DNA of 64,000 bases, from positions 80,452 to 144,451 of the forward strand of contig JAXLYJ010000019.1 in NCBI GenBank assembly GCA_046351515.1. The letters run 5' to 3'. A program made the translations under genes and the position numbers. Below the pieces are notes generated by a model. It did no database searches. It had not been told where the DNA came from and worked only from the letters and a program-made list of their open reading frames with translations. The DNA is from Polyangiales bacterium (GTDB lineage: Bacteria; Myxococcota_A; Polyangia; Polyangiales; Ga0077539). Shown here one piece after another: positions 1 to 64,000 of this stretch (position 1 is its first letter; every line of letters starts with the position of its first letter).

Positions 1-1059
1 TCGGACGGCGCCGAAGGAGCCTACGTCACGGGCTCGGTGAGCACGCGCACGCTGAGCTACCTCGCGCCGCCGATGAGCGCGATGGTCGAGCAAGACCACG
101 TCGTGCGCCGCGCCGGATGCCGCGTGTACGACCTGTTTCGCTCGTTTGGAGCGGGGCCCAATCAGCTCGTCGAGCTCGACCCGGCCAACCCGTACACGCC
201 GCGACGGACGATCACGATCCCGCCGATCGCGATGGTCGGCGCGCCCAACCCGTACGACGTCGTCGAGGTCTCTGCGACCAAGGCGTATCTCGTTCTGTAC
301 AACGGCGCGTCGATTTACGTCTTCAACCCGCAGACCGGGGCGATGACGGGCTCGATCAACCTCTCGATGTTCGCGGGCGCCGATGGAATCCCCGAGGCCG
401 CGCTCATCCACGTCGCCAACGGCCGCGCTTGGGTCGCGCTGCAGCAGCTCAATCGAACGATGGGCTACGCGCCGCCCGCGCAGTCGACGGTGGTCGCGAT
501 CGACACGGCGACGGACACGCTCGCGGACCTCGACTCGGCGACGGCGGGCGTGCAGGCCTCGCTCTCGTTGAACTACGGCAACCCGCAGTCCGCCGCGGCC
601 TCGCCGGACGGACGCTACTGGGTGATCGCGAGCACAGGGACGTTCGGCAACGCAACGGACGGTGGACTCGACGTGCTCGACACGATGACGGGCCGGATCG
701 TGCGCAACGTCGCGGCGTCGACGCTCGGCAGCGATCCGGGCTCGCTCACGATGATCAGCGCGCGCACGGCGTGGGTGGTGACGCGCGCGAGCGGCGACGG
801 CGGAGCGATGACCGCGATCCGCGCGGTGGACATCGTCGACGGAACGATCGCCGCAACCGCAGCGCACACGCGCCCCGAGCCGCTCGGCGCCATTCAGTTC
901 GGCCCCGACGGAAACATCTGGGCCATCAACGGGAGCTTCGGCGCGAACGGCGCGGTGTACGTGATCGCTCCGTCGGGGATGGAGCTGTCTCGCTACGTGC
1001 TTCCGACGCGCGGCGACGCGGGCTCGACCGGGACGTACTCGCTCGCGTTCGCGCCGTGA
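1..1059 (+). CDS. beta-propeller repeat protein (YncE/LVIVD-like), 5' end outside window
   Basis: Frame 1 is open from base 1 (SDGAEGAYVTGS...) into listed ORF 37..1059. Recurrent strand-turn blocks (YVFNPQTG, VVAIDTATDT, YWVIASTG, DVLDTMTG, GNIWAINGS) look like propeller blades. Strong G/C third-position bias. Confidence 0.6.
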   Translation, partial: SDGAEGAYVTGSVSTRTLSYLAPPMSAMVEQDHVVRRAGCRVYDLFRSFGAGPNQLVELDPANPYTPRRTITIPPIAMVGAPNPYDVVEVSATKAYLVLYNGASIYVFNPQTGAMTGSINLSMFAGADGIPEAALIHVANGRAWVALQQLNRTMGYAPPAQSTVVAIDTATDTLADLDSATAGVQASLSLNYGNPQSAAASPDGRYWVIASTGTFGNATDGGLDVLDTMTGRIVRNVAASTLGSDPGSLTMISARTAWVVTRASGDGGAMTAIRAVDIVDGTIAATAAHTRPEPLGAIQFGPDGNIWAINGSFGANGAVYVIAPSGMELSRYVLPTRGDAGSTGTYSLAFAP

Positions 1060-1070
1060 GGGCCGCGGAG

Positions 1071-1802
1071 ATGAAGCGCACACACAATCAAACAACGTGG
1101 AAATTCTCTGTACTCACAGCGTTGATTTCTGGCTGTGGTCCGCTTCCGTCCGCGCCCGACGGCGCAGCCGCGCCCGACAGCGCCGCGGTGTCCGCGGACG
1201 CAGCGGCGGGTGATGGAGCGAGCGTCGTCGGTGACGCGAGCCCGACGACGAGCGTGAACAGCGGCGCGAGCGTGGTCGAGTTCGCTCCGGGGCCCGGCGC
1301 GGGCTTCGGCCAATCGCGCATGCCCGACGTGGTGCTCGGCGTTCCGCAAGGGACCGGCGACATGCTCGGCTCGACGCACGTGGTCTCGCTCGGCCGCGGC
1401 GGAAGGATCTGCCTTCGCATGAGCGCGCCCATCGAAGACGGCCCCGGCGCGGACTTCATCGTCTTCGAGAACCCGTTCTTCGTCGCAGGCTTGGACCAGT
1501 CCTTCATCGAGCTCGGCGAGGTCTCGGTCAGCGACGACGGCCAACGCTTCGTCACGTTCGACTGCCAGCGAAGCGCTCCGTACCGCGGGTGCGCGGGCGT
1601 CACGCCGGTGTACTCGAACTCGAACAACGGGATCGATCCCACCGACCCGCGCTACGCAGGCGGCGACGCCTTCGACTTGAGCGCGGTGTCTCTCTCGCGC
1701 GCCACGGTCGTGTGCATCCGCGACCTCGAGACGCTGGCTCCGATGCCCCCCTCGTCGGGCTTCGACCTCGACGCGATCGTCGCTGTGCGATCGCCGCGCT
1801 GA
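1071..1802 (+). CDS. hypothetical secreted lipoprotein
   Basis: ATG 1071 lies inside listed ORF 117..1802. The N-terminus MKRTHNQTTWKFSVLTALISGC is a signal peptide plus lipobox Cys, followed by an Ala/Asp/Ser linker and a globular domain (FIVFENPFF, VSVSDDGQRFVTFDC). The ORF upstream of 1071 is an Arg-rich alternate frame of the preceding gene. Confidence 0.65.
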   Translation: MKRTHNQTTWKFSVLTALISGCGPLPSAPDGAAAPDSAAVSADAAAGDGASVVGDASPTTSVNSGASVVEFAPGPGAGFGQSRMPDVVLGVPQGTGDMLGSTHVVSLGRGGRICLRMSAPIEDGPGADFIVFENPFFVAGLDQSFIELGEVSVSDDGQRFVTFDCQRSAPYRGCAGVTPVYSNSNNGIDPTDPRYAGGDAFDLSAVSLSRATVVCIRDLETLAPMPPSSGFDLDAIVAVRSPR

Positions 1803-1808
1803 GCGCCG

Positions 1809-3476
1809 CTACGGGCTCGCCGCGAGGCGCAGCGAATAGTTGGCGCTGTTGCCGTTGCCTCCGTCGCGGACGTAGATCAAGTACGTGCCAGGATCGAGCG
1901 CGCGAGAGATCGTTTCGACCTGGGTTTCTCCACGCGAGCTCGCGATCTCATCCGAGCGCTGGTCGCGCAGCTCGAGGTCGAGGTCGCTGTGGTCTCGGCC
2001 ACGCCCCGTCCCGGTGATGGTCAACGTGATGGTGACCGTCGCGCGTCGCGCGAGCACGACGCGATACGCGTGCGTCGCGTCCAAGCCGTTGACCGGATTG
2101 GCTCGCCCGCCGCTCGGCGCCGGCTCGGTGAGCCCGTCGATCTTGCCGCGCGCGGTCCCGTTGACCGCCAGCGCGAGCGGCCATGGATCGGGCTCGTTCG
2201 CCGCGGGATAGCGAATGTTCTGGTTCGTCGGGCTCGCGAGGATCGTGCGCGCCTGCGCCTCGGTGAGCGCGTGCTGCGCGACGAGGAACCGCAGAAACGA
2301 GACCAGCGACGGATACGCGTTCGGCGCGCGCGCCATCGCGATCATCTCGTTGAACACCCGCGCTGGGCCGAGCGAGACGCCGTCGTTGTCGCGATCGGTC
2401 AGCGCTCCGATCGGCTGCGGTCCGTCGGACAGATCCCAGAGCACTTCTTCGACGGTGCGCTGCGAGCCCAGCCCGCGCAGGGCGTTGGCCGGCAGCTGCT
2501 CCAAGTCATCGTCTTGGCGAAGCTGCCCCGAGGGCTCGATGCCCACCGCGTCGCGGTAGCGCGAGTCGTTGAGGATCGCGCTGGCGAACCACGTGGCGCG
2601 GCCTTCTTCCCAGGCGACGCCTGGGTCGGTGTTGACCGTCGCAGGGTGCATTCCGCCGATCGACGAGTCGGACGAGAGCGTGTCGAATACGAAGTGACCG
2701 AACTCGTGGAGGATGATGTAGATGTCGTGCTGATCCGCATCGGTGGTGGCGAGCTGATTGCGAACGCCGCCCATGAGCTCGAGCGCGAAGCGTCCCGAGC
2801 GCGCGGGGCGCTCGCCGCGGTAGTAGCTCCAGTCCGTCCCGCTCGCGTGCGACCAGATGACGAAGAACGGCGCGAGCTCGCGACCCGACCAGCGATACAC
2901 GGTGTCCATCCCGGTCACGAGCGTGTCGAGGATGTGAAACGCGCCGCCCTCCGCGCGCGGCTCTGCGAGCGAGGCGTGCAGCGAGAGCGTGGTGGTGCCG
3001 GGGACGAAGCGCGCGGCGATCTCGTACGGCTGCGTTCCGTTGCGATCGGGCGCGACGTCGATGCGCATCGCGGGAGCGCACAGCGTCGTGCCCTGCGCCG
3101 TGCGCGGAGGGCATCGTCGAAGCTGCTGCACCGACGAGACCGCGACGATCCGCGCGGTGTTGGGCGGCGCTTCGAGCGTGTATTGCCCGCGCTCATCCGT
3201 GCTCGTCTGTCGCAGCGTGCGCCCTTGCGCGTCCACGGCGCGCACGATCACCCAACGGGACGGGCGCGTCGTCGTCGTCGCCGCGTAGCCGCGATCGGTG
3301 AGCGAGCGAAACTCGTAGGTGACCGCGCCTCGCAGGGTCACGGGCTGCGCGGGACGAATCGCGCGAAGGGCGAGGCGCTGCGCGGGGGACTCTTTCGAAC
3401 GTTGCGCCGACGATTGCGTGCACGAGAGCAGCGCTGCGAGCGCGAGGCCCGAGAGCGGACGGAGGTTCACGATCAC
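1809..3476 (-). CDS. secreted zinc metalloprotease with C-terminal pre-peptidase (PPC)-like domain
   Basis: 555 aa with a GTG start. Signal/lipobox LALAALLSC. HExxH zinc site in IILHEFGHFVFD. The C-terminal beta-domain (YRVVLARRATVTITLT...GTYLIYVRDGG) resembles bacterial PPC domains. Confidence 0.75.
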   Translation of the reverse strand: MIVNLRPLSGLALAALLSCTQSSAQRSKESPAQRLALRAIRPAQPVTLRGAVTYEFRSLTDRGYAATTTTRPSRWVIVRAVDAQGRTLRQTSTDERGQYTLEAPPNTARIVAVSSVQQLRRCPPRTAQGTTLCAPAMRIDVAPDRNGTQPYEIAARFVPGTTTLSLHASLAEPRAEGGAFHILDTLVTGMDTVYRWSGRELAPFFVIWSHASGTDWSYYRGERPARSGRFALELMGGVRNQLATTDADQHDIYIILHEFGHFVFDTLSSDSSIGGMHPATVNTDPGVAWEEGRATWFASAILNDSRYRDAVGIEPSGQLRQDDDLEQLPANALRGLGSQRTVEEVLWDLSDGPQPIGALTDRDNDGVSLGPARVFNEMIAMARAPNAYPSLVSFLRFLVAQHALTEAQARTILASPTNQNIRYPAANEPDPWPLALAVNGTARGKIDGLTEPAPSGGRANPVNGLDATHAYRVVLARRATVTITLTITGTGRGRDHSDLDLELRDQRSDEIASSRGETQVETISRALDPGTYLIYVRDGGNGNSANYSLRLAASP

Positions 3477-3543
3477 GAGAGAGTAGCGCGAATCATCGAG
3501 CGCACTCGCGGGGCAGAAACTGCGCTACTGTCGAGGCTGGCGG

Positions 3544-3696
3544 ATGGAGCCCGGAGGACCGTATCGATTCAGCGCGAAGCGACGAGCCGCGAGGCGCCCT
3601 GGGCTGAAGGGCTCGGTGGTGCTCGCCGGCACGGTGTTGTTTGCGGCGCTCACGATCGGGACGATTTTGCTCTTCGCCGAGGTGCTGGCGCGGTGA
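3544..3696 (+). CDS. possible 50-aa single-pass membrane mini-protein
   Basis: ATG 3544 to TGA 3694-3696 encodes MEPGGPYRFSAKRRAARRPGLKGSVVLAGTVLFAALTIGTILLFAEVLAR, a basic N-terminus followed by one hydrophobic helix. The stop overlaps the GTG 3693 of the next gene (GTGA). It is below the ORF-track length cutoff. Confidence 0.3.
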   Translation: MEPGGPYRFSAKRRAARRPGLKGSVVLAGTVLFAALTIGTILLFAEVLAR

Positions 3697-4655
3697 AGGT
3701 GCGTTGGAGGATCGAGGCGCTCGGCGCGCACGCGCTCGCGCTCGCGGGCTGCGTCGGCTCGTGCGGCGGCAACCCTGTGCTCGCCGAGAAGCGCAGCGAA
3801 CAGTGGAACGCGACGGTGCGCTGCGAGTCACTTCGCAACGTGATCGCGCCCACGATCGGCGGCGGCACGCGGCTTCCTGCGTACAGCGCGCGCGTGCTCT
3901 TCATCGTCGAGGCGTCCGGCGGAAGGCGCGTGCACACGATCGTGCCGGGCGGTCTCATGGACGACGACGATCAGCCCAAGCTCGACGCGACGTGCAGCAG
4001 GCTGCGCGCGACGATCGAGCATCGAGAGAGCGCCGAGGGCACGGTCTTCGCGGCGAGCATCGAGGGCCAATCGCAGAGCGCCGTGATCCTGCGCGCGCCC
4101 AACGGAGCGCTCTTCGCCTCGCCGATGCAGCACCCGGGCGTCGCGAGCGCCGCCGCGCAGACGCACCCCGCCCCGCTCGCGAGCGCCGTCGCGATGCTCA
4201 CGGACGGGACGCTCAAGGACGCGGCGGGCTCGGCGGTGTTCGACGCGATCGACGACGGTGCGCTACGCGCGAATCGACCAGCGTTTTTGCAGGCCGCCGA
4301 GCGTTGCAACGCGCCGACGTGGCTCGTGGGGCAGCTGCTTCGCCAGGCGCCCGACGAGACCGCAGATCGCTTGTTCGAAGCGACGTACGTGCGCGCGAGC
4401 TGCTCGCGCTCGAGGCTCGCCTTCGAAGACCCGGCGCGCGACCTCGCGGGCCCGCGCGTGCGCCGTTGGATCGACGCGAACCGCGCGGCGCTCGAGTGGC
4501 CGGCGGGCATCGAGCGCTATGCGGAAGAGCACTCGATTCGACATGGCGCAGAAGTCGCAGTCGACGGCGGAGCGACCAACGCGAGCGCAGCGACCGACGC
4601 GGGCTCGAGCGACTCAGCGACGACGGCGACGGGGCGCGCTCGCGTCCGGCGCTGA
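3693..4655 (+). CDS. hypothetical lipoprotein
   Basis: GTG 3693 lies inside listed ORF 1989..4655. VKVRWRIEALGAHALALAGC carries a lipobox. Only the last 320 codons look protein-like; the upstream ~570 codons are antisense to the metalloprotease gene. Confidence 0.5.
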   Translation: MKVRWRIEALGAHALALAGCVGSCGGNPVLAEKRSEQWNATVRCESLRNVIAPTIGGGTRLPAYSARVLFIVEASGGRRVHTIVPGGLMDDDDQPKLDATCSRLRATIEHRESAEGTVFAASIEGQSQSAVILRAPNGALFASPMQHPGVASAAAQTHPAPLASAVAMLTDGTLKDAAGSAVFDAIDDGALRANRPAFLQAAERCNAPTWLVGQLLRQAPDETADRLFEATYVRASCSRSRLAFEDPARDLAGPRVRRWIDANRAALEWPAGIERYAEEHSIRHGAEVAVDGGATNASAATDAGSSDSATTATGRARVRR

Positions 4656-5111
4656 CGCGTCGGGCGCAGCGATCACGGCCGCGTCGATCGCGACGGGGCC
4701 TTGCGAGAGCTGCGCGGCGCAGCGCCCGGCTTGGCAGAGGCAGCCTCCGCCGCAATCGAGCGTTCCGGGGCGGCAGTCCATGGTGCACATGATCCCCTCG
4801 CACGCGGGGCGACGCGCGGCGGGAACGCACGCGGTCGCATGGCAGCAGCCCGCGGGGACGCAATCGCTGTCCGTCGCGCACTCGGCGCCTTCGGGGAGCG
4901 CCGCGGCGGCGTCTGGCGCCGCTGCGCTGGCCGCGTCTTGCGCGGGCTCGGGCCACGAGACCGCACCGGCGTCGGACGACGATCCGCCGCTGCTCAGGCC
5001 GCTCGACGTGCTCGCGTCGTTGTTGCCGGTGCAGTACGCGAGCGAGCCGATCGCGAGCGACGCGAGCGCGGCGATGGTGAAGGGATGACGAAGCGATGAG
5101 CGTTGGTTCAC
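4614..5111 (-). CDS. Cys-rich secreted protein / lipoprotein
   Basis: GTG 5111 inside ORF 4614..5264 gives the signal VNQRSSLRHPFTIAALASLAIGSLAYC. A Ser/Gly/Ala linker follows, then a 12-Cys module ECATDSDCVPAGCCHATACVPAARRPACEGIMCTMDCRPGTLDCGGGCLCQAGRC. The start is uncertain. Confidence 0.5.
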   Translation of the reverse strand: MNQRSSLRHPFTIAALASLAIGSLAYCTGNNDASTSSGLSSGGSSSDAGAVSWPEPAQDAASAAAPDAAAALPEGAECATDSDCVPAGCCHATACVPAARRPACEGIMCTMDCRPGTLDCGGGCLCQAGRCAAQLSQGPVAIDAAVIAAPDASAPDASAPRRRRR

Positions 5112-5270
5112 GACGCGTGATGTATAGCGCGGATGCAGTGTTCGTCGCGCTCGTTGTCGTGCGGCGCCTCGCGAGGGGTCGTCAAAGCAGGGGGCGTGCG
5201 CTAGGGTCCGACGCAGCGTCGATCGCAGGGCATTGCCGTCTCTTTGATCGACGATGAGGAGCAAGAATCG

Positions 5271-6155
5271 ATGGCCGACTCGATCTCGCCGGACTTCGGA
5301 TCGTATGTGACCGACCGAAAGGCTGGCTTCGTAGGCGAATACCCAGGCGATCGCTATGCGTTCTCAGGCGACCTGGAGTTGCAGCGCACGATGCGCAACT
5401 TCGGGCCCATCCAGCTCGCGATCGCGAGCGCGGTGCGCTTGAGCAAAGGGATGCTCGCAGGAGACCTGCTCGGGACGTCCGTGAAGGTGGGGCCGCGGCA
5501 GTTTCCGAAGCTGCACGAGATGGTGCGGCACTGCGCGAACACACTGGGAATCCCCGAGCCGATGGTCTTCATCCAAGGCCGCGTCGACAACATGAACGCG
5601 ATGACCACCGGAACCGAAAAAGAATCGGTGATCATTATTCATGCCTCCACGATCGACAACATGACCGAGGACGAGCTGACCTTCGTGATCGGCCACGAGT
5701 GCGGGCACATCCAGAACGGGCACGTGATCTACCTCACGACCCTGAGCCTCTTGACCCGCGCCGCCTCGCTCTTTCTCGGCCCGCTCGTGCAGCCGGCGCT
5801 GATCGCGCTGCAGACCTGGTCGCGCGCCGCTGAGATCACCTGCGACCGCGCGGGGATGCTCTGCGCGCGCAACGAGAGAGCCGCGACGAGCGCGTTCTCG
5901 AAGCTCGCGATCGGGTCGATGAAGCTCTTCGAGCAGATGAACGTCGAGGAGTTTCTGCGGCAGATCGACGAGGGGCGCGAGGGCTACGGCCGCGCGTCAG
6001 AACTGCTCAAGTCTCACCCGTACATCCCCAAGCGGATCAAAGCCGTGAAGCTGTTCGAAGAGAGCGAGGTCTACCGCAAGCCGGGAGGCCTGGTCGGCGG
6101 CATCGAGCTCTCGGAGCTCGACAAGCAAGTGGCCGAGCTCGTGAAGGTTCTGTGA
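5271..6155 (+). CDS. M48-family zinc metallopeptidase (HtpX/Ste24-like)
   Basis: ATG 5271 is preceded by GAGGAG (5256-5261). HExxH in FVIGHECGHIQNGH. Hydrophobic segments lie downstream, and the C-terminal HPYIPKRI is typical of M48. Confidence 0.8.
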   Translation: MADSISPDFGSYVTDRKAGFVGEYPGDRYAFSGDLELQRTMRNFGPIQLAIASAVRLSKGMLAGDLLGTSVKVGPRQFPKLHEMVRHCANTLGIPEPMVFIQGRVDNMNAMTTGTEKESVIIIHASTIDNMTEDELTFVIGHECGHIQNGHVIYLTTLSLLTRAASLFLGPLVQPALIALQTWSRAAEITCDRAGMLCARNERAATSAFSKLAIGSMKLFEQMNVEEFLRQIDEGREGYGRASELLKSHPYIPKRIKAVKLFEESEVYRKPGGLVGGIELSELDKQVAELVKVL

Positions 6156-6172
6156 AGGAGAAAGAGACTCGA

Positions 6173-8068
6173 ATGACCCTCGACGCACTGACGAAGACCA
6201 AGCAGGACCTCGTCTCCGAACTCGAAGCGCTGGCAGAGCTCGCGCAGGGCTCCGGCGCTCCTTCGCTGCGAGAGCGCATCCTCAACGATCGGCTGCCGCG
6301 GCTGCGCGAAGAGCGCCTCGTGCTCGTCGTGCTCGGCGAGTTCAACCACGGCAAGAGCACCTTCGTAAACGCGCTGCTCGGCGGCTCGATTCTTCCGTCC
6401 GGGATCACTCCTACGACGGCGCTCATCCACGAGGTTCGCCACGGAGAGAGCCCGCGGGCCGAAGTGGTGTTTCGCGCGAAGAGCTCGGGCACCGACGTGA
6501 TCGACCCGCTGCGCGTCGCGGGCGGAGAGCGCAAAGAAGTCCCCTGGGCCAAGATCGCGGACCTGGTCGTGGGAGGAGATCTCATCCCCGACGACGTGCT
6601 TCGCGTCGAGCTCGAGTACCCCGCGAAGGTGCTTGAAAACAAAGTGACGCTCGTCGACACCCCCGGCGTCAACGACCTCAATTTGCAGCGCGCCGAGATC
6701 ACCTACGGCTACGTCCCGAGGGCGGACGCCGTCGTGTTCTTGCTCGACGCGGGGCAGATCCTCAAGGAGAGCGAGCGGCGGTTTCTGCGAGACAAATTGC
6801 TGGGCGCCGGACGGGACCGCATCGTGTTCGCCATCAACAAGGCCGACACGCTCGATGACAGCGAGCGCGAGCAAGTGCTCACGTACGCGAAGAAGCAGCT
6901 CGCGCAGATCGTTCCGGGCGCGCCGACGCTCTTGATCAGCGCCGAGCGCCAGCTCAACGGCGACGAGGCGGGCTCGGGCTTCGTCGAGCTGCGCAAGAAG
7001 CTCGACGAGCTGCTCGGGGACAACCGCCTGCGCATGCTCGTGGACTACGGCGCGGACGAAGGGCTGCGCGTGTCCAACCTGCTCTGGCGCGGGCTCGAAG
7101 TGCGCCGACGCGCGCTCACGATGTCCACCGAAGAGCTCGCTGACCGCATCCGCGCGCTCGAAAAAGACCTCGCAGGAAGCAAGGACACCGTCGCCGAGCG
7201 ACACAAGCGCATCGCCGAAGAAGTGGGCGCCGTTCGCGCGCTCGCCAAGCGCGACCTCACGGCGTTCGCCGAGGAGTTCGCCGCGTCGATCCCCGCGCAG
7301 ATCGAGCAGCAGAGCGCCGACGACGTGCGCCGCTTCCTCTCGGGCTTCATCGAGGACACCTGGAAGAAGTGGCTCGAGCGCGAGGGCGCCCTGCTCGGAG
7401 AGAAGCTCGAGCGCCTCGCCGAAGAGATCGTCGCGATCGTGCAAGAGGACGCGCGCGAGACCAACAAGAAGCTCGAGGCGTTCTTGGGCGAAGGCACCTC
7501 GTCGCTCGACGTGAAGGTCGACACCGTCGCGTACGACGTCAGCGTCTTCGCGCTCGGAGCGTTCGGCGTCGGCGTCATGGTCCTCTCGAACCTCCTCGTC
7601 GGCGGCCTGCTCACCCTCGCGGCGCCCGTGCTCGCGCTGGTCTTCAAGGACCGCGTGGACAAAGAAGTGAAGCGAAAGGCCCTGCAAAACGCGCCGGACG
7701 CCGTGCGCAACGTCGCGCGCAAGATCGAGCCCGAGCTGCTCGGCGCCATCGATCGCTTCGGCGAGAAGCTGGCGGACTTCGTCACCAACGCCAACGAAGA
7801 GCTCCGCCGCAGCCTCATCGAGATCTTGCAGAGCACGAAGAAAGCGCTGGCCGTCGAGCACTCGGACAAGGCCGTGGCGCTCACCGAGGTCGACTCGCTG
7901 CTCGAAAAAGTGCGCGCGCTCAACGAGCGCGTCCGCTTGCTGCGCGGCGCGCTCTGGGAGGTCACCGCCGCAGGAAAGGCCCCCGTCGACGGCGGCGCAG
8001 GCTCGAGCGGCGAAGGCGGCGCCTCGGACGGAGGCTTCGAAGTCCCGAGCGTCCCGGCCGTCGAGTGA
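6173..8068 (+). CDS. bacterial dynamin-like GTPase (BDLP/DynA family)
   Basis: G1 GEFNHGKST, G3 DTPGVND, G4 NKAD. Long coiled-coil stalk. Hydrophobic paddle VSVFALGAFGVGVMVLSNLLVGGLLTLAAPVLALVF. ATG 6173 sits 12 nt after AAGGAG (6155-6160). The alternative GTG 6152 overlaps the M48 stop. Confidence 0.85.
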   Translation: MTLDALTKTKQDLVSELEALAELAQGSGAPSLRERILNDRLPRLREERLVLVVLGEFNHGKSTFVNALLGGSILPSGITPTTALIHEVRHGESPRAEVVFRAKSSGTDVIDPLRVAGGERKEVPWAKIADLVVGGDLIPDDVLRVELEYPAKVLENKVTLVDTPGVNDLNLQRAEITYGYVPRADAVVFLLDAGQILKESERRFLRDKLLGAGRDRIVFAINKADTLDDSEREQVLTYAKKQLAQIVPGAPTLLISAERQLNGDEAGSGFVELRKKLDELLGDNRLRMLVDYGADEGLRVSNLLWRGLEVRRRALTMSTEELADRIRALEKDLAGSKDTVAERHKRIAEEVGAVRALAKRDLTAFAEEFAASIPAQIEQQSADDVRRFLSGFIEDTWKKWLEREGALLGEKLERLAEEIVAIVQEDARETNKKLEAFLGEGTSSLDVKVDTVAYDVSVFALGAFGVGVMVLSNLLVGGLLTLAAPVLALVFKDRVDKEVKRKALQNAPDAVRNVARKIEPELLGAIDRFGEKLADFVTNANEELRRSLIEILQSTKKALAVEHSDKAVALTEVDSLLEKVRALNERVRLLRGALWEVTAAGKAPVDGGAGSSGEGGASDGGFEVPSVPAVE

Positions 8069-8077
8069 TCGTCGCGC

Positions 8078-9013
8078 TCAGCGCGCTCGAGGCGCGCTCG
8101 CGTTCGTCGCGGCGGTGACCGAAGGCCGATCGGCCCGCGCGAGAACGCCGCTCATGCGCTCGAGCACCCGCACCACCGCGCACAGGTCCTTGTCGCCCTC
8201 GCCTTCGCTCACCGCGCGCGCGATGAGGTCGCGCACGGCGATCAACGTCGGGAGCTCCACGCCCACGCGCCTCGCCGCGTCGAGCACGAGCTGCTGATCC
8301 TTGAGCAGCAGCTCGACCGAGAAGTCCGCGGGCTCGAAGCGCCCCTCGATGATCCGCGCCCCCTTGTGCGCGAACATCCCCGAGCGAAACGAGCCCTGGT
8401 CGATCGAGGCGAGCAGCTCTCGCGGATCGAGCCCGAGCCCGACGCCGAGCACGAGCCCCGAGACCAGCCCCGCGAGCATGTGCGCGCCGAGCTGATTGAA
8501 CACGAGCTTGGTCGCCGCGCCCGAGCCCGAAGGCCCGGTCCGTCGCACGCTTCCAAACGTCTGAAGCACGGCAAGCACGCGGTCGATCGCCTCGCACGGA
8601 CCGCCGGCGAGCACCACCAGCGAGCCCTCTTCGGCCGGGACGCGCGAGCCCGAGACCGGCGCGTCGATTAGCGCGACGCCGCGCTCAGCGAGCGACGCGC
8701 GCAACGCGACCAGCGGCGCCGGGCCGACCGTCGAGAGCTCGATGAAGACCGATCCCGGCGCGATCGACGAGAGGATTCCCTCGGGTCCATCGCACACGGC
8801 CGCCAGCGCGGCGGGGTCCGCGAGCATCGTGCACACCACCTCGGCGCCCACGACCGCCTCGGCCGGGCTGCGGGCAACGCGCGCCCCGAGCGCCGCGAAC
8901 GGCGCCGCTCGCGAAGGCGTACGGTTGAAGACCGTCAGCGAATAGCCTGCAGCGATGAGCCTTCGCGCCATCGGCGCGCCCATCGTCCCGAGGCCGAGAA
9001 ACGCCACGTGCAT
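8078..9013 (-). CDS. NAD(P)-dependent oxidoreductase, 3-hydroxyisobutyrate/6-phosphogluconate dehydrogenase family
   Basis: N-terminal Rossmann motif VAFLGLGTMGAPMARRL. Family-typical DAPVSG and GSGAATKLVFN blocks. 311 aa. Confidence 0.85.
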   Translation of the reverse strand: MHVAFLGLGTMGAPMARRLIAAGYSLTVFNRTPSRAAPFAALGARVARSPAEAVVGAEVVCTMLADPAALAAVCDGPEGILSSIAPGSVFIELSTVGPAPLVALRASLAERGVALIDAPVSGSRVPAEEGSLVVLAGGPCEAIDRVLAVLQTFGSVRRTGPSGSGAATKLVFNQLGAHMLAGLVSGLVLGVGLGLDPRELLASIDQGSFRSGMFAHKGARIIEGRFEPADFSVELLLKDQQLVLDAARRVGVELPTLIAVRDLIARAVSEGEGDKDLCAVVRVLERMSGVLARADRPSVTAATNASAPRAR

Positions 9014-9078
9014 CGCGGGCGAGTTATTTCACCAGGACTCGACGCCAGACAAACAACATTGTGAGCAGAGTATTATCC

Positions 9079-9098
9079 ATCCATTGTTTACAATGGAT
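9079..9098. promoter_or_regulatory. perfect 9-2-9 AT-rich palindrome (candidate operator) in a divergent promoter region
   Basis: ATCCATTGT-TT-ACAATGGAT lies in the 159-nt gap between the dehydrogenase gene (minus) and sppA (plus). It is a local AT-rich island (aacaacattgtgagcagagtattatcc...) in otherwise GC-rich DNA. Confidence 0.4.
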
Positions 9099-9172
9099 CT
9101 GCAGCGCCCCGTCGTTCGCGTGAAGGCTTCTCAAACAGCGGCGCGGACTCCACGGTATAGCTCCGTCATCGC

Positions 9173-10903
9173 ATGCCGCCGTTCACGCTGCTTCGCCCGG
9201 TGGTCCCGTTCGTCGTCGCCTTGTGCGCCGCGCTGGCGCTCGTCGCGCTTCGCGCCCTGTGGCGGTGGCGCTCGGTTCCGTCGGGCGCGTGGCTCTTGCT
9301 CGACCTGCACGGGCCGATCACCGAGGTCCCCCGCGCGATCCCGCGGTGGCAGCGCTGGATCGGTCGAAGAGCGCCGCTCGCGCTCTCGGACATCCGTCGC
9401 GTCCTTCGCGTCGCCGCCAACGACCCTTCGCTGAGCGGGCTGCTCGTGCGCGTGCGCGAGCCCGAGCTCGGCTGGGCGACCGCTGAGAGCCTGCGCGACG
9501 CGATCGCGCTCGTGCGCGCGGCGAACAAGCGCACCGTCGCGTTTCTTCCCTTCGGAGGCGCGAACAAAGAGCTCTTGATCGCCTCAGCGTGCGCAGAGAT
9601 CTTCGCGACGCCGCCAGCCACGATCGGCCCCTTGGGCGTCTCGATCGGCTCGAACTTCTTTCGCTCCGCGCTCGGCAAGCTCGGGATTCACGTCGAGGTG
9701 CTCTCGCGCAAAGAGTTCAAGAGCGCCGCGGAGTCGTTCGCGCGCGACTCGATGTCCGAGCCGAACCGCGCGCAGACCGAAGCGCTCGCCGACGCGCTGA
9801 TCGACAGCGTCCAGCGCGCGCTCGTTCAATCACGACGCATGGACGCAGAGCGCGCTCGCGCCTTCATCGACAAGACGCCGGTGCGCGCGAGGCAAGCGCA
9901 CGAGCTCGGCGTGCTCGACGGAGCGATGTACGAAGACGAGCTGCTCGCCAAGCTGCGAGAGCCGAGCGCCGTGATGCCCTTCGCGCGGCTCGTCGACTTC
10001 GATCGCTACGCGAGCGCCCGCGCCCGCCCGCCCCGCGCGACGCGCGCTCGAAAGCGGGTCGCCATCGTCGAGGTCCGCGGGCCGATCGCCGTCGACGGCG
10101 GCCGCTCGACGCAGGACCGCGTCGCCGACGTCGCCCGCGTGACGGCCGCGATCCGAGCGTGCGCCGAGAGCAAGTCGGTCGGCGCCGTCGTCCTGCTCGT
10201 CGACTCGCCGGGAGGCAGCGCGCTCGCGAGCGATCTGATCGCGCGCGAGGTCGAGCGATTGCGCGACAAAAAGCCGGTCGTCGCGTACTTCGGCGACGTG
10301 GCCGCGTCGGGCGGCTACTACGTCGCAGCGCTCGCGCACCGCATCGTCGCGCAGCGCACGACCATCACAGGCTCGATCGGCGTCGTTGCGATGCGCGTCG
10401 TCGTCGAGAAGGCCGCCGACAAGCTCGGCGTCACCCACGAGAGCGTCGATCGAGGAGCGCACGCGAACCTGTACTCTCCCTATCGATCGTGGACCGAGGA
10501 CGAGCGCGCGACGCTCGATCAGTCGATCGACGAGGTCTACACGGACTTCGTTCGCATCGTCGCCAAGGGGCGCTCGATGAGCGAGCAGCAGGTCGAAGAG
10601 AGAGCGCGCGGCCGCGTGTACCCTGCGCAACAGGCGCTCGAGCTCGGGCTGATCGACGAGATCGGTGACCTCTCGGCGGCCATTCGCGCCGCGGCCGAGC
10701 GCGCGTCGATCGACCCAACCCTCCCCGCGATCCGCGTGGTGCGCGCCCCGACGGATCTTCCGCCGATCGCTCCGCCCGAGGCGAAGAGCACGCTCGCGAG
10801 CGCGCTCTTGCCCGAGGCCGCGCCGTGGCTCGCGCTCGCCCGCACGATCGAGCGAGAGACCGTGCTGCTCGTCGACGAGCGCGTGCTAGGAGCGAAGCTG
10901 TGA
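9173..10903 (+). CDS. sppA: signal peptide peptidase SppA (S49 family, 67K type)
   Basis: N-terminal TM segment PVVPFVVALCAALALVAL. S49 blocks VDSPGGSALASD and GDVAASGGYYVA. 576 aa. Confidence 0.85.
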   Translation: MPPFTLLRPVVPFVVALCAALALVALRALWRWRSVPSGAWLLLDLHGPITEVPRAIPRWQRWIGRRAPLALSDIRRVLRVAANDPSLSGLLVRVREPELGWATAESLRDAIALVRAANKRTVAFLPFGGANKELLIASACAEIFATPPATIGPLGVSIGSNFFRSALGKLGIHVEVLSRKEFKSAAESFARDSMSEPNRAQTEALADALIDSVQRALVQSRRMDAERARAFIDKTPVRARQAHELGVLDGAMYEDELLAKLREPSAVMPFARLVDFDRYASARARPPRATRARKRVAIVEVRGPIAVDGGRSTQDRVADVARVTAAIRACAESKSVGAVVLLVDSPGGSALASDLIAREVERLRDKKPVVAYFGDVAASGGYYVAALAHRIVAQRTTITGSIGVVAMRVVVEKAADKLGVTHESVDRGAHANLYSPYRSWTEDERATLDQSIDEVYTDFVRIVAKGRSMSEQQVEERARGRVYPAQQALELGLIDEIGDLSAAIRAAAERASIDPTLPAIRVVRAPTDLPPIAPPEAKSTLASALLPEAAPWLALARTIERETVLLVDERVLGAKL

Positions 10904-12072
10904 CTCGATTGCGTTGGCTCACCGCGGGCGAATCGCACGGCCCGGCGCTCACCGTGATCATCGAGGGAGTGCCCGCGGGACTTTCGCTCAGCGAAGAGCA
11001 GATCGCGAGCGAGCTGGCCCGCCGCCAGAAGGGCTACGGCCGCGGCGGTCGAATGAAGATCGAGCAGGACCGCGCGGTGATCGAAGCGGGCGTGCGCAAC
11101 GGCGAGACCTTGGGCTCTCCGATCACGCTGCGCATCGAGAACCGTGATTTCGCAAACTGGCGCGGACGCATGGGGGCCGAGCGATTCGAGAGCGAGCCCG
11201 AGCCCGTCACGCTTCCTCGCCCCGGGCACGCCGACCTCGCCGGCGCACTCAAGTACGACCGACGCGACGCGCGGGACATCCTCGAGCGCGCGAGCGCGAG
11301 AGAGACCGCCGCGCGCACCGCCGCGGGAGCGGTCGCAAAGGCCCTGCTCGCGCAGTGCGGGATCGAGCTGTGCTCGCGCGTGCGCTCGATCGCAGGGCTG
11401 CGTGACGAGCGCGAGTGCTCGGTCGACGCGGTCTTCGAGCAGCGCGCGACGATCGAGGCGAGCTCGCTTCGCGTGCTCTCGAGCGAGTGCGAGGCGCGAA
11501 TGCGAGAGAAAATCCTCGCCCTCGCGCACGAAGGCGACACCGCCGGCGGCGTGGTCGAAGTGCTCGCGCGCGGCGTGCTCGCGGGCCTCGGGAGCCACAC
11601 GCAGTGGGACCGCAGGCTCGATGGACGCATCGCGCAGGCCATGATGAGCGTGCAAGCGATCAAGGCCGTCGAGATCGGCGACGGCTGGGCGGGCGCCGAT
11701 CGCCCCGGAAGCGCGGTGCACGACCCGATCGCCTACGACGCCTCGACGCAGCGCTTCGCGCGCGCCACCAACCACGCCGGCGGAATCGAAGGCGGCATCT
11801 CCAACGGCGAGCCCATCGTGGTTCGCGCCGCGATGAAGCCCATCGCCACACTGAAGAGCGCCCTGCCGAGCGCGGACCTTCGAACCAAGGCTCACGCCGC
11901 CGCAGCGCACGAGCGCTCGGACGTGTGCGCGGTGCCCGCGGCGGCCGTCGTTCTCGAAGCGATGCTCGCGCTCGTGCTCGCCGACTGCGTGCTCGAGAAG
12001 CACGGCGCAGACTCAATGCGCGAGCTCGTTCGCACCGTTCGGTCGTGGCGCGAGCAGCTGCAACACTACTGA
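10900..12072 (+). CDS. aroC: chorismate synthase
   Basis: GTG 10900 overlaps the sppA stop (GTGA). VTRLRWLTAGESHGPALTVIIEGVPAG and RRQKGYGRGGRMKIE signatures. 390 aa. Confidence 0.9.
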   Translation: MTRLRWLTAGESHGPALTVIIEGVPAGLSLSEEQIASELARRQKGYGRGGRMKIEQDRAVIEAGVRNGETLGSPITLRIENRDFANWRGRMGAERFESEPEPVTLPRPGHADLAGALKYDRRDARDILERASARETAARTAAGAVAKALLAQCGIELCSRVRSIAGLRDERECSVDAVFEQRATIEASSLRVLSSECEARMREKILALAHEGDTAGGVVEVLARGVLAGLGSHTQWDRRLDGRIAQAMMSVQAIKAVEIGDGWAGADRPGSAVHDPIAYDASTQRFARATNHAGGIEGGISNGEPIVVRAAMKPIATLKSALPSADLRTKAHAAAAHERSDVCAVPAAAVVLEAMLALVLADCVLEKHGADSMRELVRTVRSWREQLQHY

Positions 12073-12079
12073 CCCGGCC

Positions 12080-13684
12080 ATGCACTCGACTGACGCATCC
12101 GACCCGCGCCCGATCTTGCTCTGGGGCCCGCCCGCCGCAGGCAAGAGCACGCTCTCTCGCGCCCTCGCCCGCGCCCTCGATCGACGGCGCTTCGACACCG
12201 ACGACGAGATCGCGCGAGGCCAGCGAGCGACGGTGCGCGAGGTGTTCTTGCGAGAGCGAGAGTGGGGATTTCGCCGCATCGAAGCCGCGGTCGTTCGCTC
12301 GATGCTCGAGGCGCGCGACGGGCGCGTCGTCTCGCTCGGCGGCGGCGCGCTGCTCGACCCTGCGCTGAGAAGAGAGGCGCTCGATCGCGCGATCGTCCTG
12401 TGCGTGACCGCTCCGGCGCGAGTGCTCTACGAGCGCGTCGCGCGCGCGCCCGACGAGCGGCCGCTGCTGCAAGGGGGCGACGAGTCTCGCGTCGCGGCGC
12501 TGCTCGCCCAGCGAGCGGAGTGCTACCTCGAAGCACACGAAATCATCGACGCGAGCGGCGACGAACAGAGCGTCCTTCGCGCGGCGCTGGCAGCGATCGA
12601 AGCGTGCGCCCGAGAGCGCGTCGTGCCCGTCGCGCTCGGAGCGCGCACCTATCGCGTGCGATTCGCGCCGATCGAGACGCTCGCCGATGGCGTCGCCGCG
12701 CTCTCGCCGCGGGTCTCGAGCGCGCTCTGCGTCACCGACGCCAACGCGCGCGAGGCGCCCGGCGTGCGCGCGACGCTCAGCGCGCTCAGCGACGACGAGC
12801 CGGTGGTGTTCGACGGCGTAGGCGATCGCGAGAAGAACTTGTCCGCGGCGAGTCGCGTGTGGGATCGCGGGATCGACCTCGCGTTGGATCGACGGGGCGT
12901 GCTCTGTTCGATCGGCGGCGGAGTGGTCTCGGACATCACGGGCTTCGCCGCGGCGACGCTCCTTCGCGGCGTGCGCTTCGTGTCCGCGCCGACGACGGTC
13001 CTCGCGATGGCCGACGCTTCGGTCGGCGGAAAAACCGGCGTCGATCACCCCCGCGCCAAGAACCTCATCGGCGCCATCCACCAGCCGTCGCTCGTGGTGT
13101 GCGACACGCGCACGCTCGAGACGCTCTCGCTGCGCGAGCGACGCTCGGGCATCGCTGAGATCGCCAAGATCGCCGCGATCGCGGACGGCGCGCTCTTCGA
13201 GAGCGTCGAGCGCCGAGCGAGCGCGCTCCGTGACGGAGACCTCCTCGCCATCGACGCGGTGATCGCCGACGCCGTGCGCGCCAAGGCGCGGATCGTCGCA
13301 GCGGACGAGCGCGAAGAAGCGGCGCGAGTGAGCCTCAATTTTGGGCACACGCTCGGGCACGCGATCGAGCACGCCGTGGACTTCGCCCTCGCGCACGGCG
13401 AGTGCGTCGCGCTCGGGATGCGCGCGGCGGCGCGGCTCGCGACGAGCGAGGGCCACGACCCCATGATCGAGCAGCGGATCACCGCGCTGCTCGACGCGCT
13501 CGGCTTCGATCGTCGGTGCCCGTTGCCGCTCGACCGGGCGAAGGTCGAGGCCGCGCTCGCCCGAGACAAGAAGCGAGATCGCGAGGGAATTCGCTGGGTC
13601 TTCTGCGATTCGATCGGCTCGTTCGTCACGCGCACGCTCCCGTTCGAGCGCGCCATCGACGCGCTCGCGACCATCGCGCCGTAG
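12080..13684 (+). CDS. aroB: bifunctional shikimate kinase / 3-dehydroquinate synthase (AroK-AroB fusion)
   Basis: N-terminal P-loop ILLWGPPAAGKSTL plus DTDDEI (AroK). C-terminal GGGVVSDITGFAAATLLRGVRFVSAPTT, DASVGGKTGVD, NFGHTLGHAIE and HGECVALGM (AroB). One uninterrupted 534-aa frame. Confidence 0.9.
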   Translation: MHSTDASDPRPILLWGPPAAGKSTLSRALARALDRRRFDTDDEIARGQRATVREVFLREREWGFRRIEAAVVRSMLEARDGRVVSLGGGALLDPALRREALDRAIVLCVTAPARVLYERVARAPDERPLLQGGDESRVAALLAQRAECYLEAHEIIDASGDEQSVLRAALAAIEACARERVVPVALGARTYRVRFAPIETLADGVAALSPRVSSALCVTDANAREAPGVRATLSALSDDEPVVFDGVGDREKNLSAASRVWDRGIDLALDRRGVLCSIGGGVVSDITGFAAATLLRGVRFVSAPTTVLAMADASVGGKTGVDHPRAKNLIGAIHQPSLVVCDTRTLETLSLRERRSGIAEIAKIAAIADGALFESVERRASALRDGDLLAIDAVIADAVRAKARIVAADEREEAARVSLNFGHTLGHAIEHAVDFALAHGECVALGMRAAARLATSEGHDPMIEQRITALLDALGFDRRCPLPLDRAKVEAALARDKKRDREGIRWVFCDSIGSFVTRTLPFERAIDALATIAP

Positions 13685-13836
13685 CGCGGCCCCGAACGCT
13701 GGCGCGGCGCTGATGTCGGCGCGACGGGGGCGACCAGCGACGCTGTTCTGTCGACTCGGGTGGTGATCGAGAGAGACGGCGTGGTCGAATGCTCGAAATT
13801 CGCCGAGCGCGCCGCGGTGCGCGTACCATTCGAACC

Positions 13837-14679
13837 ATGACCCCTTCGTCGAGCAGTGCATTGGTCCGCGCGTTGGTCGCAGCGAGCGCTGTGTTGGTCG
13901 CTGGTTGTGCGGACAACTCAGCGAGCGTGCAGATTCGACACTTGATCGCGCCGCAAGCGAACCCGTCGCTGCCCGGCGCCTGCTCGTTGAGCAACGATCC
14001 GGGGTCGCCCAAGCTGCTCGCGAGCGTGCTCGACGTGGCGCTGCGCGACAACTACATCGTGTTTCCGCTGATTCAGAACAACCTGTTCGCGAATCGATCG
14101 GGTGAGCTCAACCGCCCCGACCAACGCGCGATCATGGGTCAGTACGTCGACGTCGAGCTCACGACGCTGAGCGGCGCGCTGCTCTCGCTCGGGACCGCGC
14201 CTTCGACCTACCGCGTCCCGATGAACAGCGACGTGATCCCCGCAGGAATCACGTCGGCGCCGGGCTTCGGCGTGGTCGAGGTCAGCGCGATTCCGGGCCC
14301 GCAGGGGCAGGCGTTGCGCGAGCGCCTGGGATGCACGGGATTCGCGACGGGAGTCGCGCCGCCCGCAGCCTTTTGCTCGAACGCGAGCGAGACCATTCAG
14401 GTCACGCTTCGCCCGACGTTTCGCACCGTGGGCGGCGTCGAGCTGACCTCCGCGGTCGGAGCCGTGTGGAAGAACGTCGCGCCGTACACGTTTCCGCTCA
14501 CCATCTGCTGCGGCTGCTTGCTGAGCATCCCGTCCGGCTACACGCCTGCGTGCCAGCCCGCGACGATGATGGCGACCACGCCGGCGACGACGACGGGCTA
14601 CTGCCTCGCGGGGCAGGACCTGCCTCTCGCGTGCACGCAGTGCGGCGGCGCCGCGCAGTGCTCGCGCAGCGGCTGCTGA
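13837..14679 (+). CDS. hypothetical lipoprotein (Cys-rich C-terminus)
   Basis: ATG 13837 inside ORF 13789..14679. MTPSSSSALVRALVAASAVLVAGC carries a lipobox. C-terminal LTICCGCLL...CTQCGGAAQCSRSGC. Confidence 0.6.
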   Translation: MTPSSSSALVRALVAASAVLVAGCADNSASVQIRHLIAPQANPSLPGACSLSNDPGSPKLLASVLDVALRDNYIVFPLIQNNLFANRSGELNRPDQRAIMGQYVDVELTTLSGALLSLGTAPSTYRVPMNSDVIPAGITSAPGFGVVEVSAIPGPQGQALRERLGCTGFATGVAPPAAFCSNASETIQVTLRPTFRTVGGVELTSAVGAVWKNVAPYTFPLTICCGCLLSIPSGYTPACQPATMMATTPATTTGYCLAGQDLPLACTQCGGAAQCSRSGC

Positions 14680-14682
14680 TCG

Positions 14683-15468
14683 CTACACCGAGCGCTCGCG
14701 CAAGCGCTCGTAGCCGGTCTTGAGTCGAACGAACCGCAACGACGCGAGGGGATCGTCGGGGCGACGATCGGGATGAACCGCGAAGGCGACCTGTCGCCAC
14801 GCTTCTTCGAGCGCCCTTCGACGCACGGGCCAGTCGATTCCGGCCTCGTCCAAGAACGCGCGCTCGTCGTCGTCCAGGTCGTCGCTCGACGCCACGGAGG
14901 GCCTTCCGTCGCCGAACACCTCCGAGGGATCGATGCGATCAGAGCCGCTGCCTCGTTTGCGTGGCGGTTCGCTGGTGAAATCGCTGGGCGGCGGCGGGAC
15001 GTCGAGCAGCACTCCGCGCTCGTGCGCCTGCGATCGCAGCTCGTCGAGCACGTCCTCGTACACAGCCTCGCGCGTGCCCATCCTGAGCGCGAGCGCATAG
15101 ACGCTGCTGCGCGCCACCAGATCGAGCAGTTGAACAAACGCGCGCAGCGCGTCCGGTCCGTGGTGGTCGTCTTCGAGCAGCGTCGAGAGGTCGAAGTCTG
15201 TCGCCGCCGTGATGATCCCCGCGGCGCTCAGGGCCTCGTCGCGCTCGTCTGCGAAGACCGTGAGCACGCCTCGGCCCGCGTCGACCTTCGCGATCAGCGC
15301 GAGCAGCGCGTCGGTCTCGCCGCGCAGTGAGAGCAGCGCGTCGCGCGCGCTCTCGCGAAGAGGAGCCCACTCTTCGGGCCAGCCCGCGCGATCGCACTCG
15401 AACACGAGCGTCGCGAGCGCTCGAACCGAGGCCGTCGCGACGATCTGCGCCTTGAACTTTCGAATCAC
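14683..15468 (-). CDS. C-terminal J-domain (DnaJ-like) protein
   Basis: GTG 15468 inside ORF 14683..15678. The region further upstream would collide with the preceding gene and is Arg-rich. The C-terminal block ALEEAWRQVAFAVHPDRRPDDPLASLRFVRLKTGYERLRE carries the HPD tripeptide. Confidence 0.6.
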   Translation of the reverse strand: MIRKFKAQIVATASVRALATLVFECDRAGWPEEWAPLRESARDALLSLRGETDALLALIAKVDAGRGVLTVFADERDEALSAAGIITAATDFDLSTLLEDDHHGPDALRAFVQLLDLVARSSVYALALRMGTREAVYEDVLDELRSQAHERGVLLDVPPPPSDFTSEPPRKRGSGSDRIDPSEVFGDGRPSVASSDDLDDDERAFLDEAGIDWPVRRRALEEAWRQVAFAVHPDRRPDDPLASLRFVRLKTGYERLRERSV

Positions 15469-15523
15469 CGCCCCGAGTGTAGTGCCCCTCGCCCGTCGAT
15501 CGCGCGCTGTTTTCGCGGCGCGA

Positions 15524-16783
15524 TCAGCGAGAGAACACCATGTGCTGCACTTGACCAGCGCTGCCCGAGTCGATGAACAGGTCGAAGCCCGTCGGACGCA
15601 CGGAGTATTGACCCGCGCCAGGGCCCGCCATGCCGCCGTCGCTGCACGTGGGCGTGAGGCGAATGAGCGTCCCGCCACTGGTGTAGTTGAAGTTGGCGCG
15701 CACGACCGTCGGGCTGCCCGGGGCCACCACGACGAACTGCATCGATCCGCGGGTCACTTGCACGGCGTAGCGCACGCCTCCCGGGCCGATCGAGCTGCCG
15801 TTGTACGAGATGAGATCGCGAAGGGTGTAGTAGCCGTCGGCGATCGTTCCGCCCGTGGCGGCGGGCGGAACGCCCATCACCGAGCGCGGGATGACGGTGA
15901 ACGCCGAGGGCGCCACGCTGTTGCACACTGGCGGAGGACCACCCGCGTCGATGCAGCCGGGCGCTCCGCTCGGCGTGCACTGCAGGCCCATCGCAGTGCA
16001 GCAGCACGAGAGGCATCCGTTCGCGAAGCACGCGCCCACCGGAACGGGCGCGCCGCCCGGATCCACGCACACGCTCGCGTCCGCAAAGCACCCAGGGTTG
16101 CTCGCGCACGAGGTCGTCCCGTCGGGACGACACACGCAGCTCGTGCAGCGATCGCGAGACGTCCACGTGGTGCCAACAGCGAACGCGGTTCCGTCCGGAG
16201 CGCGGCACACCGTCGGCCCTCCCGCGTCGAAGCATCGCGGATCTCTGCTCGGCGCGCACGCCGCCGGACCTCCCGGCATCGGGCACGTGCACGCGAGGCA
16301 GAAATCGCGGCTCAGAACGCGCGCCCCCAGCGGCACCGGCGTCCCGTCGGGAGCGAAGCACACCGGCGGCGGCGGCCCCGCGTCGAAGCAATCGCTGCGA
16401 CGCGCGCACGAGAGCGAGGCGCTCATGTCACAGAAGCACTCCGTGCATCCATCGGGCGAACGCCAGCTCGCGCCGACTTCGACCGGCGTTCCATCGGGCG
16501 CCGAGCACATCGGCGGCGGCGGAACGACCACGTCTTCGGGACACGCGCGCGCCGTGCACGCGAGCAATCCCCCCGGGCCGCACGAACACGTGTTGCACCC
16601 GTCGAAGAAGCTCTCGCCCACCGCCAGCACTCGTCCGCCGGGCAACACACAGCCGCCGCCGTCCGGCAACGTCGCGTCCGGTCGCGACTCTCCGCCGTCC
16701 CCTGGACGCACGTAGGCGCCGCACGCCGTTAGCAGCCACGCCGCCATCACCACGATCCACGTTGCTCTGCCGCCGTGTCTCAT
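15524..16783 (-). CDS. lipoprotein with five tandem VWC-like (CxxCxC) cysteine-rich repeats
   Basis: MRHGGRATWIVVMAAWLLTAC lipobox. Five ~45-aa repeats of C-x5-7-G-x5-G-x2-[WF]-x3-5-C-x2-C-x-C-x6-8-C-x4-6-C. C-terminal ~130-aa beta-rich domain. Confidence 0.7.
   Translation of the reverse strand: MRHGGRATWIVVMAAWLLTACGAYVRPGDGGESRPDATLPDGGGCVLPGGRVLAVGESFFDGCNTCSCGPGGLLACTARACPEDVVVPPPPMCSAPDGTPVEVGASWRSPDGCTECFCDMSASLSCARRSDCFDAGPPPPVCFAPDGTPVPLGARVLSRDFCLACTCPMPGGPAACAPSRDPRCFDAGGPTVCRAPDGTAFAVGTTWTSRDRCTSCVCRPDGTTSCASNPGCFADASVCVDPGGAPVPVGACFANGCLSCCCTAMGLQCTPSGAPGCIDAGGPPPVCNSVAPSAFTVIPRSVMGVPPAATGGTIADGYYTLRDLISYNGSSIGPGGVRYAVQVTRGSMQFVVVAPGSPTVVRANFNYTSGGTLIRLTPTCSDGGMAGPGAGQYSVRPTGFDLFIDSGSAGQVQHMVFSR
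15946..16657 (-). repeat. five tandem in-frame Cys-rich coding repeats
   Basis: The peptide repeats start at CVLPGGRVLAVGESFFDGCNTCSC, CSAPDGTPVEVGASWRSPDGCTECFC, CFAPDGTPVPLGARVLSRDFCLACTC, CRAPDGTAFAVGTTWTSRDRCTSCVC and CVDPGGAPVPVGACFANGCLSCCC. Confidence 0.7.
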
Positions 16784-16957
16784 CGCTCACTCTCCAATCG
16801 AAGTCGAAAGCATCGCTCAGCACGTTCCGAGCCGGGCTCGTGAAGTGTCGCACATCCAAGATCACCCGGCGAATTCTGCGATGACTCGTGGTCAGTAAAG
16901 ATTCCCCCCTGACGTCCCCTCCCCGACCGAGGCACGTCGTGGCACAACCCCCGCCGA

Positions 16958-17398
16958 ATGAGCGAGATCCGCAACGAACCTGGCCGCACGCCCTTCGACC
17001 TTCTGGGCGGCAAGGACGCGGTCAAAGCACTCGTCGAGCACTTCTACGACGCGATGGAAGCGCACGAGCCCAAGCTCGCCGCCCTGCATCGACTCGACGA
17101 GAACAACAAGGTCGCCCGCGAGGCGCGCGATCGCTTCGCGCTGTTTCTCATCGGCTGGCTCGGCGGCCCGCAGGACTACATGGTGCTTCACGGGCATCCG
17201 CGGCTGCGCATGCGACACGCGCGCGTGCCGGTGGACTCGACGATGCGCGACGCGTGGACGCGCTCGATGAAGCTCGCGATGGACGCAGCGAAGATCGACG
17301 GGCCCGTGCGCGCGTTTCTCGAGACGCGCTTCGCCGAGCTCGCGGACTTTCTTCGCAACACGCCGGACGGCGCGGCATCGGGTGACGGGCGCTCGTGA
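16958..17398 (+). CDS. truncated (2/2) haemoglobin, group II-like
   Basis: 146 aa. TPFDLLGGKDAVKALVEHFYDAM opening, and later a HPRLRMRHARVPV block typical of YjbI/trHbO-type globins. Confidence 0.75.
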   Translation: MSEIRNEPGRTPFDLLGGKDAVKALVEHFYDAMEAHEPKLAALHRLDENNKVAREARDRFALFLIGWLGGPQDYMVLHGHPRLRMRHARVPVDSTMRDAWTRSMKLAMDAAKIDGPVRAFLETRFAELADFLRNTPDGAASGDGRS

Positions 17399-18618
17399 AG
17401 TCCTCTCCGCTGTTCGCGATCTTTCTCGTCGTCCTGGTCGACGTGTTCGGGATGACGCTGGTGATCCCGCTGCTGGCGCCGTACGCCGAGCGGTTTCACG
17501 CGACGCCCGTGCAGGCGACGATGCTCGTGAGCGTGTACGCAGCGTTCATGCTGATCGCGGGGCCCGTGCTCGGCGCGCTCAGCGACCGCTACGGACGCAA
17601 GCGCCTGCTCGTGCTCTCTCAGCTCGGAACGCTCGTCGGCTTCATCCTCCTCGCCCGCGCCCACACGCTCTGGATGCTCTTCGTCGCGCGCGCCATCGAC
17701 GGCGCGACCGCGGGCAACCTCTCGCTTGCGCAAGCGTACGTGAGCGATCGAACCAAGCCCGAAGAGCGCACGAAGTCCTTCGCGATCGTGGGCATCGCGT
17801 TCGGCATCGGTTTCTTCATCGGCCCTTGGGTCACAGGCTCGCTGATCAGCTACGGCTACTCGGCGCCGATCTGGCTCGCCGCGGGCCTGTCGCTCACGAG
17901 CATCGTGTGCACGCTGGCGTTGCTCGAAGGGGGACCGCCGCCGCAGAAGCAGGAGCCGGGCGATGAAGGGCCGGCGGGGAGACGGCTCTCGGTGCTGTCG
18001 TGGAGCGCGTACGCCCCGTATTTTCAGCGGCCGATCCTGCGCGGCGTGCTCATCGAGCACTTTTTGTATTCGACGGCGTTCACGTGCTTCACCTCGGGCT
18101 TCTCGCTCTTCGCCGAGCGAACGTACCGGCACAACGGGCAGTTCTTCACGCCGCGCGAGGTGGGCTACGCCTTCGCGTACGCGGGGTTTCTCGGGATCGT
18201 TTTGCAAGGCGGACTGCTGGGTCGACTCGCGAAGCGCCACGGCGAAGGACGGCTCGTGCGCGCGGCGTTCACGGCGAACGTGCTCGGGTACGCGGTGCTC
18301 ACGCTCGCGCCGACGATCCCCGGGCTGATCGCGGCGACGACGATCACGGCCTTTGGAAACGGCGCGATTCGACCGAGCTTGACCGGCCTCGCGAGCCAGC
18401 AAGCGGCGCCGCACGAGCAGGGGACGGTGCTCGGGCTCGTTCAGTCGCTGAGCTCGCTCGCGTCGATCATCGCGCCCATCGTGAGCGGGACGCTCATCGA
18501 GCGGCGGTGGATGCTCGCGTGGCCCGCGCTTCCTGCGGTGCTCGCGCTCGTCGCGCTCGCCGTCGGAACGCGCGGGTCCGCCAAGACCATCGCGACGTTC
18601 GAGCCGCAGTCACGGTAG
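17395..18618 (+). CDS. MFS transporter (Tet/TCR-like, 12 TM)
   Basis: GTG 17395 overlaps the globin stop (GTGA). MFS motif A GALSDRYGRKRLL. Hydrophobic helices run throughout the 407 aa. Confidence 0.85.
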   Translation: MKSSPLFAIFLVVLVDVFGMTLVIPLLAPYAERFHATPVQATMLVSVYAAFMLIAGPVLGALSDRYGRKRLLVLSQLGTLVGFILLARAHTLWMLFVARAIDGATAGNLSLAQAYVSDRTKPEERTKSFAIVGIAFGIGFFIGPWVTGSLISYGYSAPIWLAAGLSLTSIVCTLALLEGGPPPQKQEPGDEGPAGRRLSVLSWSAYAPYFQRPILRGVLIEHFLYSTAFTCFTSGFSLFAERTYRHNGQFFTPREVGYAFAYAGFLGIVLQGGLLGRLAKRHGEGRLVRAAFTANVLGYAVLTLAPTIPGLIAATTITAFGNGAIRPSLTGLASQQAAPHEQGTVLGLVQSLSSLASIIAPIVSGTLIERRWMLAWPALPAVLALVALAVGTRGSAKTIATFEPQSR

Positions 18619-19479
18619 CGCTTCGAAGTCCTCGGGCCCGCGCGGAAGAAGCTTGGGTCCGAAGAAGTAGCTCACGATCCCGGTCATGTTGCGCACGCGG
18701 GTGTAGTTGAGCCGGCCCGTCGCGCGGTCGAAGAGAGGACGCCCCATGCGATCGGCGAGCGGGCCGATCTGCGCGGAGAGATTCACGCCGCCCACCATGC
18801 GGATTTCTCCTCGGGTCGCGGTGCTGCCCGTGGGGGTCTCGAGCATGACCTCGCCCTCGATGCGGACGAGCACGCCCACGTAGCGGTCGGCGCCTTCGAG
18901 GATCTGTTGCACTGTAGCGGGGACGATGACGGGCTCGACGCCAGTGCCCACGCGCTCGACGCCAGCGCGAGAGAACTCTGGCAACGTGCGGCCGTCGCTG
19001 AACAGACACGGCGCGCGGGGCGGCGCGCAGCACGGCGTGCAATTGAACTCGTCGTACGTACCGCCCGTGATGCTCACGGTGTCGCCCGTGAGCAGATAGC
19101 TGCCGGTGGGAATGGTCGACGGCGCGAAGAGTTGAATGCCGCACACGTGACGGCCATCCGGCATCGGCGCGCAGCCCGTGAAGGCAGGGTCTGCTACGAC
19201 CTCTTGCACCCAGATGTCGCCGGTGTTGCCGCCGGGCTCGAGGTAGTCGTCGATGGCGGTGACCACGACGTTGGAGATCGAGACGGGCCCGCCCGTGGTG
19301 GGACGCGACGCGAGATCCGCCTGACGATACGTGCGAAGTTGCCCGCCCTGCGGCGCGGGTCTGTTGCACGAGCCACGATCGATTTCGTCGCAGCGGCGGT
19401 CAGTGAGCGGCGTCGAGCACGACCACGACGAGAGCGCGGCCAGCGTGAACAATGCAATCGGAGCGGCGATCGAGCGCAC
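18610..19479 (-). CDS. hypothetical secreted protein
   Basis: Signal MRSIAAPIALFTLAALSSWSC. Non-repetitive, protein-like composition over 289 aa. No family recognised. Confidence 0.55.
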   Translation of the reverse strand: MRSIAAPIALFTLAALSSWSCSTPLTDRRCDEIDRGSCNRPAPQGGQLRTYRQADLASRPTTGGPVSISNVVVTAIDDYLEPGGNTGDIWVQEVVADPAFTGCAPMPDGRHVCGIQLFAPSTIPTGSYLLTGDTVSITGGTYDEFNCTPCCAPPRAPCLFSDGRTLPEFSRAGVERVGTGVEPVIVPATVQQILEGADRYVGVLVRIEGEVMLETPTGSTATRGEIRMVGGVNLSAQIGPLADRMGRPLFDRATGRLNYTRVRNMTGIVSYFFGPKLLPRGPEDFEALP

Positions 19480-19700
19480 GGAAGTACGCGCACGCTACCG
19501 CGACGGTGCGCGGGATGAAAGCGAGGACTGCGCCGTGGTTCGCTCGCATGGCTTGACCCACGGTGTGAGCCATGACTACCGTCCGCGCCGCTTGCGACCA
19601 TGAACGTTTCGCGCGCGTGACAGACGCGTGCAATTCAGCGGTCAAACGAGCGCCAGAAGGGCGCTTCGCACAGTCAATCTTGGTTTGGGTGACGGCAGCG

Positions 19701-21035
19701 ATGGGCAACGAGTCGAGCGGCGGATCGAAGGGACAGAAGGGGCTCGAATCCGTTCCGGGAATGAATGACGTGCTGCCGAAGGACGCGGTGCGCTGGCGCG
19801 GGCTCGAAGACAGCTTTCGCGCGGTGTGCGAGCGCTACGGCTTCGGCGAGGTGCGCACCCCGATGTGCGAGTACACCGAGCTGTTCACGCGCGGGATCGG
19901 CGAAGAGACCGACGTCGTCGCGAAGGAGATGTACACCTTCGAAGACCGCGGCGGACGCTCGCTGACCCTGCGCCCCGAGGGCACCGCCTCCGCGGTCCGC
20001 GCGTACCTCGAGCACTCGATCGCCAACGTCGAGCCCGTGGCGCGATGGTTCTACGCGGGCCCGATGTTTCGCGGAGAGCGCCCAGCCAAGGGCCGCTACC
20101 GCCAGTTTCATCAAGTGGGCGCCGAGGTGTACGGCGACGGCGGCGCGATGGTCGACGCTGAGCTCATCGACCTGGCGTACACGTTCGTTCGTTCGCTTGG
20201 GATTTCACAGGCGAAAGTGCGCGTCAACTCGCTGGGCTCCGGCGACACGAAGAAGCGCTACAGCGAGGCGCTGCGCGAGTACTACGCGCCGCTCAAGGAC
20301 AAGCTCAGCGCGGACAGCCAGCGCAGGCTCGACACCAATCCGCTGCGCATCCTCGATTCGAAGGCGCCCGAAGACGTCGCGCTGCGCGCGGGCGCGCCCA
20401 AGCTGCTCGACATCCTGAGCGACGAAGACCGCGCGCACTTCGACCGCGTGTGCGCGACGCTCACCGCGCTCGGCACGCCGTTCGAGGTCGACGCGACCAT
20501 CATCCGCGGCTTGGACTACTACACGCGGACGATCTTCGAGATCACCGACACGAGCGGCGCGCTCGGCGCGCAAGACGCGCTCGGCGGCGGCGGTCGCTAC
20601 GACAAGCTCATCGAAGAGCTCGGCGGAAAGCCCACGCCCGCCGTCGGCTTCGCGCTCGGCGTCGAGCGACTGCTCATCGCCTCCGAAGGCAAAGGAGCGG
20701 GCCCGAAGGCCCCTGCGTCGTTCGCGGTGATCGCGATCGACCGCGAGCAGCCCGAGCGCGTGCAGTCCGAGGCGCTCGTGATCGCCAAGGCGCTGCGCGA
20801 CCGCGCGATCGTGACCTTCGTCGACACCCGCTTCGGAAAGTTCGACAAGCAGATCCGCCACGCCGAGCGCTCGCAAGCGCGCTTCGCGGTGATCGTCGGA
20901 GCGCAAGAGCTCAACGACGGAGTCGTGAAGCTCAAGGACCTCGCCAAGCGTGAAGAGCGCACGATCTCGCGCGATTCGCTGGTCGAAACGGCGCTCTCAC
21001 TCCGCGCCAGCGCCGACGGGAGCGCCGCAGAATGA
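19701..21035 (+). CDS. hisS: histidine--tRNA ligase
   Basis: ATG 19701 inside ORF 19572..21035. GMNDVLP, class II motif 2 FRGERPAKGRYRQFHQ, GGGGRYD. 444 aa. Confidence 0.92.
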   Translation: MGNESSGGSKGQKGLESVPGMNDVLPKDAVRWRGLEDSFRAVCERYGFGEVRTPMCEYTELFTRGIGEETDVVAKEMYTFEDRGGRSLTLRPEGTASAVRAYLEHSIANVEPVARWFYAGPMFRGERPAKGRYRQFHQVGAEVYGDGGAMVDAELIDLAYTFVRSLGISQAKVRVNSLGSGDTKKRYSEALREYYAPLKDKLSADSQRRLDTNPLRILDSKAPEDVALRAGAPKLLDILSDEDRAHFDRVCATLTALGTPFEVDATIIRGLDYYTRTIFEITDTSGALGAQDALGGGGRYDKLIEELGGKPTPAVGFALGVERLLIASEGKGAGPKAPASFAVIAIDREQPERVQSEALVIAKALRDRAIVTFVDTRFGKFDKQIRHAERSQARFAVIVGAQELNDGVVKLKDLAKREERTISRDSLVETALSLRASADGSAAE

Positions 21036-22948
21036 CCTTCGCTCCCGCGAGGCTCGCGCTCGTCGTGACAGCGTCGATCGTCGTCGCTGCCCCGGCGAGA
21101 AGCGCGCTCGCTCAACAGACTCCCCCGAGCGCCGACGCCGCTGCGCCGAGCGCGCAGCCCGACGCGAGCGCTGGCGCGGACAACGCCGATCAGCCACCGC
21201 AGCGGCAAGAGCCGCAGCCCGAGGTGCAGCCCGAGCCGAGCGGCAACGCTGATTCTGCCGGCGAAAACGCAGACGGAGACGAGCCCTCGAGCGGCGGAGC
21301 CGGCGGCTCACGGGCGCCCGCAGAGGACAGCGCCGAGTCGCGCGAGCAGCCCCTCACCGACGAGCAACGCTCGCGCATGGTGCCGGCCGAGGGAGAGCTG
21401 CCCGACGGCAACGACCGCGCGCCGCGACGGTTCTTCTTCCCGCCGTACCTCCGCGAGTGGGGCCCGCACCACGACACGACCGTGGTGTTTCCGCTGTATT
21501 GGCAGAGCCGCGTTCGAGACACCTCGTGGCTGTTGATCCCGCCGTATTTTCGGCTGCGATCGCCGATGGCCAACACCGACGCGTTCTTCCCGTTGGTGTT
21601 TCACACGACCGGTCGTCGCGGCGACGGATCGACGTACTCGACGACCGTCGTCCCGCCGGTGTGGGTGCATCGCTCGCAGGGACCCGATCGCGCGAGAGCG
21701 CTCGCGCACGGTGTTTTTCCGCTCTATTCGTACTACGAAGGCTTCGGTCCCAACGGCAGACTCGAGGGCGAGCACCTGGTGATCCCAGCGCTGCTCACGT
21801 TTCATCGCTGGACGCGGACGAGCCAGCAGACGATCACGCCGCTGTTTCAGTACGTGCGTGACGGCTCGAGCGTGACGTGGACCGCGGGCCCGGTGGTTCC
21901 GTTGGTGGCGCGGCACACCTCGCCGTCGCTGCGCTGGACGCTCATCTGGCCGCTGCTGTTCTTTCACCGCAACGAGGTCGCCGAGAACCGTCAGCTCACC
22001 GTCGTGGGCCCGTTCTGGACCGAGCGAACGCCGAACAGCTTGTCGGTCAACGTCGCGCCGCTGTTCTTTCACGCGCACGGGCGGGGGTGGGCGCGCACCA
22101 CGGTCTTTCCGCTGTTTCACACGGAAGAATCGCGCGAGCACTTCACCTTCGCCACGCTGCTCGGCGGCTACACGCGCGTTCGCGACGAGAGCACGCTGGT
22201 GCTCCCGTTCTATCAAAACCACCGCGGCGCGACGGCGTTCGACTCGGTCGCGCCGTTCTTCTACTACGGCCGCGACCGACGCTCGGGAACCTCGACCGTT
22301 CAAGTCCTCAACTTCGTGCACAGCACGCGTCCGACCGGCAGCACCACGGTGCTCTTCCCGCTGTTCGCGCACATCCACGAAGAAGGTCGCTTCGACACGA
22401 CGATCACGCCGGTGTTCGGCCACAGCTACGATCAGATGCGCCGCTCGCGCATCGTCGTCGCGGGCAACGTGCACTACGAGTCGTCGCCCGAGCACCGCGT
22501 GCTCAACATCTACCCGCTGCTCTACACGGCGGCGGGAAGGCGCTGGCACCACAACGTGTTCTTCCCGTTCGTGTGGGACGTCGGAAACCGCGACGAAGGC
22601 CGACAGACCACGGTGATCTTCCCGTTCTACGCGCACGTCGGCGACCGCCGCGGGTACACGCGATGGGCGTTTCCGGATGTCATTTGGTGGCGGCACGGCA
22701 GCGGCGAAACGCTCTCGTGGGGCTACGACATCGCGCCGTTCTTTCAGTACGGAGAGCCTCGCCGCGGGGACTACTACTGGTCCGTGCTCTACGGACTCGC
22801 TGGCTATCGACGCCAGGGCAACTACGAGCAGACGCGCGTGTTCTGGGCGACGATCGACAACCGCCGCGCGCCCTCGCCGCCGCGCGCCTCGGCCTCGACC
22901 ACCGCGCGCAACGAGCGGCCTTCGCGCGACGTGATCGTGGATTTGTGA
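21032..22948 (+). CDS. secreted protein with ~20 degenerate aromatic-proline (h-h-P-[LF]-[FY]) repeats
   Basis: ATG 21032 overlaps the hisS stop (ATGA). Signal LALVVTASIVVAAPARSALAQ. A ~100-aa acidic/Pro-rich linker is followed by repeats VFPLYW, LIPPYF, FFPLVF, VVPPVW, VFPLYS, ITPLFQ, IWPLLF, VAPLFF, VFPLFH, VLPFYQ, VAPFFY, LFPLFA, ITPVFG, IYPLLY, FFPFVW, IFPFYA, IAPFFQ. Confidence 0.65.
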   Translation: MTFAPARLALVVTASIVVAAPARSALAQQTPPSADAAAPSAQPDASAGADNADQPPQRQEPQPEVQPEPSGNADSAGENADGDEPSSGGAGGSRAPAEDSAESREQPLTDEQRSRMVPAEGELPDGNDRAPRRFFFPPYLREWGPHHDTTVVFPLYWQSRVRDTSWLLIPPYFRLRSPMANTDAFFPLVFHTTGRRGDGSTYSTTVVPPVWVHRSQGPDRARALAHGVFPLYSYYEGFGPNGRLEGEHLVIPALLTFHRWTRTSQQTITPLFQYVRDGSSVTWTAGPVVPLVARHTSPSLRWTLIWPLLFFHRNEVAENRQLTVVGPFWTERTPNSLSVNVAPLFFHAHGRGWARTTVFPLFHTEESREHFTFATLLGGYTRVRDESTLVLPFYQNHRGATAFDSVAPFFYYGRDRRSGTSTVQVLNFVHSTRPTGSTTVLFPLFAHIHEEGRFDTTITPVFGHSYDQMRRSRIVVAGNVHYESSPEHRVLNIYPLLYTAAGRRWHHNVFFPFVWDVGNRDEGRQTTVIFPFYAHVGDRRGYTRWAFPDVIWWRHGSGETLSWGYDIAPFFQYGEPRRGDYYWSVLYGLAGYRRQGNYEQTRVFWATIDNRRAPSPPRASASTTARNERPSRDVIVDL

Positions 22949-22967
22949 GCGCGCTACACTCGCGCTC

Positions 22968-23549
22968 ATGAACGCTCTTCGAACGCTTCTCTTCGCTTGC
23001 TGCGCGCCGCTGCTCGCGTGCTCGACGCAGCCCCCCAACGGCGACGGCGGACTCGACGCCGCGCTCGACGTGCGATCAGGGCCGAGCACGAGCGTCGCGA
23101 TCAACGAGCTGCGCGCGACCGGAGAAGACTGGATCGAGCTGTACAACAACGGCCCCGAGAGCGCGGACCTCTCGGGTTGGGGAGTGACCGACAGCGAGAG
23201 CAACGGAGCTCCGAGGTTGAGCAACGTGGCGCGGTTTCCCGCGGGCACGTCGCTCGCGGCGGGGCAGTACGTCGTGATCCTCGCCGATCAAGCGGACGCG
23301 GGATCCGGCCCGCAAATGCGCTGCTTGTCCGATGGAGGCCCGATGACTTGCTTCCACGCGAGCTTCGGGATCAGCGCGTCGCGCGGTGAAGTCGTGCACC
23401 TCGTCGCGCCCAACGACGGCGTGAGCGAGAGCGTGCTGTACCCGATGAACGCCGTCCCCTCTGGCGAAAGCTGGGGTCGGCGCCCCAACGGAACCGGCCC
23501 CTTCGCGCGCAACCGCCTGACGCCGGGCGGCCCCAACCTGCCGCCATGA
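22968..23549 (+). CDS. lamin-tail-domain (LTD) lipoprotein
   Basis: MNALRTLLFACCAPLLAC lipobox. LTD signature AINELRATGEDWIELYNNGPESADLSGW. Confidence 0.75.
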   Translation: MNALRTLLFACCAPLLACSTQPPNGDGGLDAALDVRSGPSTSVAINELRATGEDWIELYNNGPESADLSGWGVTDSESNGAPRLSNVARFPAGTSLAAGQYVVILADQADAGSGPQMRCLSDGGPMTCFHASFGISASRGEVVHLVAPNDGVSESVLYPMNAVPSGESWGRRPNGTGPFARNRLTPGGPNLPP

Positions 23550-23670
23550 GCGCACACGCACGCTTGGGAGGAGAACCTCCCAGCCGAGATCACCGGAGAA
23601 TCTGCAGAGATTTTTCAGTATCTCGTGTGTGTTTCGGGTCGGTCGAGTTACACTCTCCGATCACGGATCG

Positions 23671-25206
23671 ATGGTCGCCTCCGCGCCGCAGAGCTTCGCG
23701 CACGACCTGCTGATCGGCAAACCCATCGCCGGTCGCTACCGAGTGGTCCGTCTGCTGGGCGAAGGCGGCATGGGCGCCGTCTACGAAGCGCGACCGATCG
23801 ACGGATCCGAGACCGTCGCGATCAAGGTCCTGGCTGCGCAGTACGCGGTCGATGACGTCTCGGCGCGGCGCTTCATGCAAGAGGCCGAGGCCGCCGCGCG
23901 CATCGCGCACCCGAACATCGCGTACGTCACGCAGATGGGCCGCGAGCCCTCGGGCGCGCTCTACATCGTGCAAGAGCTTCTGCGCGGAGAAGACGCGCGA
24001 GCGATCCTGCAGCGACGAGGGACGCTCACCCTCGGCGAGTCGCTCGCGATCGTGCTTCCCATCGCCAGCGCGCTCGACGCCGCGCACAAGCACGGGATCC
24101 TGCACCGCGACGTCAAGCCCGAGAACATCTTCATCACCGTCACGCCCGACGGCTCGATGCCGAAGCTCATCGACTTCGGCATCTCGAAGTTTCAAGACGC
24201 CCAGCTCGAGAACGACAAGCGCACGCAGACCGGCGTCGCCATCGGGACGCCCGATTACATGTCCCCCGAGCAAGCGCGCGCGGATCGGGCGCTCAACGGC
24301 CGCACCGACCAGTGGTCGCTCGCCACGGTGCTCTTCGAGCTGCTCACCGCGCGTCCGCCGTTCGTCGCGCAGACCGCCACGCTCGTGCTGACCAAGATCA
24401 TCACCGAGCAGCCGCCGCGGATCGAGCTGTTCGTACCGGACATTCCGCCGGCGGTCGCGTCGGTGATTCACCGCGCGCTCGAGACCGACCGCGACAAGCG
24501 ATACCCCGACATGGCCGCCTTCGCCGACGCGCTCGTGCGCGCGGCGCAGAGCGCAGACGTGCAGATCCAGCTGCCCGAAGTCGTGGTGCCCGGTGAAGGC
24601 GACGCGCCGAGGCGCCGCCGTCAGGTCGCGAGCGCCGAGGTCAAGAGCCCCGCGCTTCCCCGCGCGCCCAGCACCGACGAAGACGCCAACGGACCGCCGA
24701 CGACGCTCTTCACCGCGCCGACGACGGCCGTTCCTTCGCCGCAGCACTCGCCGCTCAGCGCGCCGCCCATCGCCGCGACGCAAGCCGCGCACGGCTCGAG
24801 AGCGCCGCTCGACGACAGCGAGTTCGTCGACCCCAAGCGCGGCTCGAAGATCCTGCTCACGCTCATCGTCCTCGTGCTCCTCGGCGCGCTCGGCGCGGTC
24901 GGATTTCACTTCTATCGCTCGCAGACCGCCAGCGCGTCCACCGACCAGTCGCCGCAAACCGCGCAGGGCGCGGGGACCGGCGAGACGACCGCTGGCACGC
25001 ACACGAATTCAACCGCGAACAACAACGCGCACAACAGCCGTCCGTCCAACGGCGCGAGCGGCGCGGGCTCGCAGGACGCTGGCGCGAGCGCGACCCAGCC
25101 CGCGAGCAACGGCGGCTCGCGCCCGATCCGCCGCAACATCCGCAACAACCGCACGATTCGCCGCAGCAACACGCTGACGATCCAGCGGCAGTATCGGGAG
25201 CGCTGA
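23671..25206 (+). CDS. Hanks-type Ser/Thr protein kinase, membrane-anchored
   Basis: ATG 23671. GEGGMGAVYEA, VAIKVL, HRDVKPENI, DFGISK, GTPDYMSPE. Pro-rich linker, TM segment ILLTLIVLVLLGALGAVGF, and a low-complexity tail. Confidence 0.9.
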   Translation: MVASAPQSFAHDLLIGKPIAGRYRVVRLLGEGGMGAVYEARPIDGSETVAIKVLAAQYAVDDVSARRFMQEAEAAARIAHPNIAYVTQMGREPSGALYIVQELLRGEDARAILQRRGTLTLGESLAIVLPIASALDAAHKHGILHRDVKPENIFITVTPDGSMPKLIDFGISKFQDAQLENDKRTQTGVAIGTPDYMSPEQARADRALNGRTDQWSLATVLFELLTARPPFVAQTATLVLTKIITEQPPRIELFVPDIPPAVASVIHRALETDRDKRYPDMAAFADALVRAAQSADVQIQLPEVVVPGEGDAPRRRRQVASAEVKSPALPRAPSTDEDANGPPTTLFTAPTTAVPSPQHSPLSAPPIAATQAAHGSRAPLDDSEFVDPKRGSKILLTLIVLVLLGALGAVGFHFYRSQTASASTDQSPQTAQGAGTGETTAGTHTNSTANNNAHNSRPSNGASGAGSQDAGASATQPASNGGSRPIRRNIRNNRTIRRSNTLTIQRQYRER

Positions 25207-26115
25207 ATGCGCGCTCGCGCGCTCGGCGTCATCGTGGCGCTCTCGCTCTCGCTCGGCGCGCACTCGGCGCTCGCGCAGCGCGGTCCCAACCCTGCGCGCG
25301 ACGCGTTCGAGCGAGGCATCTCTGCGCTCGAAGCGCAGCGCTACGTCGACGCGCTCACGGCGTTCGAAGAGAGCTACCGACTGCGCCCCTCGCCGGTCGC
25401 GCTCTACAACGTGGCCGTCGCGCAGCGCGGACTCGGGCGGCTCCGCGAGGCCATCGCGACGTTCGAGCGCTATCTCGAAGCCCCCGAACGCGGGATCGAT
25501 CGCGCGCGGCTCGCCTCGATTCGCGCCGAGCTCAACGCGCTGCGCGCGCAGATCGTCAACCTGCGGTTGACGCTCGCGCCGGCCACAGCGACGGTCCAAG
25601 TCGACGGCCGCCCGGCGACGATCGGCGCGGACGGACTCACGCTCGACCCGGGCCGCCACGTGATCGAAGTGAGCGCCGACGGTCACCGCCCGTCGCGCCG
25701 TGAGGTCGACCTCCGCCCTGGATCGACCGTCGTGCTCGACGTGACGCTCGAGTCGCTCGGCTTCGGTCGACTCGTGATCACTCCGTCCGTCGAGAGCGCG
25801 CTCGTGCGCGTGGACGGGCGCGAGTGGGGATCGGGCGTCGTCGATCGATTGATCGCCCCCGGAGAGCACGAGATCGAAGTGCGCGCCCCGAGGTTCGATC
25901 CGTTTCGACGAACCGTGCGGGTGAGCAGCGAGAGCGTCTCGCGCGTGGACGCGCGGCTGCTCGTCGAGGGGTCCGGGACCCGCGCGTGGCTCGTCCCCAC
26001 GCTGATCGTCGCGGGCGTGGTCGCGGCAGGAGCGACCACCGCGGTGCTGCTCTACGTCACCGCGCCCGCCGCGCCGAGGGACGTGGGCTGGGACGAGTTC
26101 GTCATCCCGCGCTGA
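25207..26115 (+). CDS. TPR + PEGA domain protein with C-terminal TM anchor
   Basis: The ATG immediately follows the kinase stop. Signal peptide present. TPR-like YVDALTAFEESYRL. Two PEGA motifs, LDPGRHVIEVSADGH and IAPGEHEIEVRAPRF. TM segment LVPTLIVAGVVAAGATTAVLLYV. Confidence 0.75.
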   Translation: MRARALGVIVALSLSLGAHSALAQRGPNPARDAFERGISALEAQRYVDALTAFEESYRLRPSPVALYNVAVAQRGLGRLREAIATFERYLEAPERGIDRARLASIRAELNALRAQIVNLRLTLAPATATVQVDGRPATIGADGLTLDPGRHVIEVSADGHRPSRREVDLRPGSTVVLDVTLESLGFGRLVITPSVESALVRVDGREWGSGVVDRLIAPGEHEIEVRAPRFDPFRRTVRVSSESVSRVDARLLVEGSGTRAWLVPTLIVAGVVAAGATTAVLLYVTAPAAPRDVGWDEFVIPR

Positions 26116-26173
26116 TGCGCGATCGCGCCGCATCGTGCGCGAATCGTTGCAGTGTAGACTCAGCGCTGTCGTG

Positions 26174-27820
26174 ATGAAGCCTGCTTGCCGTGCGACGCCG
26201 CGCCGACCGCTCTCTTTGCTCGCGCTCGCCGTGGTCGCGTCCGCGACCGGCGGCTGCAAGCGCACGGACAAGCCGCCGACGCAGATCGTGCTGCGCCTCG
26301 ATTCGCAGCTCGAAGCGATGACCGACGTGCAAGCGATCAGCGTCCGGGTCCGCCGAACGCCGACGGGCGCCGTGGTGTTCACGAATCAATTCACGGTGAG
26401 CGCCGAGCGCTACGCGCTGCCCGGCGAGCTCGGCCTCGTCGCGGGAAGCGAAGACGACAACGGCCCCGTCTACATCGAAGTCCAGACGCAGCTCACGCGC
26501 GGCGGATTCTTCACGACCAGCGTCGAGTCCCACTTCATCCCGAGGCAAGTGCGCGTGGTGCCGATCCTGCTCACGCGCGACTGCGCGAGCCGCACGAGCA
26601 TGATGGGCGGATCGACGTGCGCGTCGTGCTCGGCGTGCGGATGCGATCCGGTGCGCGTGGACGTCGATGGCGGAGCTCCGGGCGGAGAGCACGTCGCGAT
26701 GTTCGCTCCGGATCGCGACGAGTCGAACTGTCAGCTCGCGCACCCGCCGGTGGTTCCTCCGAACCTGCCCAACCCGCCGCCGGCCGTGTTTCAGCCGCCG
26801 CCGTTCAACACGCCGCTTCCGCCGAGGCACACGCTCACGCAGCGATGCACGAACGGACCGTGCTTCGCCGTGCGGAGGCTGCAGTTCGACTGGCCGACGA
26901 TGGCCAACCCCAATCGCTGGGCGCAGCACGGATGGGACCTCGACTCGACGTGCACCACGCAGTCGCGCGCGATCGCGACCTGCCGCAATCCAGGCGGCGT
27001 CGTCAACGATGGCGACAACGGCAGAGACAACGCGTTTGCCTCGCGGCTCGGCCCGTTTCTTCAGACGCTTCAGGGCATCGGGCTGAGCGAAGCGATCATC
27101 AACGAAGGCATCGGCCGCGGCGTCGCCACGCTCGGCATCGAGCTGCGCAACTACAGCGGAACGGGCGACGACAGCGAGATCGAAGCCGAGCTCTTCCCGT
27201 TGATCAGCGGGCGCGCGGGCGACAATCTCTCCGCGCCTCCACGATGGGACGGGACTGACGTGTGGCTCTCGGACAAGACCCTCACGATCGCGCCCGAAGC
27301 GGCGGTCTCGCGAGGCTACGTCGCCGGATCGCGGCTCGTGTTGCGCCTGCGATCGCAGACGCCGATCTCGTTCGTCTCGTCCTTCGGGCAGTCGCGGCTC
27401 TTGATCTCCGGCGGAATCGCCTCGGGCAGCGTTCACTGCGGCGGTCGTCAGCTCGGGCCGCTCGAGCTCGGCGGCTTCATCGAAGTGCGACAGCTCGCCA
27501 ACGAGCTTCCGTTCATGGGCGTGTGCGATCCGCTGCAGACGTTCGCGGTCACCACGGCGTTTCAACAGAGCGCGGACCTCAACGTCGTCGGCGACGCGCC
27601 GGTCAACAACATCAACGTCGAGTGCAACGCGATCAGCTTCGGCGTGACGATCGAGCCGGCGCCGATCAGTCGCGTGCTCGTCAACGAGGACTCTCCGACG
27701 ATGCGCCCCAACCCCTGTGATCGCGATGGCGGCGTGGATGCTTCGCTCCCCGACGCGAGCGCGACGGACGCGGGCGCGAGCGACGCGCGCGTAGACGCAT
27801 CGGTCGACGCGCGCGGTTGA
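26174..27820 (+). CDS. hypothetical lipoprotein
   Basis: ATG 26174 inside ORF 26135..27820. MKPACRATPRRPLSLLALAVVASATGGC lipobox. Pro-rich segment PPVVPPNLPNPPPAVFQPPPF. 548 aa, with no family recognised. Confidence 0.6.
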   Translation: MKPACRATPRRPLSLLALAVVASATGGCKRTDKPPTQIVLRLDSQLEAMTDVQAISVRVRRTPTGAVVFTNQFTVSAERYALPGELGLVAGSEDDNGPVYIEVQTQLTRGGFFTTSVESHFIPRQVRVVPILLTRDCASRTSMMGGSTCASCSACGCDPVRVDVDGGAPGGEHVAMFAPDRDESNCQLAHPPVVPPNLPNPPPAVFQPPPFNTPLPPRHTLTQRCTNGPCFAVRRLQFDWPTMANPNRWAQHGWDLDSTCTTQSRAIATCRNPGGVVNDGDNGRDNAFASRLGPFLQTLQGIGLSEAIINEGIGRGVATLGIELRNYSGTGDDSEIEAELFPLISGRAGDNLSAPPRWDGTDVWLSDKTLTIAPEAAVSRGYVAGSRLVLRLRSQTPISFVSSFGQSRLLISGGIASGSVHCGGRQLGPLELGGFIEVRQLANELPFMGVCDPLQTFAVTTAFQQSADLNVVGDAPVNNINVECNAISFGVTIEPAPISRVLVNEDSPTMRPNPCDRDGGVDASLPDASATDAGASDARVDASVDARG

Positions 27821-27855
27821 GCCATCAATCCCCCCGAAGCGCGAGCCGCTGAACT

Positions 27856-28821
27856 TCAGTTCGCGCCGCGCGAACGAGCGCTCTCGCTGCCGAACGCGGC
27901 CATGTCCTGCACGGGCGGCCCGACCTCGCGCCAGCCGCGATCCGCGGCCATCGCGTTGAACTTGCGCACCATCCAACCGGGGATGAGCATCGAGAACGTT
28001 CGCGCGATGCGCGAAGGATCGTCGAGCGTCTTGAGCATGCGCTCGTAGGTCTCGTCGCCGTACGCCTCGCGAAAGGCCGCGGCTTGATCAGGGCGACGCA
28101 CCCACGCGACGACGCCTGCGCGGTCGGCCTCGGGGTGAAACTGCACCGTCTCGACGCCGGGCGTGACGTCCAGGCCCAAGATCGCGGTGCCCTTGTCGTC
28201 CTGGCCTTCGCGCGACTCGCGCGCGAGGAGCTTGCCGCCGAGCTTTTCGAGCTGCGTCTCTTGCAGGTCGATCGCCTCCCAATTGCGGTGCTCGAACGCG
28301 AAGAGCCGATCGCCGAAGATGTGGAGCAGCGGGTGCTCTCGGCCGGCGCGCGTGGTGTACACGGGCATCACGCCGAACTTGCGCGACGCGCGCGGAGCCA
28401 TCGTGGCCACTTCGAAGTGACGCACGATCATCTCGAACGAGTAGCACACGCCGAACAGCGCCTTGGCCGCGGGGCCGCGGCGCTGGTTGTCGTCGACGAT
28501 GTGATCGAGGAAGTCGTAGTAGCCCTTCACCCAGGCTTTTCCGTCGCCTTCGAAGGGCGAGCCGGGCCCGCCCGAGGAGACGTAGAGATCACAGTCGCGC
28601 GGCGGCAGCTCGTTTTTGTCGCGGACCGAGACGTGCTCGATCTCGAGCTCGACCTCGGGGTTCCACTTGCGGACGTGCTTGTGAAACTCCGTGCAGAGCA
28701 GGCGAAAACAGCGGATCGCCTGGTTCTCGTGCCCGTCGTTCATGTCCACGATGCACATGCGCAGAGGCCGTACAGACGATGCGCGAGCGGCGGGGCGAGC
28801 GTTGCTCGATGGGTCCATCAT
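27856..28821 (-). CDS. class I glutamine amidotransferase-like protein
   Basis: ATG 28821 (MMDPSS). GATase1 nucleophile elbow LFGVCYSFEM and the His-Glu block VQFHPEAD. Confidence 0.7.
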   Translation of the reverse strand: MMDPSSNARPAARASSVRPLRMCIVDMNDGHENQAIRCFRLLCTEFHKHVRKWNPEVELEIEHVSVRDKNELPPRDCDLYVSSGGPGSPFEGDGKAWVKGYYDFLDHIVDDNQRRGPAAKALFGVCYSFEMIVRHFEVATMAPRASRKFGVMPVYTTRAGREHPLLHIFGDRLFAFEHRNWEAIDLQETQLEKLGGKLLARESREGQDDKGTAILGLDVTPGVETVQFHPEADRAGVVAWVRRPDQAAAFREAYGDETYERMLKTLDDPSRIARTFSMLIPGWMVRKFNAMAADRGWREVGPPVQDMAAFGSESARSRGAN

Positions 28822-28871
28822 CGGTGCGACGACGATACCCGAATCGCAGGCGAACGCACGTTTTCCGCGTG

Positions 28872-28885
28872 TTTCACAAGTGAAA
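28872..28885. promoter_or_regulatory. 6-2-6 palindrome TTTCAC-AA-GTGAAA (candidate operator)
   Basis: Perfect inverted repeat in the 104-nt divergent region between the GATase1-like gene and the S8 peptidase gene. Confidence 0.35.
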
Positions 28886-28925
28886 GGCAGACGTGCTGTA
28901 GTACTTCGCAGGCGCAACGCACCCC

Positions 28926-30125
28926 ATGGCTACGAACCGAACGCAGCGACCTCCGCCGCAGAAGTCTTCCTTTCCGCCTCCTCCGATGATGCCGGCTGAA
29001 ACGCCGCTGCCCGAAGGAACGCCGCCCATCCACCCGATCGCTCAACGCCTGCACGCCGACGAACGGCTGTCGGGCAAGGGCGTCACGATCGCCTTTCTCG
29101 ACTCGGGCTTCTATGCGCACCCGGACTTGATCACCCCGCGCAATCGCATCATCGCCTACAACGACGTGCTCTCTCATCGCACGTGGCGCAACACGTTGCC
29201 CGAGCCGGACGCCTCGTCGTGGCACGGCATGATGACGAGCGTCGTGTGCGCGGGCAACGGCTCGCTCTCGGGCGGAAAGTACAAGGGCCTCGCGCACCAG
29301 TCGGACCTGGTCCTCGTGAAGGTGGGCTCGATGTCTCGCGTGCGACACGACGACATTCGCGCGGGACTTCAGTGGGTCCTCGCGCACCATCGCAAGTACG
29401 ACATCCGCGTGGTGAACATCTCTGCGGGCGGCGACTACGAAGCGAGCTACCTGACCGACGCGCTCTCGCAGGCCGCTGAAGAGTGCGTTCGCGCGGGCAT
29501 GACCGTCATCTGCGCCGCGGGAAACAGCGCGAATCACCCGGTGCTTCCGCCCGCGTCTTCGCCGGCGGTGATCTCCGTGGGCGGCTTCGACGACAACCAC
29601 AACGCCGAGCCCGGCGCGCGCGGGATGTATCACTCGTCGTACGGTCCCACGATCGACGGGCTGCAAAAGCCCGAGGTGATCGCGCCGGCGATCTGGGTGG
29701 CCGCGCCCATTCTTCCGGGCACTCCGACGGCGGCGCAGGCCAACCTGCTCGACTCGCTCGCGGTCTCGGACGACGAAGGCATCTACCGTTTGCTGGACGA
29801 AAACCAGGGCGTCGACGCCGAGCTCGATCAAGCGCGGCACCGCGAGCCGTATCACATCCGCAACATCGTCAAGCTCAAGCGCCGCAACGAGAAGCTCATC
29901 TCTGCGCACTACAAGCACGTCGACGGGACGAGCTTCGCCGCTCCGATCGTCACGTCGATCGTCGCTCAGATGCTCGAGGTCAACCCGTCGCTCACGCCGA
30001 TGCAGATCAAGCGAATCTTGATCGAGACCGCCGTGCGCATGCCCGACGTCGCCGTCGATCGGCAGGGCTGGGGCGTCGTGCAGCCGCGGATCGCCGTCGA
30101 TCGCGCGCGAGAGAAAAAGGTGTGA
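28926..30125 (+). CDS. S8 subtilisin-like serine peptidase without signal peptide
   Basis: Catalytic triad contexts IAFLDSG (Asp), WHGMMTS (His) and DGTSFAAP (Ser), plus oxyanion NISAGG. The N-terminus is Pro-rich and not hydrophobic. Confidence 0.85.
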   Translation: MATNRTQRPPPQKSSFPPPPMMPAETPLPEGTPPIHPIAQRLHADERLSGKGVTIAFLDSGFYAHPDLITPRNRIIAYNDVLSHRTWRNTLPEPDASSWHGMMTSVVCAGNGSLSGGKYKGLAHQSDLVLVKVGSMSRVRHDDIRAGLQWVLAHHRKYDIRVVNISAGGDYEASYLTDALSQAAEECVRAGMTVICAAGNSANHPVLPPASSPAVISVGGFDDNHNAEPGARGMYHSSYGPTIDGLQKPEVIAPAIWVAAPILPGTPTAAQANLLDSLAVSDDEGIYRLLDENQGVDAELDQARHREPYHIRNIVKLKRRNEKLISAHYKHVDGTSFAAPIVTSIVAQMLEVNPSLTPMQIKRILIETAVRMPDVAVDRQGWGVVQPRIAVDRAREKKV

Positions 30126-30131
30126 CTGTAT

Positions 30132-31100
30132 TCAAAACGCGCCGTAAATCGCAGCTCCGTTGAGCGTGGGCGCCACGCCGAGCACCCGCGCTCGCGTCCC
30201 GTCGAGCGCGCTCATGCGCTGCCCCTGGCTCAAGCGAAACACCCTGAGCGCGCGCTCGCTCGGCGTGCGCATCCCGAGCATCGCGGCGCCGATCGGGACA
30301 TAGGCGCAGCCGAGCAAGAGCGCGGGGATTCCGATGGCGACGTTGAGCCCAGCGCTCGCGCCGTTGGTCGCCACGGACACCACGCCCACGCCCGCGCTGA
30401 ACACCCCGAGGCCGATGATCGTGATGGCCCCCGCGCGCTGCCCTGCGCGCTCGCGCTCGGCGCGCTGCGACCAGCGCACGAGGGCGGCTTGCAAGCGCGC
30501 CTCGGGGTCGGAGACGGGGTCGTCGCGAAGCTCCTGGGCCATCTGCTCCCAGGGGCTGCGGGTGAGCATCAGGAGCGTACCCATCAGGGCAAACGCGCTT
30601 CCCGCGGCGATCGAGGTCGAGCTGATCACGATGGTCGAGAGCGTCGAGAGCGAGCCGTGCGGGAGCAGAAACGGGATCGCGGCGGTGCTCGCCGAGAGCG
30701 CTCCGCCGATGAGCAGCGCGGTTCCCATCGAGCGTCGCTGCTGCGCGTCGCTCTCGGCTTCGTCTGCGACCACGGCCTGCAAGTGCGAGAGCGTCCGAGA
30801 CGCGCGCGACGTGCGCGGCGCTCGCGGCGGAGGCGGCGCGATCGCGAGCACGAGCGGCGCAGCTCCCGGCGGCGCGGGCTGAACAGCGACAGACCGAGCG
30901 GCGGGGCTCGCGGGCGTCTCTGCAGCGCTCGTCACGGTGGGCGCAGCGGCGCGGGTCACCGCAGGCTCGACGCGCGGGTCTTCTGGCGGAGGAGGCGGAA
31001 GCGCGAGCGCCCCTGCGTCTTGCGCGAGCGCGGGCGCGCTGTTCGCGACGAACGCCCCCAGCGCCGCGGCGCACACACTCGCACGATGATTCGCTGGCAC
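30132..31100 (-). CDS. hypothetical multi-pass membrane protein
   Basis: Signal-like N-terminus, an Ala/Pro-rich linker, then four hydrophobic segments (MGTALLIGGALSAS, IAAGSAFALMGTLLML, AITIIGLGVFSAGVGVV, IGIPALLLGCAYVPIGAAML). Confidence 0.55.
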   Translation of the reverse strand: MPANHRASVCAAALGAFVANSAPALAQDAGALALPPPPPEDPRVEPAVTRAAAPTVTSAAETPASPAARSVAVQPAPPGAAPLVLAIAPPPPRAPRTSRASRTLSHLQAVVADEAESDAQQRRSMGTALLIGGALSASTAAIPFLLPHGSLSTLSTIVISSTSIAAGSAFALMGTLLMLTRSPWEQMAQELRDDPVSDPEARLQAALVRWSQRAERERAGQRAGAITIIGLGVFSAGVGVVSVATNGASAGLNVAIGIPALLLGCAYVPIGAAMLGMRTPSERALRVFRLSQGQRMSALDGTRARVLGVAPTLNGAAIYGAF

Positions 31101-31153
31101 TGACGCAACACTCTCTGTGAGCGCAGCGATCGCACGACCGCGATCGGCGCTGC

Positions 31154-31681
31154 TCAGAGCGAAGTCTTACCGATTCGAAGGATCTCGTCGAACTGCGAGG
31201 GCGTCACCGAGAGCACCGAGAGCTGCGGCTGACGAAAGAGCATGAAGCCCTCCATCGCCGCGCTCTTCTTCATCTCGGCGAGCGAGACGCTCTTGTCGAG
31301 CGCGCGCAGCGGAGCGAGCTCGACGGCGCTCCATCCTTCGCCCGGCGCCGTGGGATCTTCGAACGCCTCGCGCGTGACCGTGGCCACGCCCATCACGCAC
31401 TTGCCCTCGCCCGAGTGATAGAACAGCACTCGATCGCCGAGCTTCATCGCCCGCAGGTTGTTGCGCGCCGTGTAGTTGCGAACGCCGTCCCACACCGTGG
31501 ACTTGTCCGCGACGAACTTGGACCACGGGTAGACGTCGTGCTCGATCTTCACGAGCCAATGGCCGACGCCGTCGCGTCGATGGCTCGGCGTCGAGTCGGT
31601 CTTGTCCGCGGCGCGCTCGGGCTTGGCGCTCGATCCGCTCTTCGCCGGCTTGTCAGCGGGAGCTTTCTTCTTTGCGACCAT
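31154..31681 (-). CDS. EVE (PUA-like) domain protein with Lys-rich N-terminal tail
   Basis: HWLVKIEHDVYPW...WDGVRNYTARNNLRAMKLGDRVLFYHS matches the EVE/THYN1 signature. N-terminal tail MVAKKKAPADKPAKSGSSAKPERAADK. Confidence 0.8.
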   Translation of the reverse strand: MVAKKKAPADKPAKSGSSAKPERAADKTDSTPSHRRDGVGHWLVKIEHDVYPWSKFVADKSTVWDGVRNYTARNNLRAMKLGDRVLFYHSGEGKCVMGVATVTREAFEDPTAPGEGWSAVELAPLRALDKSVSLAEMKKSAAMEGFMLFRQPQLSVLSVTPSQFDEILRIGKTSL

Positions 31682-31714
31682 CAGCGGTGAGCCTTCGAGC
31701 GAAGCGCAGTGAAT

Positions 31715-32017
31715 TCAGCGGCAGGACCACTGCGGACGGCCGCCGGCGGGGTCCGCGTTGCACTGGCACATGATCGGGAGGCCGCCGGGCGCGGGGCTGA
31801 TCTGGCAGCGCTGCGGGGCGGTGCCACAATACGCAGAGCCCTGCGAAGCGTGGCCCAAGAGGTCACCAGGGCACTCGTCCATGCCCGAATTGCCAACGTT
31901 GAACTCGCGAGGAGAGAGCCGGAAGCCCCCGTCTTCGAGCACACTCTCGTACGGGCCGTGCGCGCAGCCAGCGAGCGAAGCGACGGCGAGGGCCACGAGT
32001 ACCACGAACTTTCGCAT
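31715..32017 (-). CDS. small Cys-containing lipoprotein
   Basis: ATG 32017 gives MRKFVVLVALAVASLAGC, a canonical lipobox. 100 aa with 6 further Cys. Confidence 0.6.
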   Translation of the reverse strand: MRKFVVLVALAVASLAGCAHGPYESVLEDGGFRLSPREFNVGNSGMDECPGDLLGHASQGSAYCGTAPQRCQISPAPGGLPIMCQCNADPAGGRPQWSCR

Positions 32018-32164
32018 GGACGCGGCGTATGCCACGGCCGTTTCCCCACCGTCAACGCCACGACAACGACGCGCCCCGCTCGCCGAACGCTCATCGCGTC
32101 ACGCTCGGCGTCTCGAGAGGAATAAATCCCCTCTTTTCGCGGTCGAACCATCACGGAGAGCCTC

Positions 32165-33598
32165 ATGCCCCAATCCTTCCGCCATCGCTCGTCAGCGCTC
32201 GCCGCGCTCACCCTCGCCCTCGTCTCTGTGACCGTCGCGCAGGAGGCGAGCGCGCAGACGAGCGCGAACGCACAGGTGAGCGCGGGCGTCGCGCGTCCCG
32301 TGGACTCGACCCTTCAGCAAGTGAGCGAGCTCGGGCGAGCGTTTGCTGACGTCGCAGCGCGCGTGCTTCCCAGCGTGGTTTCGGTGCACGTCGAGAGCGA
32401 AGCCGACCTGGACGCGATGGGGTTCGGCGGGTTCATCGTTCCTCCCGAGCGCGGGGCGGCGCCGACCGTGCGAGGCTCGGGATCGGGCGTGATCCTGCGC
32501 GAAGACGGGGTGATCCTGACGAACTATCACGTCGTCGAGCGCGCCCGTCGAATCAACATTCACCTGCGTGACGGCCGCGTGCTTCGAGGTCGCGTCCTCG
32601 GCGTCGATCACGCGACGGACCTCGCGCTCGTGAAGGTCGAAGCGCGCGCGCTGCCCGTCGCGCGCCTGGGCGACAGCGACGCCGCGCGGCCCGGAGAGTG
32701 GGTGCTCGCGATCGGCGCTCCGCTCGGACTCGAGGCGACGGTGACGCACGGAATCCTCTCGGCCACGAGCCGCACCCACCTCGGCGTCAACGACATCGAG
32801 GACTACCTGCAGACCGACGCGAGCATCAATCCTGGCAACTCGGGCGGGCCGCTCGTCAACCTGCGCGGCGAAGTGCTCGGCATCAACACCATGATCGCCG
32901 GGAGAAACACAGGCATCGGCTTCGCGGTCTCCTCTCGCATCGCGCAGTTCGTCGTCGACCAGGTCCTGCGCACCGGGCACGTCTCGCGCGGATGGATCGG
33001 CGTTGGCCTGCAAGACCTCTCGCCCTCGCTCGCCGAGTCCATGCGCATGAACAACGCCCAAGGAGCGCTCATCAACGCCGTCGAGCGCGGCACCCCCGCG
33101 GACCGCGGCGGCGTGCGCCTCGGCGACGTCGTGACCGCGGCGGACAATCAATCCGTGCGCGACGCCGACGCGCTCACGCGCATCATCACCTGCAAAACAC
33201 CGGGCGAACGGCTCACCCTCACCGTCGTGCGCGGGGGCCAATCGCAGTCGGTGACGATCACCACCGCGCACCGCCCCGGCGCGAGCGACGCCGTCGCGCC
33301 CGAGGTCGCCAACACCGCCATGGCGCGACGACAAGGGCACGGCGTGCGCGTCGCCGCCGTCGACCCGCGGTGGCTGCAGCGCTTGGGCATCACCGAGCCC
33401 GCGCTCGGAGTGGTCTCGGTCGACCCCGGAAGCGCCGGTGACGACGCGGGGCTGCGCCGCGGCGACCTGATCCTGCGCGTCGACGGAGCGACGCCGCTCA
33501 ACCTCAACGCCATCGACGAGGCGGCGCGCGATCGACGCGTGCTGCTGCTCGTGCGGCGCGCGGACTCTCAGCGGTTCATCCCGCTCGTCATCGACTGA
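32165..33598 (+). CDS. htrA: HtrA/DegP-family periplasmic serine protease with two PDZ domains
   Basis: Signal peptide. Catalytic contexts TNYHVV (His), DLALVKV (Asp) and GNSGGPLVN (Ser). Two PDZ-like C-terminal modules. Confidence 0.9.
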   Translation: MPQSFRHRSSALAALTLALVSVTVAQEASAQTSANAQVSAGVARPVDSTLQQVSELGRAFADVAARVLPSVVSVHVESEADLDAMGFGGFIVPPERGAAPTVRGSGSGVILREDGVILTNYHVVERARRINIHLRDGRVLRGRVLGVDHATDLALVKVEARALPVARLGDSDAARPGEWVLAIGAPLGLEATVTHGILSATSRTHLGVNDIEDYLQTDASINPGNSGGPLVNLRGEVLGINTMIAGRNTGIGFAVSSRIAQFVVDQVLRTGHVSRGWIGVGLQDLSPSLAESMRMNNAQGALINAVERGTPADRGGVRLGDVVTAADNQSVRDADALTRIITCKTPGERLTLTVVRGGQSQSVTITTAHRPGASDAVAPEVANTAMARRQGHGVRVAAVDPRWLQRLGITEPALGVVSVDPGSAGDDAGLRRGDLILRVDGATPLNLNAIDEAARDRRVLLLVRRADSQRFIPLVID

Positions 33599-33618
33599 GC
33601 TGCCCGAACCTCGGCGAC

Positions 33619-33649
33619 GGCTGCGCCCGATCACGTCGCGGGCGCAGCC
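33619..33649 (+). terminator. stem-loop terminator candidate downstream of htrA
   Basis: GGCTGCGCCCG-atcacgtcg-CGGGCGCAGCC is a perfect 11-bp stem. It lies 21 nt after the htrA stop and is followed by GTTTCGCGTT. Confidence 0.55.
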
Positions 33650-33700
33650 GTTTCGCGTTGCGCTCAATAGCGAACGAGTGATTCACTATTGATCACCCTC

Positions 33701-35122
33701 ATGCATCCTCTCGATCGACTCGCGACGCTCGACGCCACCGCGCAGAGCGCCCTCGTTCAACGCGGCGAACTGACGGCGACGGACCTGCTCTCCGCTGCGC
33801 AGCGGCGGTGCGATGCCATCAACCCGCTCATCCGCGCGGTCGTGGCGGTGGATTTCGACGCAGCGCGCGCTCAGATCTCGAAGAGAGCGGGCGCGGTGTT
33901 CGAAGGCGTCCCCTTCGCGTGCAAGGACCTGCTGATGGTGCCGGGGATGCGCTGCGCGTTCGGCTCGCGGCTGCTCGCGCGCAACGTCGCCGCGCAGGGC
34001 TCGCCCTTCACCGACAAGCTCGAGCGCGCAGGGCTCGTGACCTTCGCCAAGACCGCCACGAGCGAATTCGGCCTGCTCGGCAGCAGCGAGACCCTGCTCG
34101 AAGGCGTCACGCACAACCCGTGGAACCTCACTCTCTCCGCCGCCGGATCGTCCGGCGGCTCAGCGGCCGCGGTCGCCGCCGGCATCGTTGCGATCGCCCA
34201 CGCGAGCGACGGCGGAGGCTCGGTGCGCATTCCCGCCGCGGCCAACGGCGTCTTCGGCTTCAAGCCGAGCCGCGGACGAACCGCGCCGTCCGGCCCCGAG
34301 AGCTCGCCCTTCGAGCGGCTCGTGTCCGACGGGTGCGTGAGCCGATCGGTGCGCGACGCGGCGACCTTCTTCGACGCGGTTCAGCGCGATGGACAGACGC
34401 TACCATCGCTGAACGAGCTGCAATTTCGCTCGCCGAAGCGGCTTCGAATCGCGCTCTCGTGGCGCTCGATGATGGGCACCGAGCCCGAGTCGGCGGTGCG
34501 TATCGCCATCGAGCGCGCCGCCGCGCTGTGCGAGCAGCTCGGGCACACCGTCATCGAAGCAGAGGTCCTTCCGCAGCAAGGCGCGGCGATCAGCGAGGCG
34601 TTCTTCACGAGCGCCGGCGCTTCGCTCGCCGCGATGACCGCGATGATCGCGCCGATGCTCGGGCGCCAGCCCGGCGACGAAGAGCTCGAGCCCTTCACGC
34701 TCGCGCTGATCGAGCACGCGCGCTCGATCGGTGACGAAGGGATCGCCGCCGCGCAGCGCACGTTCGACGCGGCCGCATCGCAGTACCTCGCGCAGACCGC
34801 TCCGTTCGACGTCGTGCTCACGCCCGTCATCGCCACCCGACCGTGGTCGCTCGGCTGGCTCGCGCCGACGCTCTCGCGTGAGGCGCTGCTCGCGCGCACC
34901 GAACAGGCCGTCTGCTACACGCCCATCCAGAACATCGCGGGCTGCCCGGCGATGAGCGTCCCCCTTCACTGGACCGAGGACGGGACGCCGATCGGAGCGC
35001 ATTTTGCCGCGGCTCCTAGCGACGACGCGACGCTCTTCGCGTTGGCGTTCGAGCTCGAGCGCGCGTGCCCTTGGGCCGATCGTTGGGCGCCGCACTCGTT
35101 CGTCAGCGTCTACCATCGCTGA
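33701..35122 (+). CDS. amidase (amidase-signature family)
   Basis: ATG 33701. FACKDLL (catalytic Lys), AAGSSGGSAAAVAAG and GGSVRIPAA signature. 473 aa. Confidence 0.88.
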   Translation: MHPLDRLATLDATAQSALVQRGELTATDLLSAAQRRCDAINPLIRAVVAVDFDAARAQISKRAGAVFEGVPFACKDLLMVPGMRCAFGSRLLARNVAAQGSPFTDKLERAGLVTFAKTATSEFGLLGSSETLLEGVTHNPWNLTLSAAGSSGGSAAAVAAGIVAIAHASDGGGSVRIPAAANGVFGFKPSRGRTAPSGPESSPFERLVSDGCVSRSVRDAATFFDAVQRDGQTLPSLNELQFRSPKRLRIALSWRSMMGTEPESAVRIAIERAAALCEQLGHTVIEAEVLPQQGAAISEAFFTSAGASLAAMTAMIAPMLGRQPGDEELEPFTLALIEHARSIGDEGIAAAQRTFDAAASQYLAQTAPFDVVLTPVIATRPWSLGWLAPTLSREALLARTEQAVCYTPIQNIAGCPAMSVPLHWTEDGTPIGAHFAAAPSDDATLFALAFELERACPWADRWAPHSFVSVYHR

Positions 35123-35125
35123 CCG

Positions 35126-35809
35126 ATGGCACAGGTCCTCAAAGAAGAGGTTCGCCAGCGCATCACGTCGGCCGCGCTTCGATGCTTCGCTCGCAAAGGC
35201 GTGGTCGCCACGACCATGAGCGAAATCGCCGCGCAAGCCGAGGTCGCCGTCGCCAACCTCTACCGCTACTTCGCGAGCAAAGACGAGCTGTACTCCGCCG
35301 TCGTCACCGACGCGCTCGTCGAGCGCTTCGAGCAACTCTTGACCCAGAGCGCGCACGCCCACGCGTTCATCGCCGACCAGCGCGACCAGCGCGACCAGCG
35401 CGAAACAAGCGCCCCGCGCGAGCTGCTCGAGTTCTGGCTGCATCACCGCCTCGTCGTCGTCATTCTGCTCGAGCACGCCGAAGGCACGCCGCACGAGCGC
35501 TTCGCCCAGCGCTTCGTCGACCAGCTCGTGGCCGCGTCCATCGACGAGATCCGCCGACGCCACCCCGAGGCCCGGCTGTTGCGCGAAGAGCGGCTCGTGC
35601 TCGCGCAGATCTTCGACAACACCCGGCGCATGATCGCGACGATCCTCCGCAGCGCGCGCAGCGATCGCGAGGCGCGCGCCGCGATCACCACGTTTCGAAG
35701 CTATCAAATCGCCGGCCTCGCGGGCTTCGTCGCGCACATCTGCGCGCGCGGCGAGAGCGATCCGGGCGAGCGAGCGCCCCCGTCCGCAAACGGCCACGGC
35801 TCGGCGTAG
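35126..35809 (+). CDS. TetR-family transcriptional regulator
   Basis: N-terminal HTH TTMSEIAAQAEVAVANLYRYFASKDEL. It starts 3 nt after the amidase stop. It contains an in-frame 3x GACCAGCGC repeat (35375-35401, DQRDQRDQR). Confidence 0.85.
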   Translation: MAQVLKEEVRQRITSAALRCFARKGVVATTMSEIAAQAEVAVANLYRYFASKDELYSAVVTDALVERFEQLLTQSAHAHAFIADQRDQRDQRETSAPRELLEFWLHHRLVVVILLEHAEGTPHERFAQRFVDQLVAASIDEIRRRHPEARLLREERLVLAQIFDNTRRMIATILRSARSDREARAAITTFRSYQIAGLAGFVAHICARGESDPGERAPPSANGHGSA

Positions 35810-35902
35810 GGGGGTGTTGGGTTGCGCTCGCGCGCCGCCACAGCGCGCGCACAAGTTCGCTGCAAATTCGCGGCGCGACGCCCCGTCGTGCAAACGCTCG
35901 CT

Positions 35903-37498
35903 GTGGAGCGATCGACGGTGCGTTCGCGAGTTGCGATCTTGATTGTGTGTGCGTGGGGAGCGGCCTCCCTCGGCGGCCAACCCCCGACGCAGCGCGCCCT
36001 CTCGCGATCGACCGCCGCGCAGCCTGCGCTCGACGCTCGCCCCGTCGAGCCAATCGCCGTCGCGCGCGCCGAGCACCGCGCGCAGCCCGCGCCCGAACGC
36101 CCAGCCGCACAAGAGCGACGCGCGAGCTTCTCGGACAACGGAGCGTCGGTGTGTCGCGCGATGATCCGCCCCGATCGAGATCGCAAGTTCATCGCTCGCG
36201 CCGACGCCCAGCGATCGACGGTGGACGGAGCGCGCTTGGACGCCATGGTCTCGCGCGGCGCAGCGGCGTCGCTCTCGTCTTCGTGGGAGCCCGACGACCT
36301 CGTCGAGCTGCCCTCCCTTCGCGCGATTTCGGCCCGAGAATGCAGCCACCGCGGCGCGCAGTGCCTTCGTCGTGAAGCCGCGCTCGCGCTGTCGCAAATG
36401 CTCGCCGCGATGCGCGCGGACGGCGTCGCGGGTTCGGTGCACTCGACCTATCGCTCGTACGACGTGCAGTGCATGGTGTTTCAGAACTGGGCCTACGACG
36501 ACGGACGCGGGTTTTGTCGCGCGGCGACCGGCTCGGCGCTCCCTGGGCACAGCCAACACCAGCTCGGAACCACGCTCGACCTGCTCTCGATCGCGTGGAA
36601 GTCCCAAGGTCGCGGGCTGAGCGCGGACTTCGGCTGCAGCCCCGCGGGGCGCTGGATCGCGCAGCACGCAGAGGCGTTCGGCTTCGTGCTTCCGTACCCG
36701 CTGCACGTGGACTACCGCGAGCGCGCGAACTCGTGCGCCGCGGCCGTGCACGGAGCGATGGACCCGCGCACGGGCTACGCGTACGAGCCGTGGCACTTGC
36801 GCTACGTCGGCCCGTCGCTCACGCGAGAGTTCTCTGCGGCGCGCGCGCGTTCGCAGCGAGACACTCCCGATGAGCTCACCCTCGATCAGTGGCTGCGGCA
36901 GCGCGCGGGACGCACCGATGACGCTGACCTCCCCGTGTGCGACGGCTGCGCGTGCGGGGCGTGCTCGACCCTTTCAGCCAGCGAGAGCAGCCCATGCGCC
37001 CGCGACGAAATGCTCGTCGTCGACGCCGACGGAAGGCCCTCGCTCACCGACGCCCTGCCCTCTCTCGTGCGCGCCCGCGCGAGGCGCGATGGAGATCGCA
37101 TCGAGCTCGAGGTCACCCTCGAGATCAACGACGGGCTCGTCACGCAGACGCCCGTCGCGCCGCCCGGCGAGCCGCTGCGCTTCGAGCGCGGACAGACCGT
37201 CGATCGCTGGGCCTCGCGACGAGCGACGCCGCGCGCGTACCGTGACCTTCGCGGCGCCGTGCGGCTCGCGGTAGCCCCGTCCGACGCGCGCGCAGGGACC
37301 TTCGACTACCGCGTGGGCCTGACCGACGCGCGGCCCGCGGCTGCGTTCAACGGCTCGGTCGTGTACCTGCCCGCGCCGCGAGGAGCGCGCACGATTCGGC
37401 TCTCCCTGATCTCAGCGGCGCCCCGCGTACGCGTGGCGTTGTGGCGCGACGGACACGCGATCGAGCCCAGAGAAATCGCGGTGACCGTCGGTCAGTGA
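35903..37498 (+). CDS. M15B (VanY-like) D-alanyl-D-alanine carboxypeptidase with C-terminal extension
   Basis: STYRSY, SQHQLGTTLD (SxHxxGxAxD) and EPWHLRY zinc-site blocks. The start is uncertain: GTG 35903 gives the hydrophobic RVAILIVCAWGAASLGG. A ~190-aa C-terminal beta-domain has no recognised family. Confidence 0.75.
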   Translation: MERSTVRSRVAILIVCAWGAASLGGQPPTQRALSRSTAAQPALDARPVEPIAVARAEHRAQPAPERPAAQERRASFSDNGASVCRAMIRPDRDRKFIARADAQRSTVDGARLDAMVSRGAAASLSSSWEPDDLVELPSLRAISARECSHRGAQCLRREAALALSQMLAAMRADGVAGSVHSTYRSYDVQCMVFQNWAYDDGRGFCRAATGSALPGHSQHQLGTTLDLLSIAWKSQGRGLSADFGCSPAGRWIAQHAEAFGFVLPYPLHVDYRERANSCAAAVHGAMDPRTGYAYEPWHLRYVGPSLTREFSAARARSQRDTPDELTLDQWLRQRAGRTDDADLPVCDGCACGACSTLSASESSPCARDEMLVVDADGRPSLTDALPSLVRARARRDGDRIELEVTLEINDGLVTQTPVAPPGEPLRFERGQTVDRWASRRATPRAYRDLRGAVRLAVAPSDARAGTFDYRVGLTDARPAAAFNGSVVYLPAPRGARTIRLSLISAAPRVRVALWRDGHAIEPREIAVTVGQ

Positions 37499-37499
37499 T

Positions 37500-38336
37500 T
37501 CAGCGAAACTGCTGCGTCCCCGGCACCGTGATGTTGTCTCCGAGCGCGATGCCAGTCTCGGTGAGCTGCTGTCCGTCCTGCGCGGTGACGCGAACGGCAA
37601 ACGGCCCGGCGCCGAGGTTCATCCCGACGAAGTAGTTGTAGTCCTGACGGTCGAGCGCGGTAAACGTGCCGTCCATCCGTCGCACTTCGACGCGCGCGAT
37701 CGGCACGCGGTGGTTGCGCACTTGAATCGCGGCCCACCATTGGTTGGTCCCGTCCTTCCACTTGAACGAGATCGGCCCTGTCACCGAGCACGGGACGAAG
37801 CGCCATCGCGTGTTCACCCGCCCGCTCACGAGGGGAGCGATGCGCTCGAACGCTTGTCGCGAGAGATCCAAGTGTCCCGCGAGGCACTCGGGGCAGCGAT
37901 CGACGATGCGAACCGTGACCGTCCCCGTGGGGCCCATCACTTCGGCGCAGGCGCCGCAGACCGCGCTGTTGTTCCACTCGGGCGTGTTCATGGCGGCCAC
38001 CATGAGGTCCGCTGGAGAGCGGTCGAACGAGCAGTTTCCCGAGCCGTCCGCGTCGTAGTAGGTCGCGATCCCGTCGCGAAACGCGCCGCCCGCGCTGCCA
38101 TCACCGCCGCCTCCGCCCGCGTCATCCACAGCGCTCGCGTCAGGCAACGGCGCGACGCCCGCGTCCGACGGAGCGCCGGTGTCCGACGGAGCCCCGGTGT
38201 CCGAAGGCCCCGCGCTGTCGTTGCCGCTGCCCGAGTCCCCCGCGGGCATGGGCGGAGCGCACGCCGCGAACAGCGCGCTCGAGATCATCCACGCCGCGAT
38301 CGGCGCTCGCACACTCAACAAGCTTCGTTGCTTCAC
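37500..38336 (-). CDS. bacterial expansin-like protein (EXLX1/YoaJ type: DPBB domain + CBM63-like domain)
   Basis: GTG 38336 overlaps the P450 stop (GTGA). Signal/lipobox WMISSALFAAC. D1 blocks ATYYDADGSGNCSF, CGACAEV and VRIVDRCPECLAGHLDLS. D2 block WWAAIQVRNHRVPIARVEV...DYNYF. Confidence 0.8.
   Translation of the reverse strand: MKQRSLLSVRAPIAAWMISSALFAACAPPMPAGDSGSGNDSAGPSDTGAPSDTGAPSDAGVAPLPDASAVDDAGGGGGDGSAGGAFRDGIATYYDADGSGNCSFDRSPADLMVAAMNTPEWNNSAVCGACAEVMGPTGTVTVRIVDRCPECLAGHLDLSRQAFERIAPLVSGRVNTRWRFVPCSVTGPISFKWKDGTNQWWAAIQVRNHRVPIARVEVRRMDGTFTALDRQDYNYFVGMNLGAGPFAVRVTAQDGQQLTETGIALGDNITVPGTQQFR
38163..38216 (-). repeat. 3 x 18-nt in-frame tandem repeat (PSDTGA linker) in the expansin gene
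   Basis: gtccgacggagcgccggt / gtccgacggagccccggt / gtccgaaggccccgcgct encode GPSDTGAPSDTGAPSDAG. Confidence 0.7.
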
Positions 38337-47184: not shown

Positions 47185-47829
47185 CTACGTCGATGGCACG
47201 AGGGACTCGGCCAACGCACACAATTTCAACTCGTCTTCGAGCGCGCTGCTGTCCATCGGGACGCCGGGCGGAAGCCGCTCACAGCGATCGTAGTGCGCCT
47301 CGAGCACCTCGCGCCGCAGCGAAGACCACCGCGCGTCGCTGAGCCCGATCCGCGCTCGATTGATCCACAGCCAACACAGCGCCGCGCAGTCGCACTGCAG
47401 CTCGTTGGCCGCGCGCTCGACGAAGTCGCCGTGGTTGTGAAAGTGCGCCCAGTCGTGAAGGCCCCAGTAGAGCGCGTCGACGTTGTTCGCGGCGAGCCAG
47501 AGCGCCGTCGTCGGCTCGATGCGCTGCGCGAACAGCTCGTCCGTCCCGTGGTCGATCGCGTACGGAGCGAGGCACTGCTCGTCCTCGAGCCCGTACGCGC
47601 GGCCGACGTGCAGCCGAGCGAGCTCTGTGGGGATGCCCTTCACTTCGCGACGAAACACGAAGGCCATCCCCGTCGGGTCCTCGCTGACGGGGCTGTCGAC
47701 GAGGGGCCCGAGGCAGCGCCACTCGAGCGTGCTCGAGGCGACCCACGAGAAGCCGTCGAACACCGACGGATCGACGAGCAGCGGCAGCGGCGGCGTTCGC
47801 AAGTGCAGCGTTGTCAGCGGCAGGCTCAT
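47185..47829 (-). CDS. hypothetical protein (His-rich motif HDWAHFHNHGDF)
   Basis: 214 aa with balanced composition and an ATG start. No signal peptide and no family recognised. Confidence 0.55.
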   Translation of the reverse strand: MSLPLTTLHLRTPPLPLLVDPSVFDGFSWVASSTLEWRCLGPLVDSPVSEDPTGMAFVFRREVKGIPTELARLHVGRAYGLEDEQCLAPYAIDHGTDELFAQRIEPTTALWLAANNVDALYWGLHDWAHFHNHGDFVERAANELQCDCAALCWLWINRARIGLSDARWSSLRREVLEAHYDRCERLPPGVPMDSSALEDELKLCALAESLVPST

Positions 47830-47925
47830 CGCAGAACGCGCTCTCTCTACCGCACGCGCCGCGCGCTGACGAGCGAATCGGGCGGGTGCGCCGGCAGTGC
47901 GGCTTCGCTACAGTGGTGCCCTCTC

Positions 47926-48336
47926 ATGAACCTCCGACTCTCTTTGGGCATCGCAGCGCTCTCGATGAGCGCCGCGCACTGCGGGCCCGCGGCGCCTCCG
48001 GCGTACAGCGAAGTGCAGGCGATCTACACGACGAGCTGCGCGATCGGCCGCAATTGTCACGGGATCATCGGCGCACCGCCCGTGCTCATGGCAGGCATGT
48101 CCCACGCCGCGACGGTCAACGTGAACGCCACGCAAATCACCATGCCGCTGATCACGCCAGGCAACCTCAACAACAGCTACCTCTGGCACAAGATCAACGG
48201 AACGATGAGCACCCTGCCCCAGTGCTCGATGAGCAACTGCGGCACGCGCATGCCCATGGTCGGCGGCGCCGCGCTGAGCGACGCGCAGCTCGACACGATT
48301 CGTCGCTGGATTCTCGCGGGCGCGCCGTCGCAGTAG
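47926..48336 (+). CDS. small secreted PSCyt1-like (Planctomycete cytochrome c domain-like) protein
   Basis: ATG 47926 inside ORF 47293..48336. Signal MNLRLSLGIAALSMSAAHC. Blocks VQAIYTTSCAIGRNCHG, ITPGNLNNSYLWHKI and RMPMVGGAALSDAQLDTIRRWILAGAP parallel the PSCyt1 domain layout. Confidence 0.6.
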   Translation: MNLRLSLGIAALSMSAAHCGPAAPPAYSEVQAIYTTSCAIGRNCHGIIGAPPVLMAGMSHAATVNVNATQITMPLITPGNLNNSYLWHKINGTMSTLPQCSMSNCGTRMPMVGGAALSDAQLDTIRRWILAGAPSQ

Positions 48337-48363
48337 CGACGCGCACACGAATTCAAGTTCGGC

Positions 48364-49848
48364 TCAAGCGCGGCCGAAGTCGATGTAGCCCTGCTCGATG
48401 TCGTACGAGAGCAGCTTGACCCGAACGCGATCGCCGACGTCGAGCCCCTGCCAGCCGCGCGCGATGCGACCTTCGATCGTGGGGCGGTCGATGCGAACCC
48501 ACGTCCCCTTCTCAGTGGCGCCGACGACGACGCCGCTGAAGTAGTCGCCCACGCGGTCGGCGACGAGCAGCGCCGCTGCGGACTTCTGCACCTTGCGCTC
48601 GACCTTCTTCGCCGCTGCTTCGCGCTCGGAGCAGTGCTCGCCGAGCTTCGAGAGCACGTCGAACGAGTAAGGGCTCTTGTGCCCGTTGATCATCGCCAAG
48701 AGCAGCCGCTGGGTGATCACGTCGGGGTAGCGACGGTTGGGCGCGGTCGAGTGCGAGTAGTGATCGAGCGCGAGGCCGAAGTGGCCTGGCGCCGGTCCGT
48801 CGGGCGCCTTCGCGATGTACTCGCCGCGTCCGACGAGCTTCACGACCGAGACCGAAATCGCGGGAAACTCCGCGGGGCGCTCTTCTTTCATCACCTTCAA
48901 GAAGCCCGCGAGCGCCGCGGGGACCGGCGCCGGCGGGAGCTTGTAGTCGTAGCTCGCCGCCAGATCGACGATGCGCCCCCAGCGCTCGGGCGTCTTGACC
49001 GCGCGTCGCAGCGACGGAAACCCGTTGCTGTCCAGGTTGCGCGCCACCGCTTGATTGACGGCGATCATGAGCGACTCGACGAGCTGATTCGCTCGGTTTT
49101 GCACGCGCATCGCGACGTCGATGATGCGCCCGTTGCTGTCGCGGATCGTGCGAGGCTCGGCGTTGTCCAGGCCGAGCGCGCCCTTCTCGATGCGGTGCGA
49201 GCGAAGGAGCTGCGCGATTTTGTCCTGGATTCGGACCTGCCGAACGAAATCCGGCGAGCGCTCGAGCAGCTCGGGCATCGGGCCCACTTCTTCGAGCCAC
49301 GCGCCGACGTGGGTGTAGTCGAGCTTGGCCCAGTTGCGGACGATGGCCGAGTAGTGCGACGAGCGAAGGGGTTTTCCGCGAGGGTCGATGTCGATCTCGG
49401 TGACCATCGAGAGGCGAGCCTCGCCGGGCAAGAGCGAGGTGGCGTTCTCGCTGAGCGAGCGATCGAGCATCGGAAACACCGCGCCCGCCGTATAAATGCT
49501 CGTGGAGTTCTGCTTGGCCGCGAGGTCCACCGCCGAGTCGAGCGGCGCATACGCGTCGACGTCGGCGATCGCGACGCGCAAGCGAACGACGCCGTGATCG
49601 AGCTCTTCGACGACCTCGAGCTGATCGAGGTCGCGAGAATCTTCGTTGTCGATCGAGGTCCAGAGCAGGTCCGTGAGGTCCTTGGCGCTCCTCGTGCGCG
49701 CGGCCACGTCGAGCGCCGGAACGTCTGCGATCTGCTTGCGCGCAGCGTCGGGCGTGTCCGTCAGAAACTCTCGGTCCTTCATCGCGCGGCGCGCGAGTTC
49801 GAGCAGGTCGATGCGGTCGTCGATTCCATTTCCGTCGCGGTCGATCAT
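48364..49848 (-). CDS. RNB-domain exoribonuclease (RNase II/R family) with C-terminal S1 domain
   Basis: ATG 49848 inside ORF 48364..50748. SIDNEDSRDLDQL, HFGLALDHYSHSTAPNRRYPDVITQR. S1-like YFSGVVVGATEKGTWVRIDRPTIEGRI. Confidence 0.8.
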   Translation of the reverse strand: MIDRDGNGIDDRIDLLELARRAMKDREFLTDTPDAARKQIADVPALDVAARTRSAKDLTDLLWTSIDNEDSRDLDQLEVVEELDHGVVRLRVAIADVDAYAPLDSAVDLAAKQNSTSIYTAGAVFPMLDRSLSENATSLLPGEARLSMVTEIDIDPRGKPLRSSHYSAIVRNWAKLDYTHVGAWLEEVGPMPELLERSPDFVRQVRIQDKIAQLLRSHRIEKGALGLDNAEPRTIRDSNGRIIDVAMRVQNRANQLVESLMIAVNQAVARNLDSNGFPSLRRAVKTPERWGRIVDLAASYDYKLPPAPVPAALAGFLKVMKEERPAEFPAISVSVVKLVGRGEYIAKAPDGPAPGHFGLALDHYSHSTAPNRRYPDVITQRLLLAMINGHKSPYSFDVLSKLGEHCSEREAAAKKVERKVQKSAAALLVADRVGDYFSGVVVGATEKGTWVRIDRPTIEGRIARGWQGLDVGDRVRVKLLSYDIEQGYIDFGRA

Positions 49849-49921
49849 GGGAAAAATGATCGCACGAGATTCGCGGCGACCGTCGAAGATAGCGGCGCGC
49901 TCGATGACGCAATGCACGCGG

Positions 49922-49927
49922 TACAAT
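49922..49927 (+). promoter_or_regulatory. -10-like TACAAT hexamer 8 nt upstream of ATG 49936 (possible leaderless mRNA)
   Basis: gcggTACAATcgcaacccATG. There is no SD and no convincing -35. Confidence 0.2.
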
Positions 49928-49935
49928 CGCAACCC

Positions 49936-50607
49936 ATGCGCCGCCGTTGGACTCTCTCGCTCTCGTGCGCGTTGCTCGCCGCCATCGCGCTCAGCCCTTC
50001 GCTGCTCTTCGGCTCGATCGAAGATCAACGGGCGCGGCTCCCTCCGGCGGCCGAGCAAGACGCTGGCGCAGACTGCAGCGATCCGGCCGCAGGGACGTGG
50101 CTCGGCCAGCAATACAATCAACGCTCGCGCTCGTGGCAGCGCTACGAGCTCACGATCCGTCGCGCGAGCGCTGGAAGCACCGCGCTCGTCGGCGAAGTGC
50201 GCGTGCACTTCTGGAACGGGTGGTACTCGCACAGCACTCCGCAGACCGACTGCTCGCGCCCGCACCTCGCCGCGGAGGTCGTGCAAAACGCGACGGGCAC
50301 GATCAACGGCCTCGACCTCTCGTTTGGCGGCAACGACTGGCGTACTTCGCGTGTGTTTTGCCAGCCTCCCGGAACGCGCGTCGCCTACAACCCCGACCAC
50401 TTCACGGGCACGATCAACGTCGCGATCCAAGAGTTTCAATCGGTCAACAACGACGGAGGCTCTGCAGTGAACGAGCCCGTCGTGTTTCGCCGCATTCGCT
50501 GTGCAGAGTCCGCGGCGCAGCCGAGGGTCGTCGTCGTTCCGCCGGTGGAGATCCCACGCCCGCCGAGCACGAGCCGTCCGCGACCGATCTTCGGCTGCTC
50601 GCGTTGA
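49936..50607 (+). CDS. hypothetical secreted protein
   Basis: ATG 49936 inside ORF 48634..50607. Signal MRRRWTLSLSCALLAAIALSPSLLFG. 223 aa. Confidence 0.55.
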   Translation: MRRRWTLSLSCALLAAIALSPSLLFGSIEDQRARLPPAAEQDAGADCSDPAAGTWLGQQYNQRSRSWQRYELTIRRASAGSTALVGEVRVHFWNGWYSHSTPQTDCSRPHLAAEVVQNATGTINGLDLSFGGNDWRTSRVFCQPPGTRVAYNPDHFTGTINVAIQEFQSVNNDGGSAVNEPVVFRRIRCAESAAQPRVVVVPPVEIPRPPSTSRPRPIFGCSR

Positions 50608-50659
50608 GCCGCCGCGCCGCGGGGCCGTGAGCGCCAACGGCACGGGGAGAAATGAAAAA

Positions 50660-50705
50660 CGCCGGTCAGGATGGCGTGGGGGGGGACCGCCTCGGCTGAC
50701 CGGCG
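50660..50705 (+). terminator. 10-bp stem hairpin downstream of the 49936..50607 gene
   Basis: CGCCGGTCAG-26 nt (including a G8 run)-CTGACCGGCG, 53 nt after the stop. No U-tract. Confidence 0.3.
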
Positions 50706-50786
50706 CAGGCGACAATAACTCACGACTCGTGCCAACGATGCTGGCCACGAAATCAAAGCGTTTTTTCGATCACCCCGCGCGCGGAT

Positions 50787-50825
50787 CTTTCACTGGTGAA
50801 TGACCCACCATTGCACCACTGAAAG
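50787..50825 (-). terminator. hairpin immediately downstream of the 50830..51861 gene
   Basis: CTTTCACTGGTG / CACCACTGAAAG arms (11 of 12 complementary) with a 15-nt loop, starting 5 nt beyond the stop codon. Confidence 0.35.
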
Positions 50826-50829
50826 ATCA

Positions 50830-51861
50830 TCAGCGAGTGACGGCGTGGCGTTCGCGGACGTGCGTGTCGTCCAGCGACTCCACCGACCCTTCGGGGAGCG
50901 AAGCGATCGTCGGCGCCACACCCGCAGGGTCCTGCAGGTAGAGCGCGATGACCTGCCGCAGCGGCCCCATCAGCAAGTCCGCCATCACATCGCCTGCATC
51001 CGCCATCGCCCGCACACGCAGCTCGCGCGCGAGCTTCTGCGGAACGTCTCCCGCCGTCGCCGGCATCGCCGAGAGCGCCGCAGCGAGCATCGACGCCACC
51101 AACGCCGCGCCGAGCTCGGTCTCGAGAAACGCCGCCACCTTCGCGCGAAACGCGTCGTCGCCCGGCGCGAGGTGCCGCGTGAGCAGCCCCACCAGCGGCT
51201 CGCGCGTGAGCTTCACGAACTGCGAGCCCGCGGTGCGCCATGCCGCGTCGGTCGCGTCGGTCTTGAGCGTGTCGATCAACGGAGAGTTTTGCTTCACCAC
51301 GGGATCCTCCAACTTGTTCGCGACAGGCGCAGCCTTGAGGGGCGAGGCGTCCGCGCGAGGTGACTTCGGTGCTTGTGCCTCGGGATCGACGGCGTGATCC
51401 GTCGCTGATTTCGCAGCTCGAACGAGCTCTGCCGCGACGTTGAGCGCCCACTGTTGCGCGTGGCCCTCCGAGGGCTCTGCGCTCGCCGCGACGTCGACCA
51501 AAACGCACGCGGCGTCTTCGATGAGCGTCGCGATCGCCTTCGATCGGGGCTGCTCGTCGAGCGCGACGGCGCTGCTCGCGCGCGTGGCGTTGATGGCCAG
51601 CTCCTTCACGATCTGCGCGCCGTTCGCCGTGGGGACAGCGAAGCGCGAGAGCGCGTGCGAGACCTGGTCGAACACCGCCACCACGACCGTGGGGTGCGCG
51701 CGCTCTTTCGTGAGCGCGTTGCGGGCCTCGACGAGCGCCTTTCGGGCTCGACGAACGACGGCGTCGACCTCGTGCGCCTTGGGCCACGGCCCCTCGTACC
51801 AGGGCCGCGCCGACCGGAGCGCGAGCAGCACGGTCTGCGTGTTGTTTCGCTGGGTGTTCAT
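50830..51861 (-). CDS. hypothetical protein (Ala-rich, helical)
   Basis: ATG 51861 is preceded by GAGGAG 6 nt upstream. 343 aa. The longer listed ORF (to 52311) adds an Arg-rich extension with no RBS. Confidence 0.55.
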   Translation of the reverse strand: MNTQRNNTQTVLLALRSARPWYEGPWPKAHEVDAVVRRARKALVEARNALTKERAHPTVVVAVFDQVSHALSRFAVPTANGAQIVKELAINATRASSAVALDEQPRSKAIATLIEDAACVLVDVAASAEPSEGHAQQWALNVAAELVRAAKSATDHAVDPEAQAPKSPRADASPLKAAPVANKLEDPVVKQNSPLIDTLKTDATDAAWRTAGSQFVKLTREPLVGLLTRHLAPGDDAFRAKVAAFLETELGAALVASMLAAALSAMPATAGDVPQKLARELRVRAMADAGDVMADLLMGPLRQVIALYLQDPAGVAPTIASLPEGSVESLDDTHVRERHAVTR

Positions 51862-52425
51862 GGGTTGCTCCTCTGCGTTCTTCGGCGTGGACGCGCCGCG
51901 ATCGAGCTGCGAACGCGCGGGAGAAGACGGCGCTTGGACCGCCGCTCGACGCGCGAAGCTCGGCGCGCACACGCCCTCGCGATGCAGGCTTCGCCGCGCG
52001 CTGCGCGCGGTGAACCGCTGCCCCGCCGCGAACGCTCCCGCCATCACCGCGCTCGCAAAGTGCGGCGCGTGACGCCACGGTTCACGCATCATGGCAATGC
52101 TCGGCCGCGCGAGACGCCGAAGAGCGGCCCGCGCGATAGGACTCTGAATGCATCGGCCGCGCGCGATCGCGACCCGAGGTCGCTCGCCGCGGCGCGCGAG
52201 CGCGACGGGCGCCCGCGGTGCGCTGCTCGATCGACGCGGTCGCTCATCGAGCGAACACAACCCCACCGAGCACGGGCCGCATCGAATGAGCACGGCTCGT
52301 CTGCCCGTCAATGGGCGATCTCACGCGCGGCGCTTCACGCGCGCTGTGCAACGGCATCGAGCGAGGTAAGCTCTCGGCGCCTCTTCGCAGCATTGGATTC
52401 ACGGAGGGGAGAGACCGCGAACACG

Positions 52426-55400
52426 ATGGCCAACTGCGTCGGGCGCGAGCGCGAGCTCGCCTTCATCACCTCTCGTCTCGAATCGACAGGCGCGAACGGA
52501 ACCGGCCTCGTCCTCGTGGCCGGGCCCGCCGGCATCGGCAAGTCCACGCTCCTGGCCGAGCTGCGCGAACGCTCGCGCCTCGCGGGCTTCGCCGTGCTCG
52601 AGGGCTATTGCGTGCGGCACTCAGCCTTTGCTCCGTGGACCGCGGTGGCCGCGCAAGCGCTCGCGTTTCTCAGGGCGCGCGGAGAGCACGAGCAGCTCGC
52701 GCCGGGCGACGTCGACGCGCTCGCGCCGCTCATCTCGGGCCGCGCCCCCAAAGAGCGCGAAGAAGACGACGAAGGCGCGCTGCACTTCGCCGGGGCGCTC
52801 TCTCGCCTGCTCGCGGCGGTCGGGCGCGTGCGACCGGTGCTCGTGCTTCTCCGTGGCTTTTCTCAGGTCGACGAGTCATCGCGCGCCCTCCTTCGAACGA
52901 TGCTCGACGGCGCCGGCCCCGCGGGAGAGCCCACGCCCGGCGCGCCCGCAGCGCTCATCGTCGCCGCTGTTCGCAGCGAAGAGATCGGCGAGCTGTCCGA
53001 GCACCCTCGCTCGAGCGTCGTGACGCTGGACGGACTGGACCTCGAGGGCGTCCGCAAGCTCGTCAACGACGAGGCATTTTTGCAGCGAATGCTCGCTTCG
53101 ACCGGCGGCGCTCCGGACGCGATCCTCGCGCAGGTCGATCGCCCTGCCACGTCGCGAGCAGCGGAGGCGACCTCGCGCGTGGCGCAGCTCGGCTCCGTGC
53201 AGCGCACGTTGCTCGCGGCCCTCGCGGCCGCTGGTCGTCCGCTCCCGGTGCACGTCCTGGCGAGCGCGGCGGGCGTGGACGCGACGACCGCGGCGCGCGC
53301 GGTCCCCGGGCTCGTCGACGCGAGGATGATCTGGCGCAACCTCGACGCGACCGTGGGCGACGTCGTGCTCGGACTCGAGCTGCGCGACGACGGGATCGCC
53401 GCCACGACGCTGCTCAGCGACGACGAGCGACGCGCGCTCGAACAGCGGCTCGGAGAAGTGTTCATCGAGTGGGGCAAGGTCGCCCCCGAAGAGTGGCTCG
53501 CGCACTTGCTTCGCGGTCGCACCGCGCGCGGCGCGGCCAACCGCGCGACGGAGATCGCGCAGACGTTGTTGCGCAGGCACGCCCCGGCGACGGCGATGCG
53601 CGTGGTGCTCGAAGCCGCGCAGGACGCCGACGGAGCGATGCTCGCGAAGCTCGCTCCGATCGCAGCACAGGCGGCGCGCGGCGCGGGGATGCACAGCGAG
53701 GCGCGCGCGCTCGTCGAAAAAGCGCGCTCGTTCGAGGCGGACAACCCCATGCTCTCGCGGATCGCCGCAGAGCTCGCGCTCGCGGTCGGCGACCTGGACG
53801 CCTGCGAGAGCGCGCTCGAGCGAGCGCGGGCCACGGTCGAAGGGCACAGCGACGATGAGCGCGCGGCGATCGCAGCGGTGTCGGCGGAGTATTTCTTTCA
53901 GCGCGGCGAGCTGAGCGAAGCCGAGCGGTTCGCGCACGAAGCCCTGGCCAAATCGCGCGAAGAAGCGGCGGTCCACACGCAAGCGCGCAACACCCTCACC
54001 AAGGTGTACCTCTGGCGCGGCGAGCTCGACCGCGCGTGGGATTGGTCGCAAGAGCACATCGCCCGCGCACGCACGCGAGGCGCGACGTCCGAGGTGTTGC
54101 GCGGGGTGATCAACCTCGGGGTGATCGCCGTTCGTCGCGGAGACCTCGACGACGCGGCGAGGCACTTCGAAGCGGCGCGGTCCATCGCGGCGCGCGGCGG
54201 AACGATGATGATGCGCGGGGTGCTCAAAGAGAACGAGGCCGTCCTCGCGCACCTGCGCGGCAGGTTCGGCGACGCGCTCGCGCTCTACCAAGAAGCGCTC
54301 GGAATCCTGATTCGCGTCGGCCACCGGCAGTTTCTCGCGCGCGTCGCGAACAACCTCGGCGAGCTCTACGTGCAGGTCGGCGAGACGAGCCGCGCGCGAC
54401 GATTGTGCGACTACGCGGCGCAGGTCGGGCGCGGGCTCGCGAGGGGCCTGGTGGCAGAAGGGCTGCTCTTGCGGGGGCAGATCGACCTGGCTGACGGGCA
54501 CATCGACGCCGCGCGCAGCGCGCTGCAAGAGGCGCTCTCGATGTTCGCTTCGACCGGTGAATTTGCGCGCGGATCCGAGGCGCACCTGCTCTTGGCCCGC
54601 GCGGCGCTGAGCGAAGGAGACACCCTGCGCGCGCAGCAAGCGCTCGACGTGATCCCGGATGACGAAGAGCGCTCGGGGCTGCGCGTGATCGCCGAGCGCG
54701 CGCAGGTGAGCTGCGATCTCGCGCGGGCCGAAGGACGCGACTCGCAAGAGCTCGCCGAGCGCGCGCTCGAGCTCGCCGAGCGAACGGGCGACGCGGACCT
54801 CGAGCTGCGGGCCCATGTGTTGTGCGGGCTTTCAGCGCTGGATCGCTCGGAGATCGAGCGGGCGAGGGCGCACGCGGCGGACGCCGAGCGACGCAAGAGC
54901 GAGCTGCTCGCGCGCGTGGGAGAATCGCTGCGGGTGTCTTACGACGCGACGCTGGCGAAGGCAGGGCTGCAGCGACTCGCGGCGCGACTCGATTTGGCGG
55001 CGGCCGAGTCACGGGCGCTCAAGGCTCCGGCGCCCAACGAGCGGCCCGCGCAGACCGGCGCCGAGCGCAGCGGACTCGTCGGCGAGAGCGCGGTGATGAA
55101 CTCGCTGCGCAGGCTCATCGCGCGCGTGGGGCCCGCGGACACGACCGTGCTGCTGCGCGGCGAAACCGGGACCGGAAAAGAGCGCGTCGCCGAGGCGATC
55201 CACCGCGCATCGCGCCGGCGATCGGGCCCGATGATCAAAGTGAACTGCGCCGCGATCGGCGAGGGCGTGCTCCTCAGCGAGCTGTTCGGCCACGAGCGCG
55301 GCGCGTACACAGGCGCGCACGGGCGACGCAAGGGACGCTTCGAAGCGGCCGACGGCGGGACGATCTTCCTCGACGAAATCGGTGATATTTCGCCGGCGAT

Positions 55401-56106
55401 GCAGAGCGCCCTGCTTCGTGTGCTGCAAGAGCACACGTTCGAGCGCGTCGGCGGCAACACCCCCATCCGCGTGGATGTTCGCGTGATCGCCGCGACGAAC
55501 AAGAACCTCGAAGAGGCCATGCGCGCTGGGGCGTTTCGCGAGGATTTGTACTACCGACTCGCGGACATCACCGTCCGCATCGCGCCGCTGCGCGAGCGCA
55601 TCGAAGACGTCCCGCTGCTCGCGACGCACTTCGTCGAGCTCGAGGCGCAGCAGAGCGGGCTCGAGCACAAGCGCCTTTCTGCCGCGGCGCTGCGACGACT
55701 CTGCGAGTACCACTGGCCGGGCAACGTGCGCGAGCTGTACAGCAAGATCCGCAACGCGCTGGTGATGTCCGAAGCCGATGAGATTCAGCCGGACGACATC
55801 GAGCTTCCACAGTTCGAGCCGCGGTTGGTCGAGCGAAGCTCGTCTCCCTCGATCGCGCCCCCTGCGCTCGGCGACCGCAGCGAAGTGGACGTCGTGTACG
55901 AGCGCATCCGAGGCGGGGGCGTCCCGCTCTTCGAGATGCGCAAAGAGCTCGAAAAAGGCTGCATTCAGAAGGCCCTCGCCGAAGCCGGAGGAAACATCAC
56001 CCGCGCCGCCACCCTCCTCGGCATGAAGCGCCCGCGCCTCTCGCAGCTCGTGAGGGAGTACGGACTTGCGAAGGGGACCGACCCAGGTGACACTTCGGAG
56101 TCATGA
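52426..56106 (+). CDS. sigma-54-dependent transcriptional activator fused to an N-terminal STAND-like P-loop NTPase and TPR array
   Basis: ATG 52426 inside ORF 51454..56106. N-terminal Walker A GPAGIGKST. A long helical/TPR-like middle region. C-terminal bEBP AAA+ with GETGTGKE, GAYTGA loop, GGTIFLDEIG and EDLYYRL. Fis-type HTH GGNITRAATLLGMKRPRLSQLVREYGL. Confidence 0.85.
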   Translation: MANCVGRERELAFITSRLESTGANGTGLVLVAGPAGIGKSTLLAELRERSRLAGFAVLEGYCVRHSAFAPWTAVAAQALAFLRARGEHEQLAPGDVDALAPLISGRAPKEREEDDEGALHFAGALSRLLAAVGRVRPVLVLLRGFSQVDESSRALLRTMLDGAGPAGEPTPGAPAALIVAAVRSEEIGELSEHPRSSVVTLDGLDLEGVRKLVNDEAFLQRMLASTGGAPDAILAQVDRPATSRAAEATSRVAQLGSVQRTLLAALAAAGRPLPVHVLASAAGVDATTAARAVPGLVDARMIWRNLDATVGDVVLGLELRDDGIAATTLLSDDERRALEQRLGEVFIEWGKVAPEEWLAHLLRGRTARGAANRATEIAQTLLRRHAPATAMRVVLEAAQDADGAMLAKLAPIAAQAARGAGMHSEARALVEKARSFEADNPMLSRIAAELALAVGDLDACESALERARATVEGHSDDERAAIAAVSAEYFFQRGELSEAERFAHEALAKSREEAAVHTQARNTLTKVYLWRGELDRAWDWSQEHIARARTRGATSEVLRGVINLGVIAVRRGDLDDAARHFEAARSIAARGGTMMMRGVLKENEAVLAHLRGRFGDALALYQEALGILIRVGHRQFLARVANNLGELYVQVGETSRARRLCDYAAQVGRGLARGLVAEGLLLRGQIDLADGHIDAARSALQEALSMFASTGEFARGSEAHLLLARAALSEGDTLRAQQALDVIPDDEERSGLRVIAERAQVSCDLARAEGRDSQELAERALELAERTGDADLELRAHVLCGLSALDRSEIERARAHAADAERRKSELLARVGESLRVSYDATLAKAGLQRLAARLDLAAAESRALKAPAPNERPAQTGAERSGLVGESAVMNSLRRLIARVGPADTTVLLRGETGTGKERVAEAIHRASRRRSGPMIKVNCAAIGEGVLLSELFGHERGAYTGAHGRRKGRFEAADGGTIFLDEIGDISPAMQSALLRVLQEHTFERVGGNTPIRVDVRVIAATNKNLEEAMRAGAFREDLYYRLADITVRIAPLRERIEDVPLLATHFVELEAQQSGLEHKRLSAAALRRLCEYHWPGNVRELYSKIRNALVMSEADEIQPDDIELPQFEPRLVERSSSPSIAPPALGDRSEVDVVYERIRGGGVPLFEMRKELEKGCIQKALAEAGGNITRAATLLGMKRPRLSQLVREYGLAKGTDPGDTSES

Positions 56107-56423
56107 AGCGCATCGCGTTGTTGTTGACGGTTCTGGCTTCGCTCACGGGTTGTGCCTCGACGGCGTCGAACACCGTCGCCATGGCGGGGATCACCGGTCA
56201 CGGCCGCGCGGTCGGCACGCAGGGATCGACCGTGGCGCGCACCAACGACGCCGTCGCGATCAACACCCACGATGAGAGCGAGCGCGTGGGCCGCGAAGTG
56301 CGCGGGATTCCCACGCCGCAGCCGGTGCGCGAGCCCTCGATGGCGGCGCACGCGATCCCGGTCCCCCAGCCCCCGATCCCGATGCCGCCGCACGGCGGTG
56401 GGTTCGCCGCTCGCTACCCCTGA
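56103..56423 (+). CDS. small lipoprotein
   Basis: ATG 56103 overlaps the activator stop (ATGA). MKRIALLLTVLASLTGC is a canonical lipobox. Pro-rich C-terminus. Confidence 0.6.
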   Translation: MKRIALLLTVLASLTGCASTASNTVAMAGITGHGRAVGTQGSTVARTNDAVAINTHDESERVGREVRGIPTPQPVREPSMAAHAIPVPQPPIPMPPHGGGFAARYP

Positions 56424-56473
56424 TTGGGCGATCGACGCTTCACGCTCGCGCAGCGCTCGAAGCCAGGTCAGCT

Positions 56474-56503
56474 CGTTTGAATTTGGGGGCGAATATTCAA
56501 ACG
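56474..56503. terminator. AT-rich 9-bp stem hairpin between convergent genes (bidirectional terminator candidate)
   Basis: CGTTTGAAT-ttgggggcgaat-ATTCAAACG lies between the lipoprotein stop (56423) and the ribA stop (56514). Confidence 0.4.
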
Positions 56504-56513
56504 GGCGGGAGAA

Positions 56514-57161
56514 TCACTCGGCGTCGTCGGTTCCGACGGCGGCGAGCTGCACGGGAAGCTTGTGCTGCATCCGGTCGCGCTTGGTCTCGAGGTACGCCAG
56601 CGAGTGCGGGTTGGGGCGAATCAGCACTGGGATCCGCCCGCGGACCTCGACGCCGAGCGTGCGAAGCGCCTGCTCTTTCTCGGGGTTGTTGGTCATCAAG
56701 CGCACCGAGCGCACGCCGAGCCAGCGCAGCATCGCCGCGCTCTGGTCGTACGTACGCGAATCGTCGGGCAGCCCGAGCTCGCGATTGGCGTCGACCGTGT
56801 CCACGCCCTGCGCCTGCAACGCGTACGCGCGGATCTTGTTGGTGAGCCCAATGCCGCGCCCCTCTTGGCGGAGATAGAGCACCACGCCGCGGCCGTTGCG
56901 CGCGATGCGGGCGAGCGCAGCTTCGAGCTGCTCGCGGCAATCGCACTTGAGCGAGCCCAACACTTCGCTGGTCAAGCACTCGGAGTGCATTCGAACGGGG
57001 ACGTCCTCGGCGCCGTTCACCGAGCCCGAGACGATCGCGACGTGCTCGAGCCCTTCAGGTTCGTGAGCGGCGCGAAACACAAAGACGTTGAACTGTCCGT
57101 GCCGCGTGGGAAGCGGCGTCTGCGCTGCGACGATGAGCTCGGGGTTGGAGCTGAGTGTCAT
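56514..57161 (-). CDS. ribA: GTP cyclohydrolase II
   Basis: RMHSECLTSEVLGSLKCDCREQL, LYLRQEGRGIGLTNKIRAYALQ, NNPEK. ATG 57161 has GGAGGA 10 nt upstream. The upstream ATG 57188 has no RBS. Confidence 0.9.
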   Translation of the reverse strand: MTLSSNPELIVAAQTPLPTRHGQFNVFVFRAAHEPEGLEHVAIVSGSVNGAEDVPVRMHSECLTSEVLGSLKCDCREQLEAALARIARNGRGVVLYLRQEGRGIGLTNKIRAYALQAQGVDTVDANRELGLPDDSRTYDQSAAMLRWLGVRSVRLMTNNPEKEQALRTLGVEVRGRIPVLIRPNPHSLAYLETKRDRMQHKLPVQLAAVGTDDAE

Positions 57162-57401
57162 CTGAAGTTCGTCCTCCGCGGATCGCATGGGCGATTCGCA
57201 ATCGGGGAGTGAGTGATGGTTGGGTCCGAAGGAGTTCCGTCTTCCGATGGAGCAGCGATGATTCGCGGATCGATCGGTACGGGTCGCAACCCTCTCCGTG
57301 AGGAGATCGCCGCGTCGGAAAGGCCCCGACGCTTGTACTACCGTGCTTCAGTACTTCGGGGACTCTACGGCGGTTACGCTGAAAGGCAACCCTCCCCTCT
57401 T

Positions 57402-58229
57402 TCACCGACCCGAGGGAAGATCTCCGAACGCCGTCGCGAGCTCGGACAGCGTGTGGGTCTTGAGCACGCCCTGCGGCAACGGCTCGAACCTCGCCGCGCC
57501 TTCGCCGCCAACAAACAGCCGAGCGCCGACGCCGCGCGTCGCCAGCGAGATCTGCTGGATCGCCTCGCGCACGCCCTCGAACGGATGAATGACCGAAAAC
57601 GAGAGCACCACCGCGCTCGGCCGCTCGGCGGCGACCATCAGCGCGAGATCGCCGATGGGGCAGCGCGCCCCGAGCATCATCGACGAGTAGCCCATGCCCG
57701 ACGCGATCACCGAGATCATTCGCAGGGCGATGTCGTGCTGCTCCTCGCCCGGCGCGGCAAAGAGGATCCGGCCGCGCGTGGCAGGCACCTCGATGAGCGC
57801 GCGCACGCGAGCGAGCGCGTCGATCACGGTCTGCGCCGCGAGGTGCTCTTGCGCGACGCTCACAGCGCCGCGCGCCCAACGCTCTCCGATGTCGACGAGC
57901 GCCGGCGTCGCGACGGTGTCGAAGACCGCCGCGAGCGTCAGGCCCTTCATGCGCAGCTGCGCGATGAGGGTCACCAGGCGATCGGCGTCGCCCGAGAGCG
58001 CGAGGCTACGAAACTGCCCGACGTAGTCCTCGGCGCCGCCGTCGGTCGAGAGCTTCTCGATCTCGTACTGGTGGCGCTTTCGAAAGTCGGCGATGTCGGC
58101 GTTGCGAAACTTTCGATGACCGCCCGGAGTGCGAAAGCACAGGAGCGTTCCCGCGTCGGCCCAACGCTTGACGGTCGCTTCGCTGACGGCGAGCAACTCG
58201 GCCACCTGACGTGTCGTGAGAATATCCAC
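57402..58229 (-). CDS. CarH/LitR-type B12-binding light-responsive transcriptional regulator (MerR/excisionase-type HTH)
   Basis: GTG 58229 inside ORF 57402..59039. HTH TTRQVAELLAVSEATVKRWADAGTLLCF. Helical-bundle signature W-x9-E-H (WARGAVSVAQEH). Rossmann B12 domain with lower-ligand ExH (GEEQHDIALRM). Confidence 0.75.
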   Translation of the reverse strand: MDILTTRQVAELLAVSEATVKRWADAGTLLCFRTPGGHRKFRNADIADFRKRHQYEIEKLSTDGGAEDYVGQFRSLALSGDADRLVTLIAQLRMKGLTLAAVFDTVATPALVDIGERWARGAVSVAQEHLAAQTVIDALARVRALIEVPATRGRILFAAPGEEQHDIALRMISVIASGMGYSSMMLGARCPIGDLALMVAAERPSAVVLSFSVIHPFEGVREAIQQISLATRGVGARLFVGGEGAARFEPLPQGVLKTHTLSELATAFGDLPSGR

Positions 58230-58350
58230 GGTGTTGAACTCTCTCTTGGCGGTTCCGATGCCGCTTCGCCGCAGTCGTTGCGGGATCGAACTTCGCCCGT
58301 TCGTGCTACCAGCGTCCCGAGCCGCAGGCTCAACGAACGGAGAAGTTGCA

Positions 58351-59475
58351 ATGAGCGGCCAATCGTCGGGCGGATTCGATGTGGTGATTGTCGGCGGGGG
58401 CTTGATGGGCAGCTTGTCGGCGCTGCGTCTGGCCGACGAGGGCAGGCGCGTCTTGGTGCTCGAAAAAGCCGTTCCGGGCGCGGAGGCGTCGAGCGCAGCG
58501 GCGGGCATCCTCGCGGGACAGAGCGAGTCGAAGACCGACGGACCGCTGTTCGACATCTCCGTCGAGTCCCGCGAGCGGTACGTCGCCCTCGCCGCTGAGC
58601 TTCGCGAGCGCGTCGGGATCGACGTCGGCTTTCGTCGCTGCGGCGTCATCGAAGTCGCCGAGACCGAACAAGCCCTCGATGAGCTCGAGCGCACGTTTGC
58701 CTGGCAACGCGCGAAGGGACACCGCGTCGAGCGCGTCGAAGCCGCGGCCCTGCGCTCGATCGAGCCGCAGCTCAACGCTGGTTTCGCCGGCGCCATCGCG
58801 CTGCCGGACGACGGACAAGTCGACCCGCCCACCCTCGTGTCCGCCATCGCGCAGGCCGCCGAGCGCGCCGGAGCCACCTTTCGCGCGGGAACCACCGTTC
58901 GCTCGGTCGTCATCGACAACGGTGTCGCGCGCGGCGTCGAGGTCGAAGACGGCCGCATCGACGCCGGCCACGTCGTGATCGCCGCAGGCGCGTGGAGCTC
59001 GCTCGTCCAAAACGCCACCGTCGCCTCGAGCGCCGTCAAGCCCGCGCGCGGTCAGATCGTCGAGCTCTCGCTGCGCACGCCGCCGTTCAAGAGCATCGTG
59101 TTTGGGCGCGGCGGATACGCGGTTCCGCGGCCCGATGGACGGGTTTTGTGCGGCAGCACGCTCGAGTTCGTGGGCTTTCAACGGGACGTCACCGTCGGCG
59201 GGCTCGCGAAGATCCTCGGGACGATCACAGGGCTGGCTCCGTCGCTCGCCGACGCGAAGGTCAACCGAACGTGGTCCAACTTCAGGCCGTTCTCGTCGGA
59301 CGGCGCAGCGCTCGTGGGTGACGCCGGCATCGCCAACCTCACCCTCGCCACCGGCCATCACCGCAGCGGAATCCTCCTCGCGCCCGCCACCGCCGAGCGC
59401 GTCCGCGCGCACGTGATCGACGGCCGCACCGACGCGAACTCACCGTGGAATCCCTCGCGCCGCGCGAGCGCGTAG
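58351..59475 (+). CDS. thiO: FAD-dependent glycine oxidase (ThiO-like, DAO family)
   Basis: ATG 58351 after GGAGAAG. FDVVIVGGGLMGS dinucleotide fold. C-terminal ATGHHRSGILLAPATAE block typical of ThiO. Confidence 0.7.
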   Translation: MSGQSSGGFDVVIVGGGLMGSLSALRLADEGRRVLVLEKAVPGAEASSAAAGILAGQSESKTDGPLFDISVESRERYVALAAELRERVGIDVGFRRCGVIEVAETEQALDELERTFAWQRAKGHRVERVEAAALRSIEPQLNAGFAGAIALPDDGQVDPPTLVSAIAQAAERAGATFRAGTTVRSVVIDNGVARGVEVEDGRIDAGHVVIAAGAWSSLVQNATVASSAVKPARGQIVELSLRTPPFKSIVFGRGGYAVPRPDGRVLCGSTLEFVGFQRDVTVGGLAKILGTITGLAPSLADAKVNRTWSNFRPFSSDGAALVGDAGIANLTLATGHHRSGILLAPATAERVRAHVIDGRTDANSPWNPSRRASA

Positions 59476-59491
59476 CCCCTCGCCGAGCGCG

Positions 59492-59722
59492 TCAGTCGTT
59501 CTCTGGATCTGGCAGCTGATCGAGGATCTCGCTCTCCTGCGGAAATCTCCCGGCTGTGTGCTTCGAGAACAGCAGCTTGCCGTCGACGATCACGTCGAAC
59601 ACGCCGCCGCCGCCCTTCTCGAGCACGGGTTGCACGCCCACTTGCTTCTCGATCGCGGCCGCGAGACTCGCGGCCCTCGGCCTGTAGTTTCAGGCCACGC
59701 AGTATCGAATCAGGATGTCCAT
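59492..59722 (-). CDS. SelW/Rdx-family selenoprotein (CxxU), in-frame TGA at 59692..59690 read as selenocysteine
   Basis: ATG 59722. Translation MDILIRYCVA-U-NYRPRAASLAAAIEKQVGVQPVLEKGGGGVFDVIVDGKLLFSKHTAGRFPQESEILDQLPDPEND, with stop at 59494..59492. The YC-x-x-U and G-x-F-[DE]-V-x-V-x-G-K-L-[IL]-[FH]-SK blocks match the SelW/Rdx family. G/C third-position bias continues across the TGA. Confidence 0.75.
59657..59675 (-). other. putative bacterial SECIS hairpin
   Basis: GGCCGCGAG-U-CUCGCGGCC is a perfect inverted repeat starting 14 nt 3' of the in-frame UGA. The apical region AGUCU contains GU. Confidence 0.6.
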
Positions 59723-59784
59723 CGAGCGCTGGACTCTAGGCTCGCAGCCTCGATCGTCCAGCGCCGATTCGCGCCCGCTCGCGA

Positions 59785-59801
59785 GTGACACAGTATGTCA
59801 C
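59785..59801. promoter_or_regulatory. 6-5-6 palindrome GTGACA-cagta-TGTCAC (candidate operator)
   Basis: Perfect inverted repeat in the 163-nt divergent region between the selenoprotein gene and the SWIM gene. Confidence 0.35.
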
Positions 59802-59885
59802 TACGCGCTGGTCACTTCCGCGGTGTTCAGCGTTATCCTCCCGGCGACTCTGCGCAATCAACGGCAGAGCAGAAGGACATCGCAC

Positions 59886-61463
59886 ATGGCCATCGAACTG
59901 ACGGGGGCAATGCTCGACGCGCTCGCGCCCAAGCCCGACGTTCTCTCGGACGCGCGCTCGATCGTGCGCGGAGGCAAGGTCAGCAAGCCGCAGAAGACCT
60001 CGGACGGATCGCTCTTGTGGGGCGCGATCAAGGGCTCTGCGAAAGAGCCGTACAGCGCATCGGTCGACCTCGCGGCCAACCCCGAGCGCCCCGTGATGCG
60101 CTGCTCGTGCCCTTCGCGGCTGCACCCGTGCAAACACGTGATGGCGCTCATGGTGGCCTTCGTCGACGGCAAGTCCTTCAGCGAGAAAGAGGCGCCCAAA
60201 GACCTCCTCGAGAAGCGAGAGAAGTACGTCGCGCGCGGCGGGTCGGCCGAGAGCCCCAAGTCCGCGCCGAAGGAAGAATCGCCGGAGAAAAAAGCGGCGC
60301 GCGAGGCCAAAGCCGAAGCGACGAAGAAGGCCGCCGCGGCGAAGAAGACCGAGATGCAGCGCGAGGCGCTCGACGTGCTCGAGAAGTTCGTGCTCGACCT
60401 CGTCTCGAGCGGCCTCGGCGGGCTCAGCGCCAAGAGCGTGAAGGCCATCGACGACCAGGCGCGACGGATGAACGACGCAGACCTTCGCGGCGCGCACGGG
60501 CTGCTCAAGCAGCTCATCGACGCGGCGACGAGCACTGCAGAAGAGAAGCCCAAGAAGAGCGCCGCGCGAAAGAAGGCCAAGAAGGGCGCAGCAGAACCCG
60601 AGGAAGCGGGAGAAGACCGAGGAGCGAGCGACCTGCTCGCGCAGCGGCACGCGCGGCTCGCGCTCACGGTGACGCGGCTGTGGGTCGCCGTCCGCAAGGG
60701 CCGCAAGGTCCTCGAGGGAAAGCTCGAAGAAGGCGACACGCAGTCCGAGTCCGACGCGCAGATGGAGTCGCTGCTCGGCCGCGCGTGGAAGCTCGCTGAG
60801 CTGCAAGAGCGCGGGTACTGGATCAAAGACCGCACGTTCGTCGAGCTCGCCCACGAGAAGAGCGACGACAAGGTGCTCGAGATCCTCGCGCACAAGGGAT
60901 ACCTGCTCGACCTGGCCGACGGCTCGGTGCACATGGAGTGGACGGGGCTTCCGTACGTCGCGCTGAGGCAAGCAGCGGCGAGCCTGCGACAGTCGCGACA
61001 CAACGTGTTGTCGGTGAAAGAGGCCGCGCTCTACCCGGGCGACGTCGTCAATCGCCGCGTGCGATGGGACGAAAAGAGCGGCGCGCTCTCGGAGGCGCCC
61101 CGCACGAGCGAGACCGTCGAGAGGCTGCGCTCGTTGGCCAGGCCCTTCGACGCCGCGGTGAAGCTCTTTCGCGAGCAGCTGAAGCACCCGCTCTCGCCGC
61201 TCGAGGCGGTGCTCTTGCTCGACGTGAAGAAGATCGGCCGCGTGGGAGAGAGCGTGGTGATCGAGGACGGAGCGGGCGCGCGGATCGTGGTGCGCGACGC
61301 GCCGTGGAGCTTCGCGACGCTCGAGAACTTTCTGCACGCAGCGGGAGCGTTCGGCGCGGGGCCGACCGCAGTGCGGCTGTGGTTCGACGCGAAAGAGCGC
61401 TTGATCTACGGCCAGCCGCTCGCGCTGTTCGCGGGCGATCGCCACGTTCGTTTGGGTCTGTGA
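59886..61463 (+). CDS. SWIM zinc-finger protein with Lys/Glu/Ala-rich linkers
   Basis: ATG 59886 after GAAGGA. SWIM CxCx6CxH in RCSCPSRLHPCKHVMAL. Two charged low-complexity linkers. A ~300-aa C-terminal domain of unknown family. Confidence 0.75.
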   Translation: MAIELTGAMLDALAPKPDVLSDARSIVRGGKVSKPQKTSDGSLLWGAIKGSAKEPYSASVDLAANPERPVMRCSCPSRLHPCKHVMALMVAFVDGKSFSEKEAPKDLLEKREKYVARGGSAESPKSAPKEESPEKKAAREAKAEATKKAAAAKKTEMQREALDVLEKFVLDLVSSGLGGLSAKSVKAIDDQARRMNDADLRGAHGLLKQLIDAATSTAEEKPKKSAARKKAKKGAAEPEEAGEDRGASDLLAQRHARLALTVTRLWVAVRKGRKVLEGKLEEGDTQSESDAQMESLLGRAWKLAELQERGYWIKDRTFVELAHEKSDDKVLEILAHKGYLLDLADGSVHMEWTGLPYVALRQAAASLRQSRHNVLSVKEAALYPGDVVNRRVRWDEKSGALSEAPRTSETVERLRSLARPFDAAVKLFREQLKHPLSPLEAVLLLDVKKIGRVGESVVIEDGAGARIVVRDAPWSFATLENFLHAAGAFGAGPTAVRLWFDAKERLIYGQPLALFAGDRHVRLGL

Positions 61464-61484
61464 TCGGAGAGGAGCGGTAATCCT

Positions 61485-63332
61485 ATGGCTAAAGAAGTTC
61501 TTCGCGATCTCGACGCCGACGTCACTCGATTGCTGGTCGCGGGCGCCTCGCTCGCCGCCGCGGACGAGGGCCTCAACGAGCGCAAAGGAGCGCTCAAAGA
61601 GCTGGCCGCCAAGGCGCCAGCGCTCGCCAAGGTCTCTTCTCAGCTCGAGGCGCTCACCGCTGCCGCGGGGCGCAAGAGCGCGAGCGAGCTGCTCAACCTC
61701 GCGGCGATGAGCGCGCAGATCCGCGGAGCGCAAGCGAAGCCCGCGGACGGCGCAGGAGCGTTGAGCGCGATCGAAGCCCGCGAGCCGATGGACAGCCCGC
61801 TCGGCAGCATCGCAGCGGACAAGATCTTCAAGGCGCTCACGGGCACGTCCGACGAACCCGAGAACGTGCTCGAGACCGCGCTCAACGAGAACGGCGTAGT
61901 GGACCTGCGGTTCGCGAGGCTCGTTCCGAACCTGGTCGGCGGCGGGATCGATGACGAGATCGTCGTGAAGGTCGTGAAGTCCTACGGCGAAGAAGCGGTC
62001 CGCGCGATCGAGCGCGAGTTCGACCCGAAGGGCGGCTACGGGGACACCACGCGTCTCACGATCATCGTCGAGGTCCGTGGAAGGGCGGCGCTCCCGCTGG
62101 TCGAAAGCTCGTTCAACGACGGCAGCCCCGAGGTGCGCTGCGAGGCGCTGACGCTGTGGAACAAGCTCGACCCCGAGCGGGCCCTTCGCGTCGCGCTCGA
62201 CCGCGGGATCAAAGACAAAGCCGACGACGTCGTCAACGCCGCGACGGCGATCTTGGGCGAGGCCCACAACAACGACGAGGCGCTCGAGGCGCTGCTGCAC
62301 TTGCTCGTGAGCCGCGGGGATTCGCGCTGGTCTGTGATCAGCGCGCTCAACGCGTTCAAGCACGACAAGCTCAGCGCTCGGCTCGAGGCGCTCTTCACGC
62401 CCGAGCTCCGCTCGATCACGGAGTACAAGTCCCCCAAGGCGAAGAAGGGCGCGAAGGCGGTCACGGGCTCTGCCGCGAAGGCGGCGAAAAAAGAAGAAGA
62501 GAAGCGGATGCGCGAGCACTACGAGAAGGCGAACCTCGCCGAGGCGCTCGCGGGCCTGCTCGGGCAGCATTTCACCGCGCAAGGCGAGGACCTGCTCTTC
62601 GAGACTTGGAAGAAGGCCACCTACCTCGATCTGAAGTACGCCGCTGGCGAAGCGCTCGCGAAGACCACGCGCGACGACATTCGCAAAGAGATCATGAAGG
62701 GCATCGAGACGAAGAACTACCGCGAGCGCGAGATCGCGGTCACGATGCTCATGGCGGACAAAGAGAAGGCCGTCGAGCGCGCGAAGCCGTACTTCGACCC
62801 GAAGAAGCTCAAGGACAAAAAGAGCGCGTACATCGCCGCCTCGATCCTCGACCACATCGAGAGCCTCTGCGAGTACGACGACGACGGAAACATGGTCTTC
62901 AAGGACCTGGACCCGCGGTGGGGAGCGGTGATCTTCGCCGCGTTCTTCGAGAAGACCACGCGATGGACCGCGACGCAGATCCTCGCGGCGCTCAAGCACC
63001 CTGGGCTGTTCGACGAGCTCGCGAAGCTCGTGCACGAGCCGGCCAACTCGAACTACGCGCTCGAGCAGATGGCCGCGCTGAAGGACCCGCGCTCGCTGGC
63101 GCTGGTGCTCGAGCTGATGGCTGACAAGAAGGTCTACGGCAGCGTCACCGCGGTGCGCCGCTATGCGAGCGGCATCGCCGACGTGCTGCGCGCGTTCGAC
63201 GACCCGAGCACCGCCGCGCCGCTGCGCGCGTTCGTCGCGGAGATCGACAAGCGCAGCAAGAGCAAGGGCCGCCGCGAGTGGTACCTGAACAACCTCGACA
63301 ACGTCGCGCTGCACCTCGAGCGCGCGCGCTGA
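61485..63332 (+). CDS. HEAT/ARM-like repeat protein
   Basis: ATG 61485 after GGAGAGGAG. Helical repeats (DGSPEVRCEALTLWNKL, DDVVNAATAILGEA, REREIAVTMLMAD). Lys-rich insert KSPKAKKGAKAVTGSAAKAAKKEEEKR. 615 aa. Confidence 0.65.
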   Translation: MAKEVLRDLDADVTRLLVAGASLAAADEGLNERKGALKELAAKAPALAKVSSQLEALTAAAGRKSASELLNLAAMSAQIRGAQAKPADGAGALSAIEAREPMDSPLGSIAADKIFKALTGTSDEPENVLETALNENGVVDLRFARLVPNLVGGGIDDEIVVKVVKSYGEEAVRAIEREFDPKGGYGDTTRLTIIVEVRGRAALPLVESSFNDGSPEVRCEALTLWNKLDPERALRVALDRGIKDKADDVVNAATAILGEAHNNDEALEALLHLLVSRGDSRWSVISALNAFKHDKLSARLEALFTPELRSITEYKSPKAKKGAKAVTGSAAKAAKKEEEKRMREHYEKANLAEALAGLLGQHFTAQGEDLLFETWKKATYLDLKYAAGEALAKTTRDDIRKEIMKGIETKNYREREIAVTMLMADKEKAVERAKPYFDPKKLKDKKSAYIAASILDHIESLCEYDDDGNMVFKDLDPRWGAVIFAAFFEKTTRWTATQILAALKHPGLFDELAKLVHEPANSNYALEQMAALKDPRSLALVLELMADKKVYGSVTAVRRYASGIADVLRAFDDPSTAAPLRAFVAEIDKRSKSKGRREWYLNNLDNVALHLERAR

Positions 63333-63395
63333 GCGCCGCGACACTTGAATTCGTGAGCGACATTCAACACAGAGACGCTGGAGACTGACGCAGTC

Positions 63396-64000
63396 ATGGC
63401 CAAAGAGAGCAGCACGAACACACCGAGCAACGCCGTCCTCCGCGAGCCCGCTGAGCGGCTGTACGCGGCGGAGCTCGCCGCGCTCGAGAAGGCGGACAAG
63501 CACGCGAAGCCCACTGGGTGGAGGCTGTCTCCGCGCGCGGTGGAGACGTACATCCTCGGCGGAGAGATCGCGGGCACGACGATTTCGCCGAAGTACTTGG
63601 GCGCGCCGCGGCTCGTGCAGATCGCGATCGCGACGCTGGCCACAGACCGAGCGCTGCTCTTGATCGGCGAGCCGGGGACGGCGAAGAGCTGGCTGAGCGA
63701 GCACTTGTGCGCGGCGATCACGGGCGACTCGCAGCTGCTCGTGCAGGGCACGGCGGGCACCACGGAAGAGCAGATCCGCTACTCGTGGAACTACGCGCTC
63801 TTGCTCGCCGAAGGCCCCACGCAAAAGGCCCTGGTCCCCTCGCCCGTCTACCGCGCGATGGAGAACGGGCGGATCGTCCGCTTCGAAGAGATCACGCGCA
63901 CGCCGAGCGAGGTGCAGGACGCGCTGATCACGGTGCTCAGCGAGAAGGTGCTCTCGGTGCCTGAGCTCGGGTTGCACGTGCAAGCGCGCAAGGGCTTCAA
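63396..64000 (+). CDS. MoxR-like AAA+ ATPase (AAA_5 type), 3' end outside window
   Basis: ATG 63396 after GGAGA. It is not in the ORF track because no stop falls inside the window. Walker A LLLIGEPGTAKSWL. Walker B/sensor region RIVRFEEITRTPSEVQDALITVLSEK. Confidence 0.8.
   Translation, partial: MAKESSTNTPSNAVLREPAERLYAAELAALEKADKHAKPTGWRLSPRAVETYILGGEIAGTTISPKYLGAPRLVQIAIATLATDRALLLIGEPGTAKSWLSEHLCAAITGDSQLLVQGTAGTTEEQIRYSWNYALLLAEGPTQKALVPSPVYRAMENGRIVRFEEITRTPSEVQDALITVLSEKVLSVPELGLHVQARKGF

Follow-up and report, generated by a model that had tools for sequence, protein, structure and literature searches.

On the minus strand of the 64-kb stretch of DNA analysed here (the window), a short reading frame at 59492..59722 is interrupted by an in-frame TGA, which raises the question of whether this locus is a damaged gene, a gene whose product stops at that codon, or a selenoprotein gene in which UGA is decoded as selenocysteine (Sec). 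Translation from the ATG at 59722-59720 gives MDILIRYCVA, the TGA at 59692-59690, NYRPRAASLAAAIEKQVGVQPVLEKGGGGVFDVIVDGKLLFSKHTAGRFPQESEILDQLPDPEND and a terminal TGA at 59494-59492. The frame comprises 76 sense positions plus the stop; the in-frame TGA is codon 11, the putative selenocysteine codon, and 65 codons follow it before the terminal TGA. The Cys8 codon (TGC, 59699..59701, minus strand) encodes the first residue of a C-x-x-U redox motif of which codon 11 (59690..59692, minus strand) is the last. A preliminary description of this DNA had given the ATG at 59722, the TGA, the stop and the total of 76 codons, all of which proved exact on retranslation. It had also reported a G/C third-position bias on both sides of the TGA, and we recovered this bias as G or C in the third position of 8 of the 10 codons before the TGA and a GC3 of 0.83 after it, in a window whose overall G+C content is 69%. 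Moreover, its statement that standard gene callers miss or truncate the gene agrees with what we found, as the mechanical ORF list contains just a 49-aa fragment at this locus (59492-59641), and database copies are either N-terminally truncated or carry Trp at the TGA. No obvious Shine-Dalgarno sequence precedes the ATG of the window copy; AGGA[AG] precedes the ATG in three relatives (L007, L016, and L017). On the evidence described below, we consider this locus to be a real selenoprotein gene of the SelW-like group (Rdx family), with its UGA almost certainly read as Sec.

Family membership was assessed with U treated as C. The protein matches Pfam Rdx (PF10262) with 62.8 bits against a gathering threshold of 22.6, over residues 3-70 and profile positions 2-72 of 74, and the NCBIfam model TIGR02174 (CXXU_selWTH) with 51.6 bits against a curated cut-off of 34.2. 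Both scores exceed the curated cut-offs and uphold the SelW/Rdx assignment made in the preliminary description. The top-scoring NCBIfam model was the Campylobacter equivalog NF041051 (SelTWH_Campy), whose score of 80.6 bits lies under its 88-bit cut-off, and the gene is not assigned to that equivalog. The family profile matches the solved Rdx structures 2LJK (MIEN1), 2FA8 (Agrobacterium Atu0228), 2OKA, 3DEX, 2OJL, 2OBK, and 2P0G, and it also matches mouse selenoprotein W (2NPB). In the profile alignment, the CxxC motif of the solved Rdx structures falls exactly on C8..U11 (YCEPCGF in 2LJK and YCTQCNW in 2FA8), which places U11 on the second Cys of that motif, just as had been suggested for the YC-x-x-U of this protein. 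Homology to these structures predicts that the protein adopts a thioredoxin-like β-α-β-β-β-α fold. Its membership tests therefore place the gene in the known family of SelW-like bacterial selenoproteins, and the biological surprise is low.

If the TGA were a nonsense mutation in an ordinary Rdx gene (TGC or TGT to TGA), or a base-call error, the locus would be a pseudogene or an assembly artefact. TGA is indeed a single substitution away from TGC or TGT, relatives with a Cys codon exist, including one (L055) with TGT in a near-identical context, and the locus is treated as broken by gene callers. The distribution of the TGA among relatives argues strongly against this explanation. We aligned the DNA of 41 TGA-bearing relatives from metagenomes and named metagenome-assembled genomes (MAGs) and found that in this TGA-bearing set the triplet stands in the codon-11 column in 41/41 sequences, down to 37% protein identity. 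All 15 of the metagenome contigs with the closest relatives carry an in-frame TGA at the same codon and keep the upstream pattern M-x-[IV]-x-I-x-Y-C-x-x. A scan of named MAGs with one genome per species yielded 34 loci, of which 33 have TGA at this column and one, from Gemmatimonas (L048), has TGC. The nearest of these relatives, at 80-82% identity, are in the MAGs JAEUKI01 and LNEO01, one from Myxococcales and one from 'Deltaproteobacteria', and further ones come from Polyangia, Planctomycetota, Acidobacteriota, Gemmatimonadota, Desulfocapsaceae, Burkholderiales, Actinomycetota, Chloroflexia, and Gudongella (Firmicutes). The TGA-bearing relatives are thus closest in Myxococcales and extend to at least seven other phyla.

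Conservation is not limited to the TGA itself. Full-length orthologues share both the start and the TGA position with the window gene, and codons 1-10 and 12-27 are kept in frame among the relatives. Upstream of the TGA, residues are fixed while their codons vary: Tyr7 is encoded by TAC in 30 sequences and TAT in 10, Cys8 by TGC in 34 and TGT in 6, and Ile5 by ATC in 27 and ATT in 12. Such synonymous variation under fixed residues is a signature of translation of the stretch before the UGA. Cys8 is Cys in 40 of the 41 relatives; in the remaining one (L041), that codon is itself a TGA. Among the other relatives, a minority have Cys instead of the putative Sec, with TGC or TGT at codon 11 in L048, L055, L056, and L057. 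The alignment of the U/C column that the preliminary description had proposed therefore gives TGA in 41/41 Sec-type sequences and TGC or TGT in these four. These comparisons show a reading frame that, judged from its codons, is conserved and under purifying selection on both sides of the UGA; the preliminary description had made its own reading depend on the downstream side. A mutation or sequencing error would have to recur at the same codon in 41 independently assembled relatives from many phyla, amid purifying selection on both flanks and next to a covarying hairpin. We regard this explanation as vanishingly improbable and effectively refuted by conservation.

We then considered how the family is represented in protein databases. 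Searching with a profile, we obtained 6443 members of the family (E<=1e-5). In 125 of these 6443, the position aligned with U11 is W in 75 (TGA read through), C in 35, R in 4, and G in 1; the other 10 are truncated or could not be parsed at the motif, and include one protein with W at both redox positions (P0101). The closest database proteins are N-terminal truncations of 44-63 aa, with one exception that reads CVAW, that is, TGA as Trp. The truncated entries could be taken to mean that UGA terminates translation and that a shorter product is made from a downstream start, such as the GTG at 59641 (49 aa), with the first 10 codons serving as a leader or remaining untranslated. Some stopping at codon 11 is even to be expected in vivo, because RF2 and SelB compete for Sec codons (PMC4513850). 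However, no internal start is conserved, and the truncated database calls begin at differing positions. The Pfam domain, at residues 3-70, crosses the UGA, and a short product would be devoid of strand β1 and of the entire redox motif. The in-frame conservation of codons 1-10 and 12-27 also speaks against it. Termination with a shorter functional product is therefore extremely improbable.

We found a candidate SECIS element directly downstream of the UGA. An inverted repeat, GGCCGCGAG-T-CTCGCGGCC, occupies 59675-59657 and starts 14 nt past the UGA. It forms a bacterial SECIS-type hairpin (59657..59675, minus strand) that lies within the coding sequence over codons 16-22 (R-A-A-S-L-A-A), with stem arms at 59675-59668 and 59664-59657 and an apical loop G-U-C (59665..59667, minus strand) whose G and U are contributed by the Ser19 codon AGU (59668-59666). 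The 19 nt fold with -14.7 kcal/mol, either as 8 bp with the loop GUC or as 7 bp with the loop AGUCU. The preliminary description was right about the coordinates of this hairpin, its 14-nt spacing from the UGA and the GU at its apex, but not about its loop, which it had drawn as a single U: a 1-nt loop is sterically impossible, and the hairpin loop is 3-5 nt long.

We compared this structure with the bSECIS model (PMC13188914). The model calls for a loop of 3-9 nt on an upper stem of 4-16 bp, a G within the first two nucleotides of the loop, typically in the pattern N1(0-1)G[G|U]N N2(0-1), a distance of 16-37 nt between the UGA and the loop, and an MFE no higher than -7.5 kcal/mol. Measured against these terms, the window hairpin has a 3-nt (or 5-nt) loop on an 8-bp (or 7-bp) stem, an apex A-G-U-C-U in which A and U pair, 22 nt between the UGA and the loop (59689-59668), in the same register in 38 of the 41 relatives, and a folding energy well below the limit (-14.7 versus -7.5 kcal/mol). 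As a background estimate, we applied bSECIS-style constraints to all 1283 TGA triplets in the window, and 8 of them (0.6%) precede a perfectly paired stem of 8 bp or more. By itself the hairpin is thus uncommon but not decisive; with the family match and the cross-species conservation it goes far beyond chance. No Rfam family matched the hairpin at gathering or permissive thresholds, as one would expect from the family specificity of bacterial SECIS elements. We also screened the other same-frame adjacent ORF pairs in the window for additional selenoproteins, and in none does a Pfam domain span the intervening stop. A second hairpin that would sequester the UGA (UGGCCUG-AAACUA-CAGGCCG) was considered as a conserved feature and rejected, because codon 14 varies among relatives and the helix is missing from the RNAalifold prediction; this UGA-containing lower helix forms in the window copy and is not conserved in relatives.

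The hairpin could nevertheless be something other than a SECIS element. It might arise simply because Ala-Ala-Ser-Leu-Ala-Ala is specified by GC-rich codons, or it might affect mRNA stability or cause ribosomes to pause. DNA of high G+C content folds easily, the 71-nt region has a z-score of just -1.4, and 4 of the 8 stem pairs are set by positions 1 and 2 of Ala codons and hence carry little information. We therefore looked at pairing in an ungapped alignment of the 41 sequences and found that 88.5% of stem cells are paired, versus 26-52% after a shift of the 3' arm by 1-3 nt. The stem covariation score is 0.439 versus 0.06-0.13 in the slid registers, and 36 cells are changed on both sides versus 11-19, with such two-sided changes in 5 of the 8 pairs. 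None of 500 column shuffles reached the observed covariation, and RNAalifold independently predicts the same helix. The most telling positions are the pairs formed by synonymous third positions, which the protein leaves free and which are paired in 92-95% of sequences with compensatory switches. The pair between columns 21 and 33 is formed in 36 of 39 sequences (C-G 19, G-C 7, U-G 6, U-A 3, A-U 1, unpaired 3), and the pair between columns 24 and 30 in 37 of 39 (C-G 27, G-C 8, G-U 1, U-G 1, unpaired 2). When Ala in the 5' arm is replaced by Ser, Val, or Thr, matching substitutions occur in the 3' arm, for instance in L028-L030, L039, and L047; examples are GCUUCC...GGAAGC in L030 and GCCGUC...GACGG in L047. 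The SECIS reading of the preliminary description is thereby strengthened by the agreement with the bSECIS model, the same helix from RNAalifold and compensatory changes at synonymous sites, and the hairpin that it expected to be conserved in Sec-containing orthologues is so conserved (88.5% pairing, 0/500 shuffles).

The loop provides a further line of evidence. Codon 19, which supplies the apical G and U, is AGU in 21 relatives, GGU in 11, GGG in 3, CGU in 2, and AGG in 1, so that 38 of 41 retain a loop G[U/G]; the remaining three (L044-L046) have a different fold over the hairpin columns. The codons used here are unusual choices within the window: of the 747 Ser codons in its Pfam-supported genes, AGU makes up 1.2%, less than any other, and GGU accounts for 5.4% of Gly codons in window genes. 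As a control, we examined the DNA of the four Cys-containing relatives (L048, L055, L056, and L057); a tblastn search of plasmid sequences for Cys-form DNA yielded nothing. L055 is almost identical to the Sec form L024 but has TGT at the column, with the AGU hairpin intact, which we read as a very recent Sec-to-Cys change. In the other three Cys forms (L056, L057, and L048), the stem is mostly kept and the loop codon is GGC, AGC, or GCC. A loop G[U/G] is thus present in 38/41 Sec forms versus 1/4 Cys forms (Fisher p=0.005, on a small sample). Among database proteins, S, G, or R occupies the loop position in 73/76 Sec-type versus 21/35 Cys-type sequences (p=4e-6, for sequences that are phylogenetically non-independent).

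The persistence of stems in Cys forms, including L055, L056, and L057, means that part of the complementarity stems from the peptide Ala-Ala-x-Leu-Ala-Ala in GC-rich codons, as a purely coding origin would have it. In contrast, the loss of the loop G-U in Cys forms ties the loop constraint to the UGA, and we take the comparison to show that the loop is under nucleotide-level selection. The relatives thus offer a clean natural experiment on SECIS constraint, in which the rare AGU or GGU is kept with Sec and altered in three of four Cys forms. A hairpin without SECIS function would have to account for the use of the rarest Ser and Gly codons in the loop and their decay in three of four Cys forms, for the free third-position pairs, for a 3' arm that tracks amino-acid changes in the 5' arm, and for the agreement with all four bSECIS constraints. 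We find such an origin very improbable.

Given a SECIS-like element, it remains to be asked which amino acid is inserted. UGA could be read through as Trp, Cys, or Gly, by near-cognate suppression or a reassigned code, and several pipelines do give Trp in homologues, while five database homologues have R or G at this position. Searches for the Sec machinery close to the gene were also negative. None of selA, selB, and selD was found among the ~50 annotated ORFs of the window, which contains no tRNA of any kind, tRNA-Sec included, and a tRNA scan did not find tRNA-Sec in the flanks of 40 relative loci. Similarly, tblastn with E. coli SelA, SelB, and SelD probes gave no matches in the window and 626 kb of related loci (~10-kb flanks). 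The phylum does contain known Sec users, among them Anaeromyxobacter dehalogenans with its 11 selenoproteins (PMC1794560). In our view, a lineage without Sec machinery could hardly maintain a conserved UGA together with a covarying SECIS. Read-through by suppression or reassignment fits poorly with the role of TGA as the main stop in this DNA, where it ends 18 of the 22 Pfam-supported genes as well as the SelW-like gene itself. The 69% G+C is also unlike the lineages in which UGA is known to be reassigned, which counts against a reassigned code. Furthermore, a CxxW sequence would abolish the redox motif, the natural substitute in relatives is Cys rather than Trp, and a position-fixed, covarying hairpin with a loop G[U/G] is a signature of SelB-dependent decoding. 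Insertion of a residue other than Sec is thus very improbable.

The gene very probably encodes a 76-residue SelW-like thiol/selenol oxidoreductase with the active-site motif Cys8-Val-Ala-Sec11, in which UGA is decoded as Sec. According to the mechanism that we propose, the hairpin at 59675-59657 would recruit SelB-GTP-Sec-tRNA(Sec) to its loop as the ribosome nears the UGA at 59692-59690; the apical G-U lies 23-24 nt past the UGA. Sec would be delivered to the A-site UGA in competition with RF2, after which the hairpin would be unwound and translated as R-A-A-S-L-A-A. Translation would end at the terminal TGA (59494-59492), which has no such hairpin. By analogy with the family, Cys8 and Sec11 may cycle between a reversible selenenylsulfide and the selenol/thiol form, making this a small redox protein on a thioredoxin-like fold. 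Recognition by SelB and the actual incorporation of selenium are inferred from the established bacterial pathway. Most pipelines miss or truncate the gene, and its annotation should give a selenoprotein of 76 aa, with codon 11 marked as a translation exception. Its presence would imply a Sec-decoding trait and a selenium requirement in a high-GC, Myxococcales-like host.

To place the gene in its genomic context, we inspected its neighbours. The gene content of the window is Myxococcota-like, with a Ser/Thr kinase, PEGA and lamin-tail-domain proteins, a 1565-aa sigma-54 activator, and a dynamin-like GTPase. On the 3' side of the SelW-like gene lie a DAO-family FAD oxidoreductase gene (58351-59475, plus strand), which is convergent with it and ends 16 nt from its stop, a gene for a CarH-like MerR/B12-binding regulator (within 57402-58331, minus strand), and a GTP cyclohydrolase II gene (56514-57347, minus strand). 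Beyond 59722, on the plus strand, a divergent gene for a 531-aa protein is followed by a HEAT-repeat gene and an AAA_5 gene. Targeted tblastn of the neighbours showed that every Myxococcales-clade relative retains this order, even where the DAO protein is only ~70% identical, and found no neighbours conserved across phyla; the synteny is confined to the Myxococcales clade. The divergent intergenic region contains a palindrome, AGTGACA-TACTG-TGTCACT (59784..59802, minus strand), ~62-80 nt before the ATG. Its core, TGACA-N6-GTCAC, is kept in L002, L004, L007, L016, and L017 while the nearby intergenic DNA diverges, and this conservation suggests a candidate operator or promoter element. No match to a sigma-70 promoter or terminator consensus was found in 59300-60000.

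This arrangement raises the idea that in this Myxococcales clade the SelW-like gene belongs to a light- or B12-controlled photo-oxidative stress module and does not encode a free-standing housekeeping redox protein. In such a module, the CarH-like regulator would gate expression of the SelW-like gene, and the DAO-type flavoenzyme would be its redox partner. The fixed synteny with the DAO oxidoreductase, the CarH-like regulator and GTP cyclohydrolase II is compatible with this idea, as is the palindrome in the promoter region. We nevertheless think it unlikely. If it were true, the physiology of a bacterial SelW-like protein would for the first time have a point of entry.

Bacterial SelW-like CxxU selenoproteins have been known since 2005, and reviews file them under PF10262 (PMC1088965, PMC2398784, PMC9312934, PMC13188914). 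In marine metagenomes they outnumber every other bacterial selenoprotein family (PMC1088965, PMC2398784), and in the GOS data set Sec forms outnumber Cys forms by 427 to 56 (PMC1088965, PMC1794560, PMC2398784). The same preponderance is seen here, with 75 W-read versus 35 Cys forms among the top database matches. The known bacterial proteins share with the window gene the domain, a length of ~70-80 aa, an N-terminal CxxU and a single UGA-encoded Sec, together with a SECIS within the ORF, directly downstream of the UGA, that has a G in a small apical loop. Nothing categorical sets the window gene apart from them. It differs in coming from a high-GC, Myxococcales-like soil or sediment lineage, whereas these papers list marine and anaerobe genomes, and in the conserved neighbourhood of the Myxococcales-clade copy with a DAO-type flavoprotein and a CarH-like regulator.

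Comparison with more distant systems helps to delimit the group. Mammalian SELENOW (2NPB, CxxU) and MIEN1 (2LJK, CxxC) are Rdx-family proteins with the motif at the same position and, by homology, the same thioredoxin-like fold, but they are distant from the window protein (E=1.4e-4 for 2NPB and E=1.7e-11 for 2LJK). Eukaryotic SelW uses a SECIS in the 3'-UTR with a kink-turn, together with SBP2 and eEFSec. Unlike that element, the putative SECIS in the window is a simple in-ORF hairpin of the bacterial SelB type. The Cys-containing Rdx proteins (2FA8 and the Pseudomonas proteins 2OBK and 2OKA) have the same domain, a YC-x-x-C-N-[WY] motif that resembles YC-V-A-U-N-Y in the window protein, and a common G-x-F-E-[IV]-x-V-D-G block. 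However, they carry Cys in place of Sec and involve no recoding, and at the loop-codon position they typically have W, A, or Q instead of S or G. The experimentally defined SECIS of E. coli fdhF is a stem-loop just 3' of the UGA within the ORF, with an apical A-GGUC-U. The window hairpin is similar in that its apical G-U is closed by an A-U pair (A-GUC-U versus A-GGUC-U). It differs from fdhF in having no bulged U in the upper stem, no sequence homology, and a lower UGA helix that is not conserved in relatives. As a separate observation on SelW-like proteins, we came across a recurrent marine bacterial clade with a U-x-x-U (double-Sec) motif.

In some SelW-like genes, both redox positions of the C-x-x-U motif are encoded by TGA, giving a double-Sec U-x-x-U motif, as in Y-U-G-M-U-N-Y. 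Such genes were found in a Desulfocapsaceae MAG (CAZUUJ010000025.1; L041:4272-4283), at a second locus (L058:264-275), and on 35 metagenome contigs, mostly marine (L059-L093). A degenerate DNA pattern for U-x-x-U returned 35 matches, against approximately 0.1 expected by chance on a rough estimate, and all 35 proved to be bona fide SelW-like genes. These matches are spread over several clades, and the G+C content of their contigs ranges from 36 to 60%. The same hairpin is present 3' of the motif in each U-x-x-U gene. The distance between the first UGA and the loop is 31 nt, still within the 16-37 nt range of the bacterial SECIS model, and therefore a single SECIS could serve both UGA codons. 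In reviews of prokaryotic selenoproteins, SELENOW-like proteins are described as CxxU with one Sec, and UxxU forms of SELENOW are on record only from amphioxus and Ostreococcus (PMC7539508).

Other residues also occupy the Sec column (codon 11) among relatives of the SelW gene. One locus (L055, ENA ERZ1794893 FX_farmland_Scaff1673312, positions 157-378) encodes a Cys form, with TGT at this column; it differs little from the Sec form L024, and its AGU-loop hairpin is still intact. This locus appears to have switched from Sec to Cys very recently and to carry a fossil SECIS, or else to represent a polymorphism or an error. Five database homologues carry Arg (P0043, P0076, P0103, and P0122) or Gly (P0107) at the same column, substitutions that would destroy the redox motif; the codon in these homologues is presumably CGA or GGA, one substitution away from TGA, and the five may be errors, pseudogenes, or genuine variants.

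At the Sec-UGA itself, the window copy alone forms a second 7-bp helix, UGGCCUG/CAGGCCG (59678-59697, minus strand), that sequesters the codon's U and G. This helix relies on codon 14, a variable codon, and showed no conservation in relatives.

The SelW gene is neighbored by genes for a GTP cyclohydrolase II (56514-57347, minus strand), a CarH-like regulator with a MerR HTH and two B12-binding domains (within 57402-58331, minus strand), and a DAO-family FAD oxidoreductase (58351-59475, plus strand), a three-gene arrangement kept beside the selenoprotein gene in the Myxococcales clade only. Upstream, the divergent intergenic region contains a perfect palindrome, AGTGACA-TACTG-TGTCACT (59784-59802), and an invariant GAGGATA motif (59833-59840). 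Both are kept in five relatives (L002, L004, L007, L016, and L017) in which the flanking DNA has diverged, and we consider them candidate operator or promoter elements. The gene for the CarH-like regulator lies 1.4 kb from them.

Elsewhere in the window, an ORF at 15527-16786 (minus strand) matches Pfam Pacifastin_I (E=1.1e-9; 38.3 bits versus a cut-off of 27.9), which is odd for a bacterial genome because this is an arthropod protease-inhibitor domain. The codon-position G+C profile of this ORF is unusual, and its frame call is therefore uncertain. The strongest hairpin 3' of any TGA triplet in the window is a 13-bp perfect stem, GGCTGCGCCCG...CGGGCGCAGCC (33610-33666), located in the intergenic region between 33598 and 33671, flanked by genes for an HtrA-like protease and an amidase, and is probably a terminator.

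Follow-up and report, generated by a model that had tools for sequence, protein, structure and literature searches.

The characterised MoxR-VWA pairs have Rubisco, NOR, CODH, Complex I/LdcI and cobyrinic acid as their clients, and the eukaryotic protein Midasin pulls factors off a large particle. MoxR-VWA modules have also been proposed in conflict systems. YehL is one of the seven MoxR subfamilies (PMC3893208). No function assigned to this subfamily was found in the literature, nor were experiments on any member of the cassette described here. In Escherichia coli, the yehLMPQ genes are present in 5353 of 5426 complete genomes (98.7%) in a single chromosomal copy. The operon is kept from E. 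coli to myxobacteria and gut clostridia, and the end of the window (the whole 64,000-nt stretch of DNA analysed) appears to carry the beginning of such an operon.

Gene organisation at the end of the window

Three genes on the forward strand were identified. Gene 1 (59886..61463) encodes a SWIM-domain protein of 525 aa (57 kDa, pI 9.3), gene 2 (61485..63332) a HEAT-repeat protein of 615 aa (67 kDa), and gene 3 (63396..64000) the first 201 of about 369 codons of a YehL-subfamily MoxR AAA+ ATPase (AAA_5). The ORF positions agree with the original prediction of a same-strand trio spaced by 21 nt (genes 1 and 2) and 63 nt (genes 2 and 3) and cut by the window end, which stops the gene 3 ORF at residue 201, base 64000. 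A ribosome binding site, also predicted for each gene, was found upstream of each start: GAAGGA (59872..59877, forward strand) 8 nt before the ATG of gene 1, GGAGAGGAG for gene 2 and GGAGA for gene 3. The GAGCAGAAGGAC block at the first of these sites is kept in 5 of 5 aligned relatives. A longer ORF for gene 1, starting at 59715, was rejected, as the orthologues of 525-530 aa all cover 100% of the protein from the 59886 start.

A perfect palindrome, GTGACA-N5-TGTCAC (59785..59801, unstranded), is located some 85 nt before the ATG of gene 1. It is retained in the related loci L001, L003, L005 and L006, with the consensus GTGACAyAnTATGTCAC, while the intergenic DNA around it has diverged with indels. 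The window has a single copy, a count not above chance expectation. The palindrome is a candidate operator of the operon.

Predicted proteins

The available part of the gene 3 product is 99% identical to the AAA protein of L001. It matches AAA_5 with 102 bits (gathering score 22) and includes GEPGTAKS and VRFEE, in keeping with the MoxR/AAA_5 assignment originally made. The Walker A motif GEPGTAKS (63666..63689, forward strand) is at least 95% conserved in 67 cassettes, as are RfEEItR, TANTRD and ALKRRF, and the Walker B motif VRFEE with the acidic pair E164-E165 (63876..63890, forward strand) is conserved in the same set. The Walker A, Walker B, sensor-1 and arginine-finger motifs of the cassette ATPase are all intact. 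By sequence, the AAA domains of Midasin/Rea1 are its best solved relative (E 5e-16). The match of gene 3 to bpMoxR (PF20030) is under the gathering threshold, and those to the NCBIfam models GvpN and MadB are far under their cut-offs.

The gene 1 product consists of an N-terminal beta-sheet and SWIM module (aa 1-95), a helical bundle with two disordered linkers (aa ~101-309) and a C-terminal double beta-barrel domain (aa 310-525), and its AF2 model is confident (pLDDT 87). The linkers, expected to be rich in Lys, Glu and Ala, were confirmed as such and have pLDDT <50 at residues 121-130 and 219-243. The SWIM zinc-finger core C73-S-C75-x6-C82-K-H84 (60102..60137, forward strand) does not vary among the 47 family members aligned, its CxC..CxH motif is at least 95% conserved across the 67 cassettes, and the model shows similarity to ZSWIM8 (prob 0.99). 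By Pfam, the SWIM finger claimed for this protein is sub-threshold in the window, PF04434 giving 16.9 bits, below the gathering score of 19.6, which 8 of 10 distant orthologues pass. The family comprises 584 clusters at 50% identity (E<=1e-30).

The C-terminal beta-rich domain (60813..61460, forward strand; AF2 pLDDT mostly >90) includes a conserved YPG..NRRVRW motif and is described here as new. Its top Foldseek matches are RPA70 DBD-A/B and the HIN domains of AIM2/IFI16/p202 (E 4e-3 to 1e-2, prob 0.72-0.94, TM <= 0.35), and RADX and SSB are also among the matches; the resemblance of the modelled double barrel to tandem OB folds is thus weak. The SWIM proteins of the DUF5691-type and yeh-type cassettes do not have this domain, which hence cannot be essential to a common mechanism.

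As proposed, the gene 2 product is HEAT-like (HEAT_2, 33.9 bits; gathering score 27.7) with a Lys-rich insert, located at about aa 313-345. Several HEAT proteins of the cassettes match PBS-lyase HEAT repeats. Across cassettes the SWIM N-module is constant and position 2 varies, being filled by HEAT proteins, in some cassettes as 2-4 tandem paralogues, or in other cassette types by DUF5691 or DUF4132. The description of position 2 as a variable slot, which holds 1-4 HEAT copies, DUF5691 or DUF4132, is new.

The five-gene cassette

The window ends inside gene 3, and the genes that follow were read from relatives. In L001 and L002, whose proteins are 92-99% identical and whose upstream genes are as in the window, the order continues with AAA_5, DUF5682 and VWA_CoxE (369, 859 and 407 aa, respectively, in L001). 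The VWA_CoxE gene of these nearest relatives encodes a complete DxSxS...T...D MIDAS, and the motifs DQSGSM/GGGT/DLyEgG are at least 95% conserved in the 67 cassettes. The VWA partner expected downstream is thus present in these relatives, after DUF5682. In L003 (78% identical) the VWA gene is missing within 4.4 kb, and in L005 it lies 1.8 kb away.

The exact order SWIM>HEAT>AAA>DUF5682>VWA was found at 58 of 85 loci spanning eight phyla, with short gaps or overlaps between the genes; the remaining loci mostly reflect cuts at contig ends, extra HEAT copies or swapped SWIM and HEAT genes. This recurrence is far beyond chance. It refutes the idea that the three window genes are merely adjacent members of separate systems, to which we give next to no chance. 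The genes are syntenic across phyla, Myxococcota among them; for Actinobacteria, also named in the original claim that such clusters recur, the indications are indirect, being tblastn matches of DUF5682 (Streptomyces, Nonomuraea and Nocardia records). No further conserved neighbour was found beyond the five genes at about 80 loci, where the flanks are heterogeneous, and no cognate enzyme of CoxD, NorQ, CbbQ or GvpN was found nearby. As there is no conserved client gene, the cassette is not that of a pathway-specific MoxR chaperone. Median pairwise identity falls from AAA (0.75) through VWA (0.60), DUF5682 (0.51) and SWIM (0.41) to HEAT (0.25), the fastest-evolving component, a gradient that would fit a conserved motor with variable recognition parts. 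No transmembrane segments were found in any of the five proteins.

The DUF5682 protein, the largest component, combines a Tiki/TraB/ChaN-like N-terminal domain with a long helical-repeat scaffold; the AF2 model of the protein is confident (pLDDT 84). Neither this protein nor the E. coli yehLMPQ counterpart figured in the original prediction. Among 37 members, the N-domain matches PF04187 (ChaN, Tiki superfamily) in 11 (best E 3.3e-5) and PF01963 (TraB/PrgY/GumN) in 8 (best E 7.5e-4), DUF445 is matched in two at E 0.14, and the remaining Pfam matches are singletons. In 122 sequences, G55, R57, H58, E82, D86, E127, D145, E197, E201, R221, R237, E238, M241, G263 and H266 are at least 99% conserved, the N-domain including the invariant set GxRH…E…RExxM…GxxH. 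A Foldseek search with the whole model did not retrieve a Tiki-fold structure, and the DUF5682 profile had no match among PDB sequences. The N-domain is, from the sub-threshold Pfam matches and the motifs, a putative Tiki/TraB/ChaN-like domain, an assignment that is new here. ChaN is a haem-binding protein and not an enzyme, so the N-domain could bind rather than hydrolyse. The invariant GxxH/E/R/GxxH residues correspond to the catalytic set of Tiki and erythromycin-esterase enzymes and not to the haem ligands of ChaN.

Proposed function and alternatives

The window genes are best explained, with a probability of about 60%, as the opening three of a five-gene operon (SWIM, HEAT, YehL-type AAA+, DUF5682/YehM and VWA/YehP) encoding one soluble cytoplasmic ATP-driven remodelling complex. 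The synteny and the VWA partner support the core of the original prediction, an uncharacterised multi-component SWIM/HEAT/MoxR-AAA cluster. The analogy with RavA-ViaA, CbbQ-CbbO, NorQ-NorD, CobS-CobT and Midasin suggests the following roles. Mechanical work would come from a YehL hexamer, and the MIDAS metal of the VWA subunit may hold an acidic residue on a partner or target. DUF5682 would act as a scaffold and probably as a metal-dependent hydrolase (peptidase or esterase) or a metal/cofactor-handling subunit. Selecting or presenting the target, a protein or nucleoprotein, may fall to the SWIM/beta-barrel protein together with the fast-evolving HEAT protein.

An NTP-dependent anti-phage or conflict system, in which SWIM and HEAT proteins would sense an invader molecule, MoxR-VWA would pass the signal on and DUF5682 would supply the effector protease or hydrolase with its Tiki-like domain, is unlikely. 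In its favour, the self-contained cassette lacks conserved neighbours and occupies varied genomic contexts, and a few copies adjoin AbiL-like or MADS-like genes or integrases. Its spread is patchy, yet the AAA proteins of Myxococcota, Clostridia, Treponema, Fusobacterium and Bacteroidota are 60-66% identical, which suggests horizontal transfer. The recognition-like HEAT protein evolves fast and varies in copy number, its slot can be swapped, and Pfam holds the PF20030 family, the MoxR domain of 'MoxR-vWA-beta-propeller ternary systems'. However, the bpMoxR match is sub-threshold and there is no beta-propeller gene, nor does the cassette include a classical toxic effector (nuclease, TIR or pore former). 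The conflict or surveillance role suggested originally found no positive support: the three window proteins have no match in PADLOC-DB v2, yehLMPQ behaves as part of the E. coli core genome, unlike typical defence systems, and DUF5682 is nearly absent from phages (1 of 50,697 records) and rare in plasmids (42 of 72,556 records, most among the matches listed being several hundred kb to Mb in size). Defence-type neighbours are sporadic, as the commonest defence families each account for only 2-3 of 142 proteins scanned in the flanks of about 44 cassettes.

Rather improbable is a DNA-damage or nucleic-acid remodeller, in which the SWIM/OB-like protein would bind ssDNA, RNA or nucleoprotein and the MoxR-VWA motor would dismantle or process it under genotoxic or other stress. 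The tandem OB binders among the Foldseek matches of the basic gene 1 product point this way, as does Midasin, a remodeller of ribonucleoprotein particles, but the similarity to OB folds falls short of significance (E >= 3.6e-3, TM <= 0.35) and the C-terminal domain concerned is missing from other cassette types. By gene order, E. coli yehLMPQ lies directly downstream of molR/yehF-yehH-yehI, encoding WGR and DUF4132 proteins; molR is listed in the LexA regulon with a known SOS box (PMC6590174), and the DdrO radiation-desiccation regulon of Deinococcus radiodurans includes a WGR protein as well as a DUF4132 protein (PMC8533742). The window cassette, however, has neither protein, and just 1 of about 65 cassettes is preceded by the LexA/Cheo box GAAC-N4-GTTC, which does not exceed background. 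Maturation by insertion of a metal or cofactor, as in CobS-CobT-CobN, BchI-BchD-BchH, NorQ-NorD or CoxD-CoxE, with the ChaN-like domain holding the metal or tetrapyrrole, is very unlikely. An AAA_5 protein and a VWA protein do form the CobS/CobT cobaltochelatase module, and MoxR/VWA pairs mature the metal centres of NOR and CODH; the VWA protein here belongs to VWA_CoxE, the DUF5682 N-domain has its best Pfam match in the haem-binding ChaN family, PBS-lyase HEAT repeats recur in the cassettes, and an E. coli neighbour was historically named 'molybdate metabolism regulator'. Yet no gene for a client metalloenzyme or cofactor pathway is conserved beside the cassette at the loci inspected (about 80), DUF5682 has no CobN/BchH-type domain, the GvpN and MadB matches are poor, and the GxxH/E/R/GxxH set recalls Tiki/erythromycin-esterase catalysis.

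Comparison with known systems

Like the proposed remodelling complex, RavA-ViaA, CbbQ-CbbO, NorQ-NorD, CoxD-CoxE and CobS-CobT each include a MoxR-family motor adjoining a MIDAS-bearing VWA protein, but those pairs are two-component and client-linked, whereas the cassette has three extra dedicated subunits. Midasin/Rea1 likewise joins AAA_5 modules, a MIDAS domain and helical linker regions, though in a single eukaryotic chain of about 4,700-4,900 residues in which six AAA modules are fused; the parts of the cassette are separate proteins, and nothing in Midasin corresponds to its SWIM and Tiki-like parts. With the Tiki/TraB/PrgY/GumN/ChaN/erythromycin-esterase superfamily, the DUF5682 N-domain shares the GxxH...E...R...GxxH order at matching secondary-structure positions. 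It differs in that all Pfam matches are under gathering thresholds, in its fusion to a ~550-residue mixed and helical-repeat region, in the unique motif MPYSxxRLSxxSGYGAGNxAPxY, and in its constant linkage to MoxR genes and near-constant linkage to VWA genes.

In SWIM-DUF5691-AAA-DUF5682-VWA cassettes, such as those of Deinococcus taeanensis (p_TS293_3) and Rhizobium sp. K102 (pRSpK102d), the five positions are arranged identically. Clear homology links the SWIM proteins of these cassettes to gene 1 across the first ~200 residues (hhalign prob 99.5-99.8, E 2.7e-23 and 2e-29), while no relation of DUF5691 at position 2 to the HEAT family is detectable. In E. coli, yehLMP encodes orthologues of AAA, DUF5682 and VWA in matching order: YehL is 44% identical to the full-length L001 AAA protein (E 2e-94), YehM 31% to the DUF5682 protein over the N-terminal domain (E 4e-27), both matching PF18934 end to end, and YehP 35% to the cassette VWA_CoxE over its full length (E 1e-76). 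No similarity was detected between the cassette HEAT protein and DUF4132/WGR proteins, and a YehK homologue is absent here, E. coli having molR/yehH-yehI-yehK upstream. A SWIM-finger protein is encoded in both operons, by the first gene here and the last in E. coli, where YehQ carries two SWIM fingers and differs in its remaining part, its alignment with gene 1 being limited to the N-terminal SWIM module of ~85 residues (hhalign E 0.003). E. coli K-12, which carries yehLMPQ, would allow direct tests of the system.

Gene content and upstream region

The ORF listing and direct reading of the sequence place three forward-strand genes at the end of the window. Gene 1 (59886-61463), its ATG preceded 8 nt before by GAAGGA, encodes a 525-aa SWIM protein. 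It is followed after 21 nt by gene 2 (61485-63332), which has GGAGAGGAG upstream and encodes a 615-aa HEAT-repeat protein, and after a further 63 nt by gene 3, which starts at 63396 and runs off the window end after the first 201 codons of an AAA ATPase. The same-strand arrangement and the 21- and 63-nt gaps of the original prediction were thus confirmed, as was its domain content. In Pfam, gene 2 matched HEAT_2 (33.9 bits, gathering score 27.7) and the gene 3 fragment matched AAA_5 (102 bits, cut-off 22), the SWIM finger of gene 1 being sub-threshold in the window protein and above threshold in most orthologues, as described below. NCBIfam and PADLOC scans of the window proteins gave no meaningful match, and an exact-sequence look-up of gene 2 returned no identical record.

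A sigma-70 promoter scan of 59400-64000 found no promoter-like site, and a terminator scan of the same segment found no same-strand terminator between the genes, which is compatible with a single transcript. Metatranscriptomes held only a few short contigs mapping to the 3' part of gene 2, too little to demonstrate operon transcription. A perfect palindrome, GTGACA-N5-TGTCAC (GTGACACAGTATGTCAC, 59785-59801), precedes gene 1 by ~85 nt, in the intergenic region that separates this gene from a divergently oriented small Rdx-family gene on the minus strand. The palindrome is kept in the close relative L001, the 78% relative L003 and two further loci (L005 and L006), where the intergenic DNA has otherwise diverged. 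A single copy is present in the window, a count no higher than expected by chance, and the palindrome is a candidate operator. SOS control was rejected, as a LexA/Cheo box was present upstream of only one of ~65 cassettes. This sole exact box (GAACGTATGTTC) lies at ~6204-6215 of L069, a locus from a Paenibacillus nanensis MAG, ~180 nt upstream of the SWIM gene. In the window, an upstream GTTCAGC bears what we take to be a partial likeness to the Myxococcus LexA box; as it is not conserved in L003 or L006, it was rejected as a LexA site.

By synteny with the L001 annotations, the genes further upstream encode GTP cyclohydrolase II (RibA; 56514-57188, minus strand), a CarH-like B12-binding MerR regulator (~57403-58230, minus strand), an FAD-dependent DAO-type oxidoreductase (58351-59475) and the 49-aa Rdx-family protein (~59492-59641, minus strand), and 56514-59641 may represent a light/B12-regulated module. 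The MerR-type regulator gene is 1.5 kb upstream of the palindrome. Before these genes, a forward-strand gene (~52426-56106) encodes a 1226-aa protein with an AAA_16 (STAND-like) and MalT-type TPR N-terminal half, a sigma-54 activator AAA domain and HTH_8. This unusual enhancer-binding-protein architecture occupies the same position in L001, L002 and L003.

Relatives and architecture of the cassette

The genes beyond the window were read from L001 and L002, relatives in which the locus is 92-99% identical. Among 94 homologues of gene 1, the best is 93% identical, and the L001 and L002 contigs that hold it share the upstream genes of the window. On the 3' side of the HEAT gene, both carry genes for AAA_5 (369 aa), DUF5682 (859 aa) and VWA_CoxE (407 aa) proteins. 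Since the window proteins are so close to those of L001 (93%, 92% and 99% identity for genes 1, 2 and 3, respectively), the three window genes are read as belonging to a five-gene operon. A VWA gene downstream of the ATPase had been predicted; the window itself ends before this position, and such a gene is present in over 60 cassettes besides those of L001, L002, L005 and L007. The L005 copy is 1.8 kb distant, and none was found within 4.4 kb of the DUF5682 gene in L003. Where the VWA gene was expected in L003 (Myxococcales MAG GCA_016793325.1), an 883-aa Cys-rich, Gly-rich repeat ORF is present (17187-19838).

An AAA-alignment scan of one genome per species confirmed at least 585 loci, the best 80 of which, with AAA identities of 60-92%, come from Myxococcota, Planctomycetota, Acidobacteriota, Bacillota (Clostridia and Paenibacillus), Spirochaetota, Fusobacteriota, Bacteroidota and Desulfovibrio. 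Cassette architecture was determined by iterative HMM searches on six-frame ORFs of all loci compared (n = 85), and the order SWIM>HEAT>AAA>DUF5682>VWA was found exactly in 58, bearing out the expectation that the genes would be syntenic in relatives. Most of the remaining loci are truncated at a contig end, contain 2-4 HEAT paralogues in tandem or show SWIM and HEAT in swapped order. Apart from antisense shadow ORFs, no further conserved neighbour was detected at ~80 loci. The two nearest proteins on each side of ~44 cassettes (142 proteins) form heterogeneous flanks that include chemoreceptors, kinases, YebC and methyltransferases, with defence-like genes or integrases only sporadic. The cassette is thus a tightly linked, self-contained unit. 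Its median pairwise identities are 0.75 for AAA, 0.60 for VWA, 0.51 for DUF5682, 0.41 for SWIM and 0.25 for HEAT. The gene 1 family comprises 584 clusters at 50% identity (E ≤ 1e-30), and the organism of the window is myxobacterium-like, of activated-sludge and wastewater communities.

A few Clostridia cassettes are interrupted by unrelated genes. An ORF of ~535-566 aa lies between HEAT and AAA in L015 (8267-9967) and L018 (8361-9968) and between HEAT paralogues in L081 (2146-3822), and presumably resembles the 'predicted AAA-ATPase + PD-(D/E)XK' family; a gene for a small membrane protein also lies between SWIM and HEAT. Fused proteins were also seen in the databases, namely AAA_5+DUF5682 (P0112, Minicystis sp., 1179 aa) and VWA+SWIM (P0221, P0283 and P0284, E. 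coli). These may be real or artefacts; they were left out as evidence because the genes abut or overlap, so that frameshifts or gene-calling errors could create them.

The ATPase and its VWA partner

Within the window, gene 3 encodes Walker A (GEPGTAKS) and Walker B (VRFEE) motifs by direct reading, and the sensor 1 (TANTRD) and arginine-finger (ALKRRF) motifs, which fall beyond base 64000, were read in the 99%-identical L001 protein, whose full length scores 133 bits against AAA_5. GEPGTAKS, RFEE, TANTRD and ALKRRF are all conserved at ≥95% in 67 cassettes. By sequence, the closest solved relatives are the AAA modules of Midasin/Rea1 (E 5e-16), the solved MoxR 2r44 reaching only E 2e-4. In the VWA protein, the MIDAS (DQSGS...GGGT...DLYEGG) is complete and an N-terminal RWRLxLG motif is conserved; a profile search with this protein against PDB sequences found nothing. 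No transmembrane segment was found in any of the five cassette proteins. On these motifs, the cassette appears to encode a competent MoxR motor and a MIDAS adaptor.

YehL is one of seven recognised MoxR subfamilies (PMC3893208), the others being MRP, RavA, CGN, APE0892, APE2220 and PA2707, and gene 3 probably belongs to it, as judged from pairwise identity and model scores. Membership of bpMoxR (PF20030), the ATPase of MoxR-vWA-beta-propeller ternary systems, was rejected, as the match (23.3 bits, cut-off 27) is confined to the P-loop region; no beta-propeller gene was found in the cassettes. GvpN and MadB models scored far below their cut-offs against gene 3. A pathway-specific chaperone of the CoxD/E, NorQ/D, CbbQ/O or GvpN kind was likewise dismissed, as the cognate enzyme or structural genes are not adjacent, neither among the upstream genes of the window nor as a neighbour conserved across 80 loci. 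The original call of a MoxR/AAA_5-type ATPase stands.

Comparison with E. coli and the variable second position

In E. coli K-12, yehL (AAA), yehM (DUF5682), yehP (VWA) and yehQ (SWIM) lie downstream of yehF/yehH/yehI (WGR, DUF4132) and yehK, and relatives of the window locus have the AAA-DUF5682-VWA_CoxE triad in the same order as yehLMPQ. The L001 ATPase is 44% identical to YehL over its full length (E 2e-94), its VWA protein 35% identical to YehP over the full length (E 1e-76), and its DUF5682 protein 31% identical to YehM over the N-terminal domain (E 4e-27), with both of the latter pair matching PF18934 throughout. Between gene 1 and YehQ, alignment is confined to the N-terminal SWIM module (hhalign E 0.0031, probability 10%); BLASTP gave no significant match, and full-length homology was not supported. 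The K-12 yehQ gene (19101-20945 of L004) is annotated as 614 aa, while the dominant E. coli YehQ clusters, P0219 (11,049 member sequences) and P0222, are 666-672 aa and match the whole query at 95-99% identity; as these are longer, the K-12 gene may be a shorter form or differ in its start call.

Gene 1 scores 16.9 bits against SWIM (PF04434), below the 19.6 cut-off. The assignment is nevertheless sound because C73-x-C75...C82-x-H84 is invariant in the 47-member family alignment, 8 of 10 distant orthologues exceed the gathering score, and the AlphaFold2-type model matches ZSWIM8 (chain 9rwz_M, probability 0.99); the canonical SWIM finger originally reported for gene 1 is thereby upheld. In the model (pLDDT 87), the SWIM module is followed by a long helical bundle and then by two beta-barrels at the C-terminus, and the low-confidence segments (121-130 and 219-243) coincide with the two Lys/Glu/Ala-rich linkers noted earlier. 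Structurally, the barrels come closest to tandem OB nucleic-acid binders (RPA70 DBD-AB and HIN domains), with weak matches at E 4e-3 to 1e-2, and binding of nucleic acid by the C-terminal domain is possible on this model.

Unlike the E. coli yeh genes, the window cassette has no DUF4132/WGR proteins upstream. Identification of gene 2 as DUF4132 or DUF5691 was rejected, with BLASTP, hhalign and Pfam all negative: no similarity to YehI was found, hhalign of the HEAT family against DUF4132 was not significant, and none of 10 gene 2 orthologues matched DUF4132 at E ≤ 1. A third layout, SWIM-DUF5691-AAA-DUF5682-VWA, is found in Deinococcus and Rhizobium replicons. Its SWIM proteins are homologous to gene 1 over ~200 N-terminal residues (probability 99.5-99.8) but have no counterpart of its C-terminal domain, and no relationship between DUF5691 and the HEAT family was detected. 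From these layouts, the constant parts appear to be the SWIM N-terminal module, the YehL ATPase, DUF5682 and VWA, with position 2 read as a variable slot for HEAT, DUF5691 or DUF4132. Within the HEAT family, the acidic residue D140 is invariant. The HEAT gene occurs as 2-4 tandem paralogues in L043, L058, L071, L075, L080 and L081: a Desulfovibrio MAG carries three copies, Pseudoflavonifractor sp. 60 carries four, and L081, which is partly covered, shows three. These are reminiscent of the tandem DUF4132 genes (yehH and yehI) upstream of E. coli yehL.

DUF5682

In the AlphaFold2-type model of the DUF5682 protein (pLDDT 84, pTM 0.80), residues 50-300 form an alpha/beta domain and residues 534-843 a helical repeat, with a mixed region between them. 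Foldseek with the whole model against the PDB gave only non-significant helical-repeat matches, and a profile search against PDB sequences found nothing. The signal for the N-terminal domain came from Pfam. Of 37 diverse members whose N-domains were scanned singly, 11 matched PF04187 (ChaN, Tiki superfamily), with a best E of 3.3e-5, and 8 matched PF01963 (TraB/PrgY/GumN), with a best E of 7.5e-4, all below gathering scores; the only other families were DUF445 in two members (E 0.14) and singletons. An hhalign comparison with the single sequence of the E. coli TraB-family protein YbaP was colinear and weak (E 0.007, probability 6%).

In 122 sequences, G55-x-R57-H58, E82/D86, E127, D145, E197/E201, R221, R237-E238-x-x-M241 and G263-x-x-H266 are ≥99% conserved, giving the order GxxH...E...R...GxxH. 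The same order is the catalytic-site signature of Tiki and erythromycin-esterase-type hydrolases. DUF5682 carries a conserved His/Glu/Arg site, and probably holds a catalytic or metal site formed by H58, E82, H266 and others. The matches suggest a Tiki-like N-domain, an assignment not met with in the literature searched and newly recognised here. A chelatase subunit of the CobN/BchH type was rejected, as DUF5682 proteins match PF18934 only, with no CobN-Mg_chel match at E ≤ 1. A full-length DUF5682 gene (38.6% identity) was also seen at 10560-12755 of MT835988.1, an unannotated 14-kb 'Bacteriophage sp.' contig from human faeces, which is probably bacterial (clostridial) DNA wrongly filed as phage.

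Proposed function

Few AAA+ systems are as widespread, or as poorly understood, as MoxR-VWA pairs. No function has been assigned to any yehLMPQ, DUF5682 or DUF4132 protein in the literature searched, though the YehL subfamily is in the E. coli K-12 core genome, and no functional study of SWIM+MoxR+vWA cassettes was found there. The general picture that we favour, with a probability of about 0.6, is drawn by analogy with RavA-ViaA, CbbQ-CbbO, NorQ-NorD, CobS-CobT and Midasin. A YehL hexamer would provide force and the VWA MIDAS would grip an acidic residue of a partner or target, while DUF5682 would scaffold the assembly and probably hydrolyse the target or handle a metal. The SWIM and HEAT proteins, which resemble recognition modules and evolve faster, would select the target.

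A role in defence or conflict, as raised in the original prediction, would fit the self-contained cassette, its patchy spread and a slot that is fast-evolving, multi-copy or swappable. It is judged unlikely: the three window proteins, which were those scanned, had no match at E ≤ 0.01 in PADLOC-DB v2.0, defence-type neighbours are sporadic, and 5353 of 5426 complete E. coli genomes carry the operon once, on the chromosome. Among 50,697 phage records it occurs in 1, and among 72,556 plasmid records in 42, those listed being mostly several hundred kb to Mb in size. Remodelling of damaged DNA or nucleoprotein would accord with the OB-like structural matches of gene 1, the SOS box of molR (PMC6590174) and the presence of WGR and DUF4132 proteins in the Deinococcus DdrO regulon (PMC8533742); with the beta domain missing from other cassette types and a LexA box upstream of so few cassettes, we regard it as quite improbable. 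Less likely still, and hard to credit, is chelatase-like cofactor insertion, for which the AAA_5+VWA precedent and the ChaN match of DUF5682 speak, and which finds neither a client gene nor a CobN-like subunit in the cassette.

The original interpretation was thus essentially right. The kind of cassette was already known from database annotation and the MoxR subfamily classification; among YehL-type MoxR cassettes, the form seen in the window is the commonest, and it is not described in the literature searched. What makes the cassette valuable is that it is widely conserved, E. coli K-12 included, that its Tiki-like site is newly recognised and that its architecture has a variable slot, the comparison giving a fixed five-position arrangement with one variable 'specificity' slot. 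Further handles are the probable DUF5682 site, which can be mutated, and the SWIM protein with its possible nucleic-acid-binding domain. As orthologues exist in E. coli, Paenibacillus and Clostridium, these hypotheses are open to standard genetics and biochemistry.

The favoured picture of a YehL-driven complex can be carried further, to a previously unrecognised bacterial machine for regulated hydrolysis that serves stress-linked quality control or is a new class of NTP-dependent immune sensor, a reading that we hold to be doubtful. In such a machine, SWIM and the swappable solenoid subunit (HEAT, DUF5691 or DUF4132) would be the substrate receptors, the MoxR hexamer with its MIDAS adaptor would extract or unfold the target, and the Tiki-like metallohydrolase domain of DUF5682 would then cleave it. 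If true, AAA+-coupled processing would gain a new type of machine, whose part list of AAA+ ring, VWA, solenoid and metalloprotease loosely parallels that of the proteasome lid and base, or of Midasin.
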